Position numbers and translations under genes: made by a program
Shown here: positions 1 through 64,000 of the stretch, piece by piece
Position numbering within the stretch: the stretch's first letter is position 1
How the letters are laid out: every line of letters starts with the position of its first letter
Notes under the pieces: generated by a model
Databases searched by the model: none
Told to the model about the DNA's origin: nothing
The model's input: the letters and a program-made list of their open reading frames with translations, nothing else
Source: an uncultured bacterium
GTDB lineage: Bacteria > CSSED10-310 > CALFER01
Assembly (NCBI GenBank): GCA_937951895.1
Contig: CALFER010000034.1
Location: 137,674-201,673 of the forward strand
DNA: 64,000 nucleotides
Reading direction: 5' to 3'

Positions 1-753
1 CTGATTGTTTTCCAGTCGGATCTCCGCCTGCTCGTCATGGCCGGCATCAGCGGCGCACCGTTCCGAATCGGTTACAATCGCATGTCCGAGGGGCTGCTGT
101 TGACACATGCCGTATCCGATATCGAAGGCATGCCGTCCCATCTTCATCACCTCAGACTACTCGAACCACTCGGCATCAAGCCCTGTTTCATCTCGCCGGA
201 ACTGGTACCTCCCCCTGAAGATATCGCCTCGACACACTCCATCCTCGCCGGACTCGCACCGGACAGAAAGATCATCGTTATTCACCCGGGTGGCGCAAAA
301 AACGGGAATCCATGGCCACTCGAGAGCCTGATTCGAACCTGCCGGGGACTGACGGACGACGGACACCAGATCCTGGTCATCGCGGACCCCATGGAGACGG
401 GATTACTGACGGAGTTGTCCAAACAACTGACGCCGGGCATGATCCAGATCTGGAATTATCCGACCATCGGTGAAACGATGGCACTCGCCCGAAAAACCGA
501 TCTGTTCATCGGACTGGATTCCGGCGCCGGTTACGTGTTTGCAGTCATGAACACACCGACCATCATTCTGACAGGCACCCGTTCGCCCCGCGACTCGTTT
601 CTCGGGTCCAACGTCACCTTCGCACTCCCGGACCAGTCCTGTCCGGGCTGCCGACTGGAAACACCCGAGATTCACATGCCTTGCACGTGTGTCGAACTGA
701 TCCAGGCTGAGCAGATTGTGAATATGGCCCGCCAGGCTTTCGGTTATCGATAG
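1..753 (+). CDS. Glycosyltransferase family 9 (ADP-heptose:LPS heptosyltransferase-like), 5'-truncated at the window edge
   Basis: Reading frame is open from nt 1 (no stop upstream of the first ATG at 37). C-terminal GT9 motifs KIIVIHPGGAKNGNPWPLE and DLFIGLDSGAGYVFAVMNTPTIIL resemble the WaaC/WaaF heptosyltransferase fold. Confidence 0.55.
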   Translation: MIVFQSDLRLLVMAGISGAPFRIGYNRMSEGLLLTHAVSDIEGMPSHLHHLRLLEPLGIKPCFISPELVPPPEDIASTHSILAGLAPDRKIIVIHPGGAKNGNPWPLESLIRTCRGLTDDGHQILVIADPMETGLLTELSKQLTPGMIQIWNYPTIGETMALARKTDLFIGLDSGAGYVFAVMNTPTIILTGTRSPRDSFLGSNVTFALPDQSCPGCRLETPEIHMPCTCVELIQAEQIVNMARQAFGYR

Positions 754-764
754 TCCGACGGGTT

Positions 765-2495
765 TCACATCCGTTCAACCGCTCGGATTCCGAGCAGTTC
801 GAGACCGCATCGAAGCGTCATCGCGACACTTCTGCAGAGTCTCAATCGCGCCGCGCGAATTTCCGGTCCCGGAGCATCCAGAACCCGATGATTGGTATAA
901 AACCCGTTGTACAGTTTCGCCAGCTCCCATAGATACAAAGCCAGACGGGACGGATTCAAATCCGCCGCCGCGTCGGAAAGACACCGGGGAAACCGCAACA
1001 GCTTTCGCAGGAGCGTCGTTTCTTCTTTCTGAGTGAGCCACCCGGTGATGCAGTCAGTGTCCGGGACCTCTCCGGCCCGGTTCAAGATCGACCGGATTCT
1101 CGCATGCGTGTATTGCAGATATGCACCGGTCGACCCATCGAACGACAGCGACCCGCGGGGATCGAAGTGGATATCCTTCAGAGCTCCAACCTTCAGGATG
1201 AAGTACTTGATCGCGCCTATCCCGATTGCCTCGGCAATGGATCGGCGATCAGCATCATCGATCTGCAGATGCGATTCTTCCATGACATCGAGCGCCATCC
1301 GGGTCATGTCGTCCATCAGGTTGTCCGCATCGATCACTTTGCCTTCACGGGATTTCATCTTGCCTTCCGGCAGATATACCATGCCATAGCTGAGATGGAC
1401 GCACTGCGCCGCCCATTCGAAACCGAGGCGTCCCAGTGCCGCGAAAAGCGCTTTGAAATGATAAATCTGCTCGGACCCGACCACATAGATCACCCTGTCA
1501 GGATGGTATCGTCTCGCACGGTCCACGGCGACGCCAAGATCCTGTGTCAGATACAACGACGTGCCATCCCCCCGCACAATGGCTTTTTCATCCAGTCCGA
1601 TATCGCGCAGATCGAACCAGATCGAGCCGTCTTCGCGACGGTAAAAGATTCCTTTCTGCACCCCATCGAGAGCGAGCGACTTGCCTTCCTGATACATGTC
1701 GCTCTCAAATTGCACCAGTTCGAATGTCGATCCCAGCCGCGCATACGTCTGCTCGAAACCCTCCGTCACCCATCGGTTCATCCGCTTCCAGAGATCACGC
1801 GTCGCCGGATCACCCGCCTCCCATGCGCGAAGCATTGCCCGGGCTTCCTCCATAAGGCTCTCATCCCCGCGCGATTCCTGATCGAACCGCACATAGGTCA
1901 TCCCGACGAAATGATCCCCTTTCATCCCGGCTGTTTCGGGCGTCTGCCCCTCGAAAAATTTCCGATACGCCACCATCGCCTTGCAGATGTGAATCCCGCG
2001 ATCGTTCAGAATCGACGCAGGAATGACGTCGTTGCCCATCGCTCTGAGCAGATTCACCACGGCAACTCCCAGCACATTGTTGCGGATGTGTCCTAGATGG
2101 AGGGGTTTGTTGGTATTGGGTGAGGAATACTCGACGATGACCCGTGCCGGAGTATCCTGTTTTTGCCATCCGAACCGGGTCTGCTCGGCGTCGATCTGGT
2201 CGAAAACCGTCCGTTCGAGAAACGCAGGGGTGAGTTTGATGTTGATATACGGTCCCGCGGGAATGATTGAATCCACCCATTCCGGGCGGTCCATGTTCGC
2301 AATCGTCCGTGCGATGTCCGCCGGGGATTTGCGGAAGAGTTTGGACATCGAGAAGCACTCCACGGCATAGTCCGCATCGATCGTCTCAGGCGGCATCCCG
2401 AACACAACGCTGTCCGGATCGCCTCCGAACTGACTCCGGCATTGAGCGCAGATCAATACTCTCAGCTCTTTTTCCATCTGTTGGATCGTCATCAT
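765..2495 (-). CDS. argS: Arginine--tRNA ligase
   Basis: 576 aa. Class I HIGH motif (PLHLGHIRN), KMSKS-like GKMKSREGK, DALR anticodon-binding C-terminus. Length typical of ArgS. Confidence 0.9.
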   Translation of the reverse strand: MMTIQQMEKELRVLICAQCRSQFGGDPDSVVFGMPPETIDADYAVECFSMSKLFRKSPADIARTIANMDRPEWVDSIIPAGPYINIKLTPAFLERTVFDQIDAEQTRFGWQKQDTPARVIVEYSSPNTNKPLHLGHIRNNVLGVAVVNLLRAMGNDVIPASILNDRGIHICKAMVAYRKFFEGQTPETAGMKGDHFVGMTYVRFDQESRGDESLMEEARAMLRAWEAGDPATRDLWKRMNRWVTEGFEQTYARLGSTFELVQFESDMYQEGKSLALDGVQKGIFYRREDGSIWFDLRDIGLDEKAIVRGDGTSLYLTQDLGVAVDRARRYHPDRVIYVVGSEQIYHFKALFAALGRLGFEWAAQCVHLSYGMVYLPEGKMKSREGKVIDADNLMDDMTRMALDVMEESHLQIDDADRRSIAEAIGIGAIKYFILKVGALKDIHFDPRGSLSFDGSTGAYLQYTHARIRSILNRAGEVPDTDCITGWLTQKEETTLLRKLLRFPRCLSDAAADLNPSRLALYLWELAKLYNGFYTNHRVLDAPGPEIRAARLRLCRSVAMTLRCGLELLGIRAVERM

Positions 2496-2600
2496 CGTTT
2501 TCGATTCTCCTGTTGCGGTACGGATCGGCCATGAATAGGCTTCCGGATTGAACCGGGGCTATATTAGCGTCATGAAACCGGCGGCACAACGCCGAATCGA

Positions 2601-3305
2601 TCATCCCAGGCGAAAGGTTCCGGATCTCTGCCCTGGTTTGATGATCTTCTGCAGCGACATGCCTCCGATGAATCCGCCGATATGGGCCCAGAAGGCGATT
2701 CCACCGAAGGAGGACGCGCCTGCCATCAACGATGCGGTGCCGCTGAATATCTGTGACACGAACCAAACGAAGAGATACACGACGGCCGGCACTTCAAAAA
2801 ACAGCGGATAGAAGAACACCGGGATCAACACGAGAATTCGGGAGCGCGGGAAGAGAAGGAAGTATGCGCCCATGACACCCGCAATCGCACCGCTCGCCCC
2901 GATCGTCGGCACCATCGATGTCGGGTTCAGCAGCACATGAACCATCATCGCCGCGATTCCCGACAGAACGTAAAACAACAGATATCGAATATGGCCCAGT
3001 CGGTCCTCGACGTTGTCACCGAACAGATACAGACTCCACATGTTCCCGATCAGGTGCATCCAGCCCGCATGCAGAAACATCGAACTGAAAACGGTTTTCA
3101 TTCCGCCGTTGGGCAGCAACTTCCAATTCATGACGGAAAAATCGAGCAATCTGCCGGGAATCAACCCCCAGTATCCGACAAATGCCTCGATGCCCCGCGG
3201 CGGGATTCTCAACATGTTCACAAACACATACACATTCAGGAGAATCAACAGAAAATTGACGATCGGTATTCGGCGGGCGGGGATCGTGTCCCGAATCGGT
3301 ATCAT
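2601..3305 (-). CDS. Rhomboid family intramembrane serine protease
   Basis: 234 aa, polytopic. Catalytic GASGAIAG serine motif and downstream HIGGFIGG histidine motif in separate TM helices. Confidence 0.8.
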   Translation of the reverse strand: MIPIRDTIPARRIPIVNFLLILLNVYVFVNMLRIPPRGIEAFVGYWGLIPGRLLDFSVMNWKLLPNGGMKTVFSSMFLHAGWMHLIGNMWSLYLFGDNVEDRLGHIRYLLFYVLSGIAAMMVHVLLNPTSMVPTIGASGAIAGVMGAYFLLFPRSRILVLIPVFFYPLFFEVPAVVYLFVWFVSQIFSGTASLMAGASSFGGIAFWAHIGGFIGGMSLQKIIKPGQRSGTFRLG

Positions 3306-3337
3306 ACCGGAAACCTCTCAACATCCAGTCCGTCGCG

Positions 3338-5002
3338 CTAGCGGGCAATATCCAGAATAGCAGGAATCGCCGTCTCGGTCCAAGTCCGACGCAGCTCGTC
3401 CGGAATCACAACCGCGCAGGGAAACGACCATAATCCGGAACGGTCAAGCCGGATCGGCGGCCCCTCGGCGATCCACTCACCGAACTGTTTCCGGAATGCT
3501 TCGGCATGTGCTGGGTCAACGATGAATCGGCATGATGCCGATTCGCATTTTTCGATGATCAACGGCAGGCGATCCGGGTGCGAGTACCAGCCGGTATCGT
3601 CCCAATCCACAATGGAAACACGCGCCAGACGCGATCGCGTCGCATACCAGAACGGGTAATGAAAATGATACACTTCATGAATCGTGGCGGAGAACAGATG
3701 CGGGAGGTCGGGAGCTTCCGCCAGGTCATAATGCAGGTCGGTGAGCAATGAATTGCCGGGTATCAACCGCCTGGAGCCCTCCGTGAACGATCGAGCCGCC
3801 AGTATCGACAACACGAGAACGACCGTGATGAACGCATACGATACCCAACGCCGGCTCCGGGAACGACCGACCACCACGAGCATTCGGCGAATCATCCAAT
3901 CGCCTCCCGCTCCGGCCTGAATCAGAAGAAACGGAAGGATCAGACTGAAGTAAGCACAACGCCACGGGCCGGTTTCGACCACTGCAATCACTCCCAGCCA
4001 AACCACGAAGTACAACGGGATCAATCGATACCGGATCCTGCTTCGTCCGGATACCCCGGCCAATATCCCCACGAGCAGAAACAGTGTTTCAATCGGTTGC
4101 AGCAAAGGAGCACCGGGTGATTGAAACAAACAATCCTGTGCGCGCCAGGCGAGCTGCCCGATCATCTGAGCCATCTGGGACATCGTCCAGGGGAACGGAT
4201 CCGTTGACCGGATGAACGTCTCGAAGTGCTTCATCCGCCACAATGCATACCATCTGAATTGCGTATGGTTGAGGAGAATCGGGATGGAAGTGATCGCCAT
4301 GCCGGTCAGAAAAACCAGCAAGTCGAGACCCGTTCGACGGATGGATCGCGATTGCTTCGTTCGTCCAGAACCGTATCCGCAGGCAGTCAGTGTTGCGGGA
4401 AGCGCGAGGTTGACGAGATTGGTCACGTACAATCCGAGTCCGAAGACGACACCTGCGACGAACACCCTGAGAAAAGATCGCGGAACGGGAGACCCGGCAA
4501 GCAGAATCATCCAGGAGAGCATGATCAGGATCGAAAGAAAATGACTGCTTGCGTAGGCGGGATACCGATCCCAGGTCAACAGTGTCGGGTTCGTCGCGAT
4601 GAACAGCCCCGCAATCCAGGCGGTGCGTTGGTTGAACATGCGTCTGGCGACCAGGATCACAGACAGTGTCAGAAGCACACCGGTGAATGCCCCGAGAAGT
4701 TGGAACGAACTCCAATCACGGCCGAACAGAAGGGTCCAGAGGTATGCCACATGTGCCGACCCCGTTTCGTCGAATTCGAACTGATACGGAGCGTACGGAA
4801 AGTGATGGAGCCCCTGATGGAAGTCCAATGTGAGAATTCCCAGGCGCGAACTGAGATCCTCGATGTACGGATTCATGGTCGTGATGTGTGTGAACCGGAG
4901 AAACGCCGCTGTGGCGGTGATACCGATCGCAACGATCAGAAAACGCGCGTTCACACGCATCGATTGCTCATTCCGAACCCCACACGCCTCCGATTCAGAC
5001 AC
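3338..5002 (-). CDS. Polytopic membrane protein, DUF2142-like / GT-C fold glycosyltransferase-like (paralog of 9041..10381)
   Basis: 554 aa with more than 10 predicted TM segments and a soluble C-terminal domain. First periplasmic loop motif QFEFDETGSAHVAYLW matches PFQCPDEPAHLAYVLY of the 9041..10381 protein. The true start may be the internal Met at 4960, which would avoid the 8-nt overlap with purMN. Confidence 0.5.
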   Translation of the reverse strand: MSESEACGVRNEQSMRVNARFLIVAIGITATAAFLRFTHITTMNPYIEDLSSRLGILTLDFHQGLHHFPYAPYQFEFDETGSAHVAYLWTLLFGRDWSSFQLLGAFTGVLLTLSVILVARRMFNQRTAWIAGLFIATNPTLLTWDRYPAYASSHFLSILIMLSWMILLAGSPVPRSFLRVFVAGVVFGLGLYVTNLVNLALPATLTACGYGSGRTKQSRSIRRTGLDLLVFLTGMAITSIPILLNHTQFRWYALWRMKHFETFIRSTDPFPWTMSQMAQMIGQLAWRAQDCLFQSPGAPLLQPIETLFLLVGILAGVSGRSRIRYRLIPLYFVVWLGVIAVVETGPWRCAYFSLILPFLLIQAGAGGDWMIRRMLVVVGRSRSRRWVSYAFITVVLVLSILAARSFTEGSRRLIPGNSLLTDLHYDLAEAPDLPHLFSATIHEVYHFHYPFWYATRSRLARVSIVDWDDTGWYSHPDRLPLIIEKCESASCRFIVDPAHAEAFRKQFGEWIAEGPPIRLDRSGLWSFPCAVVIPDELRRTWTETAIPAILDIAR

Positions 5003-6683
5003 GACCTGATCGAATCCAGCGATTCACCGCCCGGACATACAAACGATGCTCGACTGTCAACACTTTTGCGGCCAGAGTCCCGGCGGTGTCATCCGGTGAT
5101 ACCTCGACGATCTGCTGATCCAGTATCCGGCCGCGATCATACTCGTTATTCACCAGGTGCACGGTCGCGCCGGAATACTTCGCACCGCTCCTGATGACCG
5201 CTTCGTGGACTCGTTCACCATACATTCCAACCCCACCGAATGCAGGCAGGAGGGCCGGGTGGATGTTCAGCACGGGTATTCCGCAGACCGCGAGAAACCC
5301 GGCAGAGAGTCGCTTCATGTAGCCTGCCAGGCAGATCAGTTCAACACCGTGTTCTTTCATGATATCAAGGATGGCCTGATCGCGGGAAGATTCATCCGCA
5401 TGCGTTCGGGAGGAAAGATGATACGCCGGTATATTCTCACGCCGGGCGATGTCGAGAATACCGGCTCGGGAATTGTTCGAGATGACACAGACGATGTCGG
5501 CATCGAGTTCGTCGTTTTTGGAAGCCGTGACCAGCGCAGCCATGTTCGTGCCGCGACCGGATCCCAGAACCGCGATTTTCATTTTTCCGGTCGGCATCGC
5601 GTCGCTCCGGGTTCCCGCACCGGATCGCCGTTCCGGCGCGGTTCCTGTGGATCCCGTCTGAGCCCCCACATACCCGACTCCGGGTGAATCCGTGATCCGT
5701 CCGATTTCATACGAAACAAAACCGGATTTCTTCCAGGCATCCTGAAGGCGCGAGGCGGCGTGCGGATCCACCACCGCGATCAACCCCAGCCCCATATTGA
5801 ATGTCCGGTACATCTCGGAGTCATCGATCCGGGCTTCCTCGCGGAGGAGTTTCATCACGGGAGGAATCGGCCAGGAATCGATCAGGATCCGAGCGCCGAA
5901 ACGATCGGGGTAGGCCCGAGGCAAGTTGCCGGTGATGCCTCCACCGGTGATATGCGCGAATGATTTGACACCGGGGATACTGAGCGCGATTTGAACTTCA
6001 GGGACGTAGATCCGTGTCGGAGCGAGAAGCACATCGCCCAACGGCCTGTCTTCGCCGGGTATGGTTTGATCGAGAGGAAATCGGGCACGATCCTCGAAGG
6101 TCCGCCGGACCAGTGAGTACCCATTTGAGTGAAATCCGGTCGACGGCAACCCGATCAGGACATCTCCGGGTTCTACCCCATCGGGATTCAGGAGTCTGTC
6201 CCTGTCGACCATGCCGACAGCAAACCCCGCCAGATCATACTCACCCGCTCCATACATTCCGGGCATTTCTGCGGTTTCGCCTCCGAGCAGTGCACAGCGT
6301 GATTGCCGGCAACCCTCGACGATCCCGTCGATGACGCTCAGGTGAGTCTTCAGATCAAGTTTGCCTGTTGCGAGATAATCCAGGAAGAAGAGAGGTTTTG
6401 CGCCGCATACGATCAGGTCGTTGACATTCATGGCAACCAGATCGATTCCGATCGTATCATGCCGATCCAACTCGAAAGCCAGTTTGAGCTTGGTACCGAC
6501 ACCATCGGTACAACCGACAAGGATCGGGTCTTTCCATTCGGAGGGACCGAAATCGAACAAACCGGCGAAGGGACCGATACCGGATACGACCCCCTTCGCT
6601 TTCAACTGTTTTACGCGCGATTTGATCTGCTCGACAAAGGCATCACCCAGCGCAACATCGACACCCGCCTGTTTGTAATTCAT
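4995..6683 (-). CDS. purMN: Phosphoribosylformylglycinamidine cyclo-ligase (PurM) fused in-frame to phosphoribosylglycinamide formyltransferase (PurN)
   Basis: N-terminal 345 aa is PurM (MNYKQAGVDV..., GFHSNGYSL). A G/S/T/A-rich linker of about 28 aa (AQTGSTGTAPERRSGAGTRSDAMPTGK) follows, then a complete PurN (MKIAVLGSGRGTNMAAL..., HPSLLPAF-like NIHPALLPAFGG, folate-binding core). No in-frame stop separates the two. Confidence 0.8.
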   Translation of the reverse strand: MNYKQAGVDVALGDAFVEQIKSRVKQLKAKGVVSGIGPFAGLFDFGPSEWKDPILVGCTDGVGTKLKLAFELDRHDTIGIDLVAMNVNDLIVCGAKPLFFLDYLATGKLDLKTHLSVIDGIVEGCRQSRCALLGGETAEMPGMYGAGEYDLAGFAVGMVDRDRLLNPDGVEPGDVLIGLPSTGFHSNGYSLVRRTFEDRARFPLDQTIPGEDRPLGDVLLAPTRIYVPEVQIALSIPGVKSFAHITGGGITGNLPRAYPDRFGARILIDSWPIPPVMKLLREEARIDDSEMYRTFNMGLGLIAVVDPHAASRLQDAWKKSGFVSYEIGRITDSPGVGYVGAQTGSTGTAPERRSGAGTRSDAMPTGKMKIAVLGSGRGTNMAALVTASKNDELDADIVCVISNNSRAGILDIARRENIPAYHLSSRTHADESSRDQAILDIMKEHGVELICLAGYMKRLSAGFLAVCGIPVLNIHPALLPAFGGVGMYGERVHEAVIRSGAKYSGATVHLVNNEYDRGRILDQQIVEVSPDDTAGTLAAKVLTVEHRLYVRAVNRWIRSGRV

Positions 6684-6728
6684 TGGATGGTTCTCCAGTA
6701 TCAGGAAAAGGAATTCGCGTTCGACAGA

Positions 6729-7796
6729 CTATGTCTTCCGACCTCCGACTGCGCGCAGAAAACTGCCTCGATCGGAGATCCTGCTGAGCGTCATGTCGTA
6801 GCTGATGGTATTGGTGTTGAACAACTCCATCAATGACTGATCCATGGTCTGCATGCCGTCCTTGCGACTTCCCTGGATCAGACTGGTCAACTGATGCGTT
6901 TTACCCTCCCGGATCACGTTCGATATGGCCGAATTGCAGAACATGACCTCAACGGCCGGAACGCGTCCCTTCCCGTCTCCCGTCGGGATGAGTTGCTGGG
7001 AGATGACTCCGCGAAGCGCAACGGATAACATGACTCGGACGTGTTCCTGCTCTTCGACGGGAAACACATCGACCACCCGATCGATCGTCTTGATCGCCGA
7101 ATTCGTGTGAACGGTTGCAAATACAAGGATACCGGTTTCGGCGGCCGACAGGGTCAAACGAGTTGTTTCGAGGTCTCGCATCTCACCGACCAGAATGATG
7201 TCCGGATCCTGCCGCAACGCCGAGCGCAGTGCATCCGCAAAGCTCTCGGTGTGCATTCCGACCTCCCGCTGAGTCAGCAAACACCCGCGGCTGGTATGAA
7301 CGAACTCGATCGGATCCTCGATCGTAATGATATGTTTTTTCCCCTTCCGGTTGATCATGTCGATGAGCACAGCCAGGGTCGTGCTCTTGCCGGATCCGGT
7401 GGCGCCGGTAACCAAAACGAGACCCCGGTCGAGCTGGGAAAACTTGATGATGGATTGGGGCAGCCCGAGTTTTTCGATCGAGGTGGCATGATCCGGGATG
7501 ACGCGAAACACGGCGCTGATCCCGTTGGTCTGATGAAACATCGTGACCCGGAATCGGGACACATTGGGAATCTGATAGGCGAAATCGACTTCAAGATTGT
7601 CCAGGAACCGTTCCCGATTCGACTTGGTGAGTATCTCATAGAGGATCGTTTTACCGTCCTCGAGCGAAATGACTTCCTCCCGGAGATTGACCAGGTTGCC
7701 ATGAACACGAACCATCGGTTTGTTACCCGTGACAAAATGCAGATCGGAACCGCTTTTAAGAACAACTTCCTTTAAGAACTGATCGATGATCGCCAT
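6729..7796 (-). CDS. pilT: Type IV pilus retraction (twitching motility) ATPase PilT
   Basis: 355 aa. Walker A GATGSGKSTT, Asp box, Walker B DIILVGEMRD, His box ATVHTNSA. Full PilT-like N-terminal domain. Confidence 0.85.
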   Translation of the reverse strand: MAIIDQFLKEVVLKSGSDLHFVTGNKPMVRVHGNLVNLREEVISLEDGKTILYEILTKSNRERFLDNLEVDFAYQIPNVSRFRVTMFHQTNGISAVFRVIPDHATSIEKLGLPQSIIKFSQLDRGLVLVTGATGSGKSTTLAVLIDMINRKGKKHIITIEDPIEFVHTSRGCLLTQREVGMHTESFADALRSALRQDPDIILVGEMRDLETTRLTLSAAETGILVFATVHTNSAIKTIDRVVDVFPVEEQEHVRVMLSVALRGVISQQLIPTGDGKGRVPAVEVMFCNSAISNVIREGKTHQLTSLIQGSRKDGMQTMDQSLMELFNTNTISYDMTLSRISDRGSFLRAVGGRKT

Positions 7797-7803
7797 GGCA
7801 TCC

Positions 7804-8919
7804 TCACGGTTTCAGCTTGATCTGCGAGGTCTGGAATGTCTGCTTCGGATCTTTGCTCTGTCCCGTCAGCGTCTCCTCAAAATACTTCGGATCATGGGCA
7901 TGGACCATCGCCTCGTCCCGCTCGATCTTCCCCTCCTTGACCAGTTCCACCAGATGATCATCCATCAGTTGCATCCCCATTCCCTTGTTCATCTGCAGGA
8001 CACTCGGAAGCTGAAATGTCTTCCCTTCCCGGATCAGATTCGAGACGGATGGGGTGGCGAGCAGGATTTCACATGCCAGGACCAGTGATTTACCGGATTT
8101 GGCCTTGATGAGCTGTTGACAGATGACCCCCCGCAGAGACTCCGAAACCATGCTCCGGATCTGATTTTTCTGATTGCCGGGGAACACATCGATGATGCGG
8201 TCGATGGTTTTCGAGGCATCGAGAGTGTGGAGGGTTCCGAGCACGAGGTGTCCGGTTTCTGCGGCGGTGATCGCCATCGAGATCGTCTCGAGATCGCGCA
8301 TTTCACCGACGAGTATGATGTCGGGATCCGCCCGAAGCGCCTGACGCAAGGCGTTGGCGAACGAATGTGTATGCGTGCCGACCTCGCGCTGGTTCACCAT
8401 ACACCTCTCATTCTTGTGAATGAACTCAACCGGATCCTCAACCGTGATGACATGACGTTCCTGCGTTTTGTTGATCAGATTGATCAGAGCGGCCAGGGTC
8501 GAAGACTTGCCGCAACCCGAGGATCCTGTCACGAGGATGAGACCGTTGTTGTTCTTCACGAGATTACTGACGACTTGCGGCAATCCGAGTTCCCGCAACG
8601 TAGGAATCCGCGAAGGAATCGTATGGAAGTTGGAATCCAGACCCCGCCGGGATCGATACACGCTGACCCGGAACCGTAGTCCCGATGTCGTCGCATACGA
8701 AAACTCGATCTCATGGCGCGTGTTGACCAACCGCTCCCGTTGCTCCGCACTCAGGATTTCAAACAGCAACTCCCGAACGGTTTCGATCGTCAGGGCATCC
8801 TTCGAGATCGGGATCAGATCTCCATGCAACCGGACCAGAGGCGGAGTCCCGGTGGCGATATGGATATTCGAAGCTCCCGCCTGCACTGCCTTTTCGAGAA
8901 ATCGATCGATGACTGCCAT
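7804..8919 (-). CDS. pilU: PilT-family ATPase paralog (PilU-like) with a C-terminal extension
   Basis: 371 aa. Walker A GSSGCGKSST, DIILVGEMRD, GTLHTLDA. Sits immediately upstream of and co-oriented with pilT, with a 7-nt gap. Has a C-terminal tail of about 40 aa that pilT lacks. Confidence 0.75.
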   Translation of the reverse strand: MAVIDRFLEKAVQAGASNIHIATGTPPLVRLHGDLIPISKDALTIETVRELLFEILSAEQRERLVNTRHEIEFSYATTSGLRFRVSVYRSRRGLDSNFHTIPSRIPTLRELGLPQVVSNLVKNNNGLILVTGSSGCGKSSTLAALINLINKTQERHVITVEDPVEFIHKNERCMVNQREVGTHTHSFANALRQALRADPDIILVGEMRDLETISMAITAAETGHLVLGTLHTLDASKTIDRIIDVFPGNQKNQIRSMVSESLRGVICQQLIKAKSGKSLVLACEILLATPSVSNLIREGKTFQLPSVLQMNKGMGMQLMDDHLVELVKEGKIERDEAMVHAHDPKYFEETLTGQSKDPKQTFQTSQIKLKP

Positions 8920-8965
8920 CGTATCTCCTTGGTCGGTCGTCGCGTCCAGCCAGTTCCTTTTTTAA

Positions 8966-8975
8966 TTTATATCAG
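8966..8975 (-). promoter_or_regulatory. Putative extended -10 (TGaTATAAA) in the AT-rich region upstream of the pilU-like gene
   Basis: Minus-strand sequence ctGATATAAAtt lies about 45 nt upstream of the start codon, in the only AT-rich patch of this intergenic region. The -35 is weak. Confidence 0.3.
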
Positions 8976-9040
8976 AAATCCCATCCGATGAATAATCGTT
9001 TTTTGTCGAACGGCGATGAAACGCCGTCATATCAGGCCGA

Positions 9041-10381
9041 TCAGGCAAGCAACAGACGGGGGATCAGTACACCGGCCAATGCGTACAGGAGCATCCCCAA
9101 TGACAGAAAAAAGACCGCCTTCCGGCATGCTTCACGATATCCTCCCGGAATCCCGGCATTCCAGATCGTGCCAATCCATAAGACGATCGATGGCCAGACA
9201 GGATACAAATATCGCCCCTGCGTCAACTCGTGCCGCAACCCGAACTGCACGACCACCACACCGACAGCCACCAGGACGTTGATGCCGTGAACGATCCCGA
9301 CACCACCGGTGAACCACTCCCGTTCCCGACCGATCAGGACCACCAAACCCGGAAGAAGCGGGAGAAACATGAACAGATACAGGCAATAATACCATTCTGC
9401 AGCGGGATGCTTGAGCCAACCGAAATTCAGAATCAGGCTCGCGATAAAATGACCTCCGAAACGCGTCCACCACTCGGGATTCCATGGCGTCCCTGCAACG
9501 GTCCAATCAAGACCGCGAAACTGGGAGATGATCTGATGCGCTGTCAGACGGACCAGTCCCGGCATCAGATTGGAGACCAGGATCCAGAGCATGACGCCTG
9601 CCGAACCAAGGCACAGAGCGAACCGGTACCGACTCAGCACAGTCGCTCGGAAAGACCGGCGATACAGCACCAGTGATGCGGACAGCAGAAATCCCGGCAA
9701 AGCCAGCAACGCGGAGCGATGCGAGGCGACACCCAGTGCCACTCCCGCAAAGCCCCACAACCATCCGGAAACTCGCTCGGGTTCCACCAGCAGCCGGATA
9801 CTGCCGTAGATCGTCATGGCTGATGCCAGCCAGGCGAGATTCGCAGGATTGGCCGACCCGGACATATATAGATACTGAGGCGTCATCAGTCCGCACGCCC
9901 ACACCAACCACTCCGATGGTTCACGCTGTGTCTGCCGGCCGATCAGCAGCAGAAACATCGCCGCACCCGCAGCCAGAACGATCCCGATAGCGCGGGATGC
10001 GAGCAAAGCGGGCAAAGGCCCGTCTATCCGCAGGAACCGCAGCACCATTCCCATTCCCGCATAATACAGCGTCGGTTTGGATAGCTGGGTCGGCTTCATG
10101 CGCAGCAGTGGCGCTTCATAAAACCGGGACGGGGGCGACGCCGGCACGGGAAAATCGACCAACTGCCAGAAGCGGAACGATGCGGATGATTCGAGTATAA
10201 CGGATTCCAGATGCTCCAGCGGCAACCGTCTCTCATGCGTATTATACAGCACATATGCCAGATGGGCCGGTTCGTCAGGACACTGGAACGGCGGATTTAA
10301 AAAAAGAGCCGTCAGTGTGGCCATGCAGAACCAAACGACGGAAAACCACACGAGTGCTGATCGATTGGCCCGACCGTTCAT
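9041..10381 (-). CDS. DUF2142-like polytopic membrane protein (GT-C-like)
   Basis: Likely start is the Met at 10381 (MNGRANRSALVWF...), giving ATGA coupling with the upstream TPR gene. The annotated ORF start at 10585 would overlap that gene by about 200 nt. DEPAHLAY loop motif, more than 9 TM segments. Confidence 0.55.
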   Translation of the reverse strand: MNGRANRSALVWFSVVWFCMATLTALFLNPPFQCPDEPAHLAYVLYNTHERRLPLEHLESVILESSASFRFWQLVDFPVPASPPSRFYEAPLLRMKPTQLSKPTLYYAGMGMVLRFLRIDGPLPALLASRAIGIVLAAGAAMFLLLIGRQTQREPSEWLVWACGLMTPQYLYMSGSANPANLAWLASAMTIYGSIRLLVEPERVSGWLWGFAGVALGVASHRSALLALPGFLLSASLVLYRRSFRATVLSRYRFALCLGSAGVMLWILVSNLMPGLVRLTAHQIISQFRGLDWTVAGTPWNPEWWTRFGGHFIASLILNFGWLKHPAAEWYYCLYLFMFLPLLPGLVVLIGREREWFTGGVGIVHGINVLVAVGVVVVQFGLRHELTQGRYLYPVWPSIVLWIGTIWNAGIPGGYREACRKAVFFLSLGMLLYALAGVLIPRLLLA

Positions 10382-11352
10382 GTCCCGCAACCTTGCCACG
10401 CGTCCCGGAGATACAGAAACAGGATTTTCGAGGGCAGCCCCGGCCGCTTGCCCCCCCACGCGCACGGAGTCATCAACATCGCCTCGATCTGCTCCGTCCA
10501 CACGCCCTTGCCACCCGCAGCCGCCGCATCGAGCGCTTCGATGATCGGATGACCGGCATGTGCCATGCGCGCGGCATTCATCCAACGACTCAGCGAACCG
10601 GAATCCGATCCAGTCACAAGAACCACCCGAATCATTCTCAGAATCACCTGGATATCCCCGGGATCACAGGCTTCGGCGCGATAATACCAATCCAATGCCG
10701 TCTGCCGGTCGCCTCTTTCCCAATACGCATCCCCGATATCCACCCGGACAATTCCCAGATTCGGAGCGCGTGCGATCGCCTCCTCATAAGAATCGGTCGC
10801 GGAAACGATCTCTCCACGGGAAAGCTGGACATGGCCCATCGCCACGAATGCATCCTGACGGTCGGGATACCTCCGAGATTGCGCTACGAATTCCCTGAAT
10901 GCCGCGTCCATGCGACCGATCTTGATCATCGCAATCCCGCGATAAATGCCTCCGATGTAATCCATCCTGCTTTCCGAATCGAGCCGTTCGTATGCGTCGA
11001 GCGCTGACTGGAAATCGCCGCTGAGGAACAACCGAAGCGCAAGATTCTTCCGAAGCGCGACACTCCAGGCCGATATCTCAGTCTCCGCACCGGAACGATC
11101 CGGAACACGATCCAGCCACACGAGAGCCTCGGGATAGCGCCCCATCGAATCGTTGAACGCAGCCGCCGTGACGGGGATGGCTGAACCGGTCCAATACCGC
11201 CCCGTGAATGCCTGCTGAGCCGAGTCGATCGCCACGATCAGCGCGCCCGGCCCGGCAGCGACCAGCATCCAGAGCAGGAATCGAAGGATCGGCGTCCAGC
11301 GATTGCCGGTCATATCCGTCGGACCTCTCGGAGCAGCCGGAAGATACCCCAT
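10378..11352 (-). CDS. TPR-repeat protein with N-terminal signal/TM segment
   Basis: 324 aa. Hydrophobic N-terminus (ILRFLLWMLVAAGPGALIVA), then several TPR-like helical repeats (AxxxYxxA patterns). Confidence 0.55.
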   Translation of the reverse strand: MGYLPAAPRGPTDMTGNRWTPILRFLLWMLVAAGPGALIVAIDSAQQAFTGRYWTGSAIPVTAAAFNDSMGRYPEALVWLDRVPDRSGAETEISAWSVALRKNLALRLFLSGDFQSALDAYERLDSESRMDYIGGIYRGIAMIKIGRMDAAFREFVAQSRRYPDRQDAFVAMGHVQLSRGEIVSATDSYEEAIARAPNLGIVRVDIGDAYWERGDRQTALDWYYRAEACDPGDIQVILRMIRVVLVTGSDSGSLSRWMNAARMAHAGHPIIEALDAAAAGGKGVWTEQIEAMLMTPCAWGGKRPGLPSKILFLYLRDAWQGCGT

Positions 11353-12026
11353 GCACTGATCAGTCCGATCAGCAACACGATTCCGCGTGCCGCGCGGACT
11401 CCGATGAGGCGTGCCGGACCGCTCCGATCGAGAGCCTCCAGAATCAGGACCGGGATGGGTGTGCGCGTCCAGAGTTTCATCGCGAGCTCACCGGGAATCG
11501 CGGCGCCGTTCATCGTGAGGTTTCCCGTGTTCCCGCGCCCTTCCGAATCACGCCACAGGGTCACCTCGTTCCCCGGCATGATTCCCTCCGACACAATCCG
11601 CACGATCAGCGACCCCTCACCCGGAGGCAGAGTTCGCTCAAATCGGATCATACCCCACTGGTTGTCCTGCAGATTGGCAAGATCCACGCGCGCCATCACG
11701 GTATCAGTCGAACCGGCGTCCTGTCCCGGCCGGCTCACCTCGACCCTCAGCACGCCCGAATTGACCCGGCAGTAGGTGCCGAATCGAAGCGACACAGCGG
11801 CGACGGGATCCCAATGCTCCGAATTGAGGCGCTGCTCGATGATGGTTCGGCCCGTCAAGGGATCACACGGCCGGTCAAACGAGATCGCTTCATACTGCAC
11901 GCGCAGAGAGCCCTCGAGGTACCAGGCCGGATCCGGGGGGACAAGCGGAACGAGCGGCAGACATACCAGCAGCCACAGCCAGCGGCATGTGCCACGCGTC
12001 TCCGACAACCGCGCCGGCGCCGTCAT
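11310..12026 (-). CDS. Hypothetical exported/membrane-anchored protein
   Basis: 238 aa. N-terminal signal-like WLWLLVCLPLVPLVP, C-terminal TM helix plus basic tail. No recognisable domain. ATGA-coupled to the kinase gene stop and overlaps the downstream TPR gene. Confidence 0.4.
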   Translation of the reverse strand: MTAPARLSETRGTCRWLWLLVCLPLVPLVPPDPAWYLEGSLRVQYEAISFDRPCDPLTGRTIIEQRLNSEHWDPVAAVSLRFGTYCRVNSGVLRVEVSRPGQDAGSTDTVMARVDLANLQDNQWGMIRFERTLPPGEGSLIVRIVSEGIMPGNEVTLWRDSEGRGNTGNLTMNGAAIPGELAMKLWTRTPIPVLILEALDRSGPARLIGVRAARGIVLLIGLISAWGIFRLLREVRRI

Positions 12027-15000
12027 GACCGGCGTCCGTGACCGATCTGCATGTCATGGGCGAGCGCTCGCATTGAATCGTCTTCTCCAAGTTCGACGTA
12101 CAGCCGCATCATGTCGAAAATCAGCTTTTTTCTCAAACCGGAATTCCAAAACAGCACAATCTCGGATTCTGAGAACCCCTGCGCCTGTCCCCGAAGCGTC
12201 CGAAGCAGCGCTTCTGCCTCCACGAGCGCCTCACGGGTCCGATGGTCGCGTTCGAGTGATTCGATGCCGAGCAATCGCCAGCGTGTCAGCGGAGGTTCGA
12301 TCGGGTAAGAGAGGATCTGCGGCCCCAGACGGTCGCGCCACTCCTCGAATCGACCCGGGTCGGACAAGGACAGATACTCCAGCAGATCGAGTGCCATCGG
12401 AAAAAACAGGATCCGATTCTCCGACCCGCACACATCCGAAACCTGCGATTCGATCCGTCGGATCGCCGCGTCACAGCGCCCGTCCAAAAAATCCTGCCTC
12501 GCACACGCGCGCTCGAACTCCATTCGCACATCAGCGGTTTCAATCTGTGATGCCGAGTCAACGATGTCCGCGAGACACCGCTCAGCCGCGCCGCGGATGT
12601 CGGACCAGGACTTTCGGGCCGCCAGCAATGACCGATGGCGGAGGAGTCCGTACATCACCGAAAACCGGGGATTCTGAACGATCCGGAGTCGCTGATCGAT
12701 CCGGTCGAGGTGTTCATCCACCCGGTCCGTGAATCCCAGCTCACCCGACCAGTAAGCCAACGTGATGCGCGACGGGATTTCATAGTCCAGGGCTTCAGGT
12801 AATGAAAAGGATTCGAGGGCTTTTGCGATCAGGCCGAGACCGGTGGCATATCGTCCCTGAAGAACAGCATCCAGCCCCAGTCGCACATGATTGTCAGCGA
12901 TCAGTGACTGGTCTTCGAGATCGATTGCGAGTCGCAGGGATTCCTCGTGTTTCTGCTGCGCCGCTGCCGGGAAACCGCGCGCACGGTCCAATTCCCCCAG
13001 ATTGGATGGAAGGATTGCACAAGCTGCGGCATGATCGATCGTCTGAGCCAGTTCCAGAGCTTCCCGGTTGCAGCGTTCCGACTCCTCGAACTCGCCCGCC
13101 AGAAACAGCGCCCAGGCAAGATTGACCATTGTCTGGACGACATGCGGTTTCATCTGAGCTCTCTCGAAGATCGCCAGACACTCCCGAAAATACTCCGCCG
13201 CCTGACGTTCGTTCCCGAGCGAGATCAGGACCAGGCCGATATTCGATCGGCTCCAGACTTCAAGCTGCCTGTTCCTGAGTCTGCGAGCATGATCGAGTGC
13301 CTGCCTGTAGACATCCAGAGCGTCGGGATACCACCCGAGTTTCCAGTTCTGGACACCGAGATTGATCAGGCAGGTCGTGAGCGGCGCGTCGTGCCCGAGT
13401 TCCTTCCAGATCCGCATCGATTTCTCTGTCAATTCGATGGCGCGCGGATACTGCCCCCGGGTCTCGGCGATCACCCCGAGCTTGTTGTAGGCACGGCCTT
13501 CATTGTACCGATCCGAGATCGTGACGGCCCGTGCGAGAGCAGACTCGTAGTCCTTCTCGGCAAGCGAAGTCCGGCCGGTTTCATTGAGTGCATCTCCGCG
13601 GCGATTCAGGCAATCCAGCAACAAAGTATGATCGATCACGCCCGGACTGTCATCCTTCGATCCCTCGATGATTTCGATTGCCCGCGAGTAGGATTGAATC
13701 GCATGGCCGTTCGCATAACGTCTGATTGCAGACTCGGCCGATCGGAACAGATACGGGGGGGCTTTTACGGAGCGATCCGAGGCGGACCAGTGGAACGCGA
13801 GAGCGTCGATGTCCGGATGCTCCCCGGCGCACCCCTCGAAATACTCCGCCAGCCTCCGATGATAAACACGCCGTCTCGAAGCGGACAGCCGCCCGTACAC
13901 CACTTCCTGAACCAGCGCCTGATCGAACTCGAAGAACTCATCGTCCCGCCCGCGTCGCTCGGACAGCACCCCGGCATGAAGCAACTCATCGAGGCAGTCG
14001 AACAGTTCCTCGGTATTATCTGCTGCCACCTCCCGAAGCAACTCGTACTGGAACCGTCTCCCCGCCACCGCGGCCCACTCCAGCACCTTTTTCGTCTTGT
14101 CCCGAATGGTCTCGATCCGCTGCAGAATCATGTCATGAATGCCTTTGGGCACCACCACGCTGCCGGAAGCGATTCCGGTCGAATCGGCCGGCACGGATTG
14201 CTGATTGCCGATGTCCAGATACCATTTCCCTTTTTTCCGGAACAGCGCTTTCGTCTCGAGCAGATTGATGATGATTTCCTCGAGAAAGAACGGATTGCCC
14301 CCGGTCATCTCGTGCAGCCAGGCAGCCAGTTTCGGCATGCTCTCATCGATACCCAGCATCGATCGGAGCATGGCCGACATGGCGTCTTGATTCAGAGGCC
14401 TGAGGAGCAATCGCTGAACGGATGAGGCGTGTGCCAATTCGGACGTCAGTTCCGACAGAGGCACGTTGGTCTCACTATCGGGAACCCGGTACACACAGAC
14501 GACGCTGAGGCGGCACGGATCGCCCGTGGTCGAGGCAGTCGAGGCATTCACGATGAAGCGTAAAAGATCGATCGCGTCGGGGTCCGCCCACTGGAGATTA
14601 TCGAGCGCGAGTAGGACGGGGTGACCTTCACCGATCCGCAGAAGGATCGACCGCACTGCGTTGAACAGCCGGAGACGCTCTTCGGCGGGGCTCAGTGATT
14701 CCGGTTCGATCTCACCCGGCATCGGTCCGAGATTGGCAAACCCCGGAAACGATCTCGCGAGAACAGGCCTGTCGTCACCGAGTGACTTCGCCTGAATCTC
14801 GGGAGAACTCCTCCATAATGAAGCACTGATCGCATCCATCACATCGGAAAAAGCCCGGAACGGCAGATTTTCACCGGGGAAGCACCGGGCGAAAAAGACT
14901 TTGCAGCCCTCGAGCCTCGCTTTCTGAACAACCTCACCGATCAGCCTGCTTTTCCCGATTCCCGCTTCGCCTTCAACCAGAATCACCGGTCGAAAGGCCC

Positions 15001-15988
15001 TCGTATTCGGATCCAGTGCCGCCCGGATCTGCGCCATCTCCTCATCGCGACCGCTGAAGCCGGGATCCCAGTGGGGCTCGATCCGTTTTGCATCGGAGTC
15101 GATCGAATCGAGCATGTCCGACACGAGCGTTTCGCCGGTCAGGAAGCTCAGATACTCTTCCCAGCGCCTTTTAAGATCCTGTGCGTTGGGGAAACGCCGA
15201 TGCGGATCTTTTTCGAGCAGCCGCATGATGATCGATTCGATTTCAGGAGTGACATTCGGATTGAGAAACGACGGAGGCGCGGGCTGTTCATCGACATGCT
15301 TGAACAGGATATCCATCGGCCGGTCGCCTGAAAACGGCTTCTGTCCGGTCACGATTTCATAGAGGAGGACGCCGAGTGAATAAAGATCGGAGCGGGGATC
15401 GAGGCGTGCGCCGCGGCATTGCTCCGGCGACATGTAAGCCACCGTGCCGATAACCGCTCCGGTTTTCGTCAGCGCAACCGATGCATCGATTTCACGCGCC
15501 AGGCCGAAATCCATGATCTTGGCGTCGCCGTCCGTCGTGACCATGATGTTTGCGGGTTTGAGATCACGGTGAATGAGACTTCGGGTGTGGATGTAGTAAA
15601 GGGCCGAGCAGATCTGGGTCATGATCTTGCAGGTCTGGACCAGACGACGGGTCGCCCGGACATCGTTTTTCCGATAACTGCTCTCCCAGTCCCGCATGGA
15701 ATCCTTCAGCGTGCTGCCCTCGATGAATTCCATCGTGAAATACGGGGTTCGATCGATCATGCCATAACTGAAAACCCGAATGACATGGGGATGGTTGAGG
15801 CGCGCGATGGAGCGGAATTCCCGCTGGAAACGATACGTGCCACCGGGCGAGCGCGACAGGAGGGTTTTCAACGCAACCCGTCGGCCGGTGTCGGTTTCCT
15901 CGGCAAGATAAACCTCGCCCATCCCACCATGCCCGAGCAGGTGGAGAATTCGATATCCATCGATGAACTCCGGGAGATGCGACGCCAT
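12023..15988 (-). CDS. Ser/Thr protein kinase fused to an AAA_16/STAND-type P-loop NTPase and a long TPR array (PknK/MalT-like architecture)
   Basis: 1321 aa. Hanks kinase motifs: GxGxxG (LGHGGMGEV), VALK, HRDLKPANIM, DFGLA, YMSPE. Walker A GEAGIGKS about 60 aa after the kinase, Walker B-like VLLALDNLQWAD. The C-terminal roughly 650 aa are TPR repeats. Confidence 0.85.
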   Translation of the reverse strand: MASHLPEFIDGYRILHLLGHGGMGEVYLAEETDTGRRVALKTLLSRSPGGTYRFQREFRSIARLNHPHVIRVFSYGMIDRTPYFTMEFIEGSTLKDSMRDWESSYRKNDVRATRRLVQTCKIMTQICSALYYIHTRSLIHRDLKPANIMVTTDGDAKIMDFGLAREIDASVALTKTGAVIGTVAYMSPEQCRGARLDPRSDLYSLGVLLYEIVTGQKPFSGDRPMDILFKHVDEQPAPPSFLNPNVTPEIESIIMRLLEKDPHRRFPNAQDLKRRWEEYLSFLTGETLVSDMLDSIDSDAKRIEPHWDPGFSGRDEEMAQIRAALDPNTRAFRPVILVEGEAGIGKSRLIGEVVQKARLEGCKVFFARCFPGENLPFRAFSDVMDAISASLWRSSPEIQAKSLGDDRPVLARSFPGFANLGPMPGEIEPESLSPAEERLRLFNAVRSILLRIGEGHPVLLALDNLQWADPDAIDLLRFIVNASTASTTGDPCRLSVVCVYRVPDSETNVPLSELTSELAHASSVQRLLLRPLNQDAMSAMLRSMLGIDESMPKLAAWLHEMTGGNPFFLEEIIINLLETKALFRKKGKWYLDIGNQQSVPADSTGIASGSVVVPKGIHDMILQRIETIRDKTKKVLEWAAVAGRRFQYELLREVAADNTEELFDCLDELLHAGVLSERRGRDDEFFEFDQALVQEVVYGRLSASRRRVYHRRLAEYFEGCAGEHPDIDALAFHWSASDRSVKAPPYLFRSAESAIRRYANGHAIQSYSRAIEIIEGSKDDSPGVIDHTLLLDCLNRRGDALNETGRTSLAEKDYESALARAVTISDRYNEGRAYNKLGVIAETRGQYPRAIELTEKSMRIWKELGHDAPLTTCLINLGVQNWKLGWYPDALDVYRQALDHARRLRNRQLEVWSRSNIGLVLISLGNERQAAEYFRECLAIFERAQMKPHVVQTMVNLAWALFLAGEFEESERCNREALELAQTIDHAAACAILPSNLGELDRARGFPAAAQQKHEESLRLAIDLEDQSLIADNHVRLGLDAVLQGRYATGLGLIAKALESFSLPEALDYEIPSRITLAYWSGELGFTDRVDEHLDRIDQRLRIVQNPRFSVMYGLLRHRSLLAARKSWSDIRGAAERCLADIVDSASQIETADVRMEFERACARQDFLDGRCDAAIRRIESQVSDVCGSENRILFFPMALDLLEYLSLSDPGRFEEWRDRLGPQILSYPIEPPLTRWRLLGIESLERDHRTREALVEAEALLRTLRGQAQGFSESEIVLFWNSGLRKKLIFDMMRLYVELGEDDSMRALAHDMQIGHGRRS

Positions 15989-16006
15989 CGATGGTCAAGA
16001 ATAGTG

Positions 16007-16021
16007 CCTTCGGATCGAAGG
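16007..16021 (-). terminator. Hairpin (CCTTCG-gat-CGAAGG) immediately after the protease stop codon; weak terminator candidate
   Basis: Perfect 6-bp stem with 3-nt loop, followed on the minus strand by CACUAUUCUUG. Only 18 nt separate it from the kinase gene start. Confidence 0.3.
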
Positions 16022-16022
16022 T

Positions 16023-19000
16023 TCAAGGTGCGTCGAGGCGAATCGGCTGTTCGGGTCGAGCCGGCCCTTTCGATCGGGTCGATCGGAATCGCATCCCGTA
16101 CGACACGCCGAGCAGCAGCACGGCCATGCCGGCGATCGATACAGCCGGAACGGCAACGGATTGCGCCAGCGTCTCACCGACACACTCGGCATACACCGGG
16201 CCGAGATAGCTGTAGGGCGGGGGACTCTCGATATCCGACTCATAATACCGGATCCCGATGAAGTAGGTCACACCGTTCGCGATATCATCGGGAACAGTCA
16301 ATGTGGTCATGACGGCCGGTGCGGGGACCCGTTTTTCATGCGTGTAAACACCGGATTGCGTACCCCAGACCACGACATGCCCGGAATACGCCGCCCGATC
16401 ACGCTTCTCTTCTTCCTCATCCCAGCTCACATCGATGCTGTTGATCTTACCCATGATCGCCATTCCATGAACACCCTCGATCGAACCGGACAGGGTAAAC
16501 TGACTGTTCATATCGTCCGGCAACGCCACGCCATCCTGATCGTTCATCCCGGATATCCGAATTGTCTGTGTGCCACCCGTACCGGCGAGTGACTCGTCGA
16601 TCATGATGTCGCCCGACCAGAGCGTGCCGTGAATCCAGATGCCTGCGAATACACCGATATCGTAATCAGGAACAGGGCCGAATGTCACCGACAAGGGCAT
16701 TGCCTGGTTCATCTCCTTTGAAAAAACGAGATCGACATGCAAAGGACCCATCGGAACGATGCCGGATGGCGTCAGAGTGACGGATTCCAGACACGCGGGA
16801 GCTTCAGTTGTATAATCCATCAGATAACCCGATGTATCGACCGTGACGAGTGTCGGAATGTCATAACTGTCGTAAATCAGATCCGTTGCGCCGAACGGCA
16901 GTTGTGCCGTCGTATACGGCCCCCAGTAATTCTGCATTGCCGGGAAAGACCATACGGGCGGATTGGCGGGAACATACGCATAGTAGTCGAATCCTCCCAG
17001 CGGATTCGCCCCGAAAATGTTCGATTGCTGGATGACCGGCGCTGCCGTGTAGGGCATTGCAAGTTCGTAAGCGCTGATGTTCTGAGTTCCCCCGCTTGCG
17101 TCTCCGATCGTCGTGCATCTCAGGATCGTCGGACTTCCTCCGGTCGAAGATGCCAGATCCTCGAACCGGAGATTATTCAGGCATCTGTTGAACAGACAGC
17201 GATCCACGCACGTGCTGTTCGCGCCGCTCATCTTCAATCCCATCTCGCTCGACATAAACGTGCATCGGCTGATGTACGGAGATGCTGTCGAGGCGCTGCC
17301 TTCGGACGCGCACGACACGGCGGGATTCCCGTTCTCGAAACGACACCATTCCAAAATGGATCCCCCAAGGAAGATTCCGTCGGGCGGCATCGAGGAATAG
17401 ACCGCCGAGACACTGCCCGGCATGAAACGGATTCCATCCCATATGGCATCCTCCGCACCTTCGAAGATAACGAGATCTCCCGGAGCACCAACGGCCGACA
17501 ACTCACCGAACACACTCAAACCGGTTCCGGTCTGAAACATGATCCGCACACCGGGCTCGACCATCAGCGCAGTTGCCGGCGCAACGACGATCGGGGAGAT
17601 GACCTGGTAATGCCGGGCCGGAACGACAGCTCCCGGCCCCAGGATACCATAAACACCTCCACTCAATTCTCGCGGTCCGAGCGTGACCCGAAGCTCACTG
17701 GATTGCATCGCTCCGCTGGCCGGCTGGATAACTACCGTCAGCAGATATGTTTCACCGTACACCGCATCATCATCCGCATCGATCCGGAACGATACCGGCA
17801 CATTCTGGCCAAAACCGATATGTCCGGCCAGTTGCGGATTGTTCGTCACGATCAGATCCGGATGGGTCGACAGAAGTGTCACGATGACCGATTCCGCGTC
17901 GGCCCATTCGTTCCGGATTGAAAATGTGAAATCATAGATGTCACCCGGGTCGAACCGACCATCCGAGTCCATGTCGAAAAACGGTGTCACCTCCGGAACG
18001 GACGCGATGAGATCGGGTTGAGGCACCGCTGTGAGCGCTGCGCCGAGATCGATCGATTTTCGTGAATTGCCTTCCGGATCGGTAAAAACGGATGCGGTAT
18101 GGATGAGGTGGGCCGCGATAAACCCGGCGGTCCAGGTCGGATCGCCCAGATGATACGAGCGCAGGAGCGCTGCACCGGCACTCGCGTGCGGACAGGCCAT
18201 CGACGTCCCGCTGGAACCCGCATACGGATTCCGTAATCCGTTCTCCATCCAGGTGCTCTGGAATACACTGACACCCGGAGCGAACAGGTCGATTTCGAGA
18301 CCATGGTTGCTGAAATCCGCGATCGTTCCGGAGCATGTCAATGCGCCTACCGAGAGCACCTCCGCGTACGCGGCGGGATATTTTACCTCATTCTGAGCAT
18401 CGTTCCCCGCAGCACCGACCACGTTGATTCCCGCGGTCGATGCCGCATCGATCGCCGCCCAGAGAGCCGGATCATGATTCGACGCCGTAAACGAGCAATT
18501 GATGACCGACGCGCCCTGCTGCACGGCATATGCGATTCCCGCGACAGCCGATGCGATCGAGCCGGTCAGGTGATCATCCAGAATCTTGATCGACATCACG
18601 GGGCAGTTCCAGGCGATACCCGCGACACCGACAGCATCGTTACCGCGGGCCGCGATCACGCCCGCCACCTGAGTTCCATGACCGTTGTCATCCGATGGAT
18701 CGGCATCCGAGTTGACGAAATCCCATCCGTACAGATCGTCGACGAACCCATTGCTGTCATCATCCAGGCCGTTGAACACTTCCAGCGGGTTGCTCCAGAG
18801 CTGCGACCACAGGTCGGGATGGTCGATGTCGATTCCGCTGTCGAGGATGGCCACGGAGACCGATGCGTGCCCCGTCGAGACGTTCCAGGCGGTTTCGGCG
18901 CCGATATCGTGTACGCCTGAAGGGAAAAATGCGGCAGATCCGTGCCCGAGCGAGTATTGAAGGCCCTGTAAGTAGTAAGTGTCATCCGGAATCAGCGCCC

Positions 19001-19295
19001 CGTGAATCCGGTAGTTCGGCTCCGCGAACAGAGCCGGGTTCGCTTGCATCAGTTTCCCGGCCGACGCACGCGGATCGGCCAGATCCGACAAACGTACACG
19101 CCACCAGACGGATCCAGCGTGCGACAGCAGGACTTCCGCAGTCTGAATCGGTCCGACCGCGCCGGCCATCGCCGTCTCGATCGCCAGCCTCTCCGGCAAC
19201 CGGACGATCAGTTCGTTCTCGACCCAGTCGTCGTTTCCCGCATGCGCGCAGACCGACGCCAGAAGGAGAATCCCCCAGAAAGATGTTGTTTTCAT
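16023..19295 (-). CDS. Subtilisin-like (S8) serine protease, about 1090 aa, with beta-helix-like C-terminal region and C-terminal TM/basic tail
   Basis: GGAGGA RBS 4 nt upstream of the ATG at 19295 (MKTTSFWGILLLASVCAHA signal peptide). Catalytic triad motifs DSGIDIDHPDL, HGTQVAGVIAA and GTSMACPHASGAAALL. Cys-rich parallel beta-helix-like repeats (CTFMSSEMGLKMSGANSTCVDRCLFNRC). The protein ends in AVPAVSIAGMAVLLLGVSYGMRFRSTRSKG. Confidence 0.85.
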   Translation of the reverse strand: MKTTSFWGILLLASVCAHAGNDDWVENELIVRLPERLAIETAMAGAVGPIQTAEVLLSHAGSVWWRVRLSDLADPRASAGKLMQANPALFAEPNYRIHGALIPDDTYYLQGLQYSLGHGSAAFFPSGVHDIGAETAWNVSTGHASVSVAILDSGIDIDHPDLWSQLWSNPLEVFNGLDDDSNGFVDDLYGWDFVNSDADPSDDNGHGTQVAGVIAARGNDAVGVAGIAWNCPVMSIKILDDHLTGSIASAVAGIAYAVQQGASVINCSFTASNHDPALWAAIDAASTAGINVVGAAGNDAQNEVKYPAAYAEVLSVGALTCSGTIADFSNHGLEIDLFAPGVSVFQSTWMENGLRNPYAGSSGTSMACPHASAGAALLRSYHLGDPTWTAGFIAAHLIHTASVFTDPEGNSRKSIDLGAALTAVPQPDLIASVPEVTPFFDMDSDGRFDPGDIYDFTFSIRNEWADAESVIVTLLSTHPDLIVTNNPQLAGHIGFGQNVPVSFRIDADDDAVYGETYLLTVVIQPASGAMQSSELRVTLGPRELSGGVYGILGPGAVVPARHYQVISPIVVAPATALMVEPGVRIMFQTGTGLSVFGELSAVGAPGDLVIFEGAEDAIWDGIRFMPGSVSAVYSSMPPDGIFLGGSILEWCRFENGNPAVSCASEGSASTASPYISRCTFMSSEMGLKMSGANSTCVDRCLFNRCLNNLRFEDLASSTGGSPTILRCTTIGDASGGTQNISAYELAMPYTAAPVIQQSNIFGANPLGGFDYYAYVPANPPVWSFPAMQNYWGPYTTAQLPFGATDLIYDSYDIPTLVTVDTSGYLMDYTTEAPACLESVTLTPSGIVPMGPLHVDLVFSKEMNQAMPLSVTFGPVPDYDIGVFAGIWIHGTLWSGDIMIDESLAGTGGTQTIRISGMNDQDGVALPDDMNSQFTLSGSIEGVHGMAIMGKINSIDVSWDEEEEKRDRAAYSGHVVVWGTQSGVYTHEKRVPAPAVMTTLTVPDDIANGVTYFIGIRYYESDIESPPPYSYLGPVYAECVGETLAQSVAVPAVSIAGMAVLLLGVSYGMRFRSTRSKGPARPEQPIRLDAP

Positions 19296-19414
19296 TCCAA
19301 TCCTCCTAAAATGCGTCTCCGGTACGATACCGGAGCAACTATCAAATAACGTCATCGGCTGCTTTTAGTTAATTGTGCGTGGCGGTGAATGTCAAATCGC
19401 GCAGTGAGTTCTCA

Positions 19415-19443
19415 TTGACTAAACCGGGTGTCCCGGTTAACGT
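19415..19443 (+). promoter_or_regulatory. Candidate sigma70-type promoter (TTGACT-N17-TAACGT) whose spacer is a perfect palindrome (AACCGGG-tgt-CCCGGTT)
   Basis: TTGACT at 19415-19420, TAACGT at 19438-19443. Inverted repeat 19422-19438 fills the spacer. A GAGGGG RBS and the ATG at 19464 follow. Confidence 0.35.
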
Positions 19444-20624
19444 ACACCGAGGGGTTGTCAGTCATGCGAATTGCGTTCGACATCCGCAAATATGATGATT
19501 TCGGCATCGGAACCTACATTCGGAATGTCATGCGCGGAATACCATCATATCCCGATCGATTCACCTGGACCGTGTTGAACGGACCGGGAACTCCCCCAGA
19601 TGGTTTCGACTCACCATCCGATCGTCTCGAATTCGATGTGTTGCGGGCACACCGTCGGACTCCTTTCCAGGGTCGCCTCACGCTTCGCCGTCCAGTCGAT
19701 CTGTTTTTCGCCCCTCACTATGTGACCCCGGATCCCGGACCGACCCGATTCCTCCTCACCGTTCATGACCTGATTCATCTCGACCCTCCTGTGCTGCCCG
19801 GAGGGATCCCCGCCGTTGGAACCCGGTTCGACCGACTGAGCGAGACACTGAAGCGCTGCTATCACCGATTGCTCGCACGAACCAAACTGGTCTCGCTGAT
19901 CGACACCGCAGAACGGGTCATCACAGTTTCGCAATCCACCGCCGATCATCTCGAACTGCTTCTCCCCGGAACCGCATCGAAGGTCACCGTGATTCCGAAC
20001 TGTGTGGACGCGGTGTTTTTCACGCAGCCATCACCGGACGCGCATGCGGGTTTTCGAGAACGGCATGGCGCGATCGACCGGCCCTATTTCGTGTACTGCG
20101 GCAACGATCTGTATCACAAGAATCTCGGATACTTGCTCGCCGTCTGGAAACACATCGTATCGACACACACCTCTCCCCCACTGCTCATTCTGGCAGGGTC
20201 TCCACGGCCTCACGCAATCCTTTCGCTGGCGGATCAACTCGGGATCGCGCCTCACGTCCGCATGGCCAGTTGGATGACGATGTCGGACATTCACCTCTTC
20301 ATGACTGGATCGGAAGGGCTGATCATGCCGTCGCTGGCCGAGGGGTTCGGATTGCCGGTCGCCGAAGCAATGGCGTGCGGCACACCGGTTGCCTGTTCGG
20401 ACATTCGCCCGCATCGGGAAATCACCGGGGGCCATGCGCTGTTTTTCAACCCGCAGGATCTCGAATCCGGAAAAATCGCACTGACACGGTTTATCGATGA
20501 CGAGACCTGCCGGAGGTCGACCGTCGAGTCGGCGCGTGCCACGGCGCAATCCTACCATCCTTCCCTGTTTATCCAAAGGATGACGGATCTTCTGAACGCT
20601 CTGGATGAGGAGCGCTCTGCGTGA
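19428..20624 (+). CDS. Glycosyltransferase family 4 (GT-B fold)
   Basis: Starts MRIAFDIRKY... if the Met at 19464 is used. C-terminal EGFGLPVAEAMACGTPV motif of the GT4 family (E-x7-E). Start codon ambiguous between 19428 and 19464. Confidence 0.75.
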   Translation: MSRLTYTEGLSVMRIAFDIRKYDDFGIGTYIRNVMRGIPSYPDRFTWTVLNGPGTPPDGFDSPSDRLEFDVLRAHRRTPFQGRLTLRRPVDLFFAPHYVTPDPGPTRFLLTVHDLIHLDPPVLPGGIPAVGTRFDRLSETLKRCYHRLLARTKLVSLIDTAERVITVSQSTADHLELLLPGTASKVTVIPNCVDAVFFTQPSPDAHAGFRERHGAIDRPYFVYCGNDLYHKNLGYLLAVWKHIVSTHTSPPLLILAGSPRPHAILSLADQLGIAPHVRMASWMTMSDIHLFMTGSEGLIMPSLAEGFGLPVAEAMACGTPVACSDIRPHREITGGHALFFNPQDLESGKIALTRFIDDETCRRSTVESARATAQSYHPSLFIQRMTDLLNALDEERSA

Positions 20625-21754
20625 AAACCGCGCTCGTTCACGACTGGCTGACGGGGATGCGGGGGGGTGAGCGGGCACTGGAGGTATTCTGCCGGCTGTT
20701 CCCGGATGCCCCGATCTACACGCTGTTCCACTTCCGGGGCCGTGTATCCCGGACCATCGAGTCGCATCCGATTCACACCAGTTGGATGCAGAGCCTGCCG
20801 GGGATCCGCACCCACTACAGAAAGTATCTCGTGTTCTACCCCATGGCGATCGAATCGTTCGATCTGTCGGAATACGATCTCATCATTTCCACCAGTCATG
20901 CGGTGGCCAAAGGCGCGATGGCCGCTCCCGGTGCAGTGTCGATCTGCTATTGTCATACACCGATGCGGTACATCTGGGACCAGTTCGAGGTATATTTCGG
21001 GCCGGACCAGTGTGGACTCGCGACCCGGATCGCCGCGCATCTCGTCAGGGATTATCTCCGTGAATGGGACCGCCGGACGGCATCGCGTGTCCATCATTTC
21101 ATCAGCAACTCCGCCTTCGTCGCGAGGCGGATCGCGGATGTATACAATCGGGAAGCGCAGGTCATTCATCCCCCGGTGGATACAACCTTTTACACGCCTT
21201 CCGATGAACCACCGGAGGATTACTACCTGATCGTGAGCGCGCTGGCTCCCTACAAGAGACTCGATCTGGCAATCCGTGCATTCTCGATCAGCGGCAGGCA
21301 TCTGGTGGTGATCGGCTTCGGCCCCGAACAGGAAAAACTCTTCAGAGGATCGGCGCCGAATATTGACTTCAGAGGCAGTTTATCGGACAGTGAAGTGCGG
21401 GATTGTTACAGACGCTGCAAGGCGTTGATATTCCCCGGAATCGAAGATTTCGGTCTGACACCCATCGAGGTTCAGGCGTGTGGGCGGCCTGTCATCGCGT
21501 ATGCCGCCGGAGGCGTGCTCGAGACCGTGACAGAAGGAGTCACCGGCCACTTTTTCGACCGGCAGACACCCGAATCGCTGAATCGGGCAGTGGAGGAATT
21601 CGAGTCGATGCAATTTGATTCGAACGAACTGCGCAGGCGTGCCATGCAGTTTTCAACAACGACCATGACCCGGCGATTGATCGAATGTTTAACCGGAATC
21701 ATTCCGGCCTGGTCACCGCCTGCTGACGACTGCCCGGAGTCTCCGGGATGCTGA
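20621..21754 (+). CDS. Glycosyltransferase family 4
   Basis: GTGA overlap with the upstream GT4. N-terminal MKTALVHDWLTGMRGGE. C-terminal IEDFGLTPIEVQACGRPVIAYAAGG GT4 signature. Confidence 0.75.
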   Translation: MKTALVHDWLTGMRGGERALEVFCRLFPDAPIYTLFHFRGRVSRTIESHPIHTSWMQSLPGIRTHYRKYLVFYPMAIESFDLSEYDLIISTSHAVAKGAMAAPGAVSICYCHTPMRYIWDQFEVYFGPDQCGLATRIAAHLVRDYLREWDRRTASRVHHFISNSAFVARRIADVYNREAQVIHPPVDTTFYTPSDEPPEDYYLIVSALAPYKRLDLAIRAFSISGRHLVVIGFGPEQEKLFRGSAPNIDFRGSLSDSEVRDCYRRCKALIFPGIEDFGLTPIEVQACGRPVIAYAAGGVLETVTEGVTGHFFDRQTPESLNRAVEEFESMQFDSNELRRRAMQFSTTTMTRRLIECLTGIIPAWSPPADDCPESPGC

Positions 21755-23208
21755 GACAGAATCACCGTCTGATCGCCGTCACGCAGGGGATCCTCGATAT
21801 CCTTTTCTCCTACATTGCCCTGATCGCCGCCTACTATATCCGGTTCTACTCCGATACCTTCACGCAGCTCATTCCGGTCGAGTTCGGCATTCCTCCGCGT
21901 TCCGACTTCATCAATCTCAAGTTCCTGATCGCGATCACCATCATCTGGCCGATCATTTTCCGCCTCAACCGGATGTACAAGACCAAACGGGGCGTCCCCA
22001 TCATCGATCTCGTACTGTCCGTCATCTCGTCCGTCACCCTGAGCGTCACGATCTTTCTCGTGTTCACGTTCTTCTTCATTCGGCCGGTTCGCGAAGGAGT
22101 GGTCGTTTCCTATTCCCGAGCGCTGTTTCTGACATTCTGGCTCTGCGACATCTTCCTGATCCTGTTCTATCGGCTCGCGGTCCGCGCCATCTCCCGATAT
22201 CTCAGGAAGAAAGGCTTCAATCAGAGACATGTGTTGATTGTCGGAGCGGGGCATCTGAGTCAGATCTTCCTGCAGAAAATCAAGGAACATCCGGAAATCG
22301 GTCTGCGACCTGTCGGGTTCGTCGACGACGACCCGGAGAAGCAATGGACCACGGTCGACGGCATCGCCGTGCTCGGAACGATCGACGATGCGCCCGAACT
22401 GATCCGCAACTACGGGATCGAACAGGTCTACATCACACTTCCGCTGTCCGCGCACCGACGGATCTATCATCTTCTGGGGCAGATTCAGAACGAATGTGTC
22501 GATATCAAACTGATCCCGGATATTCTGCAGTACATAACCCTCCGGGCCGGATTCCAGAATATGGATGGTCTTCCAGTCATCAACCTGACCGAAACACCGC
22601 TCTCGGGATACAATCTGGTCGTCAAACGTTTCGTGGACATCACGATTTCGGGCCTTGCCCTGATCCTGATCTCACCGCTGATGGGCCTCATCGCCCTCCT
22701 CATCCGCCTCACGTCTTCCGGCCCGGTTCTGTATAAACAACGCCGGATGGGAATCGATCTGAAACCGTTCGATATCTACAAATTCCGGTCGATGCGTGAG
22801 AACGACCATGGTCGGAACGGAACCGGATGGACTGTCGACAACGATCCCCGTATCACCGGTCTCGGTCGGTTTCTCCGCCGCTGGAATCTCGATGAACTCC
22901 CCCAGCTTCTCAATGTTCTGAAGGGGGAAATGAGTCTTGTCGGGCCCCGCCCCGAACAGCCGGCCTTTGTCGAGGAGTTCCGTGAACGCTATCCGAGGTA
23001 CATGCTGCGACACAAGGTCAAATCCGGCATGACGGGCTGGGCGCAGGTCAACGGGTACCGGGGCGACACCTCGATCAAGAAAAGACTCGAATACGACATG
23101 TTCTACATCGAGAACTGGTCGTTGAGTTTCGATTTTAAAATTATCGGGATGACGGCACTGCAGACCTACCGGAACTTCATCCGCCCGGAATCACACATGC
23201 TGCCCTGA
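21748..23208 (+). CDS. Exopolysaccharide/O-antigen initiating polyprenyl-phosphate sugar phosphotransferase (WbaP/bacterial sugar transferase family)
   Basis: 486 aa. 4-5 N-terminal TM helices, a Rossmann-like middle region ([10 protein letters not shown]) and a C-terminal catalytic domain with the diagnostic [15 protein letters not shown] motif. Overlaps the upstream GT4 by 7 nt. Confidence 0.85.
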
Positions 23209-24612
23209 ATCGAAAAGCCCCGGCAGAAGCTCCATCCGGGGTCTGAGCGTGATCGGGTAATCCAGGTTGAAGCACCCCAGACAGTACCGGTCGTTTTCAT
23301 GCAGTCCTGCGGCTGACAGCATGCCAGGGATCGACAGATACCCCAGCGAGTCCGCTTCGATATACTCGCAGATCTGCGACACTGTCTTGTGCGTCGCAAT
23401 CAGTTCGTCAGCCGTTGGCGTATCGATTCCGTAGCGGCACGGCCCGATCGTTGGCGGAGACGAAATCCGGAAATGAACCTCGCGCGCCCCGGCCGCCCGC
23501 ACCATCCGGACCAGCTTCCGACTGGTTGTGCCCCGCACGATCGAATCGTCGACCAGCACGACACGCTTGCCTTTCATCAGTTCCGGCACGGGATTGAGTT
23601 TGATCTTGACACCGAAATCACGGATCGACTGGCGCGGTTCGATGAACGTGCGCCCGATGTAATGATTCCGGATCAGTCCCATCTCGAACGGAATCCCGCT
23701 CTCTTCGGAAAACCCCAGCGCTGCGCCGATTCCGGAATCGGGCACCGGAATGATGGTGTCCGCCTCGACCGGCTGCTCGACGGCAAGCTGGCGACCGAGT
23801 TTTTTCCGGACGATATAGACCGATTGACCGAACACGATCGAGTCCGGGCGTGCGAAATAGATCAGTTCGAAGATGCAGGCCGCTGGCTTCTGAGGCGGCT
23901 GCGGATACATCGATGTCATTCCGTACGGGGATATGACAAGCATCTCACCGGGCTCGATCTCGCGCACGAATCGTGCTCCAACGAGATCCAGCGCGCAGGT
24001 CTCACTCACCAGGACAGGCGCTCCTTTGAGATCTCCGAGAACAAGCGGTCTGAATCCATGAGGATCCCGGACTCCGATGAGTCGATCCTTCGTCATGACC
24101 AGAATCGAATAAGCGCCTTTGATCTGACGGAGTGCCGATGCGAGGGCGTCTTCGAGAATGGCATCAGGGGCACGGGCGACCAGATGCAGTATCACTTCAG
24201 AATCATTTGTGGTCTGGAAGATCGACCCGTCGCGTTCGAGCTCCTGTCGGAGTTCCATGGCATTGACGAGATTTCCGTTATGGGCGAGAGCCATGGCGCC
24301 GCGCCAGCAGGAGATCGCCACGGGTTGCGCATTCTTGATGAATGAACCGCCCTGGGTGGAATACCGGACATGGCCGATGGCCGACGTGCCTTTGAGTTCG
24401 TCCATCGTGGCGCGTGATGAAAAGATGTCCGCGACATGTCCCATCGATCGATGCGCGAACAGATTCACGCCATCGGTCGAGACGATCCCGGCGCTCTCCT
24501 GACCGCGATGCTGCAGCGCATACAATCCCAGATAGGCGATGTTGGAGGCTTCCGGATGCCCCGCAATCCCCACTACTCCGCACTCGTCATGGTATCCCTG
24601 ATCGAAAATCAT
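23191..24612 (-). CDS. purF: Amidophosphoribosyltransferase
   Basis: Start at 24612 (MIFDQGYHDECGVVGIAGH..., Ntn glutaminase Cys). PRTase domain with a C-terminal 4Fe-4S cysteine set (CRYGIDTP..., CLGCF). ATGA-coupled to purB. Confidence 0.9.
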   Translation of the reverse strand: MIFDQGYHDECGVVGIAGHPEASNIAYLGLYALQHRGQESAGIVSTDGVNLFAHRSMGHVADIFSSRATMDELKGTSAIGHVRYSTQGGSFIKNAQPVAISCWRGAMALAHNGNLVNAMELRQELERDGSIFQTTNDSEVILHLVARAPDAILEDALASALRQIKGAYSILVMTKDRLIGVRDPHGFRPLVLGDLKGAPVLVSETCALDLVGARFVREIEPGEMLVISPYGMTSMYPQPPQKPAACIFELIYFARPDSIVFGQSVYIVRKKLGRQLAVEQPVEADTIIPVPDSGIGAALGFSEESGIPFEMGLIRNHYIGRTFIEPRQSIRDFGVKIKLNPVPELMKGKRVVLVDDSIVRGTTSRKLVRMVRAAGAREVHFRISSPPTIGPCRYGIDTPTADELIATHKTVSQICEYIEADSLGYLSIPGMLSAAGLHENDRYCLGCFNLDYPITLRPRMELLPGLFDSGQHV

Positions 24613-25925
24613 GGTTTCTCCTGCACCGGCGCACGAATGCCAACGCGATCGAGAAGGTATTCGACATGTTTCATGTATGGAGCCGGATCGAACCATCCCC
24701 GCACTTCAGATTCGGAAAACCGGCCCGCGATATCGACATCCGCAAGCAGATTTTCGGCGAATGAGGACGTCTCCTTCCAGGTTCTCAAGGCGTTCCGCTG
24801 AACGATCTCGTAAGCCTGGTCTCGGCTGATCCCCTTCTGCGTCAGCGCCAGCAGAACGCGCTGTGAAAATACCAGTCCCTGCAGCAGATCGAGATTCGTT
24901 CGCATGCGTTCGGGATGCACAACGAGTCCGGTGAGGACCCGGAGCAACCGATTGAGCAGGAAATCGAGGCCGATGGTCGCATCCGGCAGAATGATCCGCT
25001 CGACGGAAGAGTGCGAGATGTCCCGTTCATGCCACAAAGCGACGTTCTCGAGAGCAGGAACCACATAGGATTTCACGAGCCGCGCCAGACCGCAGATGTT
25101 TTCACACAGGATCGGATTCTTCTTGTGCGGCATCGCAGACGACCCGCGCTGCCCCTTCCCGAACGGCTCCTCCACCTCGAGAATCTCGGTCTTCTGCAAA
25201 TGCCGGATCTCGGTCGCAATCTTCTCGGCAACCGATGCAACCAAGGCGAGCGCCGACAGAAAGGCCGCATGCCGATCGCGCTGAACAATCTGCGTCGCAA
25301 TCGGTTCGGGATTCAACTCGAGACGGTCGCAGACCCTGAGTTCGATTTCCGGCGGAAGATGCGCGAAATTGCCCACCGCACCGGACAGTTTCCCCACACG
25401 CACCTCGTCGATCGCTCCCTCGATCCGCCGGATGCAACGCCGGATATCGGAATGCCAGACGCCGATCTTCAGGCCGAACGTCGTCGGTTCGGCATGAACA
25501 CCATGCGTCCGCGCGACAATCGGGGTATTCCGGTGCCGCCATGCCAGGTCGGCCGTCACCTTCAGGAGATCGACGAGATCGCGGGTGATCAGGCGGCCGG
25601 CATCGACAAGCTGGGTGGCCAGGGCGGTGTCCAGGATATCGGATGAGGTCAGCCCCTCATGAAAATAACAGGCATCCTCGCCGATCGATTCGCCGACGAC
25701 GGACACGAACGCGATCACATCATGCCGCGTCCGTTCCTCGACTTCCTCGATCTTCGAAATATCGAACTGCGCGTTTTCCCGGATCCGCCTTGCGGCATCC
25801 AACGGCATCAACCCGGCCTCGGCGCGTGCCTCACACGCCAGAATCTCGATCTCAAGCCACCTCCCGTACCGACTCTCATCGCTCCAGATCGAAGCCATCT
25901 CCTGCCGGGAATATCTCGGTATCAT
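24609..25925 (-). CDS. purB: Adenylosuccinate lyase
   Basis: 438 aa. [31 protein letters not shown]-terminus. Fumarate-lyase signature GSSAMPHKKNP. Confidence 0.9.
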   Translation of the reverse strand: MIPRYSRQEMASIWSDESRYGRWLEIEILACEARAEAGLMPLDAARRIRENAQFDISKIEEVEERTRHDVIAFVSVVGESIGEDACYFHEGLTSSDILDTALATQLVDAGRLITRDLVDLLKVTADLAWRHRNTPIVARTHGVHAEPTTFGLKIGVWHSDIRRCIRRIEGAIDEVRVGKLSGAVGNFAHLPPEIELRVCDRLELNPEPIATQIVQRDRHAAFLSALALVASVAEKIATEIRHLQKTEILEVEEPFGKGQRGSSAMPHKKNPILCENICGLARLVKSYVVPALENVALWHERDISHSSVERIILPDATIGLDFLLNRLLRVLTGLVVHPERMRTNLDLLQGLVFSQRVLLALTQKGISRDQAYEIVQRNALRTWKETSSFAENLLADVDIAGRFSESEVRGWFDPAPYMKHVEYLLDRVGIRAPVQEKP

Positions 25926-26719
25926 GCCAACCTCCTGTCATATCCGATCTCAAGCGTCTCCATCGCCTCATCCTGCCCCGCCACGCTGATCCGGGTGCCG
26001 AACAACGGCCCCTCCGATCCGACCGCCTGAGAGGCGATCACATGCGCGAGATCCGGGAGGTTGTTTTCCTTCGAGAGGTGCGCAAGCACGAGGTGTTTCA
26101 GGTCGGGACCGCGTATTTCCTGAAGGAACGCCCCGGCATCGTCGTTGGACAGATGCCCTCTATCGGAACGGATCCGTTGCTTGAGTTCCCACGGATACGG
26201 ACCCGCCATCAGCATATTGACGTCGTGATTCATTTCCAACACCAGTCCGTGACATCCCGTCAGCATATCGCGAACTGTCCGGGTGATGCAGCCCAGATCG
26301 GTGCAGATGCCGATCTTGACATCGTTTGAGCGCGCGATGTATCCGACGGGATCGGCCGCATCGTGAGGCACCGGAAACGCCTCAACCGACAGATCCCCGA
26401 CCTCGACGCGGTCTCCGGGGGTGAGAACCTGCACCGCCGGGAGGGTGCCCAGTATCGCCCGCCCCCGACGCAGCGTCTGCTCGGTCGCAACGACCGGACA
26501 TCGATATCGACGGGCCAGCACCCCGGCGCCACGGATGTGATCCGAATGCTCATGGGTCAGAAAAATCATGTCAAATCCGTCGGAATCGACCCCCGCGGAT
26601 TCACATCGACGCGCAAACTCCCGGTGACTGAAGCCGCAATCGATCACAATGCGACGGTTCATCCCGGTCAGAATGATCGAGTTACCCTCACTGCCCGAAC
26701 CGATGACTGTCAGCTTCAA
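25922..26719 (-). CDS. MBL-fold metallo-hydrolase (YycJ / RNase Z-like small family)
   Basis: 265 aa. HxHxDH motif ([10 protein letters not shown]) plus downstream His/Asp ligands. ATGA-coupled to purB. Confidence 0.75.
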
Positions 26720-27246
26720 TCCGGTTTTCTCCTCATGTGCTCCGTCGTCTCGATCTCCGCAGTCCGCTCGTCGTCGAACCCCAGTCCTGTGGAGCCGAAT
26801 CCCCCCTCTCCCCGGTCGGTGGGTCGGAGAAACGCCACTTCTTCAAAATCGAGATGCGCGATGGGGCAGATCACGAGTTGAGCGATCCGGTCACCCCTTT
26901 GAATCTGAAACGGCTCCTCACCATGATTGATCAGGATCACACCGACAATCCCGCGGTAATCCGAATCGATGGTGCCGGGCGTGTTGAGGAGCGTGACGCC
27001 GTACTTCAGGGCCAGCCCGCTGCGAGGTCGAATCTGAGCCTCGAATCCATCGGGGATGGCGATGCGGATTCCGGCGGAAACCAGTCTCCAGGTATGGGGG
27101 AGCAGCGTAAACTGAGACGGAACCGCGGCATACAGATCGACGCCGGCCGATCCGGGTGTCGCATAGGCTGGAACCGGGAGATCGCGGAACTCCGGTTCCT
27201 TGATGATTCTGACCAGTGCTCTGTCTGTGTCGCCTGCCGTCGCCAT
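26716..27246 (-). CDS. dut: dUTP diphosphatase
   Basis: 176 aa. Motifs [37 protein letters not shown] and C-terminal GGFGSTG. Confidence 0.85.
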
Positions 27247-27269
27247 CCCCTCTCCTCCCCGTCCGGCAA

Positions 27270-29003
27270 TCAGTCAATCCGGCACTTCATGTAACGATTC
27301 CGCGTCCCCCGGAACTCCTGACAATCGGTCTTGCCGGGATGCGCCGCCAGCACCTCCACGAACTGATCGTGCGCCAGTGCAAGGGTCGGGATCCCATGAT
27401 CCGGCGGGATGGTCTCCGAAACACTCAGACGCTCGATGTCATAGAGAAACGAATAGTCGTTCCGGGTATCCAGGAAATTACGGTTGCTGATCAGCAGAAC
27501 CTGATCCTCCGGATGTTCCTTCTGAATCGCTGCGATCTCCAGTCCCAGTTCGACATTGGTATCGTGGAATGATGCGAGCACCTGGGGGTGCCGGATCGCG
27601 ATCATGAAAAAATTGTATCCGTTCAAGCCGACCGCGACAAACACGATCAGGGCGGTTCTCCAGATCAGCAGGCCGCGGCGGCGCTTCACCAATTCGAACA
27701 TATCATCCAGAGCGACCCCTATCATCAGAAAGAAAAACGGGATGAGGGGAATCAGGCGGTATCGCGAGGGATTCGTGACGAGAACGCCTCCGAGAACAAC
27801 CGTCAGAAGAATTGAGCCGACCAGCATCATCCGGGTCGGTCTGCGACGGCACGTCACGAGACAGTAGCCGAAGGCTACCGCGCCGGCCACCCCGGTAAAG
27901 AACTCGATCAGACCCATCGAATCGGGAAGCACATCGTTCTGAGCCGGACTCTCGGTGAATACAAACCGCCAGGTCCGATCGACATTGGAGATCTGGTTCC
28001 AGATCAGTTCCGAAATCGATTCGGTCCGCGCCTGAGATTCCATGGTCTGTGAATGCCGCCATAATCCTTCGTACAGGAGCGAAAACGGACGGTCGCGATC
28101 AAACGCGATCAACGGCATGCTCACCGCCAGACAGAAACAGACAATCAAAACGAACGGGGCTGCTTTTTTAAACAGCTGAGACCATTCAAATGGAAGCGGT
28201 TTTTCCTCGCAGTACGGTTCCGTGCGGTTCTGCATGAGGCTGACGATGATGAAGATCGCGAGATACACGGCAATCGGTTTGTAGCTGAAGTATTCAAGAA
28301 GAAGAAGGCCCGAGGTCAACCCTGCGATGGCAATGGAGGTGGTATCACGACGGGAAACCGCATACATGGCGCCGGCGATGGCGAGAGTGAGCGTGGTCAT
28401 GGGCGACATGGTTTCGAGCGCGATGCGCGATGAGCCGGCCAGGAACGCCGAACAGGCAAACAGAATCGATGCGATCCCGGCGGCATAGAACGAGCGCAAC
28501 AGCAACCGACTCGCGAGAAAGAAAAACAGCACGCTGAAAAGACTGCTGATCACAAATGGGATTCGAATGCCGGTCATCGAATTGCCGAACCAGAGTAAAC
28601 CGGCCTGGGCCGTGAGATCCGCCAGAGGAAAATAGGGATAGATCGAATGCGTCTGGAGCGAATTCGAGGCCACTCCGCCCGATTGAGCCTCCTCCAGATG
28701 CTGCCCGTTCTGAGGTGGGAATGTCCCGAATTGCCAGGTCCGGAAAAAGATGCCCAGGGTGAGAATCAGGAGGAAAACGATGAACTGCGTCTTGTTCTCG
28801 ATCAACCGCCGCGGCCAGAACGGTCCCGAACGGGTCACACAGAGAATCAGGCAGGCAGTGAAGAGTATGCCGATATTGAGAAAGAACACGGTGCGGAACG
28901 GCAGTTTCTGGAGATAGAAACCGAGATACACCATGGTCAGCAGAAGCCATATCGAGAGTCCGAACAGGATGTTGAAGGTTTTTGAAACCCGTGCGAATCG
29001 CAT
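27270..29003 (-). CDS. Large polytopic membrane protein with periplasmic C-terminal domain, GT-C/ArnT-PMT-like architecture (family uncertain)
   Basis: 577 aa. About 11 TM helices in the N-terminal 400 aa, first-loop acidic motif [10 protein letters not shown], a soluble 170-aa C-terminus. Sits 24 nt upstream of dut on the same strand. Confidence 0.45.
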
Positions 29004-29109
29004 TGTTTCTCCAGTGAGCGTGCACTTCCGGTTGCACCGGGATTAATATAAGAAACGATGGAGAGGTGTCAATGGCCCGGACACCCGATCGACGGCTTGT
29101 TTTCCGATC

Positions 29110-29138
29110 TTGACACGAATGAAAATGCAAGGTATCGT
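29110..29138 (+). promoter_or_regulatory. Sigma70-like promoter for rpsU (TTGACA-N17-TATCGT)
   Basis: Consensus -35 TTGACA at 29110-29115, 17-nt spacer, -10-like TATCGT at 29133-29138, about 50 nt upstream of the rpsU start. Confidence 0.4.
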
Positions 29139-29186
29139 TCTCTCCCTGCGGACGCTCCGACGTCCGGATTATGCAATGGAAGCGAG

Positions 29187-29387
29187 GTGATTCGTCTGAT
29201 CTACGTGAGAGTTGTCGATGCGAAACTCGACAAGGCAATCCGGGTTCTGAAGAAGAAAATGGACAAGGAAGGCATTACGTCCGACCTCAAGAAGAAGCGC
29301 CACTTCGAGAAACCCAGCGCGCGCCGCCGCCGCAAGCAAGCCGCTGCGATCCGTCGCCGCCGTCGTGAACAGACCGGCCCCGCTTAA
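29187..29387 (+). CDS. rpsU: 30S ribosomal protein S21
   Basis: Sequence VIRLIYVRVVDAKLDKAIRVLKKKMDKEGITSDLKKKRHFEKPSARRRRKQAAAIRRRRRE is typical basic S21. Probable GTG start at 29187 (GGAAG 5 nt upstream); alternative start GTG at 29205. Confidence 0.8.
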   Translation: MIRLIYVRVVDAKLDKAIRVLKKKMDKEGITSDLKKKRHFEKPSARRRRKQAAAIRRRRREQTGPA

Positions 29388-29418
29388 TTCAATCCACACG
29401 ATTCCGATCTGAATGAAA

Positions 29419-29445
29419 ACCTGCGTTCATCGCAGGTTTTTTTTT
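29419..29445. terminator. Rho-independent terminator after rpsU, probably bidirectional (faces the end of the Bat operon)
   Basis: ACCTGCG-ttcat-CGCAGGT stem-loop followed by T9 on the plus strand. An A-rich tract on the other side gives a U-run for the minus-strand transcript ending at 29500. Confidence 0.6.
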
Positions 29446-29499
29446 GCCGGTTTCAAACCTCGAGATTCCTCGAGGAGGCTGCGTCGACCCCGGGAGTCA

Positions 29500-30258
29500 T
29501 CAGAGACGCTCGATCGAGTCATCCGGCACCCAACCCGTGAAGCCGTTTAAAAGCCGCACTTCGGCCCACCCGCCCTGATGCCGCAGCACGCGCATCTCAT
29601 AACCGGCCTGCTGCCGATATACCTCGGCAAAGTGCTCGCCGGGACCCGTTCGTGCCGATACCTCATTGCGGACCGCCACAGCGGTCTCGACCCCTTCACG
29701 ATCATATACCCGAATTCCCAGCCCGATCACACCGATCGCCATCCATATCGCACCGAACACCGCGATTCGTATATATCGGCGGCGACTGCGCCGGCGATTG
29801 TCGATCATCGCAGCCAGGAACGCCGCAATCGTCAGGAAATAGGCCGCCAGCGCCGAAAAGACCAGTTCGGATGTCGAGAGGGCGTGATGAACACGCTGGA
29901 TCCAGCCGATGAACCGATTGACCTTCGGTGGTTCCACGGGTTGACCGATCATCGATCGGGCCAGCAACAGATTGGCCCGGATATCGGCATCGCGCGGCGA
30001 TATTCGCTCGGCTCTCAGAAACATCGCGACGGCATGTCCGATATCCCCTTTGTGAAGGTAGCAGTTACCGAGATTATAGTAGACGGCGGCGTTGACGCAG
30101 CCTTGCCGGACAATCGTTTCGTAAATGCTGCGGGCGGAGTCCATATCACCGCTCTCGAAATGCCGATTCGCCCGATCGAACAACGCCTGAAAACTCTCGT
30201 CGGCCGATACCCCTCCCACCGAGAGCAGAACGAGCAGCAGGGGGATTGCGTGTCTCAT
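29500..30258 (-). CDS. BatE-like TPR + bacterial SH3 domain protein
   Basis: 252 aa. Signal peptide, 2-3 TPR repeats (AAVYYNLGNCYLHKGDIGHAVAMF), a TM segment, C-terminal SH3b-like region (GWAEVRLLNGFTGWVPDDSIE). ATGA overlap with batD. Confidence 0.6.
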   Translation of the reverse strand: MRHAIPLLLVLLSVGGVSADESFQALFDRANRHFESGDMDSARSIYETIVRQGCVNAAVYYNLGNCYLHKGDIGHAVAMFLRAERISPRDADIRANLLLARSMIGQPVEPPKVNRFIGWIQRVHHALSTSELVFSALAAYFLTIAAFLAAMIDNRRRSRRRYIRIAVFGAIWMAIGVIGLGIRVYDREGVETAVAVRNEVSARTGPGEHFAEVYRQQAGYEMRVLRHQGGWAEVRLLNGFTGWVPDDSIERL

Positions 30259-32153
30259 GCCCGGTCGCTCCTGCCAGCCCCCGTCACACGGGCTTTCCAG
30301 CGAATCTTTTCAAGATCATCCAGACACTCGCTGACTCGTTCCAGCAGTCGTGCAATCGAATCGGGTTCAGGGATCACGGGAGAAAAGCGGGCGGAAGCGA
30401 GCGTTTCCCAGATCCCGAGCACCGATTCGATCCGAGCCGCTTCAACGCCGTAAGCGGAGAGTGTGTCCCGGATGACATCGGGTGAAATCGATGCGGGGGG
30501 GCGGTTGAATCGATCCGAGAGATATCCTCGGAAGGCCCCGGCTGTCTCATCCAGACACTCCCGCAACGATACCTGCGCATGCAGGGATCGCGCTCGAGCG
30601 AGACGTTTCGCCGATTCGCCTCTCGCACGGATCGCACGGGCATATCCCTGATCGTCCAGAAGTTTGCGCCGCCGCCGGTTCAGAACGACAACCGCGGGGA
30701 TGACCGGAAACGGGAACACGACACTGCCCCAGAACCACGCTGTTCGATACGGTTCGACGTGGGCCCGGATCGTCGCGTTCGTCTTGATGTACCGGATATC
30801 CTTTCCGAGCAGACGAATCTCGCCCCGCTGATCCCGAGCCATCACCGGCATCCCCTCACCGGAAGGTCCGGGATTGATGACCACCGCAATTGGATCGGTC
30901 CTGAGGGTTTTGTAACTCGAGGCATCCGGATCGAAATACGAAAACTCGATCCCGGGAATCTCGAATTGCCCCTGCTCGAATGGAACGTAAATGTATTCGA
31001 CCGTCCGCATGGACCATCCCGGCCGGGCCGGATTCGGGACGATATCCCCCGCTTTCGGTTCATAGCTTTTGAACTGGGGGAGGGAAGCGGCGGGAGGGAT
31101 CGACAGGAGTTTAAGACCATGCTGACCGGTCAGCGTCGCCTCGATGACAACGGCTTCACCGACCTGAACGGACGTCTTCCCGGCCGAAGCACTCAGTTCG
31201 AACGCGCCGACCGCTCCCGAGAAGGACTCCGGTTTGTCCGCGGCAGGCAACGGACGCACGTGCAGGGAAACCGCCTGAGACTGCCGGATTTCCTGCTGAT
31301 GTTGCGAAAACAGCGATGAGCGGCCGGGCGGACCGAATGGACTCTGGAAGAAATCATCGAACGGATCCCTGCCGCGCACTTCGACGGCAAACTTCACGGC
31401 AAACGGCTCCAGGGTTACCTCGCCGGCTGTCGTTGGATACAGGATTGCCCGGTGCACCACAGCCGTGGCATATTCCTTCCCGTTGAGTGTCCGGTTTGTC
31501 ACGACCGGACGCTCGGGAAGTTCCATATCCTCGACGATGAATCCACTGAACTCGGGTATTCGCTCCGGTTCGAAATTGACAACCCGCACACGGGTAAAAA
31601 GTTCGTAGGTGACTTCGACCGGTTGACCCACGAAGGGGTCGGGATTCGAGACCGTTGCCCAGACGAACAGATCACTCTGGCGGTCATTGGGCACGTTCGA
31701 ATCCGAATCGACGCCGGACTGCGCCGGAGGTGCTTCGGGCTTCTTCACGATGATCGTGACCGGGTTGGACGAATAGGTTTTTCCGTGAAACGGAATCGGA
31801 ATCGGGCCGATCGTCCAGCTTCCCTCTTTCTCGGCTCGCAGTTCATACGTATACGACAACCGGCTGCTCCAGGCACCGTTCGCCATCTGCACCTGTGTCG
31901 ATGTCTGCGGACCCCCGACGATTTTCAAGCCTTCGAGTTGCAGACCGGATGGCGCCGGCAGGGAGCGTGCGGGACCTTCGACGACCACTTCGAGCGCAAT
32001 CCGCTCGTACAGATCCACCGTTGTGCGATCCACGCGCGCTGTAACCTTCAGCACATCATCCGAATCGCGCGCCGATCCGATCTCGCAAGCGAACAGCGCG
32101 AGTGCAAGCAGGCAGATCGTCCATTTACCAGTCTTTTTCCACATTTCGCTCAT
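30255..32153 (-). CDS. BatD-like protein (oxygen tolerance protein family)
   Basis: 632 aa. N-terminal signal/TM, large beta-rich periplasmic region, single TM near residue 470, then a cytoplasmic tail. Position between the BatC-like and BatE-like genes. Confidence 0.6.
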   Translation of the reverse strand: MSEMWKKTGKWTICLLALALFACEIGSARDSDDVLKVTARVDRTTVDLYERIALEVVVEGPARSLPAPSGLQLEGLKIVGGPQTSTQVQMANGAWSSRLSYTYELRAEKEGSWTIGPIPIPFHGKTYSSNPVTIIVKKPEAPPAQSGVDSDSNVPNDRQSDLFVWATVSNPDPFVGQPVEVTYELFTRVRVVNFEPERIPEFSGFIVEDMELPERPVVTNRTLNGKEYATAVVHRAILYPTTAGEVTLEPFAVKFAVEVRGRDPFDDFFQSPFGPPGRSSLFSQHQQEIRQSQAVSLHVRPLPAADKPESFSGAVGAFELSASAGKTSVQVGEAVVIEATLTGQHGLKLLSIPPAASLPQFKSYEPKAGDIVPNPARPGWSMRTVEYIYVPFEQGQFEIPGIEFSYFDPDASSYKTLRTDPIAVVINPGPSGEGMPVMARDQRGEIRLLGKDIRYIKTNATIRAHVEPYRTAWFWGSVVFPFPVIPAVVVLNRRRRKLLDDQGYARAIRARGESAKRLARARSLHAQVSLRECLDETAGAFRGYLSDRFNRPPASISPDVIRDTLSAYGVEAARIESVLGIWETLASARFSPVIPEPDSIARLLERVSECLDDLEKIRWKARVTGAGRSDRA

Positions 32154-33039
32154 CCACTTCGGGTAATTGATGGAAGCGCTTGAGCACTTCCAGCTCTTCG
32201 GTTTCCATCAGGTCGAGCAGACGTTCGGCCTCCACCTTGTCCATCTTCCCGTCTTCGGGCGGTTCCGCTGTTCCGGCCGGTTGCGGTTGAGCCGCCGGTG
32301 TCTGGTCTCCGGGTGTCGGCGTCGGCTGCGTCATGGCGCCGGGTAGCGGCGTCGGTGTCGCGGGCTGCCCGGCCTGCTGCGGTTGAGGGGATGCCTCGGT
32401 TTGAGGCGTCTGCTCCGCCTGAGGCGATTCTCCGGGTTGAGGGGTCTGCTCCTCAGACGACTGTGATTCCTGAGGTGACGGAGAGGCTTCCGGCGATGGC
32501 GTCTGATCCTCCTGAGGATTCGGCGATCCCTGCTGCGGTTGAGGCGTCTGCTGCTGCTCGTCCATCATCTTGCGCGCGATCTCGAGATTCGCCTTGGCAT
32601 CTTCGTCATGCGGGTTTGCCATGAGCGCTTTACGGAACGACTCGGCGGCCTGTGCAGCATCACCTTTCCCGAGTTGCGCGCAGCCCGAGTTATACAGAGC
32701 GCGCGCCTTGACATCCGCAACATCCGCCTTCGCAGCCTGCTCAAACGACCGCGCCGCGTCGTCGATCTTCCTCGCCTGATACTGGGCCGTACCGCGATTC
32801 AACGCCGCGACCGCCGAGTCAGGATCCGCTTCCAGCGCTTTCTGATACGCGCCTCCCGCTTCCTCATACTGCCCCTGCCGGTACGCCTCGTTTCCGATCC
32901 CGATCCATCGGGCGATCGGATCCCACCAGTGGAATCCCGTCAGCATGAGACAAGCCGCGCCGAACACGCCCATACGGATGACACGATCGGTCCGATCAAT
33001 CATGTTCGTCCTCCCATGCCAATCGCCGATAGTCTCCAA
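32125..33039 (-). CDS. BatC-like TPR protein with long Pro/Gln/Glu/Thr-rich low-complexity tail
   Basis: N-terminal TM, TPR repeats (YRQGQYEEAGGAYQKALEADP..., ALYNSGCAQLGKGDAAQAAESFRKAL), then about 110 aa of QTPQP/SPxPQ repeats. Confidence 0.6.
   Translation of the reverse strand: METIGDWHGRTNMIDRTDRVIRMGVFGAACLMLTGFHWWDPIARWIGIGNEAYRQGQYEEAGGAYQKALEADPDSAVAALNRGTAQYQARKIDDAARSFEQAAKADVADVKARALYNSGCAQLGKGDAAQAAESFRKALMANPHDEDAKANLEIARKMMDEQQQTPQPQQGSPNPQEDQTPSPEASPSPQESQSSEEQTPQPGESPQAEQTPQTEASPQPQQAGQPATPTPLPGAMTQPTPTPGDQTPAAQPQPAGTAEPPEDGKMDKVEAERLLDLMETEELEVLKRFHQLPEVDERNVEKDW
32290..32560. repeat. Degenerate short tandem repeats (approximately TGAGGCGTCTGCTCC units) encoding the BatC PQ-rich low-complexity region
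   Basis: Repeated tgaggcgtctgctc / tgaggggtctgctc / tgaggcgtctgctg units are visible in the nucleotide sequence. Confidence 0.4.
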
Positions 33040-34096
33040 GACACGCTTCGATGGCGAGCAGCACGGCCACTGCGAAGAGGAACCACGAAAACCGATCCGC
33101 TTTCCGCGTGGTCATGGTCTGTGAAAACTCCGTCTTGTCCAGTCCCTGCACCGCACCTGCCAGATCCGTCAACTCTCGTTCGGTTGCACTGAGACGCACA
33201 TACATGCCGCCGGTCTCCTCCGCCATCGTCATCATCGTCGTCTCATCGAGTTTCGTCCAGACCACCTCACCATTCCGCTTCTTGTAGTTTTCGGATCCGT
33301 CTTCCGCAATTTCCGGGATCGGGCCGCCTTCAGGGGTGCCCACACCGATGGAAAAGATCCGGACACCGGCCTGGGAAGCCGAGTCGATGGCCGCCTGAAC
33401 GTCTCCGGTATGCCCCTCGCCATCCGACAGCAGAACGATCGCCCTGGCAATCGCCTTCGAATTGGACAGTACCCGGAGCGATTCCCGGACGGCGGATTCG
33501 ATGTCCGTGCCGATCCCGAAGGAGATGCTGTTGTCGAGAATGCTCTTCAACCCCCGGGTATCGAGCGTCAAGGGGCAATGCAGTCGTGTGGTCGACGCAA
33601 ATCCGACAAGACCCATGCGATTGCCTTCGAGGAGTCTGAGCAACGTGCCGATAGCCGCTCGCGCAGCATCGATCCGGCTCGGCCCCACATCCTTCGCTTT
33701 CATGGACTCCGACGAATCTACCAGCAGAACGATGTCGATACCCTTGCGGTGCACCTCTTCCTGAACGGTTCCCCACTGTGGCCGGAGCAGCGCGACGGCA
33801 GCGATCAGAACCGCTCCGACAATCAGCGCGGCCCGCCGACGGCGGTGTCTGCGAAGTGCGATGCGGATCAACCCGATCCGATGCGCCTGGTTGCCGCCAT
33901 CCGCCAGGTCACGATCCGCCGGCGATCGCCAGATCTCTTCCGGAAGCAGTCTCAGAATGAGATCCTGCGAGCCCAGCGCACGCAAGTCCCTCCGGCGTTG
34001 TCTGGCCGCCCATATGAAAAGGCCCGCCAGAGCGCACGCGCACAAAAACGCGATCGATGCGCCCAACAGTTCATGCCCATTGGCTCCGAACACCAT
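32996..34096 (-). CDS. BatB-like von Willebrand factor A domain membrane protein
   Basis: Start at 34096 (MVFGANGHELLG...) overlaps the batA stop by 1 nt (TGATG). N-terminal TM helices, vWA domain with MIDAS DxSxS (LLVDSSESM). Confidence 0.75.
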   Translation of the reverse strand: MVFGANGHELLGASIAFLCACALAGLFIWAARQRRRDLRALGSQDLILRLLPEEIWRSPADRDLADGGNQAHRIGLIRIALRRHRRRRAALIVGAVLIAAVALLRPQWGTVQEEVHRKGIDIVLLVDSSESMKAKDVGPSRIDAARAAIGTLLRLLEGNRMGLVGFASTTRLHCPLTLDTRGLKSILDNSISFGIGTDIESAVRESLRVLSNSKAIARAIVLLSDGEGHTGDVQAAIDSASQAGVRIFSIGVGTPEGGPIPEIAEDGSENYKKRNGEVVWTKLDETTMMTMAEETGGMYVRLSATERELTDLAGAVQGLDKTEFSQTMTTRKADRFSWFLFAVAVLLAIEACLGDYRRLAWEDEHD

Positions 34097-35109
34097 CAGG
34101 GAATCCTCCGGAAACGCGTCTGCGCAAGCACGGTCTCCAGGACAAGCAACGCGAGTCCCACCCACAACGGATAGTGGAACAACTCGCGATAACGCTCATA
34201 CTTCAAACTCTCGATCTGCACCTTCTCAAGCTGATCGATCGTCTCGAAAATCCGCTTCAGCGAATCGGAATTTCGAGCCGGGAAATATTGGCCTCCCGTC
34301 GTCTGAGCGATTTGTTTGAGCATATCTTCATCCAACTCGACCGGAGCCTGCACGACATACCCGGGAATTCTCGGATGCGGAAACTCCGCCATCCCATTCG
34401 TTCCGACACCGATGGTGTAGACTTTGATCCCGAGCGATGCCGCGGCCTGCGCCGCTGTCAGCGGATCGACCGCCGCCTTGACGGTGTTCACGCCGTCCGT
34501 CACCAGGATCACGATCTGACTTTGCGGCTTGGCGGAAACCGCCCCTTTCTCGCCGGCCGTCCTCAGTCGATTGACCGCGTTCGCCAGCGCTTTTCCGATC
34601 GCCGTCTTCTCCTCGACCATTCCGATTTGCGCCTGCTTGAGAAACTCCAGGAGCAGATCGTGATCGAGCGTCAGAGGGCACAACGTGAAACTCTCGGAGC
34701 CGAAGAGCACCAGTCCGATCCGGTCGGTTTCCCTCTTCGAGATAAAATCGGATATGACCTGTTTGGCGACTTCGAGTCGATTGGTGGGTTTGAAGTCGAG
34801 CGCGCGCATGGACCCGGAGATATCGAGTGCGATGACGGCATCGATCCCCTCCGAATAGATGACTTCCTCGTGTTGCCCCTGCTGGGGTCTGGCCGCTGCC
34901 AGGATCACGCAGATCAACGCGCCGATGCGGAGATACGACGGTATCCACAGCCAGACCGACCTGGCGACGCCGGGTATCGAGCGAAACCGATCGGCGCTCG
35001 AATGACGCATCCGCAACTCCGAGGGCCGTCTGATAAACAGAGCCATGATGATCACGGGGACGAGAAGGAGAAGAACCAGGAGTTCCGGTGAGGCAAAACG
35101 GTATGTCAT
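34096..35109 (-). CDS. BatA-like vWA domain membrane protein
   Basis: 337 aa. Two N-terminal TM helices, vWA with MIDAS (ALDISGSM). Confidence 0.75.
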   Translation of the reverse strand: MTYRFASPELLVLLLLVPVIIMALFIRRPSELRMRHSSADRFRSIPGVARSVWLWIPSYLRIGALICVILAAARPQQGQHEEVIYSEGIDAVIALDISGSMRALDFKPTNRLEVAKQVISDFISKRETDRIGLVLFGSESFTLCPLTLDHDLLLEFLKQAQIGMVEEKTAIGKALANAVNRLRTAGEKGAVSAKPQSQIVILVTDGVNTVKAAVDPLTAAQAAASLGIKVYTIGVGTNGMAEFPHPRIPGYVVQAPVELDEDMLKQIAQTTGGQYFPARNSDSLKRIFETIDQLEKVQIESLKYERYRELFHYPLWVGLALLVLETVLAQTRFRRIP

Positions 35110-36080
35110 GCCGCGTCCTCCCCCGGATTTGACAGTACGATTCGAGATTCTCGAGTACGGAGTATGAATGATTCCACGACCTGGAAGAGATCGAACAGGG
35201 CATGCGTGGGCGGTTCAAATCGGGCGAACTTGACCAGGTCGGCTTGTTCCAGAACATGGAGAATGTCCCTGCGATCGGTCTCACCGAACATCGATTCTGA
35301 GAGATCCCGACGGATTTCACCGGTGGTGCGTTCGACGGTCGGAATGGCGTAACGGGCAGTGATGTACCGTTTGAAGATATCGGTCAGCCGGACACAATAC
35401 TCCTTGGTCAGCCCGCGACCCGGCAGATCTTCACCCCGGAGACGCTCAAGTTCCTCCAGGGCGATCGCATCCGCGGGCCGGGGCGGAGGCGGAGTGAGAA
35501 CGGCGATCTGTGCGCGCATGCGCCGACGCCGCCGGAACCAGACGAGCAGCGCAGTCAGTCCGATCCCCAGCGCCAGAACGGTCCCGATCACATACACCTT
35601 GTATCTCCATGCCGCCTCATACCCGATCGGATCTTTGATGGCGCGAGGCTGCGTGTCATTCCCGGTCAATACGGTCTCCACACGGATGGGTACGGCATCG
35701 GTCTTCAGCTCGTCCGTGCGCTGATCCTGTCCATTTATAACGATTGAAAACGAAGGGATACCCAGGTCTCCGGTTTCATACGCACTGACCGTCAGGACAA
35801 GCGACTCTTCGATCCGGCCGTCACCGCGCTCACTCGCCCTGTGACTCCGATCCAGAACACTGAAGGGATTGAGATCGAGTTCTTCACCGGGGAACACGAT
35901 CCGGAAATCAGCCGGGGCCTCGACCGTCACGGTCAAGGTGATGGGATCCCCCACCCGGATGCGATCGACGTCCACATGGGTGCGGATCGTCGGAGCAACC
36001 GGACCGGACGCGGAGACCGAGGAAACCAGCCAGAGTACTCCGAGCCATCGTCGGAATGAGTCCCGGCCCGGACGCCTCAT
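35106..36080 (-). CDS. Hypothetical membrane protein of the Bat operon (position of the DUF4381-like gene)
   Basis: 324 aa. Signal-like N-terminus, central TM followed by RRRRR, Pro-rich stretch. ATGA-coupled on both sides. Confidence 0.45.
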   Translation of the reverse strand: MRRPGRDSFRRWLGVLWLVSSVSASGPVAPTIRTHVDVDRIRVGDPITLTVTVEAPADFRIVFPGEELDLNPFSVLDRSHRASERGDGRIEESLVLTVSAYETGDLGIPSFSIVINGQDQRTDELKTDAVPIRVETVLTGNDTQPRAIKDPIGYEAAWRYKVYVIGTVLALGIGLTALLVWFRRRRRMRAQIAVLTPPPPRPADAIALEELERLRGEDLPGRGLTKEYCVRLTDIFKRYITARYAIPTVERTTGEIRRDLSESMFGETDRRDILHVLEQADLVKFARFEPPTHALFDLFQVVESFILRTRESRIVLSNPGEDAA

Positions 36081-36973
36081 CGCATCCTCCGCGCGCGCTG
36101 CGACATGAACCGATGGAGAGCCGATTCATATGCCTGATGTGTCTCCAGTTTGAGATGATCGATGCCGGCGGAAGCGAAAAACGCATCGCGCTCCTCGCGA
36201 AATCCCCGCATCTCCTGCACCAGGGCATCACGGACGGAGCGCTTCGACAGATCGATCAGCAAGGGTTTGCCGGATTCGGCGTCCTGCATCGACACGAATC
36301 CGACATCCGGAAACTCGCGCTCCAGCGGATCATCGATCGTGATGACGACCAGATCGTGTCGACGGGCAGCGGTCCGGATGGTTTTTTCATAATTGCGATC
36401 CATGAAATCGGACACGAGGAACACGACGGAACGGCGTTTTTGGACCCGATTGAGGTAATCGACGGCGAGGCCGATGTTGGTCGAACGGCCCGGCGGATGC
36501 GTCGTCAGCAGATCCCGGATGACGCGCAGGACATGCTGGGTGCCTTTTTTCGGTGGAATGAAGCTTTCGATGCGATCCGTAAAGAGAATCGAACCGACCT
36601 GATCATTGTTGCGGATCGCCGAGAAAGCGAGGACGGCAGAGATTTCAGCGGCGAGTTCGCCTTTGAAGCGATTTCGCACGCCGAACCATTGGGAACCGGA
36701 CACATCATTGAGGAACAGAACGGTCAGTTCGCGTTCCTCGATGTATCGTTTGACAAATGGCTTCCCGAACCGTGCCGTGACGTTCCAGTCGATCGTACGG
36801 ATATCATCCCCCGGCATATACTCACGCACCTCGGAAAACTCGACACCCTGCCCCTTGAACGCGCTCTGGTACTGACCGGCCATCACCTCGTTGACGAGTT
36901 TGTTCGTGGTGATCTCGATCCTCCGGATTTTCTGGACCAATTCCTTTGAAATCATCGCCTGTCGCCTCAGCAA
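36077..36973 (-). CDS. DUF58 family protein (MoxR partner, vWA-like)
   Basis: 298 aa. Conserved VREYMPGDDIRTIDWNVTAR motif of DUF58. Sits directly downstream of the MoxR ATPase gene. Confidence 0.75.
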   Translation of the reverse strand: MLRRQAMISKELVQKIRRIEITTNKLVNEVMAGQYQSAFKGQGVEFSEVREYMPGDDIRTIDWNVTARFGKPFVKRYIEERELTVLFLNDVSGSQWFGVRNRFKGELAAEISAVLAFSAIRNNDQVGSILFTDRIESFIPPKKGTQHVLRVIRDLLTTHPPGRSTNIGLAVDYLNRVQKRRSVVFLVSDFMDRNYEKTIRTAARRHDLVVITIDDPLEREFPDVGFVSMQDAESGKPLLIDLSKRSVRDALVQEMRGFREERDAFFASAGIDHLKLETHQAYESALHRFMSQRARRMR

Positions 36974-37001
36974 ACGATCTCTGAACCGGCGTCCGGTCCG
37001 A

Positions 37002-37991
37002 TCAGGGCACTTCGACGCGATCGAAAATGCGCCGAATCAGGTCATCCGAGGTCAATTCTTCAGCTTCTGCTTCGTAGGTAAGAATCACTCTGTGCCTGAG
37101 CACATCCGGGCCGATGGCTTTGATATCGTCGGGAGTGACGTAGCCCCGTCCGAACAGGAATGCGTATGCCCGAGCGGCCGCGATCAGACAGATTGTCGCA
37201 CGCGGGGATGCGCCGTACTGGATCAAACCCTTCATATCCGCTAGCCCGTAGTCGGAGGGGAACCGGGTTGCGAACACGAGATCCACGATGTAGTTCCGGG
37301 CGCGTTCATCGACATGTATCTCCCGCACGATCTTCCGGGCTTGCACGATCTGGGACGGGTCGATCACCACCGCAACCTCGATGTCGTCGATGCCGCTCAT
37401 CCGATCGAGAATCATGCGTTCTTCCGGTTTTGTCGGATAGCCGATCCGGAGCTTCATCATGAATCGGTCGACCTGCGCTTCCGGGAGGGGGTAGGTGCCC
37501 TCCTGTTCGATCGGGTTCTGGGTCGCGAGCACCAGAAAAGGCTCGGGGAGGGGATAGGTGGTGTTGCCGAGGGTGATCTGGCGTTCCTGCATCGACTCGA
37601 GCAACGCACTCTGGACCTTGGCCGGGGCGCGATTGACTTCGTCCGCGAGCACCAGATTGGCGAAGAGCGGTCCGCGTTTGGGTTCAAACGAGCCATTCTG
37701 GGGGTTATAGACGAGCGTACCGGTCAGGTCGGCCGGGAGCAGATCCGGTGTGAACTGGATCCGCTTGAACTCGGCACGGATGGTATCCGCCAGCGTTCTG
37801 ACCGCGAGTGTTTTAGCGAGGCCCGGGACGCCTTCTATGAGGATATGGCCGTCCGCGAGGAGGCCGACAAGCAATCGATCGAGGAGGTAGGATTGTCCGA
37901 CGAGGACTTTTTTGACTTCTTTCATCAGGCTGTCGACAAACGCACTGGCTTCTTTCACACGCTCATTGATGCGCTGAATATCCGTATGCAT
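37002..37991 (-). CDS. MoxR-family AAA+ ATPase
   Basis: Start at 37991 with a GGAGGG RBS. Walker A GVPGLAKT, Walker B LLADEVNRA, sensor motifs of the MoxR/RavA clade. Confidence 0.85.
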   Translation of the reverse strand: MHTDIQRINERVKEASAFVDSLMKEVKKVLVGQSYLLDRLLVGLLADGHILIEGVPGLAKTLAVRTLADTIRAEFKRIQFTPDLLPADLTGTLVYNPQNGSFEPKRGPLFANLVLADEVNRAPAKVQSALLESMQERQITLGNTTYPLPEPFLVLATQNPIEQEGTYPLPEAQVDRFMMKLRIGYPTKPEERMILDRMSGIDDIEVAVVIDPSQIVQARKIVREIHVDERARNYIVDLVFATRFPSDYGLADMKGLIQYGASPRATICLIAAARAYAFLFGRGYVTPDDIKAIGPDVLRHRVILTYEAEAEELTSDDLIRRIFDRVEVP

Positions 37992-38028
37992 ATACACCCT
38001 CCGAAATGAATCTCGCGAATCGGCGGAG

Positions 38029-39336
38029 TTACTTTTTCTGCGGATCGTTCCCGGGCGACGAGTCACCCAGCTTGTCCTCGAAGATCGTGCATCCGTATTT
38101 TTTCTTCAGATCTTCGAATTTCTGCTCCATTCCGCTTTCTTTCTTGTCTCTGACAAGCTTCGACTTGATCAGTGCGCGGACCTCGGTCATCGGCTTCACG
38201 GTTTCCTCGGTTTTCTCGTCCACCATCACAACATGCCAGCCCTTGGCGGATTTGATCGGATCCGAGTATTCGCCTTCTTTCAGCTTGAACAGAGCATCCC
38301 GGAAAATCGGATCGTTCCCGATGACACGAATCTGACCGTCTTTATAGACATATCCGAGATTTCCGTGCTGTTTGATGGTGGATTCGTCTTTGGAACGGGT
38401 TTCGACGAGTTTGTTGAAGTCGGCTCCCTTGAGCAACTCCTCGCGGACAGCCTTCGCATCAGCCTCGGTATCCAGCATGATATGGCGGATCTTTAGCCGG
38501 GCCCTGTTTTTATACTCATTCTGATTCGCCTTGTATTCCTTCTCAATCTCGCTGTCCGATATCAACATGTCTTCGGCGATCTGCTCCCTGACGTCTTCAA
38601 AGGGGCGAAATCCGGCTTCCGTGATCGAGGTGACCTGCAGGAGATGCCAGCCTTTTCGCGAGTTTACCGGTTCAGAGACCTCCCCTTGTTTCAGCCCGAA
38701 GATCGTTTTTTCGAATTCCGGCGACTTTCCGATACCCTTGATCGGGCCTCCCTTGGTCACCGTTCCCAGGTTGCCGCCGCTTTTCGCGCTTTCGGCATCC
38801 TTGGAGAATTTTTCGGCAGCGGCATCGAAGGTGATCGAGCCGGACGTGATCTGCTGGCGCACATCACGCGCCTCTTTCTCGGTTTCCAGCTGGATGTGCT
38901 TCACCGAGGCCGTTGCGTCGGTCTCGTAATCCTTCTTGTGCGCATCGTAATAGGCCCTGCGCTGTTTTTCATCGACTTCCGGCGCACCGCCCATCTCGGT
39001 TTTGTAGAATTCCGATGTCAGAATCCGGACACGGGCATCTTCGAGTTTGCTCTGGATTTCCGGTTTTTTATCATACCCGGCATCGGTAGCGGCCCTCAGG
39101 AGCAACTCCGTACGGATCAACCGATCGAGCAGTTTCATTTTTCCTTCCTTGGTGAGGAAGCTTTCGCGAGCGTATTCCGGCACTTCCTCGATCTTCTTCT
39201 GCAGATCTGCTGTCGTGATCTGTTTGGTGCCGATGGTAGCGAGGACTTCATCCGCGGCGCGGGCCGGGATCGGGCCGGAGGCTGCCAGGACAAGAATTGC
39301 CATCAGGATGGAGGATCGAATCAGAACGTATCTCAT
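38029..39336 (-). CDS. SurA/PpiD-like periplasmic peptidyl-prolyl isomerase with two parvulin domains
   Basis: 435 aa. Signal peptide, SurA N-terminal chaperone region, two rotamase domains (HIQLETEKEA...GGNLGTV and HIMLDTEADA...HGNLGYV). Confidence 0.75.
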   Translation of the reverse strand: MRYVLIRSSILMAILVLAASGPIPARAADEVLATIGTKQITTADLQKKIEEVPEYARESFLTKEGKMKLLDRLIRTELLLRAATDAGYDKKPEIQSKLEDARVRILTSEFYKTEMGGAPEVDEKQRRAYYDAHKKDYETDATASVKHIQLETEKEARDVRQQITSGSITFDAAAEKFSKDAESAKSGGNLGTVTKGGPIKGIGKSPEFEKTIFGLKQGEVSEPVNSRKGWHLLQVTSITEAGFRPFEDVREQIAEDMLISDSEIEKEYKANQNEYKNRARLKIRHIMLDTEADAKAVREELLKGADFNKLVETRSKDESTIKQHGNLGYVYKDGQIRVIGNDPIFRDALFKLKEGEYSDPIKSAKGWHVVMVDEKTEETVKPMTEVRALIKSKLVRDKKESGMEQKFEDLKKKYGCTIFEDKLGDSSPGNDPQKK

Positions 39337-39503
39337 AAAAAACTCCTTTCAAGATCGGATTGAAGGCGCATCCGGTCAGTGGTACATCGCATCCGAGGTC
39401 ATTATCATCAATGCAACGCGCGGGTCAATCGGTACCATGCACCGACAGTATTACTGAGAAAGGCGCCGGGAAGTTCCGGATTTTATTTGTGTGAGCCTGT
39501 CGA

Positions 39504-40001
39504 TCAGGCGGATGCTGTTCCGGACTCGGCGAGCGCGGTTTCCAGCCATTCCAGCGCGGTCTTTTCCGGGATTGAATCTGCCGCGGCAACTTCGGTCATC
39601 AGAAGCTGTTTGGCGTTATCCAGCATTCTGGATTCCTTGATGGCGAGATTCTTTTTACGCTTCAGTGCGACGAGATCCCGGACAACCTCGGCAGTCTGAA
39701 AAATCGACCCGGATTTCAGTTTTTCGAAGTTGTCACTGTAGCGATGATGCCACTGCGAATAGTGGCTTTCGGAAGGCTGGCAGAGAATTTTTCGGACTTT
39801 GGGGAGATCCTCGGGACGGATGATCTTCCGCAGTCCGATTTTCGCTTCGTTCGCTGTCGGGACCATGATGGCGAGATTTTTAGCGACAATGCGAAGGATA
39901 TAGAAATCGGCTTTTTTCCCGCCGATATCCCGAGACTCGATGCCTTGCACTTCCGCCAGGCCCTGCGTAGGGTAGATCAGAAGATCTCCCGCCTTGAACA
40001 T
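39504..40001 (-). CDS. CarD/CdnL family RNA polymerase-binding transcription factor
   Basis: Start at 40001 (MFKAGDLLIYPTQGLAEVQGIE...) with a GGGAGGG RBS. RNAP-interacting Tudor-like N-domain and helical C-domain. Confidence 0.75.
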   Translation of the reverse strand: MFKAGDLLIYPTQGLAEVQGIESRDIGGKKADFYILRIVAKNLAIMVPTANEAKIGLRKIIRPEDLPKVRKILCQPSESHYSQWHHRYSDNFEKLKSGSIFQTAEVVRDLVALKRKKNLAIKESRMLDNAKQLLMTEVAAADSIPEKTALEWLETALAESGTASA

Positions 40002-40233
40002 CTCACCCTCCCGACTCAGTTGCATCCACAACCGATTCATTGAACCTGAAATATGATATACCGAATGAAGCGATATTGCAACCAACCAGGAAATCATCAG
40101 CCCCTCTCCTGCTTCGACACATATGCGGTCAAGCGATTGTTCCATTTCAAATTTGACCGGATCCGCCAAGACGGATACACTGAATTTCAAATCGGATCGC
40201 ATGATCTCTGAAGGTTGGAATTTGACGGAGAGG

Positions 40234-40956
40234 ATGACCGGAGCAATGACAGATCAATTAGCCGAAAAGCAAACTCGAGCCAAACTGCTGGTAGTCGATG
40301 ACGAAGAAGTTGTTCGGATTGCCCTGTCCGATTTTCTCATCAGCGCCGGTTACGAGGTCGACACGGCGGTCAGCGGCGAAGATGCCATGCATCGTCTCCA
40401 GTATGGGCATGACCGGTACGAGATCATCATCACGGATGTCATCATGGGAAACATGGGCGGTCTCGAATTACTCGAAAAAGCCATCGAACTCGACGCCGAC
40501 TCCATCGTCATTCTCATCACCGGCTACGCCATGCTTGAATCAGCCATCCACGCCATACGGAAAGGCGCTTACGATTTCTTACTCAAACCATTCGAAAACT
40601 CCACGCTCCTTCTGACGATACGACGAGGGCTCGAACGACGGAAACTGATCCAGGAGAATCGTGAACTGATCCAGGATCTGACCAGCAAGAATTTCGAATT
40701 GAACCGCGTCATCTTCGAACTCAGACGCGCCCAGTCCCAACTCGATGATTGCGACCGTCGCTTCGAGACTCCCCCGCCACGATCATCCGTGGTGAACGAT
40801 ATGCATGCGTCCATCCGCCAGATTCTCCAGTCCGTCGACGATGCCATGAATCATCTCGTACCGGAACGCGGTCTGTCCGCCGCCGCCAACGCCCTCCAGT
40901 CCATCGCCGTTCAGGCCTTGAAAATCAGAACGCTGATCGAAACCCTGCCCTCCTGA
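40234..40956 (+). CDS. Response regulator: receiver domain plus uncharacterised helical C-terminal domain (no recognisable HTH)
   Basis: Receiver motifs LLVVDDEE, ITDVIMGNMGG, LKPF. The C-terminal roughly 110 aa are coiled-coil-like. GAGAGGA RBS before the ATG at 40234. Confidence 0.7.
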   Translation: MTGAMTDQLAEKQTRAKLLVVDDEEVVRIALSDFLISAGYEVDTAVSGEDAMHRLQYGHDRYEIIITDVIMGNMGGLELLEKAIELDADSIVILITGYAMLESAIHAIRKGAYDFLLKPFENSTLLLTIRRGLERRKLIQENRELIQDLTSKNFELNRVIFELRRAQSQLDDCDRRFETPPPRSSVVNDMHASIRQILQSVDDAMNHLVPERGLSAAANALQSIAVQALKIRTLIETLPS

Positions 40957-40966
40957 CCGGAATCTC

Positions 40967-41908
40967 ATGCACCCTCTCCCTGCCCCGCCAATCGGCTCTC
41001 ATCTGTCCATCGCCGGCAGGATCGGAAACGCCATCACGGAAGCCGAACGTATCGGCTGCGAGTCACTCGCAATCTTCTCCGCATCTCCTCGCATCTGGAG
41101 ACGCTCCGCGATCTCTGCCGAGCATCTCGAACATTGGCATGACCAGAAACGAACAACCGGAATCGGACCGATCGTGATGCATGCTGCCTACCTGGCCAAT
41201 CCGGCATCGACCGACACCCGGATCAGCACTCTGACACGAAACTCGCTGCACGCCGACCTTCTGACCGCTTCTCAACTCGATATCAAGCGCCTCGTGCTGC
41301 ACCCCGGCAGTTCGCCCGAAGACGACCGGCGTTCCGTCATCTGTCGGATCGCGCGGACGCTCGATGACGTTTTCGGTTCTGCAGGAGACAACCGGGTTGA
41401 AATCGCACTGGAAACCACCGCAGGATCGCGGAACAGCATCGGAGGCCGATTTGAGGACATCCGCGATATCCTGGACATCAGCCGACACCCGGAACGGGTC
41501 TCCGTCTGCTTCGATACCGCCCACGTATTCGCCGCCGGCTATAATCTCACATCCGAAGCCGGCCTGTGCGAAACCCTCGCTCAATTCGATCGCCTCATCG
41601 GTTTGGAGCGGATCCATGTCGTTCACCTCAATGACAGCAAATCGGCTCATGGTTCGAAAGCCGATCGCCACGAGCATATCGGGATGGGTCGAATTCCTCT
41701 CACGGTGTTCCGGACCATTCTGTCGATCGATGCATTCCGGAATGTCCCGATGATTCTCGAGACACCGAAGGATCCCGAGGGAGCATGGGATCGCAGAAAC
41801 CTCGACATTCTCCGACACCTGCGCCACGGACGACCGGTTCCCGCAGCACTTCTCGAGTTATCGCCTGCTAATGGCGGATACACCCAGGAGCAGGCCGAAA
41901 ACGATTGA
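40967..41908 (+). CDS. nfo: Endonuclease IV (AP endonuclease family 2)
   Basis: 313 aa. Xylose-isomerase-like TIM barrel with metal-ligand motifs (VMHAAYLANPAS, LVLHPGS, HLNDSK), and a 30-aa C-terminal extension that overlaps the 3' end of rodA. Confidence 0.85.
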   Translation: MHPLPAPPIGSHLSIAGRIGNAITEAERIGCESLAIFSASPRIWRRSAISAEHLEHWHDQKRTTGIGPIVMHAAYLANPASTDTRISTLTRNSLHADLLTASQLDIKRLVLHPGSSPEDDRRSVICRIARTLDDVFGSAGDNRVEIALETTAGSRNSIGGRFEDIRDILDISRHPERVSVCFDTAHVFAAGYNLTSEAGLCETLAQFDRLIGLERIHVVHLNDSKSAHGSKADRHEHIGMGRIPLTVFRTILSIDAFRNVPMILETPKDPEGAWDRRNLDILRHLRHGRPVPAALLELSPANGGYTQEQAEND

Positions 41909-43162
41909 AAAACTGAGTGCGGCGGACCCCCCCTGACTGATGAACGGGAGCGGCACTCCGGTCATCGGAATGAGCTTGATCACGCCGCCGATGTTCAGAA
42001 GTGTCTGGATCCAGATCAACGCCCCGCACCCGATCGCGATCAGAGCGGCAAAGGGCTCGCGCTGACCCGCCGCGATGCGACAGGACCGGGCGGCGAGATA
42101 CATGAAGATACCGATCAGCGCCGCGGAACCCGGCAACCCGATTTCTTCCGCCACGGATGCATAGACGAAGTCGGTCCGGACCAGCGGAATCACATTCGGA
42201 ACCCCTCCTCCAAAACCCCTCCCCAGAAACTCGCCGTTGAAGACCGCAAACAGCGCATGCATGATCTGATATCCGCTCCCATCCGGGTGTTCGAACGGAG
42301 TGAGCCAGGCATCGAGGCGAACCCGGACGCGCGACACGAAATGGACGGCGGACCAGCCCGCGAGAATCATGCCGGAGACACCCGTCAGAAGATAACGGAC
42401 GCGACCGGTCACCGCAGTCATCATGATCAGCAGAATCAGGAACTGGATGACGATCATCCCGAGATCCCGCTGGGCCAGAAAAAGCAACTGGGGAATCGAC
42501 CAGATCACCAGCACGGTCAGATGCGCCCGGATCGATTCGAATCCGAAGAATCCTTTTTTTGAATTCAAATGCTTGCCGTGCGTCGTCAGAAGCGCTGCGA
42601 GACCGATCACGACAAGCGGCTTGACGAATTCCGTCGGGGTCGTCATACCCGGCCCGAAGGTCGCTCCCCGAAAGGCATTTCCTCCGATCAGAACCACCAG
42701 CGGCAGCCCATACACAACTGCCCAACTCACCCGGGATAACGATCGCATCCATGTCAGGCCCATCCACTGAAGCGCCAGGGCGATCAGTGCCGTTATCAGC
42801 GGAGCGGCGATCCAGATTACGGTCATGAGACCGGACTGCCATTCGATGCCTGACAATCCGAGACGGTACTGGAACGCCAGTCCGAATCCCCCGAGAAAGG
42901 TCATGGCCGGGAGGACGGTTTGATCGGCATGAGTCTTCAGAATTGAGAGGAGGAGATGTGCAGCGAGACAGGTGGAGAGGAACAGGGCGGGAACGAGATA
43001 GTCGCGGACATCGAGAGATCTCTGTTTCAGGACATACACGTGACTCAGAAGAAACGCCCAGATGACGCAAACTCCGGCTGACAGCAGCAGCTTCAATTCA
43101 TCCAGTCGCCAACGCCCGATCGTCTTCCCGCGCCGGCTTCGGGCAGGTTTACCGTCCGTCAT
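41858..43162 (-). CDS. mrdB: SEDS-family peptidoglycan glycosyltransferase RodA (paired with PBP2)
   Basis: 434 aa. 10 TM helices. Conserved C-terminal motifs PLVRTDFVYASVAEE and LPFISQGGSA. Immediately downstream of PBP2. Confidence 0.8.
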   Translation of the reverse strand: MTDGKPARSRRGKTIGRWRLDELKLLLSAGVCVIWAFLLSHVYVLKQRSLDVRDYLVPALFLSTCLAAHLLLSILKTHADQTVLPAMTFLGGFGLAFQYRLGLSGIEWQSGLMTVIWIAAPLITALIALALQWMGLTWMRSLSRVSWAVVYGLPLVVLIGGNAFRGATFGPGMTTPTEFVKPLVVIGLAALLTTHGKHLNSKKGFFGFESIRAHLTVLVIWSIPQLLFLAQRDLGMIVIQFLILLIMMTAVTGRVRYLLTGVSGMILAGWSAVHFVSRVRVRLDAWLTPFEHPDGSGYQIMHALFAVFNGEFLGRGFGGGVPNVIPLVRTDFVYASVAEEIGLPGSAALIGIFMYLAARSCRIAAGQREPFAALIAIGCGALIWIQTLLNIGGVIKLIPMTGVPLPFISQGGSAALSFSIVFGLLLGVSAISRR

Positions 43163-44750
43163 GGAATCGCTCCCGTGTCAGCACTCCGAGATCTCTGGCG
43201 GCTCGTACGAGCGCTCCGGCGATCGGCGCGGCAACCCGTCCACCCTGCCCACCCTGTTCCAGTACGATGGCGAAGGCGATGGTCGGTTGCGGCCACGGAG
43301 CAAATCCGATGAACAGAGCATGACTCTGGCCCGTGGCGTTCTCAGCCGTCCCGGTCTTCCCGCCGACCACTACCCCATCGACCGCTGCCGCTCGACCCGT
43401 GCCGCTTTCGACCACCCGCACCATCAACTGCGCAACCTTCTCGGCCACGTTCGAATCGGTCAGATATCGGTACGGTATCGGTTTTTCCTCGAGCAGGTAA
43501 CGCGGCTGAAACATCGTTCCACCCGACGCGACGGCGGCTGCGAGCATTGCGAGATGCATGGGAGTGACGAGCACGGCATCCTGGCCGATCGCAACACGAA
43601 CGGTCCTCGCAATATGCAGATCATCACGGTTCGGCAAGCGTCCCGACATCGATGACGGACCACGATTGACCGGAACGATCGGGCGATCGAATCCGGCCCG
43701 GCGTGCGGCATCCATGAGATTCCTGCTGCCGAGTCGTTCTGCGAGATTCGCGAAATAGACATTGCATGATTTTTCGAATGCCGTCTCCAGGCCGATCCGC
43801 CCGTGTCCGCCAAACTGACCGCCTCTCGAGTCATGTTCGAAATCGTGCAGGACCGGATCCGCGGGACCGCAGTAGAACCCCTCATGTGAACAGGTGAATT
43901 CCGGTGCGATACCGTGCTCGAACGCAAGCATCACATCGAGCACCTTGAACGTGGAGCCGGGCGGATACAATCCCTGAAGCGCCCGGTTCAGAAACGGGCT
44001 GTCGGCGTCTTCCCGCAAGCGCCGAACGCGATCCGGTGTCATTCCCTGCGGATCGAAGGACGGACAGGACACCATGGCCAGAACGGATCCGTCTCGCGGA
44101 TCGATCACGACAATCGCGCCCGGTTTCCCCCCCAGCAGATCCGCGGTTGCGGCCTGGAACTCCTCCGCGAGCGTCAAATGCACGGGATGCCCGTGAAGCG
44201 TCCGGTGAACGAACAGGCTCCCGAGCAACCGTACGGCATCCCGCCAGCCGCTCATCCGCCGGGCCATCAGGATGTCATCGAGTTCGCGTTCAAGTCCCGT
44301 CGCGCCGTAAACTGCATCATGATACCCGATCAGATGCACCGCGCGGCCGCCCAGCGCATACGAGCGGCTCAACCCCTGCTGCATGCGCACGTCCTGCGCG
44401 AGCGGTTTCCCATGCACATCCAGGATCTCGCCCCGGTGAAATCGGTTCCCGACCAGATCCCCGCGAGGATCGAATCCGCGTTGCGCTGCGAGAAAATCCG
44501 GGTCCATGAATCCAGCCAACTGCCAGCGCGCCTGATAGGCCAGAATCAGCAGGAACAGGATGAGGGGGATCCGTCCGAGCCGCCTGATGAGGGGCGATTT
44601 GATGGGCTGAGTCGGTGCCGCGTTCGCGACCAGCCGCCATGTGAAGTGAAGAATCAGAACAAGAAGAAACAGGCTGCCGATCCAATGAAGCGCGCTGGCG
44701 GGGTCGAGCAGTACGCTGCGATCCACGGTGCGCTCCGGTTCCGGGATCAA
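43149..44750 (-). CDS. mrdA: Penicillin-binding protein 2 (class B transpeptidase)
   Basis: 533 aa. N-terminal TM, dimerisation domain, transpeptidase motifs STFKV, SHE-like and KTGTAE. Confidence 0.85.
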   Translation of the reverse strand: MIPEPERTVDRSVLLDPASALHWIGSLFLLVLILHFTWRLVANAAPTQPIKSPLIRRLGRIPLILFLLILAYQARWQLAGFMDPDFLAAQRGFDPRGDLVGNRFHRGEILDVHGKPLAQDVRMQQGLSRSYALGGRAVHLIGYHDAVYGATGLERELDDILMARRMSGWRDAVRLLGSLFVHRTLHGHPVHLTLAEEFQAATADLLGGKPGAIVVIDPRDGSVLAMVSCPSFDPQGMTPDRVRRLREDADSPFLNRALQGLYPPGSTFKVLDVMLAFEHGIAPEFTCSHEGFYCGPADPVLHDFEHDSRGGQFGGHGRIGLETAFEKSCNVYFANLAERLGSRNLMDAARRAGFDRPIVPVNRGPSSMSGRLPNRDDLHIARTVRVAIGQDAVLVTPMHLAMLAAAVASGGTMFQPRYLLEEKPIPYRYLTDSNVAEKVAQLMVRVVESGTGRAAAVDGVVVGGKTGTAENATGQSHALFIGFAPWPQPTIAFAIVLEQGGQGGRVAAPIAGALVRAARDLGVLTRERFHDGR

Positions 44751-45727
44751 CCCTGAGCCGGTTGCGATTGATCGTCGTATACGCCGATATTGCGATACTT
44801 GTCATACCGGCGCTGCATCAGTTCTTCGGTCGACCAGCCGAGCATTTCACGGAGATGACGCCGGATCGCACGTCGGAGCATTCCGGCGGCCCGGGACGGG
44901 TTCCGATGCGCGCCTCCCGTGGGCTCCCGGACGATCTCATCGACCATCTTGTGCGCCAACAGACTCGGGGGCGTCAACTGCAGGGCGCGAGAAGCCTCGG
45001 GGGCTTTCGCGTTGTCCCTCCAGAGAATCGCGGCGCAGCCTTCGGGTGAAATGAGCGAATACATGGCGAACTGCTGAATCAGCACCCGATCGCCCACGCC
45101 GACTCCCAGCGCGCCACCACTGCCGCCTTCTCCGATGACCGAGACGATGATCGGAGTTCTCAGCATCGACATCTCGCGGACATTCCGCGCAATCGCCTCA
45201 GCCTGCCCGCGCTCCTCAGCGCCCACCCCGGGATACGCACCCGGAGTATCGATGAAGACCAGCACCGGCATCCGGAACCGCTCGGCAATCTCCATGATCC
45301 TGAGCGCTTTTCGATACCCTTCAGGATGCATCATCCCGAAATTGCGCTTGACCTTTTCCTGGATGTCACTGCCCTTCTGCTGCCCCACGACAACGACCGG
45401 CACACCGTCGAGCCGTGCCATGCCGGTCACCACCGCGAGATCATCGCGGAAGAGACGATCACCGTGCAGTTCCACGAAATCCGTCGTGATCATCCGGATG
45501 TAATCCAGAGCGTGCGGGCGATGCGGATGACGCGAAACCTGAACAATCTCCCAGGAGTCCAGACGCTCGAAGATTCGATGCGTGATCTGTGACAATCGGC
45601 GTTCGAGTTGCCGGATTTCCATTTTCAGACCACCATTGCCCCGCGAATCGATTTCACGCAACTTGCGAATCTGAGCCTCAAGCTCAATTATCGGTTTTTC
45701 AAATTCCAATCCATCCGATCCAGCCAT
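44747..45727 (-). CDS. accA: Acetyl-CoA carboxylase carboxyltransferase alpha subunit
   Basis: Start at 45727 (MAGSDGLEFEKPIIELEAQI...) with a GGAGG RBS. Crotonase-fold CT-alpha motifs. ATGA-coupled to mrdA. Confidence 0.85.
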   Translation of the reverse strand: MAGSDGLEFEKPIIELEAQIRKLREIDSRGNGGLKMEIRQLERRLSQITHRIFERLDSWEIVQVSRHPHRPHALDYIRMITTDFVELHGDRLFRDDLAVVTGMARLDGVPVVVVGQQKGSDIQEKVKRNFGMMHPEGYRKALRIMEIAERFRMPVLVFIDTPGAYPGVGAEERGQAEAIARNVREMSMLRTPIIVSVIGEGGSGGALGVGVGDRVLIQQFAMYSLISPEGCAAILWRDNAKAPEASRALQLTPPSLLAHKMVDEIVREPTGGAHRNPSRAAGMLRRAIRRHLREMLGWSTEELMQRRYDKYRNIGVYDDQSQPAQG

Positions 45728-45825
45728 TCCGTCGCCTCCATTCCCGCGTCCCAGGTTGGGCGAACTATACATGAACGGTATCCGTCGATGCAATGGAGGA
45801 TCGAATCGTCCTGCGGTACCAATCC

Positions 45826-47645
45826 TCAGGCTGATGCCTCAACCCGGATGGGAACCCGACAGACCGGATTGCCGAACGATTCAAACCAAGCCACCTGTTC
45901 ACGAACCAGATCGAAAACAACAACATAATCACCCGGACGCTCCGGCAACATGATCTTCACCGCGATCCGCACGGACTCTCCGGGATAAAACTGCGGAGGT
46001 AACCGGTATCGCTCTCCATCATAACAGACCGGCTCTCCGGCATCGGTCAGAATATGGTAGGATAACGCGTAGAATGTCGGATCGGCTGAATCCGGAGGTG
46101 GAGACAGCCATGGAACGGATCCCGAATTCGTGATCTGGATCTCGAAAGAGACGCATCGACCGGATTGCTGTTCAGCCTCCATCTTACCGGGCACCATCTC
46201 GGCACGCACACAACGTTTCAATTCTTCAACATATGAGCAGCATGCGCCGATGCACAGGGCGTAGGACCCGTCAAGAATCGTCCGGCGAAGAAGTTGACTC
46301 GTCGGCGAGTTCCATACCTCAACGGCCGATTGGGTGGTAAGATTTCCAATCGAAATCGATGAAAACCGGAAAATTCTGCAATCTCCGTTCACCTTGACGG
46401 ACAGGTACATCCAGGGATATCGACATTGCTCGATATCCTGCGGAACGGCATCCAGTTGCACTTCCTCAAGAACCTCGATCGTAATCCTTCTATTGATACC
46501 AAACCAACGATGACCTTCGTTGACCAGATCGAATTCGATCGTGTATCGTCCCGGATTTTCCGAAACAGCAACCAGACACTCCATCCGCACTGATTCACCG
46601 GATCGGATGGGATGAGGCAGCTGTGATCGGATTCCATCGAAACGAATCAGTTCGTTGCGTTCATCATACAGATGATATGCCAGCGACACCGCGCTCGATG
46701 ACGTCGCGCTCCGGGCGGGAAGCCATGTAAACGGAGAATGATTGGTGATCTCGATTGTGAACCGGCACGGACTGTCTATGCAGTATCGTGCCGGTGAAGA
46801 TTGAACGGCAATGGCTCCCATATAGAATCGGTCATCCGGAACCTCCGCAGATTCAACCGGTACGACAAAATCCGGGATGTTCTTCCGAACGTCGATTCCC
46901 AGTCGACCCGCGAGCGCAACGGCATCACTCAGTGTTCGCCGGACTTCATCCGACTTCAGATCGATGGACTGCGAAGCGGTTTCCTGACTGATGCTATAAA
47001 GATTTGAGATCGCCAACGTTGTCGCGCCGAACCGATGGGCAATGGCCACCAACTCCCCGATCTGATCTACATTATCCCGCAATGCGACCGTCGCGATGGT
47101 CAGCATGGGAGTTACTGAACGGGCCTTCGTCTTCATGGTTGCCAGACAACCGAGATTTTCCATCAGTTGATCGAAATTCGCTCCCCGTCGAATCGATTCA
47201 TACGTCTCGGGTGTTGCGCCGTCGATGCTCACAGCGAGTTCACTTAAACCCGACCGGATGATTCGCCGGATGATATGCTTCTCAAGCGCTTTGCCGTTCG
47301 TGAAGATTTTGGATCGAGGGGGGTTCACCTTTTTGATCTGTTTCAGGACAAATCGAATATGGGGATACATGAGCGGTTCACCCTGATCGGCATACTGAAC
47401 CGATGCAGCCCATGGGAGCAGCTCTTTCGAAGCTTTCTTGAGAATTTTCAGGTCCATGTCGCGACCAGCCAGAGCGTAGGTCCGAATCATGCAGAAAAGA
47501 CACAGCCATTACAGCGCGTGGTAATCTCAAAACGGAGATAGGGCGGTTTCGAATTTAACTCGACCCTGCCGTCACACCGTTCCCGATAGGCCTGCATGTA
47601 GTTTTTAAATGCCCGCGAATGCTGTCTACCAAGAAAGAAATCCAT
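45826..47645 (-). CDS. Radical SAM / SPASM-domain protein with two duplicated ~100-aa domains; reading frame interrupted by an apparent 1-nt deletion inside the CX3CX2C motif (authentic pseudogene or sequencing error)
   Basis: The N-terminal fragment (47487..47645/47681) ends ...YLRFEITTRCNGCVFSA*. The +2 frame continues LCLFCMIRTY..., which would restore the canonical CNGLCLFC, and the downstream ORF carries the GEPLMYPH SAM-binding motif. SPASM signature CRYPWMYLSVKVNGDCRIF...CIGACC. Confidence 0.7.
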
Positions 47646-47747
47646 GCTCACCCCCCGATCCGGAATCGATCTCAATCCCACGCGTCCCGTTCCGGCCTGC
47701 TGGGACCCAAGCGCTTCGCTCGATTCCCGGATCGCGTGACCGGATCT

Positions 47748-50700
47748 TTATCGGAATTCCAACGACCGGAATCCCGGCAGCGCTTCGAGCGAACGGATAC
47801 ACTCCTCCGTCGGGTTGATCCTGAAATCGCTTCCCAGATCGATTGTGACCCGTTCCAACGGGTGATCAGGCGGAAACGTCAGCATGAACTGCAGCAGGGC
47901 GTCTCCTTTATGGCGCTGTAACAAACGCTCGATCTCCATGGCCTGAACTTTCGATTCGCCGTTTGTATTCAGAGACACGACGACAGCGCGCGTGAATCGC
48001 TTCCGCGCTTCGCTCACAGGAAGGATTTCTTCGACGCGCACCCGGATGTTGGTCTCGAAGATCGATGCGGATCCCAGCATGAAAATGATCGATTCGGTTT
48101 CGAGCACATCGCGGAACTTCTCCCACATTGCGGGTCGGACCATGAGTTCGTAGCTGCCCTCGAGATCCTCCATCGTGACGAACGCCATCTGCTCTTTGCT
48201 GGATTTCTGAATCAGTTTTTTGACATGTGACACGATTCCACACATCACCAGACGGTCACCGTCGAAGGCGTTTTCGAGTTTTCCGCTATCGTGTGTGCAG
48301 AATCGATCGACCTCGGCTTTGTATCGCAACAGCGGGTGGCCGGTCACGTAGAAGCCCAGCATTTCCTTTTCATTGGCGAGCAATTCCTGCGAATCCCACT
48401 CGGGCACATCCGGAATCTTCGGATCCGACATCTCATCGACGGTCCCCGCCCCCAGCATCGCGAACAGGCTGATCTGCCCCGAGTCCCGTTCCTTCTGCTT
48501 CTGCGCTCCGATTTCAATTGCCATGTCGATCGCGTCCAGAAGCTGACGCCTCCTGAATCCAAACGAATCGAATGCGCCGCTTCGGATCAGACTTTCCCCG
48601 ACCTTCCGATTCACGAGCCGCAGATCGACCCGGCGATAGAAATCGAACAGCGACTTGAACGGGCCATCGCTTTCACGCGCCTTCAGAATCGACTCGACCG
48701 CCGACACTCCGACGTTTTTGATCGCCGCCAGTCCGAAGCGGATTCCATCCGGCACGACAGTAAAATCGAGTCCTGATGAGTTGACATCGGGAGGCAGCAC
48801 GCGGATGTTCATTTTACGGCATTCCGAGATCGCCTTGACGACCTTGTCCTGATGCGCCATATCGCACGTCATGACCGCCGTCATAAACTCGCGCGGATGA
48901 TACCGCTTCATGTATGCCGTCTGATACGAAAGCAATGCATATCCCGCGGCATGCGATTTGTTGAAACCGTATAACGCGAACTTCTCCATCAGATCGAAGA
49001 CATCGCCCGCCGTATGCGAATCGTAGCCCAGAGCCAGCGCTCCCGGTATGTTCTTCTCGGAATCCCCCTTGATGAACACCTCGCGCATCCGCGCCATCTC
49101 TTCTTTCTTTTTCTTACCCATGGCGCGTCGCAGGATATCGGCGTGTCCCAGCGAGAATCCGGCCATGATCCGTGAAATCTGCATGACCTGTTCCTGATAG
49201 ACGATCAAGCCGTAAGTGTCCCTCAGGACGGATTCGAGCGACGCGTGCGGGTAGGAAATGACCTGTTCGCCATGCTTGCGAGCGATAAAATCCGGTATGA
49301 TTTCCATCGGCCCCGGTCGATACAGAGCCACCGCCGCAATGATGTCCTCAAAGCACGACGGTCGCATCTTGCGGATCATTTCCTGAAACCCGCTGCCTTC
49401 CATCTGGAACACACCGAAACACTCCCCCGTCGAGATATACTCGTAAACCGCCCTGTCATTGAGCCCCAGTGTCCGCAGGTCGAGGGGCTCACTGCCTTCC
49501 TTCCGGGACGCGTTGGCGAGACGCTGTGCGATATCCAGCACCGTGAGCGTGCGAAGGCCCAGGAAATCGAACTTGACCAACCCCGCTTTCTCGACATCTT
49601 CCTTCGCATATTGCGTCATGATGTCGTCAGCGCCTTCCTTCTTGACCGGAACCGTCTCCCAGAGCGGTCCTTCCGAGATGACGACACCGGCAGCATGTTC
49701 ACCCGCGTGCCGGTTCAATCCCTCCAGTCGCCGCGCAATCTCGAACAACTCCTTGATCTGCGCACTTTCCTCGATGCTTTGCCGCAGCTTCGGCTCCACT
49801 TCAAATGCGCTGTCGAGCGTCGCCTTGGGATCATTGGGGATCAGTTTCGCCAGGCGGTCGACATCCCCCAGCGGAATCCGGAGAACGCGTCCGACATCGC
49901 GAATGACCGCCTTGGCCTTCATGCAGTTGAACGTCACGATCTTCCCGACCCGATCCCGCCCGTACTTCTCGCTGACGTAATGGATCACCTCTTCGCGGCG
50001 ATTCATGCAGAAATCGATGTCGAAATCAGGCATCGAGACGCGCTCGGGATTCAAAAAACGCTCGAAGAGCAGATTGTACGGGATGGGATCCAGATCGGTG
50101 ATCCGCAGCGCGAAGGCCACGATGGAACCGGCGCCGGACCCTCGTCCAGGACCGACGGGTATATTCTGACTGTGCGCATAGTTGATAAAATCCGCGACGA
50201 TCAGGAAGTATCCGGAGAATCCCATGTTCTTGATGATTTCGAGTTCATCGCGCAGCCGGGCGAAATACGCCTCCCGATTCGCCTCATACGGCAAACCGGC
50301 AATGCGTTCATCGAGACCCGAGTGCGCGAGGTCATCGAGATACTGCTCCAGCGTCATACCGCTCGGGAGATGAAACTGCGGCAGCATCGGTTTATCGAGT
50401 TTCAGCGTGAGGTTACAGCGATCGGCGATTCGCCGGGTGTTGGCGACCGCATCGGGGAACGATTCAAACAACGGAATCATCTCGTGGGCCGATCGGAAAT
50501 AGAGCTGATCCGATTCGTAGCTGAACCGATCCGTGTCCTCCATCGTCTTCCCGGTCTGGATGCACAGGAGCACCTCATGGGCGCGCTTGTCATCCTGATT
50601 CAGATAGTGGCTGTCGTTCGTTGCCACGAGGGGGATATCGAGTTCCCTGGAAATTTTTAAGATTTCCTCGTTTGCCCGCACCTGATCCGCCATGCCATTG

Positions 50701-51242
50701 ACCTGGACCTCGAGAAAAAAGTTATCCGGGCCCAATATCGACCGGTAGCGTGAAGCGATCCGACGGGCGTCATCCATCCGTCCCTCGAGAATCGCCGAAG
50801 GGATTTCACCCGCCAGACATGCTGACAGTGCGATCAGGCCGTCGTGATACTGTTCGAGGAGTTCGTAATCGATCCGGGGATGGTAGTAGAAACCTTCGAG
50901 ATAGGCTTTACTGACGAGGCGCACGAGATTGCGGTAGCCGGTTTCGTTTTCCGCCAGGAGGATGAGATGAAACGCGGAGCGTCGTGTCATGTCGCGCCGG
51001 TCGCCCGGCGTGATGTAAACCTCGCAGCCGACGATGGGCTTGATCCCCGCTTTCTTCATCTTCGTATAAAAATCGATCGCGCCGAACATGTTGCCGTGAT
51101 CGGTCAACGCCACGGCATCCATCTGATACTCAGTGGCCTTTCGTGCGAGATCATCCAGGCGGATGGCGCCATCGAGCATCGAATAAGCGCTGTGGAGGTG
51201 AAGATGAACGAATTCGCTCACGGCCATGAGACTCACTCCCAT
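47748..51242 (-). CDS. dnaE: DNA polymerase III alpha subunit
   Basis: 1164 aa. PHP domain [13 protein letters not shown], polymerase core motifs, OB-fold C-terminus. Confidence 0.9.
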
Positions 51243-52780
51243 TCAATCGTTGCGGGCGGTTTCGATGAGATGTCGTAGACGACCCGATTGATACCTTTCA
51301 CTTCGTTGATGATCCGGCTGCTCATCCGTGCCAGCAGATCATGCGGCAGGCGCGCCCAATCCGCCGTCATGGCGTCGGTCGAAGTCACCGCCCGGATCGC
51401 GCAGACCGAATCGTAGGTTCGTTCGTCACCCATCACCCCAACCGTTTTCACCGGGAGAAGCACCGCGAAAACCTGCCACAACGAGCGCATCAGACCCGCC
51501 GCGGCAATTTCCTCCCGGACAATCCGATCGGCTTCCTGGACAATCCGGATGCGTTCCGGTGTCACCTCACCCAGGATTCTGACCGCCAATCCCGGCCCGG
51601 GGAACGGCTGCCGCCAGACGATTTCCTCCGGCATACCCAGAGCCAGACCGACCGCACGAACCTCGTCCTTGAACAGGAACCGCAGGGGTTCAACCAGCTT
51701 CAACCGCATCTTCTCCGGGAGGCCCCCGACGTTGTGGTGTGTCTTGATCGTGGCGGACGGACCTCTCACCGAAACACTCTCGATGACATCCGGATAGAGT
51801 GTCCCCTGTGCCAGAAAATCGATGCGCCCGTATCGTCTCGATTCGATCTCGAAGACTTCAATAAATGCATTGCCGATGATCTTCCGTTTTTTCTCGGGAT
51901 CCGTCACACCTTTGAGTTTCGACAGGAACCGGTCGGAGGCATCGACCGAGACGAAGCGTGCGCCGAGCCTCGGTCCGAAATATGCCTCGACCGCGGCCGC
52001 TTCTCCCGCTCGGAGGATCCCGTTGTTGATGAATATGGCGATCAGTTGATCCCCGATGGCCCGATCCAGCAGCATCGCGACGACCGCCGAATCGACGCCT
52101 CCGGAAAGTCCGCAGATGACCTTCCCCTGACCGACCTGCGTCCGGATGGCCCCGACGGCTTCCTCGATGAAGGTCCCCGCCGTCCAGTCCGGCCGGCATC
52201 CGCAGATGTCGATCACGAAGTTGCGGATCACTTCTTTGCCACGCGTCGAATGTGTCACTTCGGGATGAAACTGAATCCCGTAGATCCTGCGAACCGGATC
52301 GACGATTGCGGCGATGGGAGACGCATCGGTTTTTGCGATCAGCCGGAATCCGTCCGGAATCCGTTCCAGAATATCGCCATGACTCATCCAGACCATCAGC
52401 TGTGATTCGTTTTCAAGCCCTTTGAAGAGGGGATCCGTGCCGAGAATATCGAGTCGGATCGGGCCGTATTCACCCTCGGCGGCGCGGATGACCGAGCCTC
52501 CGAGATGCAAGCCGATCAACTGGCAACCGTAGCAGATACCCAGGATGGGAACCGGAGATTGAAAGATGGCGGGGTCGGGATGAGGCGAATCATCCGAATA
52601 GACGCTCGACGGCCCTCCGGTGAAAATGATCCCCGCGACATCGTCCCGGAACACCTGATCCGGCGCCGTGGTGTACGGAAGGATCTCACAGAAAACATTG
52701 CATTCGCGGATACGGCGCGCGATCAATTGTGTGTATTGAGAACCGAAATCGAGAATGACGATGCGGCGTCGGGATGTCAT
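51233..52780 (-). CDS. guaA: GMP synthase (glutamine-hydrolysing)
   Basis: 515 aa. Class I GATase (GICYGCQL, catalytic Cys-His), ATP-PPase P-loop SGGVDSAV, and the conserved C-terminal dimerisation domain ending ...ATIEWE. Confidence 0.9.
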
Positions 52781-52819
52781 GGGTGTTCCTCCTGGATTGA
52801 CTCGGCGATATCTTAGTTT

Positions 52820-54379
52820 TCAGGGCCACGGGGCGCAAATTAAAAACGCCTCGATCGGCGTGCGTCGCCCCTTGACGACAGCCGGTCCGACTGGTCTGAG
52901 ACGGAACTCGTCGCGCGCAATCGCAGCCGTCGGGGCGCCGAGAGCGATCTGGTCCGGACCCGCGATTTCCTGCTGGAGGCGTTGAGCGATATTGACCGCA
53001 TCACCGATGACCGTGTAATCACGTCGGATCGCCGCACCGATGTCACCGGCAATCACACGGCCCGTGTTGATGCCCGATCGGATACAGATCCGGTTGTCAG
53101 GACTCGCGGATGCATTTTTCACGGAGAGCTTCCTGTGCAGCGAGACAGCGGCTCGAACCGCCCGGATCGTGTCGTCTTCGCACGCGATCGGTGCACCGAA
53201 AACCGCCATGAATCCGTCTCCGAGATACTTGTCGAGAGTGCCGCCGAATTCGAACACGGTATCGACCGCGAGTTCGAAGAACGCATCCACGCGCAGTTCG
53301 ACCTCGGCCGGCGTGTGACGCTCGGCATAGGGCGTGAACCCATGGATGTCGCAGAACCAGACGGTCGCCGTGCGCAACTCCGGGAGAATCGATCCCCCCC
53401 TCCGAAGGATTTCCTCGACAACCGCCGGGGAATGGAACTGAGCCAGCCGCTGGCGGACCCGGTCCATCCGGGCGATCTCCTCCAGCAATCGGCTCTGTTC
53501 GAGACCGACAGCGAGCAGATTGGCGAAAGCGGTGAGGATTTCAAGCGACGAGGGTCTGAACAATCGTTTCAGTTCACGTGTTTCCGCCGTGATGACGCCG
53601 AGCAGTCGGTCGTCGACGAGCATCGGAGCGGCCATGAGCGAACGGATTCCTTTTGCAACAATGCTTTCCGCACTCTGAAACGCACTCAGCCCCACATCCT
53701 CCGCCAGAATCGCAATCCGCTCCCGGATCACCCGCGAAAGCAGCGTCCGGCTGATGGGACCGGCAGACGCCGCCGGGCAGCAGTCCGGATCCGCGATGCG
53801 CCTGATCGACGCCGGGTCGGGAGTTCCATCGGGTGCAACGAGATGAATCTCGCAGGTGTCTGCACCGATCAGTTCATGAATGAGATCGATGCCGGCAAGC
53901 AGAAGGTCTCCGGCCGTACGCATCCGTATCAGGTCACGGGATAACCGGACAATGTTGCGGAATGCACGCTCATCCAGATCACCCGGAGAGGAGATCGACG
54001 AATCGGTTCTCAGAAGTCTCGCGGGCTGGAAAATATGGGTTTCGTTGAGGAGTTCGTCCGAGCCGAGCATCGGCTCCTCATCGGCCGATTCAGCAACCAG
54101 TTCGAACTCGAGATTCCCGACCCGGATCCGGTCTCCGGGATTCAATACCGTCGTTCGCACACGGTTTCCGTTGACCCACGTGCCGTTGCGGCTATCCAGA
54201 TCCTCAATCCGGACCTTCCCCGGTTCGATGACCAGGGCCGCATGCTGTCTGGAGATGTTGGAGGCGGATTTGAACACGAGATCGCTGGGATGCTGGCGTC
54301 CCAGGACCCATCGACCCGAGGCGGGTAGCGGATACTTCTCCTCCGGCCGATCGGTTCGTCTCAATCCTAACCGAATCAC
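52820..54379 (-). CDS. FHA domain - GAF domain - class III adenylate/guanylate cyclase
   Basis: GTG start overlapping the smc stop (GTGA). N-terminal FHA (WVLGRQHPSDLVFKSASNISRQHAAL...GTWVNG), central GAF-like region, C-terminal cyclase homology domain (TVWFCDIHGFT, GDGFMAVFGAP, RSGINTGRVIAGDIG, YTVIGDAVNIAQRL). Confidence 0.8.
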   Translation of the reverse strand: MIRLGLRRTDRPEEKYPLPASGRWVLGRQHPSDLVFKSASNISRQHAALVIEPGKVRIEDLDSRNGTWVNGNRVRTTVLNPGDRIRVGNLEFELVAESADEEPMLGSDELLNETHIFQPARLLRTDSSISSPGDLDERAFRNIVRLSRDLIRMRTAGDLLLAGIDLIHELIGADTCEIHLVAPDGTPDPASIRRIADPDCCPAASAGPISRTLLSRVIRERIAILAEDVGLSAFQSAESIVAKGIRSLMAAPMLVDDRLLGVITAETRELKRLFRPSSLEILTAFANLLAVGLEQSRLLEEIARMDRVRQRLAQFHSPAVVEEILRRGGSILPELRTATVWFCDIHGFTPYAERHTPAEVELRVDAFFELAVDTVFEFGGTLDKYLGDGFMAVFGAPIACEDDTIRAVRAAVSLHRKLSVKNASASPDNRICIRSGINTGRVIAGDIGAAIRRDYTVIGDAVNIAQRLQQEIAGPDQIALGAPTAAIARDEFRLRPVGPAVVKGRRTPIEAFLICAPWP

Positions 54380-57300
54380 AGCATTCCGATCCTGGCAGAG
54401 ACAATCTTCGAGATGCCGGGATCGACCATCGTGATCCCGTACAAGGCTTCTGCGATTTCCATGGACAGCGGATTATGAGTGATCATGACGACCTGGGTAT
54501 CGAGTGCCAGTTCCTTGAGATATCGGGTGAACCGGAGCACATTGGCGTCATCCAGGGCGGCATCGACCTCATCCAGATAGAGGATCGGAGCGGGTCGGTA
54601 TTTGAATCCGGCGAAGAGCAGCGCGAGCGCGCACAACGCTTTTTCACCACCCGAGAGCAGATCGATCGTACGGGCTCGCTTCCCGGGCGGTTTACACACG
54701 ATTTCGACACCCGTTTCCAGCGGATCATCCGGATTTTCAAGCCGAAGCTCCGCCTCACCCCCTTCAAACAGTTTCGCAAAAATGTCGCCGAAGTTTCGAT
54801 TCACCTGCTCGAATGCCTCCATGAACCGATTCCGGCTGGTGGTATTGATCTGCGAAATGGTGGATTTCAATGCGGCGATGGCTTCGTCGAGATCCCGGAC
54901 CTGTTCATCGAGAAACTGGTTGCGTTCGACGATTTCGCGGTGTTCGTCCAGAGCAGCCAGATTGACGTCTCCGAGAGCGAGAATATCGTGTTCGAGGGAC
55001 TCCACGTGCGATTTCCAGGCTTCGAGTTCCTCAGAGTCCGGAAGGGGTCCGCCGTGAGATGCTGCGGCTTCGAGATCGATCTGGGACTGCTCGCGGAGCA
55101 TCTCCATGCGCGAATTCAGTTCCGCGATGCGGATGGTGGCTCCTGACCGTTCCGTCTCGATGGCGCGCAGCGACTCTTTGACCGTGTTCCATTCCTGATC
55201 GAGTGCCTGCAGTGCGTCGCGTTCCCGACCGAGACGGGCGGAGGCGGTCTGGACCCGTGTTGCCAGGATGGGCTGTCGGTCGTTGCACGATTCGATCTCG
55301 CGGGTCGTCGCCCGAAGTTCGTTCGTCACTTCTTCGAATTGTCTGGAGTTGGCGGCGAGTCTCTGGTCGAGACGTTCTGTCAGTTCACGAAGCCGCAGGT
55401 TGCCGGATCGCATCGACTCGACTTCGCGCCGACAGGCCAACAGGCGCTCCCGTGTCGTCTCGGTCGCAATCCGCAATTCACCGAACGCATGTCGACTGTG
55501 TGCCACAAGCGCATCGTGTGTCTCGATCGCTCCGTCCAACTCCGCCATTCTCGCGATATCATCCGGTGCCATCGCTACGCTCTGAGTATCACGGTGTAAT
55601 CCGTCGAGAGCATCGGACAGAGAGGCAATCTCATCGCCAACCGCCCCGCTCTCGGCTTCAATCGCCTCGACCCGCAGATCGACCTGGCGGAGCTGACGCT
55701 CGAGATGTTCGGAATCCCGCCGGACAGCTGCAAGTTTCAGACGCAATTCCGATAGCGATTCACGTGTCTGTTTATGCTCCTGCTCGGCTTCCAGGAGCAA
55801 TTCCATATAGGCAGCCCGTTCCCCCTCGCATGCGTCACGTCGCTCAGTGACATCCCGGATTTCCTGCTGCAGGGATCGGATTTCCTGTTTTTTTGCGCGA
55901 TACTCGCCCGCAGGACTCACATCGAATCCTCCGGTTACAATGCCTTCCTCGCTGATGGTTTCGCCTGCGAGTGTCACGAGAGCGATGGGGGACTCGGATG
56001 ACTCCCAGACAGAGATGGCGGCCGGGAGATCATCGACCAGATAGACCTTGTGGAGCAGGAGATCGAGCAGGGCATCGAAACCCGGAGAGGGTCTGACGAG
56101 CGGGCGCAGATGACGGGCGTTCGGGACGGACGGGGTGACCGATGGGTGATCATGACGCATCGATTGCAGGGGTGTGAAGACGCATCGGCCGATTTTACGG
56201 GCATTGAGAAACGAAACGGCCTGGAGTGTGTGTCCATGACCCTCGACAACGACACCCTGGATCGATCCGGCCAGTGCGGCCGCAACCGCTCGTTCATAAA
56301 TCGGTTCGGTTTCGTATGTATCGGCCATCAGGCCGAGAATACCTTTGTGTTCTGCATGTTCAGCGGAGTATTCGGTCAGGATGTTTCGCACGGCCTCACC
56401 GAGGCCCTCACCCGCCCGGATGATGTCGGTGAGTGACCGGGCGCGCGAGGAGCATTCCATCAGCCGTGCGTCCATTGCCTGGATCTGCCCTCTCCGTTCA
56501 TCGACCGCTCTTCGCCGAGCCATGATCCGATCCTCGCACCGCGCCAATTCTTCGATCCGGCCGCGTTCGGATTCTTCGAGATCCCGGATGGACGCGATTG
56601 TGGAACGCACGGCGACGCCGCTCTGTTCGCGCTCCAGTGCCACCCGATCACGCTCCCGATACAGTTTCTCCGCACGAGATCTCAGGCGGCGCAATCCCTC
56701 CTCATACTCAATCTGCTGGTTCCGGCGTCGGGCAGCGAGTTCGAGGCATTTGAGTTCGCGGTCTTTGAGACTTCTGAGTTCCTTACGGAGTTGCGTGAGC
56801 GTGTCCTGATGACGGGATTCCTCGATCCGGGCCCGATCGACATCCTGTTCCAGGGCTTGAAGGGAGCGTTCGATATTCGACAGTGCGGCTGCCTTTTCCT
56901 CCGCGGATGTCTCGGATTCGGTTCTTCGGCCCTGCAGTTCATTCTGTTCGCTTTCGATATCCTGGGATGACCGGGTCAGAGCGTTTGAACGCGCATGCAG
57001 GTCGGCGAGCCGCCGGGTCAGGAAATCGAGTTGCATGTCATTCTGTTCCGCGTTTTTCTGCTCGGCTCGAAGCGCGTCCGTCGCTGAATCGACACGAAGA
57101 CGGGCCTGTTCCACCGCCGCTGCCTTCAAGGCGGTCTCCGCCATCAATCGGGCGGCGTCGTCTTCCAGCGAAGCAAGGCGGGTGGTGAGGGCGGTGCGGT
57201 CGCGCAGGGATTGCGCGAATCGGGCGGTCAGGTACGCATTCCGGGTCTCATCGCGCTCCCGGACCAATTCACGGAAACGCTCCGCTTTTCTGGCCTGCCT

Positions 57301-57993
57301 GGCCAGAACGGCCCTGCGTGACCGGACCTCGCCCAGGATGTCGCGAACGCGATCGAGATTCTGTTCGGTGAGATTGAGTTTGGATTGGGCTTCTTTTTTC
57401 CGGTGTTTGTACTTGACGATTCCCGCGCTCTGCTCAATCAAACCACGACGCTCGTCCGGCCGAGCCAGGAGCAGGGCATCCACCTTACCCTGTTCGATCA
57501 GGGAATACGCGCCTTTCCCCAGTCCCGCATCCATGAAGAGATCGACGATATCCTTGAGCCGGCATGGTTGCCGGTTCAGAAGATATTCGCTTTCGCCGCT
57601 CCGGTACAAGCGCCGCGTGACTTCGATGTCCCGGTAATCATGTGGCGGATGATCCGACAGCCATTCGACGGTGAGTGATACCTCCGCGAGTCCGACCGGT
57701 TTCCGGGTCGCACTTCCGTTGAAGATGACATCGGACATGTTCTGCGCCCGGAGCTGTGACGGGCCTTGTTCACCGAGCACCCATCGGAGGGCATCGAGAA
57801 TATTCGATTTCCCGCAGCCATTGGGTCCGACGATCGCACAAACCGGATGGTCAAACTCCAGGACCGCTCGATCCGGAAACGACTTGAACCCCTGAAGACT
57901 CAGGCGTTTGAAGCGGATCGAGACTCCTGCGGGCTGCGGCTGCTCAATGATGTCGGTCGATGTTGCTATCACCCACCCTCCGGATCTATCCAA
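54376..57993 (-). CDS. smc: Chromosome segregation protein SMC
   Basis: 1205 aa. N-terminal Walker A GPNGCGKSN, long coiled coils, central hinge, C-terminal signature LSGGEKALCALALLFA and Walker B LYLDEVDAALD. Confidence 0.85.
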   Translation of the reverse strand: MDRSGGWVIATSTDIIEQPQPAGVSIRFKRLSLQGFKSFPDRAVLEFDHPVCAIVGPNGCGKSNILDALRWVLGEQGPSQLRAQNMSDVIFNGSATRKPVGLAEVSLTVEWLSDHPPHDYRDIEVTRRLYRSGESEYLLNRQPCRLKDIVDLFMDAGLGKGAYSLIEQGKVDALLLARPDERRGLIEQSAGIVKYKHRKKEAQSKLNLTEQNLDRVRDILGEVRSRRAVLARQARKAERFRELVRERDETRNAYLTARFAQSLRDRTALTTRLASLEDDAARLMAETALKAAAVEQARLRVDSATDALRAEQKNAEQNDMQLDFLTRRLADLHARSNALTRSSQDIESEQNELQGRRTESETSAEEKAAALSNIERSLQALEQDVDRARIEESRHQDTLTQLRKELRSLKDRELKCLELAARRRNQQIEYEEGLRRLRSRAEKLYRERDRVALEREQSGVAVRSTIASIRDLEESERGRIEELARCEDRIMARRRAVDERRGQIQAMDARLMECSSRARSLTDIIRAGEGLGEAVRNILTEYSAEHAEHKGILGLMADTYETEPIYERAVAAALAGSIQGVVVEGHGHTLQAVSFLNARKIGRCVFTPLQSMRHDHPSVTPSVPNARHLRPLVRPSPGFDALLDLLLHKVYLVDDLPAAISVWESSESPIALVTLAGETISEEGIVTGGFDVSPAGEYRAKKQEIRSLQQEIRDVTERRDACEGERAAYMELLLEAEQEHKQTRESLSELRLKLAAVRRDSEHLERQLRQVDLRVEAIEAESGAVGDEIASLSDALDGLHRDTQSVAMAPDDIARMAELDGAIETHDALVAHSRHAFGELRIATETTRERLLACRREVESMRSGNLRLRELTERLDQRLAANSRQFEEVTNELRATTREIESCNDRQPILATRVQTASARLGRERDALQALDQEWNTVKESLRAIETERSGATIRIAELNSRMEMLREQSQIDLEAAASHGGPLPDSEELEAWKSHVESLEHDILALGDVNLAALDEHREIVERNQFLDEQVRDLDEAIAALKSTISQINTTSRNRFMEAFEQVNRNFGDIFAKLFEGGEAELRLENPDDPLETGVEIVCKPPGKRARTIDLLSGGEKALCALALLFAGFKYRPAPILYLDEVDAALDDANVLRFTRYLKELALDTQVVMITHNPLSMEIAEALYGITMVDPGISKIVSARIGML

Positions 57994-58099
57994 TCACATG
58001 CGACGTGAACGGGATTTCCAATCCGGAGAGCATAGCATCCTGGGCTCGGAATTGGCAACCCGAACGGCTATTCAGAGGGGGTCATCGCCTGCTGATATA

Positions 58100-59749
58100 C
58101 TAGATATTGGGCAACCGATCGAGAACCGCCTGCACCCGATGCAATGCTTCACTGCGCTCCGGTTCCGGCCAGCGCCGGAAGACGAGTCTGAGGGATCGAG
58201 CCGCCTGGCAGGCGCGGTTACGCATGCTCTGAACCAGATCCTGCCGGCCGGCGGCGGATGCGAAACAGGCCGCATCGACTCGGTTTTCGAGATAGAAGAT
58301 GGAGATTGGTTCGGTTCGGCGATTGAAGAATTTCAACTCGGCCAGCAGATCGAACGTTGATTCGCAGCCTTTGAGACAAGCGGTATCGATTGCGGATTCG
58401 ATCCGGGCAATTCGCAACCACTCGGATTCCTTCAGTCGCCTCGCGATACCCACTGCTTCCTCATGGGTTCGGCTGGCGGCCAGGAGATCGCCGAGCCGAC
58501 GAAGAATCCGGCCTTTGAGCAGCAGGGCGAACAGCCGCAGTTCTTCGGTAATCCGATGCTGTGCCAGTGCCATATCGAGGTGATCGAGAGCCGACTCGAA
58601 GGCGCCGATCCGATATCTCAGGATCGCGATATTGCGATGCAGATGACAGGTATCGATTGCTGTGTTCAGTTTGGCGAATTCGGTCAGGGATTCCGTCCAT
58701 CTGGTTTCGGCCGACCGGAGGTTTCCCGCTTCCGCAAGAAACGATCCGGTGTTTGCCATTATCTGTGCTTTGAGATACGGGCTGTCGGTGTATTCCAGTC
58801 GAAACAATGCCGTTTCTCCGAATTCGATCGCTTTCTGCAGGTTGCCCTGGCGGTAGTGGACACACGCGAGATTATTCAGATCCTTGGCCTGTTCGATCGC
58901 ATCCGGTGCCCGACTCGACAGATCGATGGCGGTTTCGATGGCATGGATCGCTTCCGGATAACGTCCCAGTTGGAACAGGGTGCTTCCGAGATCACGGTGG
59001 GAGAGCCGCTGTTCATCGGCATCCCGGGATTGGATTGCGAGGGTGATCGCACGATTGAAGAGGTCGACGGCCTGGTCATATCGCTGTTCATGAAACAGGG
59101 ATTCGCCGATCGCGCGCAAGGCTCGGACCTGATTGGGCGTGTCGTCCAGTGCGGTCATGAGCATAAAGGCGAGATACAGGCAGGGGAGCGGATTGGGGTT
59201 GGTTGAATCGAGATCGAGTACGATTCCATAGTTCAGGAGGTTCATCGAAAAGCGTCTGAGAGCCGGAAGAAAACGCGCGATGGAGGCGTCCTCGAGGATA
59301 CCTGACATCAGCGTGGACCGCTTTTCGAGTTCTCGTGTCATCATCTCGACACTCCGCTCTGGACCGGCGCTGACCGAACCGAGGAACGCGAGCATTTGCG
59401 AAGAGAAGGCGCGCAGGAGATCGAGGATGACGGTTTCTGTGTCGGCTGAATCCTGAAACGGCATGGCGGCGACCGCGCGCAATTCCTCGAGCACATCCGG
59501 AACAGACCGGATACCGCAGCCGTTGGGACGGGGCGGTTTGGGCATGACCTGCAGCAATTCCGGGGGGAGACCGGCTTCATCGATATGCTCGATGGTCATC
59601 AACCTGAGATATTCACGACGGCAGGCGCGACACCCGTCGAGATGGCGTCGCATCGACGTCATGGCATCGGCATCCAGCAATCGGCGGATATAGCTGATCA
59701 GTCTGTCCCGACATGTTTCGCACGGGACCTGGATCAACTCCTGTTTCAT
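58100..59749 (-). CDS. Anti-sigma factor with N-terminal zf-HC2 zinc finger and large TPR-repeat domain
   Basis: 549 aa. CETCRDRL...HLDGCRACRREY (Cx2C...Hx3Cx2C), then more than 8 TPR repeats. ATGA-coupled to the ECF sigma gene. Confidence 0.65.
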   Translation of the reverse strand: MKQELIQVPCETCRDRLISYIRRLLDADAMTSMRRHLDGCRACRREYLRLMTIEHIDEAGLPPELLQVMPKPPRPNGCGIRSVPDVLEELRAVAAMPFQDSADTETVILDLLRAFSSQMLAFLGSVSAGPERSVEMMTRELEKRSTLMSGILEDASIARFLPALRRFSMNLLNYGIVLDLDSTNPNPLPCLYLAFMLMTALDDTPNQVRALRAIGESLFHEQRYDQAVDLFNRAITLAIQSRDADEQRLSHRDLGSTLFQLGRYPEAIHAIETAIDLSSRAPDAIEQAKDLNNLACVHYRQGNLQKAIEFGETALFRLEYTDSPYLKAQIMANTGSFLAEAGNLRSAETRWTESLTEFAKLNTAIDTCHLHRNIAILRYRIGAFESALDHLDMALAQHRITEELRLFALLLKGRILRRLGDLLAASRTHEEAVGIARRLKESEWLRIARIESAIDTACLKGCESTFDLLAELKFFNRRTEPISIFYLENRVDAACFASAAGRQDLVQSMRNRACQAARSLRLVFRRWPEPERSEALHRVQAVLDRLPNI

Positions 59750-60315
59750 GGTTTCTCCTCCATCAATCGTCTCAACATCCGCCGCGCCCGCCCCAGTTTC
59801 GACGTGACGGTGTTGACGCAGGAATGAGTCATGTTCGCGATTTCGGTCGATGAAAACCCGCCGAAGTAATACAGACAGATGACGTCCCGATATCCATCCG
59901 CCAGTCTCCCGATGGCATCTCGCAAATCCTCGCGATCAATTTGCCGGGATTCCATCCGATCGGCTCCCTCGGCATCGGCTTCGATCGGGATATAGTCATC
60001 GATGTTGATGGTGTTCCCGCTGCGGCATCGTTTTTTCCAGTACTGGCGGCACAGGTTGAGAGCGATGATATAGAGGTAGCGTGGAAACGAGCGGTGATCG
60101 GTCAATGTTGCGAGTCGGTTGAAACCTTCCTGGAAAGCGCTTTGAATCAGGTCTTCGACTTCATCCTGCGGAATACCGCGCTGGTAGCATATAAACAGGG
60201 GGATTTTCCGGGTCAGATCGATGAGTTCGATGCAGGATTGTTCGTGCCAGGTGCCGGTTCGGAGATACTCCAGTTTGATCTTTCCGACGATGTCCGCGAT
60301 CAGGTCATAATTCAT
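59746..60315 (-). CDS. ECF-subfamily sigma-70 factor
   Basis: 189 aa. Region 2 (DLIQSAFQEGFNR..., RYLYIIALNLCRQYWKK) and region 4 HTH (YFGGFSSTEIANMTHSCVNTVTSKLGRARRML). Confidence 0.8.
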   Translation of the reverse strand: MNYDLIADIVGKIKLEYLRTGTWHEQSCIELIDLTRKIPLFICYQRGIPQDEVEDLIQSAFQEGFNRLATLTDHRSFPRYLYIIALNLCRQYWKKRCRSGNTINIDDYIPIEADAEGADRMESRQIDREDLRDAIGRLADGYRDVICLYYFGGFSSTEIANMTHSCVNTVTSKLGRARRMLRRLMEEKP

Positions 60316-60541
60316 ATGGCGAATCCCATGGATGAGATACTACATCAAGGAGGGTTCGCCGGGCGAGATTCGTGCAAGGAATTTTGGAGTTTACTTCATC
60401 CGGCGATGCAAGCTATAATAACTCAATGTATGTATTCATGAGTTTCCTGAAGCGTGATCCAGTTTTTTCGCGGAGTTGAAGAAGCCGACGACTAGGTTCA
60501 TCACTTCTTCAGTGACCGCGAAGTGGTAAGGAGAACCGACT

Positions 60542-61723
60542 ATGAAGTTATGGAAACTTGGAACTCTGGTGATTGCCGTCGTGGCTCTGATGGTTGGACT
60601 GACATTTTCCAATGGCGCCGCCGAGGATAAAACCTGGACCTATGGTGGAGTGGAATACAAGCTTCCGCGCCCGGCGGATCAGGTTCAACTTCCACCCAAT
60701 ATTCCGGAATACCATGTCGTGGCCAGCGGGGATTGTCTGTGGAATATCTCCAATCAATACCTGTCCGACCCGTTCCTCTGGCCGCTGATCTGGGAAGAAA
60801 ATCTCGACACAGTCACCAACCCGCATCGGATTTTCCCGGAACAGCAGATCAAATTGCCGGGTGGCACCATGGTTGCGACCGGTGCGACACCCTTGAATGC
60901 GGAACCAATCACGGAGGGATCTTCGATGGCGGGTGGTGCCGGAGAAACCGACACGGCCGATGCCGACATGGAAGAAGCGGCGGATACCGGTGACCTGTCG
61001 AGCCGCGTCGTGCCCGTCAAGCCGCATCCCGTGACATCGGTGACGTCGGTGATCGCGTCAGGCTTCATCTCAAAAGAAAAACTGGACACTCCGACGATCG
61101 CCGGTTCCGAAACCGAAGCCCTCGATCTCGCCCGCCCCGACATCGTGTTCGTGAATGCCGGAACAGCGAAGGGATTCGAAGCGGACAAAGAGTATTTCGT
61201 GGTGAGAAAAATGCGCAAAATTTCTCACCCGGTCTCCGGTAAAAATCTCGGATATCTCTACCACGTCATGGGCGACATCAAGATCCTCTGCGCCTCCGAA
61301 GACTCCTCATCCGCAATGATCCGCAGCACCTATCACCCGATCCTGCGCGGGGATTTCGTCATTCCGAAGGAAGACATTCCGGTTCCCCTCACGAGTGGTT
61401 CACCGGTGACCGATCCATGCAATCCCTCCAGTAAAAAACTGCCGGGAACCATCGTGGATGTCTTCTACGGAGCAGAAAAATGCACGGATGCCGTCGTCGT
61501 CGGGCGCGGGGATATCGCCTACATCGATCTCGGAAGCAAAGACAACGTCGGCCCCGGAGACTACTTCACGATCTTCAAGAGAAACCTGGATGATCCTTCT
61601 CTTCCGCGCTATGTCTGCGGAGAAGCCATGGTCGTCCGGGTCGGCGAGAACACATCGACCATCGTTCTGACCCAGAGCAAGACCGGGGTGTTCATCGGCG
61701 ATCAGATCGAATTGAAGCAGTAA
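60542..61723 (+). CDS. Secreted LysM-domain protein with uncharacterised C-terminal region
   Basis: AAGGAGA RBS 7 nt upstream. Signal peptide MKLWKLGTLVIAVVALMVGLTFSNGAA. LysM motif YHVVASGDCLWNISNQYLSDPFLWPLIWEEN...IKLP. Followed by a terminator. Confidence 0.6.
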   Translation: MKLWKLGTLVIAVVALMVGLTFSNGAAEDKTWTYGGVEYKLPRPADQVQLPPNIPEYHVVASGDCLWNISNQYLSDPFLWPLIWEENLDTVTNPHRIFPEQQIKLPGGTMVATGATPLNAEPITEGSSMAGGAGETDTADADMEEAADTGDLSSRVVPVKPHPVTSVTSVIASGFISKEKLDTPTIAGSETEALDLARPDIVFVNAGTAKGFEADKEYFVVRKMRKISHPVSGKNLGYLYHVMGDIKILCASEDSSSAMIRSTYHPILRGDFVIPKEDIPVPLTSGSPVTDPCNPSSKKLPGTIVDVFYGAEKCTDAVVVGRGDIAYIDLGSKDNVGPGDYFTIFKRNLDDPSLPRYVCGEAMVVRVGENTSTIVLTQSKTGVFIGDQIELKQ

Positions 61724-61747
61724 TCGAATCACGTGTTGATGTCGTCG

Positions 61748-61776
61748 GGAGGACCGTCACGGTCCTCCTTTTTTTT
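61748..61776 (+). terminator. Rho-independent terminator downstream of the LysM gene
   Basis: GGAGGACC-gtcac-GGTCCTCC hairpin followed by T8. Confidence 0.6.
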
Positions 61777-61871
61777 GCCATTTCACCTTTGATCTGCTAA
61801 TTTCAGTTGCATCATCTCATATGACCGGCAGGGGGTACCGACGAGGGCGGAGTGTCCGCGGGGAAACAACC

Positions 61872-62984
61872 ATGGATCAGACCGATCGAAAACGCAGGTG
61901 GATCGCGCTGAGTTTTTGGAAACAGTACGGCACGAGGGTTTGGCGAGATATCAGGGAACGGGATCTGGATCCCATGCTCCTGTTCGATCCGGATTTCGAG
62001 GCAACAGGCGAGTGTCGGGATCTGTTTGAAGACCCGCCGGCATCGGAACTCGGACGCCTGCTGGATCAGGCGGACCGGGAGATTCATCGCGAGAAATCCG
62101 GTGATCACCGGATCGTCTCCTGGGATGATGCCGCCTATCCGAACATGCTCAGGGATATGCCCGATGCTCCGATAGTGCTGTATTGCCGCGGAGATCCGAT
62201 GTTGTTGAATTCACTGTCTCTGGCAATCGTCGGCACGCGGCATCCGTCGAGCTATGGATTCGATGTGACGCGCATCTTCGCCCGTGAAGTTGCCTCACAT
62301 GGCCTGACCGTCGTCAGCGGCCTGGCGATCGGAATCGACGCGGCGGCCCATCAACAGGCGATTGATCAGAAAGGCGCGACTCTGGCGGTTCTCGGCTGCG
62401 GTCTCGATCAGGACTATCCTGCCAGCAACCGGGTCTTGCGATCCCGGGTGGAGGCCCGGGGTTTGGTTGTGAGCGAGTTTGTATGGGGGACTCGGCCGAA
62501 ACCGGAACAGTTTCCTCGACGGAACAGAATCATCAGCGGTCTGAGTATGGGAGTGATCATTGTCGAGGCGGGGATCCGGAGCGGAGCGATGAGTACGATC
62601 AATCATGCCCTGGATCTCGGACGCGATATCTTCGCGGTGCCGGGCCCGATCACCTCACCCATCAGCAAAGGACCTCTCAGGCTGATCCAGCAGGGTGCAA
62701 TTCCTCTCGTTGATTTTCAGGATATTATCGATCATTATCCAAGTCTGTCGCCGCATGCCGCTCCCCCCGATCTCCCGTTCCACACTCCCAGTCAATCTCC
62801 TCCATCGATCGATCCTGTTCTCCGCCCCCTCTGGAATCTGCTCAGTGCGCTTCCCATCCAACTCGACCAGCTTGTCGTCCGGTCGGGGTTGCCGGTTTCG
62901 ACGATCCATGCTGCTCTGCTGGATTTCGAATTGAAGGGTTGGGTAAGACAGCTACCCGGAAAGATGTTCGTTTTAACCGTGTAA
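61872..62984 (+). CDS. dprA: DNA-processing protein A (Smf)
   Basis: Rossmann-like DprA core with LAIVGTRHPS, SGLAIGIDAAAH, LGCGLD..YP, EFVWGTRP..FPRRNRIISGLS and C-terminal winged-helix-like domain. Start may be 61821 or 61872. Confidence 0.8.
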   Translation: MDQTDRKRRWIALSFWKQYGTRVWRDIRERDLDPMLLFDPDFEATGECRDLFEDPPASELGRLLDQADREIHREKSGDHRIVSWDDAAYPNMLRDMPDAPIVLYCRGDPMLLNSLSLAIVGTRHPSSYGFDVTRIFAREVASHGLTVVSGLAIGIDAAAHQQAIDQKGATLAVLGCGLDQDYPASNRVLRSRVEARGLVVSEFVWGTRPKPEQFPRRNRIISGLSMGVIIVEAGIRSGAMSTINHALDLGRDIFAVPGPITSPISKGPLRLIQQGAIPLVDFQDIIDHYPSLSPHAAPPDLPFHTPSQSPPSIDPVLRPLWNLLSALPIQLDQLVVRSGLPVSTIHAALLDFELKGWVRQLPGKMFVLTV

Positions 62985-63005
62985 CGACAGGACGAAGCTG
63001 CACTC

Positions 63006-64000
63006 ATGACGAAAAAACTACTCATTGTTGAATCCCCTGCAAAAGCCCGTACGATCGGCAACATACTGGAATCCGATTTCATCGTGCTTTCTTCGGTCGG
63101 CCATATCCGCGATCTTCCGAAGACTCGTTTCGGAGTGGATATCCCGAACAATTTTGCGCCGGAGTATGTCCCGATCAACGGGAAACAGAAGGTCATCGAC
63201 AAAATCCGAAAATCCGCCCGGGAAGTCGACGAAATCTATCTCGCCGCAGACCCTGATCGCGAAGGTGAAGCGATCTGCTGGCATATTTCGCATTATCTGG
63301 AGGAATTCGAGAAGCCGATTTACCGGATCCTGTATTATGAGATCACCCGGCAGGCAATCCTCAAGAGCCTCTCCGACCCCGGCCGAATGGATCTCAATAA
63401 GATCAACGCTCAGCAGGCTCGACGCGTGCTGGATCGAATTGTCGGATATCGGCTCAGTCCCCTGTTGTGGAAGAAGATTCGCAGGGGCCTGTCTGCCGGT
63501 CGCGTGCAATCGGTCGCGTTGAAGATCATCTGCGATCGGGAGCGTGACATCAAAGCGTTTATCCCGGAAGAATACTGGCTCCTGACCGCACATCTTCAAG
63601 GCTCTGTTCCTCCCCCATTCGAAGCTGTCTACCATGGTTCGGATGGGCGAAAGCGCAAGCTGACCGATCGCGGCATGACCGAAGCCATTCATCGGGAAGT
63701 CGCATCGAATCCGTTTGCCGTCGGCTCTGTCGCCAGACGGCAGATTACGCGCAACCCGCTTCCACCCTTTATCACCAGCACATTGCAGCAGGAAGCGTCG
63801 CGACAATTGCGGTTTCAGGCGCAACGAACCATGTCGCTGGCACAGGGACTCTACGAAGGAAAAGATCTCGGATCAGACGACCCGCACGGGCTCATCACGT
63901 ATATGAGAACCGACTCACCGCGAGTGAGTGACGATGCGCAACAGGAGGCGCGGCAATTCATCGAAGCCCGATTCGGAGCATCCCTTCTGCCTGAAAAACC
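63006..64000 (+). CDS. topA: DNA topoisomerase I (type IA), 3'-truncated at the window end
   Basis: Not in the ORF track because no stop is reached. The ATG at 63006 gives MTKKLLIVESPAKARTIGNILESDFIVLSSVGHIRDLP... (TOPRIM with catalytic E), continuing in frame to the window end. Classical dprA-topA linkage. Confidence 0.85.
   Translation, partial: MTKKLLIVESPAKARTIGNILESDFIVLSSVGHIRDLPKTRFGVDIPNNFAPEYVPINGKQKVIDKIRKSAREVDEIYLAADPDREGEAICWHISHYLEEFEKPIYRILYYEITRQAILKSLSDPGRMDLNKINAQQARRVLDRIVGYRLSPLLWKKIRRGLSAGRVQSVALKIICDRERDIKAFIPEEYWLLTAHLQGSVPPPFEAVYHGSDGRKRKLTDRGMTEAIHREVASNPFAVGSVARRQITRNPLPPFITSTLQQEASRQLRFQAQRTMSLAQGLYEGKDLGSDDPHGLITYMRTDSPRVSDDAQQEARQFIEARFGASLLPEK

Follow-up and report, generated by a model that had tools for sequence, protein, structure and literature searches.

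Enzymes of the DUF2142 family are the proposed polymerases or transferases of rhamnose-rich cell-wall polysaccharides, which are phage receptors in lactococci and streptococci, and the partner proteins of these enzymes are known from predictions only. In Lactococcus, the DUF2142 proteins WpsI and WpsJ have been put forward as a GT-C polymerase and a transferase and the two-TM protein WpsH as a co-polymerase, with the roles of WpsH and WpsI based on bioinformatics and gene inactivation (PMC9574508, PMC10821137, PMC12599335). It is only in work on Lactococcus that a glycosyltransferase or polymerase role has been suggested for DUF2142 (PMC9574508). In the Wzy/Wzz systems, too, a polytopic polymerase has a two-TM partner, and the periplasmic domain of this partner modulates what is made. 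Among GT-C enzymes, the mycobacterial arabinosyltransferases EmbA/B/C and AftD have CBM-like domains in the periplasm, and in TMTC/PMT enzymes the GT-C part is accompanied by TPR or MIR domains.

The locus described here lies in a 64,000-nucleotide stretch of DNA from an uncultured bacterium (the window) and comprises a gene for a large kinase-NTPase-TPR protein followed by three genes (the trio) that encode a 238-aa membrane protein, a TPR protein and a DUF2142 protein. By analogy, the nearest described counterpart of the trio is the WpsH/WpsI pair. We consider it fairly likely that the locus holds two separable units, a glycan-assembly trio and a resident kinase, brought together in this lineage alone. 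The features of the locus and its surroundings are as follows.

12023..15988, minus strand: kinase - AAA_16 (STAND-type) NTPase - TPR protein, 1321 aa, cytoplasmic, no TM (Pfam, motifs)
15167..15955, minus strand: Hanks kinase domain, residues 12-274 (Pkinase, 1.1e-52)
14540..15058, minus strand: AAA_16 P-loop NTPase module, residues 311-483 (AAA_16, 3.7e-22)
12869..13651, minus strand: TPR array, about residues 780-1040 (TPR_12 in four stretches, 2e-35)
11310..12026, minus strand: 238-aa membrane protein with N-terminal helix, CBM-like beta-sandwich and C-terminal TM; trio gene 1
10378..11313, minus strand: N-terminally membrane-anchored TPR protein, 311 aa; trio gene 2 (Pfam TPR families)
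9041..10381, minus strand: DUF2142 polytopic membrane protein, GT-C-type family, 446 aa; trio gene 3 (PF09913)
16023..19295, minus strand: S8 subtilase, exported, C-terminally anchored, 1090 aa (Peptidase_S8, 2.8e-51)
16007..16021, minus strand: 6-bp hairpin in the 34-nt spacer between the S8 and kinase genes
19428..23208, plus strand: GT4 - GT4 - Bac_transf (polyprenyl-phosphate sugar transferase), divergent (Pfam)

The description of the locus in the earlier note, four minus-strand genes with overlapping stop and start codons, was confirmed. The ORFs were read as 12023-15988 (1321 aa), 11310-12026 (238 aa), 10378-11352 and 9041-10585, and ATGA overlaps form the junctions between the kinase and 238-aa genes (12023-12026) and between the TPR and DUF2142 genes (10378-10381). 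The DUF2142 gene has since been corrected from 9041-10585 to 9041-10381, and its 446-aa product is identical to the database protein P0131. For the TPR gene the most likely start is the ATG at 11313, giving a product of 311 aa, and the start at 11352 is probably too long; the 11313 start agrees with the gene calls of relatives and with the orthologue alignment. This start gives a third ATGA overlap (11310-11313) at the 238-aa/TPR junction and therefore makes all three junctions ATGA overlaps. Because the trio lies directly downstream of the kinase gene with overlaps of 1-4 nt, co-transcription and translational coupling of all four genes are probable in the window's clade.

The trio and the kinase are conserved separately. 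Homology of all three trio proteins was checked by alignment and local HMMs, and the trio was found in the same order, with its genes overlapping or near-adjacent, in five lineages of falling similarity (the window, L003/L004, L008/L009, L090 and L091), although few independent contexts are available. The kinase has a positional orthologue, P0006, at locus L006 with 38% identity over 99% of its length, and P0006 lies in the context pilT-pilT-purMN-rhomboid-argS, as at the window locus, with no trio partners beside it in L006. The same MAG (GCA_964512995.1) carries the trio on another contig (L090), where it consists of an about 236-aa protein, an about 300-aa TPR protein and a DUF2142 protein. 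No kinase was found within the 8-10 kb visible upstream of the trio in L090 or in L091, the latter being a third genome with the trio lacking the kinase. Likewise, no trio component lies within 7-10 kb at 80 other kinase-bearing genome loci or at the three full-length kinase relatives of ~30% identity that were examined, and adjacency of kinase and trio was seen only in relatives with at least 58% kinase identity. The four-gene module including the kinase, as the earlier note had it, is contradicted by P0006, which lacks the partners, and by the kinase-free trio loci of the same MAG and of L091. The combination of the four genes is local to one small lineage and no universal system, and close overlap with a signalling gene in a single clade should not be equated with a module. 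The surroundings of the kinase are core chromosome, with pur (purMN, purF/B), pilT, argS and dnaE genes.

The value of the locus lies in the small 238-aa gene, as the kinase is ordinary. By its conservation this ORF is a real gene, since it is retained at 74%, 59% and about 33% identity and has a dN/dS of 0.36 at a dS of 0.75. The predicted topology, an N-terminal hydrophobic helix and a C-terminal TM, was borne out, and the charged residues around the helices are compatible with an in-out-in topology. The protein had been thought to have no recognisable domain, but a profile search and an AF2 model give it a recognisable family and fold. In the model (pLDDT 89) the two TM helices flank an all-beta CBM-like sandwich (jelly roll), for which the fold matches are generic jelly rolls at 4-16% sequence identity and the best are phage baseplate and capsid proteins, not CBMs. 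The profile finds 179 representatives at E<=1e-3, and stand-alone proteins of at most 260 aa make up about half of the family representatives listed. A Pfam scan of the window protein gave no match of any kind, and there is no Pfam or NCBIfam model dedicated to the family; of 36 members, one has a weak DUF6212 match and none matches Wzz in Pfam, and the named members are all annotated "hypothetical protein".

The family ranges from Firmicutes to uncultured lineages, and its domain is found fused to an enzyme in many other bacteria. The 61 long members carry DUF2142 (19 members), PMT_2 (3), YfhO (1), GT4 (3), GT2 (1), ABC-2 membrane domains (3) and Acyl_transf_3 (1). A Lacrimispora cluster that encodes an RgpF homologue, Glyco_transf_99, CTP_transf_3 and GT2 includes a 231-aa member whose gene overlaps that of a 481-aa DUF2142-like protein. 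These fusions and neighbourhoods link the 238-aa family to DUF2142 and other GT-C glycosyltransferases.

The other two trio proteins are conserved as well, and dN/dS values of 0.17-0.36 show purifying selection on each gene of the trio. The 311-aa protein matches several TPR families in Pfam and has one TM segment (residues 9-27), and its orthologues (73, 40, 31 and 29% identity) occupy the same place within the trio. The 446-aa protein matches DUF2142 (PF09913) with 39.2 bits against a gathering cut-off of 30.1 (5e-10) and has at least six strong hydrophobic segments; its homologues P0131-P0134 carry PF09913 too. Its invariant residues are D36-E37-x-x-H40, after TM1, and G389-R-Y-L392; the loop bearing D36, E37 and H40 is predicted to be external.

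The likeness of the trio to WpsH/WpsI is one of topology and gene context. In both, a DUF2142 GT-C-type gene is beside a gene for a small two-TM protein with a large extracytoplasmic domain, an adjacency found in the five trio lineages and in Lacrimispora, and in gene fusions too; in the Firmicute the family member lies directly before the DUF2142-like gene in the cluster with the RgpF homologue. The trio differs in that it has an additional membrane-anchored TPR protein, lies, judging by the scanned ORFs of the window, outside a Wzx-containing cwps-type cluster, and belongs to an uncultured lineage rather than a Firmicute. With Wzy/Wzz the trio shares a polytopic enzyme and a two-TM partner, but DUF2142 is not Wzy_C, and the 238-aa protein is without a Wzz match and has a predicted all-beta jelly roll as its periplasmic domain, whereas that of Wzz is alpha-helical. 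With Emb/AftD and TMTC/PMT the trio shares a GT-C enzyme with a beta-sandwich carbohydrate-binding domain and/or TPRs on the non-cytoplasmic side. These are three separate polypeptides in the trio, although versions of the 238-aa domain fused with DUF2142, PMT_2 and YfhO exist, and the 238-aa protein showed no sequence similarity to the CBMs of Emb or AftD.

From gene structure, homology, fusions, synteny and fold we infer an enzymatic role and a topology for the trio (11310-12026, 10378-11313 and 9041-10381). It most likely works on the outer face of the cytoplasmic membrane, where it would make or attach a cell-surface sugar polymer. The GT-C-type DUF2142 protein, with its Asp-Glu..His motif placed in the first external loop, would polymerise a polyprenyl-phosphate-linked sugar or oligosaccharide or pass it to an acceptor. 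The two membrane helices of the 238-aa protein would present the CBM-like beta-sandwich on the same outer face, making the protein a candidate glycan-binding, acceptor-positioning or chain-length subunit, and the N-anchored TPR protein may serve as a scaffold. The second unit would be a soluble PknK-like kinase-STAND NTPase-TPR sensor that is resident at this chromosomal position across the wider lineage. The two helices and CBM-like sandwich are a defined, foldable target for testing acceptor choice or chain length in DUF2142 systems.

The kinase protein has an architecture (Pkinase-AAA_16-TPR) that is very common, being found in thousands of proteins. When the 1321-aa protein was used as the query, at least 7987 of 8000 scored candidates had E<=1e-20, and about 70 of the best 120 matches listed had the kinase+AAA_16 layout. 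M. tuberculosis PknK, likened by layout, and the Pkinase-AAA_16-TPR (MalT-like STAND) kinases share the N-terminal Hanks kinase, AAA_16 and TPRs. The complete Hanks motifs, Walker A/B AAA_16-type NTPase and TPRs described in the earlier note agree with Pfam and the orthologue alignment, and Pfam bears out all its other domain calls. The catalytic motifs are GxGxxG (GHGGMG), VALK (K41), E57, HRDLKPAN, DFG and SPE, with K41, E57, D142, N147 and DFG160-162 invariant in the 58% and 38% orthologues; Walker A (GEAGIGKS, G340-S347) and Walker B (LLALD, D463) are intact and conserved in orthologues. Further Pfam matches are to TPR_1, TPR_2, TPR_10 and, weakly, TPR_MalT, and the C-terminal region after the TPR array is helical and less conserved. 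No hydrophobic segment was found in the protein, nor any output domain besides the kinase, DNA-binding included; the match to Pfam nSTAND6 reached 0.0028, short of the cut-off. The closest solved structures match the kinase domain only (PknB, 2e-60). The AAA_16 + TPR part also aligns with TIGR03903, a TOMM kinase/cyclase fusion (4e-89). Membership was rejected, as the score of 299.8 bits fell short of the cut-off (705.75), no more than this part was aligned, and Pfam gave no Guanylate_cyc match for a cyclase domain.

A broader reading, which we offer tentatively, is that the 238-aa protein is a widespread, undescribed accessory subunit of GT-C enzymes (DUF2142, PMT_2, YfhO) with lineage-specific wiring to a STAND kinase. 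The sandwich would bind the growing or acceptor glycan and set chain length or acceptor choice, acting as a co-polymerase in function that is structurally unrelated to Wzz, and translational coupling to the STAND Ser/Thr kinase would place surface glycan assembly under the control of a nucleotide switch and phosphorylation.

A dedicated four-gene signalling system, with the kinase sensing a cue through its TPRs and NTPase and then phosphorylating cytoplasmic loops or tails of the trio proteins to turn envelope glycosylation on or off, is unlikely. Phosphorylation control of polysaccharide polymerisation has a precedent in BY-kinases such as Wzc, and in the window, L003 and L008 the kinase gene overlaps the trio by an ATGA or by 1 nt. 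Relatives of the kinase are near envelope glycan genes in three lineages: the window (GT4-GT4-Bac_transf), L006 (a Wzy_C+TPR protein and a Beta_helix protein) and L094-L096 (GT4-GT4). The GT4s near the distant relatives are, however, just 23-29% identical to those of the window, a generic family-level likeness, and the functional domains of the trio are predicted to be extracytoplasmic whereas the kinase is soluble. Also against such a system are the kinase and trio found apart within one MAG, the kinase-free trio of L091, and the missing trio components at the 80 other kinase loci and the three ~30% relatives. Within the reading as two separable units, control of the trio by the kinase is possible as a lineage-specific trait. 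As a separate observation, the ATGA coupling is kept in the 58-59% clade and could reflect a functional link that this reading underrates.

That the trio is instead a protein O-glycosylation machine (PMT/TMTC-like), acting on exported proteins such as the S8 protease or pilins and not on a polysaccharide, is quite unlikely. TPRs with a GT-C enzyme are the TMTC layout, some family members have PMT_2 fusions of the beta-sandwich, and the exported S8 protease is upstream and the pilT genes downstream. Neither S8 nor pilT is beside the trio in L090 or L091, however, and PilT is a retraction ATPase and no glycosylation target; most of the fusion partners and the Firmicute context are polysaccharide genes (DUF2142, GT4/WsaF, ABC-2, RgpF).

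A role as an Avs-like STAND sensor against phage, with the kinase as its effector, had been raised as a distant option; it found no support and is extremely improbable: the order of N-terminal effector, STAND NTPase and TPRs is similar to Avs and the PADLOC families PD-T4-6 and MAD6 match the kinase domain, but these matches are confined to the generic kinase domain (residues about 4-360), PADLOC gave the 1321-aa protein no match to an Avs or STAND model, NCBIfam MADS6 and PglW score far under their cut-offs, the same architecture occurs in thousands of proteins, and the position is conserved among core genes, with no defence island, in relatives down to 38% identity.

The trio and kinase have further neighbours on both strands. 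The upstream ORF 16023-19355 matches Peptidase_S8 in Pfam, and the gene itself (16023-19295) has a signal-peptide-like start (MKTTSFWGILLLASVCAHA) and a C-terminal TM segment at residues 1046-1064. It is present in L001, L002, L008 and L009 and absent in L006, and is thus a co-oriented neighbour in the close clade only. The small hairpin reported between the S8 and kinase genes exists (16021-16007), but terminator-like sites are no commoner in the region than in shuffles (11 found, 10.3 expected). None of the window ORFs that were scanned proved to encode a Wzx-type flippase. The GT4 - GT4 - Bac_transf genes are 3.4 kb upstream on the opposite strand, with the same genes in L008 and L009, and could possibly be the source of a lipid-linked glycan for the trio.

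The ORF translations place five co-oriented genes on the minus strand at window 9041-19355, encoding in order an S8 subtilase, the kinase, the 238-aa protein, the TPR protein and the DUF2142 protein. For the S8 gene 19295 is the preferred start; its 1090-aa product has a signal-peptide-like N-terminus, and a 34 nt spacer separates the end of the gene from the kinase start. The earlier note had described a co-oriented subtilase upstream with a small hairpin between, and both are present. The hairpin (6 bp) was rejected as a terminator as it is indistinguishable from chance; terminator-like sites are not commoner in the region than in shuffled sequence. The junction sequences contain three ATGA overlaps, at 12023-12026, 11310-11313 and 10378-10381, of which the first and last had been noticed as such. 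Because of the middle one, the most likely start of the TPR gene is 11313 (311-aa product), which is also the start in the gene calls for identical and related contigs and fits the orthologue alignment. The observation of a four-gene set from kinase to DUF2142 is confirmed with its start codons corrected, and every domain call made for the region (Pkinase, AAA_16, TPRs, DUF2142 and S8) was reproduced by Pfam.

In the 1321-aa protein, Pkinase covers residues 12-274 (1.1e-52) and AAA_16 residues 311-483 (3.7e-22), and there are four stretches of TPR_12 (2.1e-35). The complete set of Hanks catalytic motifs and both Walker motifs reported from the sequence are present and are invariant in the kinase orthologues. 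The activation loop, LTKTGAVIGT, contains Thr residues where PknB-type activation loops have their phospho-acceptor threonines. PknB is the best match among solved structures, which span the kinase domain only, and the NTPase and TPR part aligns to the NCBIfam TOMM kinase/cyclase family far under the cut-off. The protein is cytoplasmic, since it has no hydrophobic segment. In a protein search that scored only the 8000 candidates with the most shared words, 7987 were found at E<=1e-20. About 70 of the best 120 listed combine a kinase with AAA_16, usually with TPRs, in 1150-1350 aa, and the remainder match in the kinase domain only. Judged by these matches, the architecture is common and the protein is one more member of a very common kind. 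Among the matches listed from a genome-contig scan with the kinase alignment, full-length (>650-residue) relatives were at <=30% identity, one 34% and one 38% match spanned >900 residues, and the rest were kinase-domain-only, with no further orthologues.

The earlier note had proposed that the kinase and its three partners form a novel module, a reading that the relatives do not bear out. In close relatives the order S8-kinase-238-TPR-DUF2142-pilT-pilT-purMN is intact and the kinase and trio genes overlap by 1-4 nt, with identities of 58% for the kinase and 59% or 34% for the 238-aa protein. This says little because the whole neighbourhood is collinear there. The kinase orthologue P0006 (38% identity over 99% of the length) also lies before pilT-pilT-purMN, the GT-C-like protein, rhomboid and argS, and none of the three partner genes adjoins it; its flanks are an 85-aa ORF after it and 740-aa Wzy_C+TPR and 1431-aa beta-helix proteins before it. 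Distant DUF2142 homologues (34% identity) were found only at L090, a second contig of the P0006 MAG (GCA_964512995.1), and L091, from another MAG; GCA_964472395.1 and GCA_053939005.1 are further MAGs with the trio. L090 carries genes for 236-aa, 307-aa TPR and 447-aa DUF2142 proteins preceded by a B12-radical-SAM gene, with no kinase at the trio. At L091, genes for 229-aa, 299-aa TPR and 446-aa proteins follow a divergent BMC/DeoC block. Alignments show that all three trio proteins are homologous across loci. When HMMs built from these alignments were run over all ORFs of every locus retrieved, no component was detected in 80 other kinase-bearing genome loci, mostly of kinase-domain-only relatives, or in three loci of ~30% full-length kinase relatives. 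A kinase orthologue thus occurs without these neighbours, an outcome that the earlier note had named as weakening its operon model, and the distributions indicate that kinase and trio are separable in evolution. Within the window's clade the two are likely co-expressed via translational coupling; a direct regulatory link from kinase to trio is unlikely.

Kinase relatives lie near envelope glycan genes in three lineages. L094-L096, loci of ~30% relatives (CSSED10-310-like), all have the kinase flanked by gpsA-spoVG-pmbA and, at its other side, by GT4-GT4-Asd-DUF6600, and between kinase and GT4 there is a Beta_helix protein (L094), an unannotated 649-aa protein (L095) or nothing (L096). A conserved kinase-GT4 unit was rejected since the GT4 proteins near the distant relatives are only 23-29% identical to those of the window, a family-level similarity. 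The antiphage (Avs-like) role that had been raised was dismissed, as PADLOC matches are confined to the kinase domain and the locus is stable core chromosome (purB, purF, purMN, argS, dnaE, smc, guaA, PBP2 and RodA around).

A lack of conservation in the 238-aa ORF, the other outcome that the earlier note had named as weakening the operon model, was not seen, and a spurious ORF was rejected on the orthologue alignment and dN/dS. Measured against L003, the locus of a close relative (dS ~0.75), dN/dS values are 0.36 (238-aa gene), 0.19 (TPR), 0.17 (DUF2142) and 0.018 (pilT), which shows that the ORF is under purifying selection yet evolves faster than its neighbours. The statement that its product has no recognisable domain holds for Pfam, NCBIfam and PADLOC, where there is no match, but the protein belongs to a family of 179 representatives. 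A word-indexed search had found only 3 clusters, and the resulting view of an orphan was overturned when 1.84 billion representatives were searched exhaustively with a profile, which returned 179 proteins at E<=1e-3 (11 at E<=1e-10). The listed matches other than P0003 (n=149) include 74 of <=260 aa and 62 of >400 aa. Short members have an N-terminal hydrophobic helix, a ~140-residue domain with the motifs given below for the trio loci and a C-terminal TM helix. Cultivable carriers of the family include Paenibacillus and Clostridium algidicarnis. The long ones are fusions.

Fusion partners among the 61 scanned long members of the 238-aa family
DUF2142: 19/61
PMT_2: 3/61
YfhO: 1/61
GT4: 3/61
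GT2: 1/61
ABC-2 membrane domain: 3/61
Acyl_transf_3: 1/61

In the fusion members P0144 and P0161, the 238-aa-type domain is N-terminal to DUF2142. In a Lacrimispora genome, the gene of a 231-aa member shares 17 nt with a 481-aa gene whose product aligns to DUF2142 proteins, and the pair lies within a cluster encoding RgpF, Glyco_transf_99, CTP_transf_3 and GT2 proteins. Members with a name on record are called either "hypothetical protein" or "uncharacterized membrane protein", cluster look-ups gave the window proteins no functional name, and neither Pfam nor NCBIfam has a model specific to the family. A weak Pfam match to DUF6212 (3.6e-6) in 1/36 members of alignment A4 hints at a distant relation to an existing DUF. 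The family profile had no significant match among PDB sequences, and a metagenome-contig scan with the 238-aa alignment returned just the already known JGI contig. The fold, a CBM-like beta-sandwich, was modeled with AF2 from a 36-sequence alignment, as the model from only 3 sequences was unusable (pLDDT 47); Foldseek agreement for the family fold is weak.

Across the trio loci, the small proteins keep the motifs FGTYxR, DNxW, PxNxxTxW and GxLA. Q65, T84/R87, D121-N122-W124 and N153/T156/W158 make up a conserved face of the 238-aa protein. Arg residues stand before the first and after the last helix of the 238-aa protein, and an in-out-in topology with the sandwich outside would fit. The TPR protein, with Pfam TPRs and 37 invariant columns across the loci, has N-terminal charges and a single TM segment, and its TPRs are predicted to lie outside. 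The DUF2142 gene scores 39.2 bits where the gathering score is 30.1; a DE..H that follows TM1 and a GRYL close to the C-terminus are common to the DUF2142 proteins.

The gene fusions, conserved adjacency and CBM-like fold support the view that the 238-aa and DUF2142 proteins are partners both physically and in function. The Lactococcus/Streptococcus literature treats DUF2142 proteins as GT-C-fold enzymes whose substrates, oligosaccharides linked to undecaprenyl phosphate, are used outside the membrane; there WpsI is a putative pellicle polymerase, WpsJ a putative transferase to rhamnan, and WpsH, whose two TM helices flank a large extracellular loop, a putative co-polymerase or chain-length regulator (PMC9574508, PMC10821137, PMC12599335). 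DUF2142 genes are also carried by the S. thermophilus rgp loci (PMC9746298). The trio has the same pairing of small protein and DUF2142 as WpsH/WpsI, and the TPR protein is its addition. Based on the partnership and this pairing, we propose that the trio forms an extracytoplasmic glycan polymerase or transferase complex in which the sandwich would bind glycan, either to position the acceptor or to control length, with the TPR protein as a presumed scaffold. The divergent GT4-GT4-Bac_transf genes at 19428-23208 might supply the lipid-linked donor, a weak link because a scan of window ORFs turned up no flippase. The trio is genuine and conserved, and represents an uncharacterised variation on the GT-C polymerase/co-polymerase theme.

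Several further observations concern the surroundings. The 740-aa Wzy_C+TPR protein of L006, the locus of P0006, is a single-polypeptide analogue of a membrane glycan enzyme plus TPR, and L006 2003-9934, beside the kinase, also encodes a 287-aa protein with eukaryote-type COLFI / fibrinogen-C matches. At L090, the B12-binding radical SAM gene (6858-8327) shares the strand of the trio, ends up 50 nt upstream of it and is preceded by a gene for a 1406-aa CLIPPER-domain protein; it may have a part in modifying glycan. ORFs at window 27270-29003 (minus, 577 aa) and 60542-61723 (plus, 393 aa) had no Pfam match at the thresholds used. Other genes in the window are as follows.

3338-5002, minus: second GT-C-like polytopic membrane protein, 554 aa, weak PMT_2 (2.7e-5), ~8 hydrophobic segments, between purMN and the rhomboid protease; same position in L003, L006 and L008, there without a recorded Pfam match
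4995-6683, minus: fused purM and purN, 562 aa (AIRS + AIRS_C + Formyl_trans_N), a fusion kept in all relatives examined (L003, L006, L008)
6729-8919, minus: tandem PilT-type T2SSE ATPases (371 and 355 aa), the next genes downstream of the trio, beyond a 121 nt AT-rich spacer; the first is extremely conserved, being 97% identical to that of L003 (dN/dS 0.018)
29500-38066, minus: MoxR(AAA_3)-DUF58-BatD-like-BatA/VWA-VWA-TPR-BatD, a "Bat" aerotolerance-type operon, then a TPR+SH3 protein
52820-54379, minus: 519-aa FHA - GAF - adenylate/guanylate cyclase protein

FHA domains read phosphothreonine, and the 519-aa protein could act downstream of Ser/Thr kinases of the genome as their partner.

Follow-up and report, generated by a model that had tools for sequence, protein, structure and literature searches.

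Radical SAM proteins with a full SPASM domain (PF13186 / TIGR04085) follow the pattern CX9-15GX4C ... CX2CX5CX3C ... C, with seven cysteines and two auxiliary clusters. In BtrN, MoaA, SkfB, and the proteins described by the model NF033640 (N_Twi_rSAM), a CX3CX2C core is combined with a Cys-rich C-x(n)-G-x4-C domain that has four cysteines and one auxiliary cluster, similar to the proteins considered here. To our knowledge, a link to bacterial kinase signalling has been made for few radical SAM enzymes. The FW domain owes its name to four conserved tryptophans. This FW / NBR1-like Ig domain (PF16158) is known from human NBR1 (4OLE), ILRUN (6VHI), and Chaetomium Nbr1 (7VQO). The FW domain of fungal Nbr1 has been reported to bind folded protein cargo, and FW domains occur in diverse bacterial proteins (PMC9233695). 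Our literature search found no paper mentioning a fusion of radical SAM and FW domains.

Here, we describe a gene in which the two are joined. It is located on the minus strand at positions 45826–47645 of the window, that is, of the whole stretch of 64,000 nt from an uncultured bacterium that we analyzed; the loss of 1 nt from codon 47, which lies within the CX3CX2C motif, splits it. The best explanation of the data taken as a whole, to which we assign a probability of about 0.8, is that the locus is a young pseudogene of a rare radical SAM enzyme, whose intact relatives share one domain architecture and are associated with signalling genes. As a pseudogene, the locus is ordinary. The family from which it derives is a previously undescribed variant within a known enzyme class.

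Architecture and rarity of the enzyme family

The intact enzyme is ∼605–635 aa long and comprises a radical SAM core, an FW domain, a four-Cys twitch-type domain, and a C-terminal FW domain. In the frame-corrected window protein, the core (residues ∼1–260; 46867–47645, minus strand, as are all the following) includes the broken C45-x3-C49-x2-C52 motif and the QGEP SAM-binding motif. The first FW domain (46462–46821) is inserted between the core and the twitch-type domain (46222–46443), and the second one (45835–46197) is at the C-terminus. Relatives of ∼340 aa lack the first FW domain: in the alignment, it is an insertion that follows the radical SAM core and precedes the first Cys of the auxiliary domain.

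An HMM search of the frame-corrected protein, suggested in the initial annotation, yielded Pfam Radical_SAM (PF04055; 55.2 bits with the cutoff of 29.5, residues 40–170) and Pfam SPASM (25.7 bits with the cutoff of 21.5, residues 408–465), both above cutoff. The AF2 model of the intact orthologue had the full-length pLDDT of 75, exceeding 90 in the core, and the partial TIM-barrel fold was recovered. Foldseek searches with this model returned DesII, viperin, BlsE, SuiB, SkfB, GDGT-MAS, NifB, and MoaA with no specific nearest neighbour among them; for the core, the matches to viperin, DesII, BlsE, SuiB, NifB, and MoaA had E 1e-10.

The auxiliary module had been described as SPASM, which is borne out by the Pfam match. 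However, across the nine members aligned it has four conserved cysteines only (C408-x12-G421-x4-C426 ... C465-x4-C470), and the CX2CX5CX3C segment of the seven-Cys SPASM is absent from it in these nine members. This makes it a one-cluster twitch-type domain and not a full seven-Cys SPASM. Judging by these cysteines, the twitch-type domain of the intact enzyme should hold one auxiliary [4Fe-4S] cluster. The CX(n)GX4C signature and the further cysteines are both found, with Phe at position 426 in the window copy, and the auxiliary segment of relatives can be aligned with the twitch portion of NF033640.

The module is flanked by two homologous β-rich units of ∼110 aa. This duplication had been noticed in the initial annotation and is supported by pairwise BLASTP, in which the two repeats share 33 of 88 residues (38% identity, E 3e-19). 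The profile constructed from 12 units retrieves both of them in the window ORF (E 5e-48 and 6e-46) and no other FW unit elsewhere in the whole window. The motif common to the units and their relatives is N.S..W ... Y[HR] ... DG.R..LP ... PGES ... PG.Y...FDLV.EG..WF. The repeat had initially been taken for an unrecognised domain; instead, it belongs, as a divergent member, to the FW / NBR1-like Ig family (PF16158), a known family common among bacteria. On the window protein, PF16158 (N_BRCA1_IG) scores 24.2 bits at residues 549–585, just under the 28-bit cutoff. It also matches eight of the 12 family repeat units (best E 7.5e-7) and scores 35–157 bits on homologues retrieved with the family profile. 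Hence, the fold of the repeat is already known. The fold search also recovered the FW-type β-sandwich, and the comparison of the FW profile with PDB sequences gave no meaningful match. The units carry one or two conserved tryptophans, namely the W in the ...PW strand (in most units) and the invariant WF. In the homologues found with the family profile, the domain forms tandem arrays of 3–12 copies, and such arrays are fused to S8 and M6 peptidases, amidase_2, SpoIID, GH18, sulfatase, and CAP domains. Other radical SAM/SPASM proteins also carry it, in one to three copies.

The core-FW-twitch-FW arrangement is a very rare radical SAM architecture outside every curated model. A search for orthologues with the same repeat-SPASM-repeat layout had been proposed in the initial annotation. 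The exhaustive profile search of 1.84 billion representatives yielded six clusters (at 50% identity) with this collinear layout. Scans of genome and metagenome contigs added one locus (L012) and nothing further, the metagenome scan giving only the known contig of P0002, the intact orthologue, at full length. The sole addition from a further word-indexed protein search was P0144. No NCBIfam model came near its cutoff, the best scores being 117.9 bits vs. 380 for the window protein and 110–152 vs. 380–400 for relatives.

Gene neighbourhoods and possible function

The intact family has a statistically unusual association with signalling genes, the one hint at its function. Such genes are found beside all seven intact loci with enough flank, Ser/Thr kinases at four of them and response regulators at three. 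At the remaining locus (L010, encoding P0003), there is no signalling gene within its flank of 1–1.6 kb. In L007, the locus of P0002, the gene of an 842-aa Ser/Thr kinase-TPR protein is 66 nt upstream on the same strand. In L171 (P0144), from a MAG of candidate division CSSED10-310, the gene of a 952-aa kinase-TPR protein is two genes downstream, and a GGDEF/STAND gene is upstream. These two kinases are homologous over their full lengths (27% identity, E 6e-92). L172 (P0143) has a gene encoding a 715-aa kinase two genes downstream, and L173 (P0145) has an adjacent, divergent kinase-WD40 gene. The latter two are generic Hanks kinases, not orthologues of the kinase-TPR type from L007 and L171, so the kinase link may be loose. 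In the sister clade, L012 and L174 (P0146) carry the radical SAM gene followed by genes for a response regulator and an MCP, and at L175 (P0147) the divergent neighbour encodes a response regulator-GGDEF protein.

In control loci, a Hanks kinase domain was found within 5 kb in 0 of 62 cases, and a receiver domain within 3 kb in 1 of 71. Fisher's exact test for the kinase (4/7 vs. 0/62) gives p ∼4e-5 by our own arithmetic, where the controls are loci of other radical SAM relatives from other taxa, possibly poorer in kinases. A Ser/Thr-rich, low-confidence loop of the first FW domain (SATSSSA, PTSSSA, PTETC, PSNMS, ASSAS), at residues ∼312–319 in P0002, is present in the kinase-linked clade only.

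The window gene lies between dnaE and accA-mrdA-rodA, with nothing functionally suggestive there. By blastn, the window is collinear with L007 except that a 102-nt spacer between dnaE and the radical SAM gene (47646–47747) replaces the 2.6-kb gene of the Ser/Thr kinase-TPR protein. Given that the window has no adjacent kinase-TPR gene, its lineage may have lost this gene and the enzyme together, which would be a single instance of such co-loss. In the comparison with L007, the spacer showed no trace of the kinase gene; thus, co-loss in the window and kinase insertion in the lineage of the orthologue are equally possible. Rfam detected no structured RNA or tRNA in the whole window. We also considered an anti-phage defence system and rejected it, as PADLOC found no specific defence model and gave only a generic similarity of the core to pVip (33–54 bits) and generic kinase-domain matches.

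We infer that the intact enzyme would act on a macromolecule, most likely a protein, by 5'-deoxyadenosyl radical chemistry. Its FW domains could dock this substrate or a partner, much as fungal Nbr1 uses its FW domain to dock the folded protein Ams1. The link between the enzyme and signalling would run through a Hanks-type Ser/Thr kinase in the clade of the window and through a response regulator, MCP, or GGDEF protein in the sister clade. A further-reaching proposal, tentative and on balance doubtful, is that the core-FW-twitch-FW proteins constitute a so far unrecognised class of Fe-S enzymes, coupled to signalling and either protein-modifying or signal-sensing, and that each of them has a dedicated partner. 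In one clade, this partner would be a Hanks Ser/Thr kinase with a TPR or WD40 scaffold; in the other, it would be a response regulator, MCP, or GGDEF protein. Either the enzyme would radical-modify an FW-held signalling protein, or the partner would switch the enzyme. The window could then be read as a record of the loss of a whole module, with the kinase gene gone and both Fe-S sites of the enzyme destroyed.

In bacteria, FW arrays reside mostly on secreted hydrolases, which fits binding of glycans or the envelope as well as protein binding. Accordingly, the intact enzyme might act on a cell-envelope glycan or peptidoglycan precursor, with the FW domains serving as carbohydrate-binding modules and the signalling neighbours being coincidental. 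We regard this as unlikely, since envelope neighbours are not kept in L012, L171, L172, L173, L174, and L175. Moreover, inspection of the sequence by eye reveals no signal peptide or membrane segment, and hence the protein looks cytoplasmic.

The initial annotation had suggested that the repeat could be a substrate- or peptide-binding module of a maturase. In a RiPP or peptide maturase, the FW domains would replace the usual RRE, and the precursor would be encoded elsewhere. The nearest solved or curated relatives do include peptide-modifying SPASM/twitch enzymes (SuiB, SkfB, PqqE, and the maturases of mycofactocin and of sactipeptides), and some members are adjoined by short unannotated ORFs, 55 aa long in L175 and 68 aa long in L010. 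However, the eight loci share no conserved small ORF, and neither the window nor L007 has room for one; the window has no adjacent precursor-peptide ORF, as had been noted at the outset. A Pfam search (E ≤ 1) finds no RRE or PqqD-like domain, the N-terminal extension is only ∼35 aa, the curated maturase models all score far below cutoff, and the conserved neighbours are signalling proteins. With the RRE and a conserved small ORF both absent, we rejected this candidate as quite improbable.

Inactivation of the window copy

The protein search matched the window gene to P0001, an identical protein of 554 aa found on at least nine contigs, and to two intact proteins, P0002 (604 aa, 83% identity) and P0003 (618 aa, 38% identity). 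The 64-codon ORF at 47487–47681 (minus strand, frame 0) ends with ...YLRFEITTRCNGCVFSA*. In three-frame translation, the -1 frame at the junction reads ...LCLFCMIRTYALAGR... (LCLFCMIRTY) and continues into the 554-aa ORF at 45826–47490. Re-reading one base after C-N-G produces C-N-G-L-C-L-F-C, the canonical CX3CX2C. The initial annotation had interpreted the two ORFs as one gene of ∼605 aa broken by a single-base indel in this motif, and the orthologue agrees with that: P0002 is intact at the same spot (RCNMLCLFCMIRTY), with TGT AAC ATG TTG TGT CTG TTC TGC aligned to TGT AAT -GG CTG TGT CTT TTC TGC in the window, where one base is missing. The deletion is at approximately 47506–47507 (minus strand), in codon 47, the residue after C45-N46. 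A single base is thus indeed missing, at roughly 15 nt from the interval 47485–47495 suggested originally.

The true start is most likely the ATG at 47645 (MDFF...), as predicted from a Shine-Dalgarno-like GGGGGGTGAG that precedes it and from the conservation of both the start and GGGGGGTGAG in the intact orthologue locus L007; the repaired protein would then be about 606 aa long. The 5' fragment (47487–47645, minus strand) extends from this ATG to a premature TGA and encodes residues 1–46 followed by six out-of-frame residues (GCVFSA). The 3' fragment (45826–47490, minus strand), the 554-aa ORF beginning with MIRTYALAGR, starts at the conserved Met53, right after the third radical SAM Cys. 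Hence, due to the base lost in the CX3CX2C loop, translation terminates after 52 residues, and none of the three cluster cysteines is encoded in the downstream ORF.

To see which positions are constrained, nine full-length members can be compared, namely the window copy, P0002, P0003, the L012 protein, and P0143–P0147. Seven cysteines are invariant across the eight members other than the window copy: C45, C49, and C52 of the radical SAM cluster, and C408, C426, C465, and C470 of the auxiliary one. The CX3CX2C motif is intact in all eight, and in the window it is cut by the 1-nt deletion. Of the 57 columns that do not vary among these eight, the window copy departs from the others at a single one, codon 426 (46369–46371, minus strand), which is TTC (Phe), while it encodes Cys in 8/8 other members (TGC in the orthologue). 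Together, the frameshift and C426F damage both Fe-S sites. With its motif cut, the window copy descends from a member of a radical SAM family and is not a functional member itself; as predicted from its sequence, it cannot work as a radical SAM enzyme.

The initial annotation had suspected an error of assembly or reads, in which case the gene would be intact and functional in the organism. The coverage of the ENA contigs is indeed low (3.9–6.4x, judged by contig names), and the ORF is well conserved apart from the lesions. However, the same junction and a 100% identical gene are present in six assemblies, ERZ724083, ERZ724084, and ERZ724086 from ENA, and SRR3330207, SRR3330208, and SRR3330212 from Logan, representing two pipelines and at least three runs; given their adjacent accession numbers, all six seem to belong to a single study and may represent a single clonal population. 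The deletion site is GG within TGGCTG and not a homopolymer. Along with the shared junction, this makes the deletion real and an artefact very unlikely. C426F is a second, independent loss of an Fe-S ligand, and, being a substitution, it is not an indel artefact. We therefore rejected the assembly artefact. Least plausible of all, the break could be tolerated through programmed -1 frameshifting or through an active split enzyme that the 52-aa and the 554-aa product would form together, as the upstream TGA overlaps the downstream ATG (GCATGATT, ATGA) in a layout that can permit termination-reinitiation; this was rejected, since AAT GGC TGT offers neither a slippery heptamer nor a homopolymer, the ATGA is merely the conserved Met53 codon and occurs in the intact orthologue too, the short peptide keeps C45 and an out-of-frame Cys with C49 and C52 in neither product, and C426 is gone as well. 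A genuinely split gene, raised in the initial annotation as a possible outcome if orthologues also consisted of two ORFs, is at odds with the eight other members, all of which are single ORFs.

Apart from the lesions, the window gene of this young pseudogene shows no general decay. Relative to the orthologue, its dN/dS is 0.23, compared with 0.06 for dnaE, 0.09 for mrdA, and 0.007 for accA. When amino-acid changes were polarised with P0003 and the L012 protein as outgroups, 17 were assigned to the window lineage and 25 to that of P0002. The dN/dS of 0.23 and the numbers of lineage-specific changes indicate that the inactivation was recent. As for annotation, both ORFs belong to one dead gene, which should be marked as a pseudogene and not as a "radical SAM protein".

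Comparison with known radical SAM and FW proteins

What the family offers to the field is a very rare radical SAM architecture, a one-cluster twitch domain with an FW/NBR1-type domain on either side, consistently encoded beside Ser/Thr kinases or two-component and chemotaxis proteins. The intact P0002 and the adjacent kinase-TPR protein would form a tractable pair for studying a kinase-linked radical SAM enzyme and the function of bacterial FW domains.

The best-scoring curated models, both for the window protein and for the tested relatives, are TIGR04317 (radical SAM maturase of a tungsten-cofactor oxidoreductase) and TIGR04311 (putative metalloenzyme maturase), with 100–135 bits over the core against cutoffs of 380–400. 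However, the match covers only residues ∼35–260, and the expected partner genes of these maturases are absent from the neighbourhoods.

The FW domain of the family belongs to the same known fold as the NBR1, ILRUN, and Nbr1 domains, and here it is fused to an Fe-S enzyme that looks cytoplasmic. Other kinds of radical SAM proteins also carry it, including a 453-aa type with an N-terminal twitch from Vicinamibacteria, a 711-aa type from Sumerlaeota, P0149, P0154, and others. They have the same FW domain with the ...PG.Y...FDLV.EG..WF motif, attached to radical SAM/SPASM cores. Unlike in the family described here, their FW domains are C-terminal (1–3 copies) or N-terminal, and the twitch domain is not bracketed; their cores come from other subfamilies, with 25–30% identity over the core only. 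The neighbours of the Vicinamibacteria type are housekeeping genes, with no informative operon partner among them.

Similar to BtrN, MoaA, SkfB, and the NF033640 proteins in its core and its four-Cys auxiliary domain, the family scores far below the cutoff of every curated model, and differs from these proteins in its two FW domains, of which one separates the core from the twitch domain and the other follows the twitch domain.

Junctions of the radical SAM gene with its neighbours

The spacer between dnaE and the radical SAM gene (window 47646-47747) was compared with positions 7354-9986 of L007, the orthologous locus with an intact radical SAM gene. The sole break in collinearity is a 2.6-kb gene encoding a Ser/Thr kinase with TPRs, present in L007 and missing from the window. 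DNA identity between the window and L007 is 91% on one side of the break and 86% on the other, and neither a remnant of the kinase gene nor a flanking repeat is visible at the break. On the other side of the radical SAM gene, the accA ORF (window 44747-45793, minus strand) has a TTG start and encodes 348 aa, exceeding the genes called in public assemblies (326 aa in L001 and 341 aa in L007). The true accA start is probably downstream of 45793, and therefore the distance between the radical SAM stop codon and accA is probably larger than the apparent 32 nt. An Rfam search of the whole window (1-64000) yielded no families at the gathering score, with no matches to tRNAs, rRNAs, or riboswitches.

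A candidate phosphorylation site and signalling genes

The family alignment shows a low-confidence loop in FW1, the first NBR1-like Ig domain (residues ∼312-319 of the repaired protein, window ∼46536-46559). Every kinase-linked member has a loop rich in Ser and Thr (SATSSSA, PTSSSA, PTETC, PSNMS, ASSAS), but none of the three response-regulator-linked members does. Speculatively, the loop might be a candidate phospho-acceptor site.

Two genes upstream of dnaE, an FHA-GAF-adenylate/guanylate cyclase gene (window 52823-54379, minus strand) is also conserved in L007. FHA domains read phospho-threonine, and therefore this gene is a further element of Ser/Thr kinase signalling in the region.

Elsewhere in the window, a gene for a 1321-aa STAND-like Ser/Thr kinase-AAA_16-TPR protein (12026-15988, minus strand) lies immediately 3' of one for a 1110-aa S8 subtilase (16026-19355, minus strand), in which Pfam matches nothing over the C-terminal ∼690 residues. 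This kinase has only a generic relationship (28% identity in the kinase domain) to the L007 kinase that the window lacks beside its radical SAM gene.

FW-bearing radical SAM proteins in Acidobacteriota

The FW profile had 580 matches, mostly fragments, among which a 453-aa radical SAM protein with an N-terminal twitch domain and one C-terminal FW domain predominates. This protein is widespread in Vicinamibacteria/Acidobacteriota MAGs (loci L023, L024, L026, L035, L036, L058, and L075), where it is set among housekeeping genes.

Follow-up and report, generated by a model that had tools for sequence, protein, structure and literature searches.

The window, that is, the whole stretch of 64,000 nucleotides analysed here, carries on its minus strand the gene smc, for the bacterial condensin ATPase, followed by a gene whose product combines FHA, GAF and class III cyclase domains, and then by guaA and dnaE. 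Features and coordinates are collected in Table 1. The smc product has the parts of a bacterial SMC protein, with both head halves, a hinge, an ABC signature and a Walker B motif in a length of about 1200 residues. Pfam models SMC_N (211.5 bits, residues 29-1195) and SMC_hinge (65.9 bits, residues 550-661) score above their curated cut-offs, and the LSGGEK signature motif and the Walker B sequence LDEVD are invariant among relatives. The junction reads ...GGA ATG CTG TGA on the minus strand. The smc stop codon runs into the GTG start codon of the cyclase gene in a four-nucleotide overlap, correctly described in the first-pass annotation of this DNA. Homology backs the GTG as the true start: the N-terminal pattern M-x-x-h-x-L aligns with orthologues that begin at the same place.

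Table 1. Features of the smc-cyclase region, in coordinates of the window.
Feature	Coordinates	Strand	Basis	Remarks
ECF sigma factor	59746-60315	-	Pfam	upstream of smc
zf-HC2/TPR anti-sigma	58100-59749	-	Pfam	upstream of smc
Promoter-like site TTGCCA-18-TATGCT, with TG	58029..58058	-	consensus scan	within the 106-nt gap upstream of smc
smc, bacterial condensin ATPase	54376..57993	-	ORF, Pfam	1205 aa from TTG
smc, alternative start	57972	-	gene callers on identical contigs	1198 aa; 7 codons later
GTGA stop/start overlap, smc/cyclase	54376..54379	-		smc TGA 54378-54376; cyclase GTG 54379-54377
FHA-GAF-class IIIb adenylyl cyclase (predicted)	52820..54379	-	ORF, Pfam, PDB sequence matches, AlphaFold2 model	519 aa
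FHA domain	54116..54310	-	Pfam PF00498, 68.4 bits (cut-off 20.7)	residues 24-88
Linker motif E113-T114-H115-I116-F117	54029..54043	-		candidate phospho-acceptor and FHA ligand; putative function
GAF domain	53495..53908	-	Pfam PF01590, PF13185; model	residues about 158-295
Cyclase homology domain	52838..53371	-	Pfam PF00211 Guanylate_cyc, 73.6 bits (cut-off 21.9)	residues 337-514
guaA (GMP synthase)	51233..52780	-	Pfam GATase, GMP_synt_C	39 nt downstream of cyclase
dnaE (DNA polymerase III alpha)	47748..51242	-	Pfam PHP, DNA_pol3_alpha, finger, HHH_6	abuts/overlaps guaA

The architecture proposed earlier for the second protein, an FHA domain, a GAF-like sensor and a full cyclase domain, is complete, with every Pfam match above its curated cut-off and no catalytic residue missing. 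Of the conserved FHA residues, among which R28, S43, H46 and N65 are those for phospho-Thr binding, G27, R28, S43 and H46 are invariant in a 90-sequence alignment, and N65 and G66 are kept in at least 90% of it. By its residues the domain shows itself intact for predicted phospho-Thr binding, and in the PDB its sequence matches those of GarA, Rv1747 and 6hbz, an FHA-GGDEF protein. The GAF region is matched by PF01590 at 44.6 bits against a cut-off of 22.4 (residues 164-292) and by PF13185 (GAF_2) at 39 bits against 28.6 (residues 158-294). An AlphaFold2 model of the whole protein (mean pLDDT 84.7) places in order the FHA domain, a disordered stretch at residues 101-133, a folded GAF domain (pLDDT about 80-92), a long helix at residues 276-313 and the cyclase domain, where pLDDT exceeds 90 over most of the length. 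Foldseek superimposes the modelled cyclase domain on those of CyaC and CyaB with TM-scores, by target length, of 0.85-0.88 and an rmsd of 1.7-2.3 Å.

Six residues form the expected catalytic set: D344 and D388 for metal, K384 and T456 for the substrate (adenine), and N463 and R467 for the transition state. Five of the six are invariant in the 90-sequence family alignment and T456 is kept in at least 90%; D344, D388, N463 and R467 align with equivalent residues of Pseudomonas aeruginosa CyaB (3r5g) and of Cya2 (2w01). An adenine-type enzyme has Lys with Thr (class IIIb) or Asp at the substrate positions, and a guanine-type enzyme Glu with Cys or Gly. K384 lies within DKYLGDG and T456 within DYTVIGD, where CyaB has K and T and Cya2 has E and G. 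Because the substrate pair is Lys/Thr, the protein is predicted to be an adenylyl cyclase, class IIIb-like. The first-pass annotation had suggested checking these residues; they are of the adenine type, as in CyaB, and the predicted product becomes cAMP rather than an undefined cNMP. We give hardly any credence to readings in which the protein, tied functionally to guaA, makes cGMP or has a cyclase domain that has decayed and lost catalysis. The best PDB sequence match is the guanylyl cyclase Cya2, with its engineered fusion (6fht), and guaA is the conserved downstream gene, but the Lys/Thr pair, present in CyaC as well as CyaB, rules out a guanylyl cyclase, the conserved catalytic residues rule out a pseudo-enzyme, and smc and guaA adjoin each other without any cyclase gene in one relative (L108, see below).

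The adjacency of smc and the cyclase gene, which the first-pass annotation had proposed to look for in relatives, is kept in seven orthologous loci from at least five deep lineages. Their cyclases are 41-89% identical, and the order smc, cyclase, guaA, dnaE is found in all. So is the stop/start overlap, as GTGA (the window and L015), ATGA (L007, L009, L012 and L013) or TAATG (L011). Across the deep lineages identity falls to 43-48% for SMC, 41-49% for the cyclase and 62-70% for DnaE. After dnaE the array continues with accA, PBP2 and rodA; insertions after dnaE vary, as do the genes upstream of smc. A contig scan that used a single cyclase protein as query gave one close locus (L015); its other hits belong to other phyla and match partially or by the cyclase domain. 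The L011 protein carries the name of a CSSED10-310 bacterium, CSSED10-310 being a rare candidate phylum, and all 100 neighbour-joining bootstraps of a subsample recover the orthologues as one monophyletic group. The comparison shows a cyclase gene acquired once in an ancestor within CSSED10-310 and inherited vertically thereafter, with the overlap with smc always retained. As a background set, 82 other cyclase loci (1.27 Mb) were inspected, and in none does smc, guaA or dnaE lie closer than 10 kb to the cyclase gene. Because the overlap recurs in every orthologous locus and these genes are absent from the vicinity of the other cyclases, it is, judged by gene order, more than chance.

The first-pass annotation would have read a separate promoter or terminator between the two genes as a sign of chance neighbourhood. 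The scan for such signals found nothing between smc and the cyclase gene, a terminator-like site included, and the overlap leaves no gap between the two. Promoter-like sites number five against 3.2 expected from shuffles, which is near expectation for a consensus that may not be the phylum's, and terminator-like sites number three against 6.9 expected, among them a weak hairpin of 5 bp with a T-run at 52861-52846, inside the 3' end of the cyclase gene. No Shine-Dalgarno-like sequence is consistently present before the cyclase start among the orthologues. Predicted RNA folding at the junction of six loci does not differ from shuffles (z-scores -0.2 to -1.6) and reveals no conserved structure, and Rfam has no family match across the whole window. 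Co-transcription with coupled translation is plausible from this layout. The roughly stoichiometric translation claimed earlier does not follow from an overlap alone, given the GTG start and the lack of a consistent Shine-Dalgarno-like sequence; the same two features would fit termination-reinitiation.

One relative, L108, from the genome JAFGLW, has the array sigma/anti-sigma-smc-guaA-dnaE-accA-PBP2-rodA without the cyclase gene and belongs to the same radiation as the carriers; JAFGLW and the cyclase carrier JAFGJC have been placed in phylum CSSED10-310 and in the same family (PMC8248873). In another relative, L109, an unrelated gene of 436 codons overlaps smc. Neither L108 nor L109 yielded any cyclase remnant when searched for one. 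A metagenome scan with an alignment of SMC C-terminal regions gave at least four SMC relatives; two of these loci, L099 and L100, whose SMC proteins are about 45% identical and which may lie outside CSSED10-310, have no cyclase gene downstream. Neighbour-joining of SMC, GuaA and DnaE gives star-like trees that do not fix the branch point of L108; from the monophyly of the cyclases, the identity levels and the reported family assignment we infer that L108 lost the gene, rather than that it was gained later elsewhere. On comparative grounds, the pairing of smc and cyclase appears as a real operon arrangement that is limited to the lineage and dispensable.

Since its apparent loss in L108 left the synteny intact, the cyclase gene might be a neutral hitch-hiker, which inserted a single time between smc and guaA and was kept there by tight packing, with a promoter of its own within smc and a function unrelated to its neighbours. 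The wider family occurs in unrelated contexts, the array consists of generic housekeeping genes, and the consensus scan finds a weak promoter-like match inside smc at 56178-56149; since the promoters of CSSED10-310 may depart from the consensus, an internal promoter towards the 3' end of smc is possible. We nonetheless think such an origin unlikely. It is the overlap itself, and not just the adjacency, that has been kept at 41-49% protein identity and in three sequence forms, hardly to be expected unless compactness or coupling was selected for, and the orthologues share no consistent Shine-Dalgarno-like sequence for independent initiation.

The retained overlap could also be read as the mark of a dedicated condensin partner, whose FHA domain recognises SMC, ScpA/B or a replisome protein in phosphorylated form, whose cAMP reports the state of the chromosome or cell cycle, and which coupling delivers to nascent SMC. 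Such a role would be consistent with an overlap kept in all seven orthologues while upstream genes and insertions after dnaE vary, with the equal divergence of cyclase and SMC, and with the absence of smc from the 82 unrelated cyclase loci. We judge it quite improbable, however, given that the L108 array is complete without the cyclase or a remnant of it, that L109 has a different gene overlapping smc, and that the wider family never adjoins smc. Nor does any Thr of SMC meaningfully separate cyclase-linked from cyclase-less proteins; the one candidate that a search for such a Thr gave, T126, is Ala in L108 but Thr in L109, and carries no meaning with only seven sequences. A condensin-linked checkpoint enzyme, made by ribosomes finishing SMC, docked by its FHA domain on a phosphorylated SMC-ScpAB or replication component and converting chromosome or cell-cycle state into cAMP, seems to us very improbable. 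The signalling link to chromosome organisation or the cell cycle suggested in the first-pass annotation came from neighbourhood alone and is not borne out by L108, L109 or the placement of the wider family. That a close relative seems to have lost the gene while keeping the synteny speaks against an obligatory action on SMC, and none of the evidence requires a direct one.

The predicted disordered linker (residues 101-133, pLDDT below 50) encloses an E-T-x-I-F motif. The pattern [EQ]T.[IVM][FY] occurs in the linker once, and at the same position, in all seven orthologues and in none of 113 members of the wider family; its chance occurrence per linker is 0.4%, for a motif defined after the sequences had been inspected. 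T114 is followed at +3 by the hydrophobic F117 and belongs to a disordered part of the protein's own polypeptide, in agreement with what is seen in self-phosphopeptide switches. In DgcB of Bdellovibrio, whose output is a nucleotide cyclase, and in GarA/OdhI, the FHA domain exerts control through the protein's own phospho-Thr peptide, in which position +3 is hydrophobic (PMC6733907). The FHA domains of DgcB (FHA-GGDEF; 6hbz) and GarA/OdhI match that of the window cyclase in sequence, and its conserved Thr, Phe/Tyr at +3 and disordered segment are likened to their self-peptides. The outputs differ, a class III cyclase (predicted to make cAMP) here and a GGDEF domain or enzyme inhibition there. 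By analogy, the motif suggests a GarA/DgcB-like self-phosphopeptide switch. The self-peptide of GarA and DgcB is N-terminal to the FHA domain, whereas the candidate lies C-terminal to it, in the FHA-GAF linker and not in an N-terminal tail like those of the GarA/OdhI/DgcB switches; for this reason we propose that the linker may act as those switches do, and claim no membership in their family. The matching linker element of the wider FHA-GAF-cyclase family often has no Thr, so E-T-x-I-F could instead be a structural or docking element and not a phospho-site.

The explanation we consider probable is that of a soluble FHA-GAF adenylyl cyclase whose gene overlaps smc, was acquired once, is coupled to smc in expression and is gated by Ser/Thr kinases through its FHA domain. 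The gene would share the smc transcript, and most of its translation would come from ribosomes that end at the smc stop codon and restart, probably to a lower level, so that cyclase expression would track that of replication, segregation and growth genes. The enzyme would be active as a homodimer, and signals from Ser/Thr kinases would govern its activity by way of the FHA domain. As the likeliest route, T114 in E-T-x-I-F would be phosphorylated and then bound by the FHA domain of its own chain or of the dimer partner, on the model of GarA/OdhI and DgcB; a ligand of the GAF domain would be a second input, and cAMP the output. The ORF at 12023..15988, named earlier as a possible upstream kinase, does encode a Ser/Thr kinase (Pkinase-AAA_16-TPR), but nothing connects it to the cyclase, and no Ser/Thr kinase, PP2C phosphatase or cNMP-binding protein adjoins the cyclase gene.

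The catalytic domain matches P. aeruginosa CyaB at E = 6e-22 and Spirulina CyaC (1wc0/1wc1) at E = 9e-18, sharing with both the Lys/Thr pair, both metal Asp residues and the Asn/Arg pair. CyaB and CyaC, which are stimulated by bicarbonate, have different N-terminal regulatory regions, where the window cyclase has FHA and GAF domains. Anabaena CyaB1 and CyaB2 are GAF-regulated cyanobacterial adenylyl cyclases. Together with the phytochrome-cyclase fusion 6fht, the best whole-model match in structure and sequence, they share the arrangement of GAF-type sensor, long helix and cyclase domain, this last being dimeric and in the window cyclase predicted to be so; the window cyclase differs in its single GAF domain and additional FHA input, and its GAF domain has nothing indicating cNMP binding. 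The usual surroundings of bacterial smc, for example rnc-smc-ftsY in Bacillus, likewise form an operon-like housekeeping array; in CSSED10-310 the downstream partners are instead guaA and dnaE, with the cyclase gene between smc and guaA in most lineages.

Should the pairing prove functional, it would give a first hint that cAMP signalling gated by Ser/Thr phosphorylation connects to how bacterial condensin and replication genes are expressed or act, and the checkpoint reading, were it true, would tie a second messenger to chromosome organisation in bacteria in a way for which no counterpart has been described. Even without a link to condensin, the locus offers a clean natural case of a signalling gene held in an smc stop/start overlap across deep divergence, and it points to a testable, candidate self-phosphopeptide control by E-T-x-I-F for the large FHA-GAF-cyclase family. 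Practical value is modest, because the evidence consists of gene order in an uncultured phylum, where one loss is documented. The literature yielded no experimental study of the FHA-GAF-cyclase architecture or of the smc-cyclase arrangement.

The sigma/anti-sigma pair upstream of smc is found in L001, L007, L011 and L108, and tmk-PSP1 takes its place in L013. The FHA-GAF-cyclase architecture occurs in more than 100 clusters among 3254 matches. Members from Deltaproteobacteria/Thermodesulfobacteriota, Acidobacteria and Nitrospirota have the same domain order, 33-37% full-length identity and the same active-site and FHA residues as the window cyclase. They differ in longer linkers, in which E-T-x-I-F is absent, and the clade of the window forms a separate monophyletic branch. 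Their genes lie next to those of PP2C phosphatases, of Ser/Thr kinases or of an HD-domain protein, and in no case next to smc. In databases these proteins are named "adenylate cyclase" or "FHA domain-containing protein".

The smc gene of the window encodes a canonical SMC protein, with the SMC_N head halves at residues 29-1195 and the hinge at 550-661 in Pfam. As the first-pass annotation had described, its stop codon overlaps the start of a second minus-strand reading frame. The junction reads ...GGA ATG CTG TGA; the final G of CTG together with the TG of TGA makes up the GTG start. The three domains proposed for the second protein are all recognized by Pfam, each over its curated cut-off: FHA (24-88), GAF (164-292; GAF_2, 158-294) and Guanylate_cyc (337-514). 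Immediately after the GTG, the protein sequence lines up with the N-terminus of every orthologue and with the first FHA strand in the wider family of FHA-GAF-cyclase proteins from other phyla, so the overlapping GTG is the true start rather than a longest-ORF artefact. Downstream, guaA and dnaE overlap under the longest-ORF reading, while on identical contigs dnaE starts 5 codons later, 5 nt past the guaA stop; the two genes abut in either reading.

Features of the window, with strand and description
Feature	Position	Strand	Description
smc	54376..57993	-	1205 aa from TTG; 1198 aa by gene calls on identical contigs
cyclase	52820..54379	-	519 aa, GTG start
GTGA stop/start overlap	54376-54379	-	4 nt
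promoter-like site	58058-58029	-	one such site, in the gap upstream of smc
terminator-like hairpin	52846-52861	-	weak, 5 bp, with T-run
guaA/dnaE overlap	51233-51242	-	10 nt
Ser/Thr kinase ORF	12023-15988	-	1321 aa
subtilase gene	16023-19355	-	1110 aa
Bat/MoxR-like array	29500-38066	-	six genes listed below
MoxR AAA_3 ATPase	37002-38066	-	Bat/MoxR-like array
DUF58	36077-36973	-	Bat/MoxR-like array
VWA	32996-34165	-	Bat/MoxR-like array
TPR	32125-33039	-	Bat/MoxR-like array
BatD	30255-32153	-	Bat/MoxR-like array
TPR-SH3	29500-30258	-	Bat/MoxR-like array
response-regulator receiver protein	40123-40956	+	277 aa
T2SSE-family ATPase genes	6729-8919	-	two, in tandem
AIRS-formyltransferase ORF	4995-6683	-	562 aa

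A protein search returned only seven clusters with more than 40% identity to the window cyclase (100, 89, 68, 46, 46, 43 and 46%). In all seven, smc precedes the cyclase and guaA and dnaE follow it, so the adjacency whose conservation had been proposed as a test holds within the lineage. The core smc-cyclase-guaA-dnaE is uninterrupted in every orthologous locus, and accA, a PBP2-type transpeptidase gene and rodA come next wherever the contig reaches; the window array continues likewise, with a radical-SAM gene inserted past dnaE. Inserts past dnaE at other loci include a Ser/Thr kinase (L005) and an aminotransferase/AIRS-domain gene (L007). The region upstream of smc is variable: most loci have an ECF sigma/anti-sigma pair there, and L013 has tmk-PSP1. 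A stop/start overlap is kept in all orthologues and takes three forms: GTGA (window and L015), ATGA (L007, L009, L012 and L013) and TAATG (L011). The smc-cyclase loci sample at least five deep branches, and identity between orthologous lineages is 43-48% for SMC, 41-49% for the cyclase, 56-69% for GuaA and 62-70% for DnaE. Compared with 28 wider-family members, the seven cyclases group together in every one of 100 neighbour-joining bootstraps; this phylogeny indicates that the cyclase was gained once and then inherited vertically. The name given to one orthologue's protein places it in candidate division CSSED10-310, and its genome, JAFGJC, was assigned to that phylum in the genome announcement (PMC8248873).

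Two of these loci carry local peculiarities. In L009 (contig Ga0216253_10002766) the smc frame shifts at about 2809-2820, some 110 codons short of its end, so that the SMC called as overlapping the cyclase is a fragment of 86 aa. An error in assembly or sequencing is the probable cause, or else a frameshift of recent origin. The L005 kinase (CAYYMM010000086.1, 7407-9935), in the 89% relative, is an 842-aa protein with TPR repeats, and its gene separates dnaE from the radical-SAM gene; nothing is inserted at this site in the window.

The pairing has limits even among close relatives. A search with SMC separates a clade of about 20 SMC clusters (749-2573 bits) from the remainder (at most 600 bits), and two further SMCs, at loci L108 and L109, are 44% identical to that of the window, as near as the SMCs of cyclase-bearing lineages. 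The L108 array, from genome JAFGLW, reads dprA-LysM-sigma-anti-sigma-smc-guaA-dnaE-accA-PBP2-rodA, with a 152-nt spacer at the expected site of the cyclase, in which no cyclase remnant was found. JAFGLW and JAFGJC belong to the same new family according to the announcement (PMC8248873), and L108 is as similar to the other lineages as those lineages are to one another. For these reasons loss of the cyclase is the simplest reading of the L108 locus, although the trees are star-like. At L109 (CAZELM010000004.1, 5478-6788) guaA-dnaE is absent, and an unrelated 436-aa protein, with an HELGH (HExxH) motif and no Pfam family, overlaps smc (1257 aa) by 8 nt; a stop/start overlap with smc is therefore not unique to the cyclase. 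A downstream cyclase is absent in two metagenomic SMC relatives (about 45% identical). No outer member of the SMC clade lies on a contig equal in length to that of any of the best 120 of 3254 cyclase matches, weak evidence that they lack the pair.

Those 3254 matches (E at most 1e-10) came from searching with the window cyclase, and the best 120 all have FHA, GAF and cyclase domains. Many of the best matches, from Deltaproteobacteria/Thermodesulfobacteriota, Acidobacteria and Nitrospirota, carry the name "adenylate cyclase" or "FHA domain-containing protein". The architecture is not new; a literature search found no experimental work on it. Neighbours in the wider family include a PP2C phosphatase and nearby kinase (L096), a kinase (L095) and a dCache-HAMP-HD protein (L097). 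At 82 further cyclase loci, covering 1.27 Mb, no smc, guaA or dnaE lies within 10 kb of the cyclase. The new elements are only the lineage-specific operon context and a linker motif described below.

Among solved structures, the nearest in sequence are those of the catalytic domain of cyanobacterial Cya2 (2w01; engineered fusion 6fht) and of Pseudomonas aeruginosa CyaB (3r5g). Alignment to both locates all six catalytic residues, bearing out the complete cyclase domain of the first-pass annotation: the metal-binding aspartates D344 (FCDIHGF) and D388 (LGDGF), the transition-state N463 and R467 within VNIAQR, and, at the positions that specify the substrate, Lys384 and Thr456. This Lys/Thr pair is shared with CyaB; the guanylyl cyclase Cya2 has Glu and Gly instead, so cAMP is the favoured product. 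Across a 90-sequence alignment all six but T456 are invariant, and T456 itself is present in at least 90%; the phospho-Thr-binding residues R28, S43 and H46 of the FHA domain are also invariant, and N65 nearly so. In an AlphaFold2 model (mean pLDDT 84.7) the FHA domain is folded (1-97) and is followed by a disordered linker (101-133, where pLDDT falls below 50), the GAF domain, two helices, one long (276-313) and one short (318-326), and finally the cyclase domain. Superposition of the cyclase domain on CyaC and CyaB gives a TM-score of about 0.87, at an rmsd of about 2 Å. We conclude from alignment and model that the protein is predicted to be active as a class IIIb-type adenylyl cyclase that takes inputs through its FHA and GAF domains.

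Although neither the length nor the sequence of the FHA-GAF linker is constant among orthologues, a single [EQ]-T-x-[IVM]-[FY] motif occurs in all seven, at the same position (E113-T114-H-I-F117 in the window, inside the disordered segment), with a conserved Leu about five residues further on. The motif, defined post hoc, occurs in 0 of 113 wider-family members, at a chance of 0.4% per linker; the equivalent element there often lacks Thr. In GarA/OdhI and the FHA-GGDEF protein DgcB of Bdellovibrio, a Thr with a hydrophobic +3 residue in a flexible segment is a self-derived phospho-ligand (PMC6733907). T114 and F117 fit this pattern, likewise in a flexible part of an FHA protein, a likeness on which we propose a phospho-switch, but the window motif lies C-terminal to the FHA domain, unlike those cases. 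It also resembles the GarA sequence itself. By analogy, a Ser/Thr kinase would phosphorylate T114, and pT114 would bind the FHA domain either of its own chain (in cis) or of the other subunit of the dimer, and would thereby switch the GAF-helix-cyclase unit.

No intergenic space separates smc from the cyclase, and a promoter/terminator scan found no terminator-like site between them on the minus strand. The cyclase-guaA spacing is only 39 nt. An AGGA that resembles a Shine-Dalgarno sequence, placed 10 nt before the GTG within SMC Arg-Ile codons, is found in only some orthologues; RNA folds at the junction do not differ from shuffles, and Rfam has no match anywhere in the window. Co-transcription, with translation of the cyclase by termination-reinitiation, is the most economical reading, and co-expression with smc is likely. 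The expectation of roughly stoichiometric translation does not follow, since termination-reinitiation ties the cyclase to smc and implies no 1:1 yield; given the GTG start and the lack of a consistent ribosome-binding site, a yield below that of smc is more likely. The hairpin within the last 14 cyclase codons, ahead of guaA by 39 nt plus the coding tail, is probably not meaningful, such sites being fewer in the region than in shuffles.

The kinase suggested as a possible input does have a Ser/Thr kinase domain, joined to an AAA_16 (STAND-type) ATPase and TPR repeats (Pkinase-AAA_16-TPR), but nothing connects it to the cyclase; nor does anything connect the in-array kinase of L005. The window ORFs scanned include neither a cNMP-binding protein nor a PP2C phosphatase, and no SMC Thr meaningfully separates cyclase-linked from cyclase-less lineages. 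What is conserved is a compact housekeeping array of one rare uncultured phylum; a sensor cyclase of a common family entered this array once and has probably been lost from it at least once. The signalling link to condensin put forward earlier is possible but unsupported, and we regard it as very improbable.

Other window genes include the subtilase gene directly upstream of the kinase on the same strand, and an array like the Bat/MoxR aerotolerance operon. The C-terminal 110 residues of the response-regulator receiver protein have no Pfam match. The tandem T2SSE-family genes encode PilT/PilU-like secretion or pilus-retraction ATPases. A single ORF combining AIR synthase-type (PurM-like, AIRS and AIRS_C) and formyltransferase (PurN-like) domains looks like a fused purine-biosynthesis gene.
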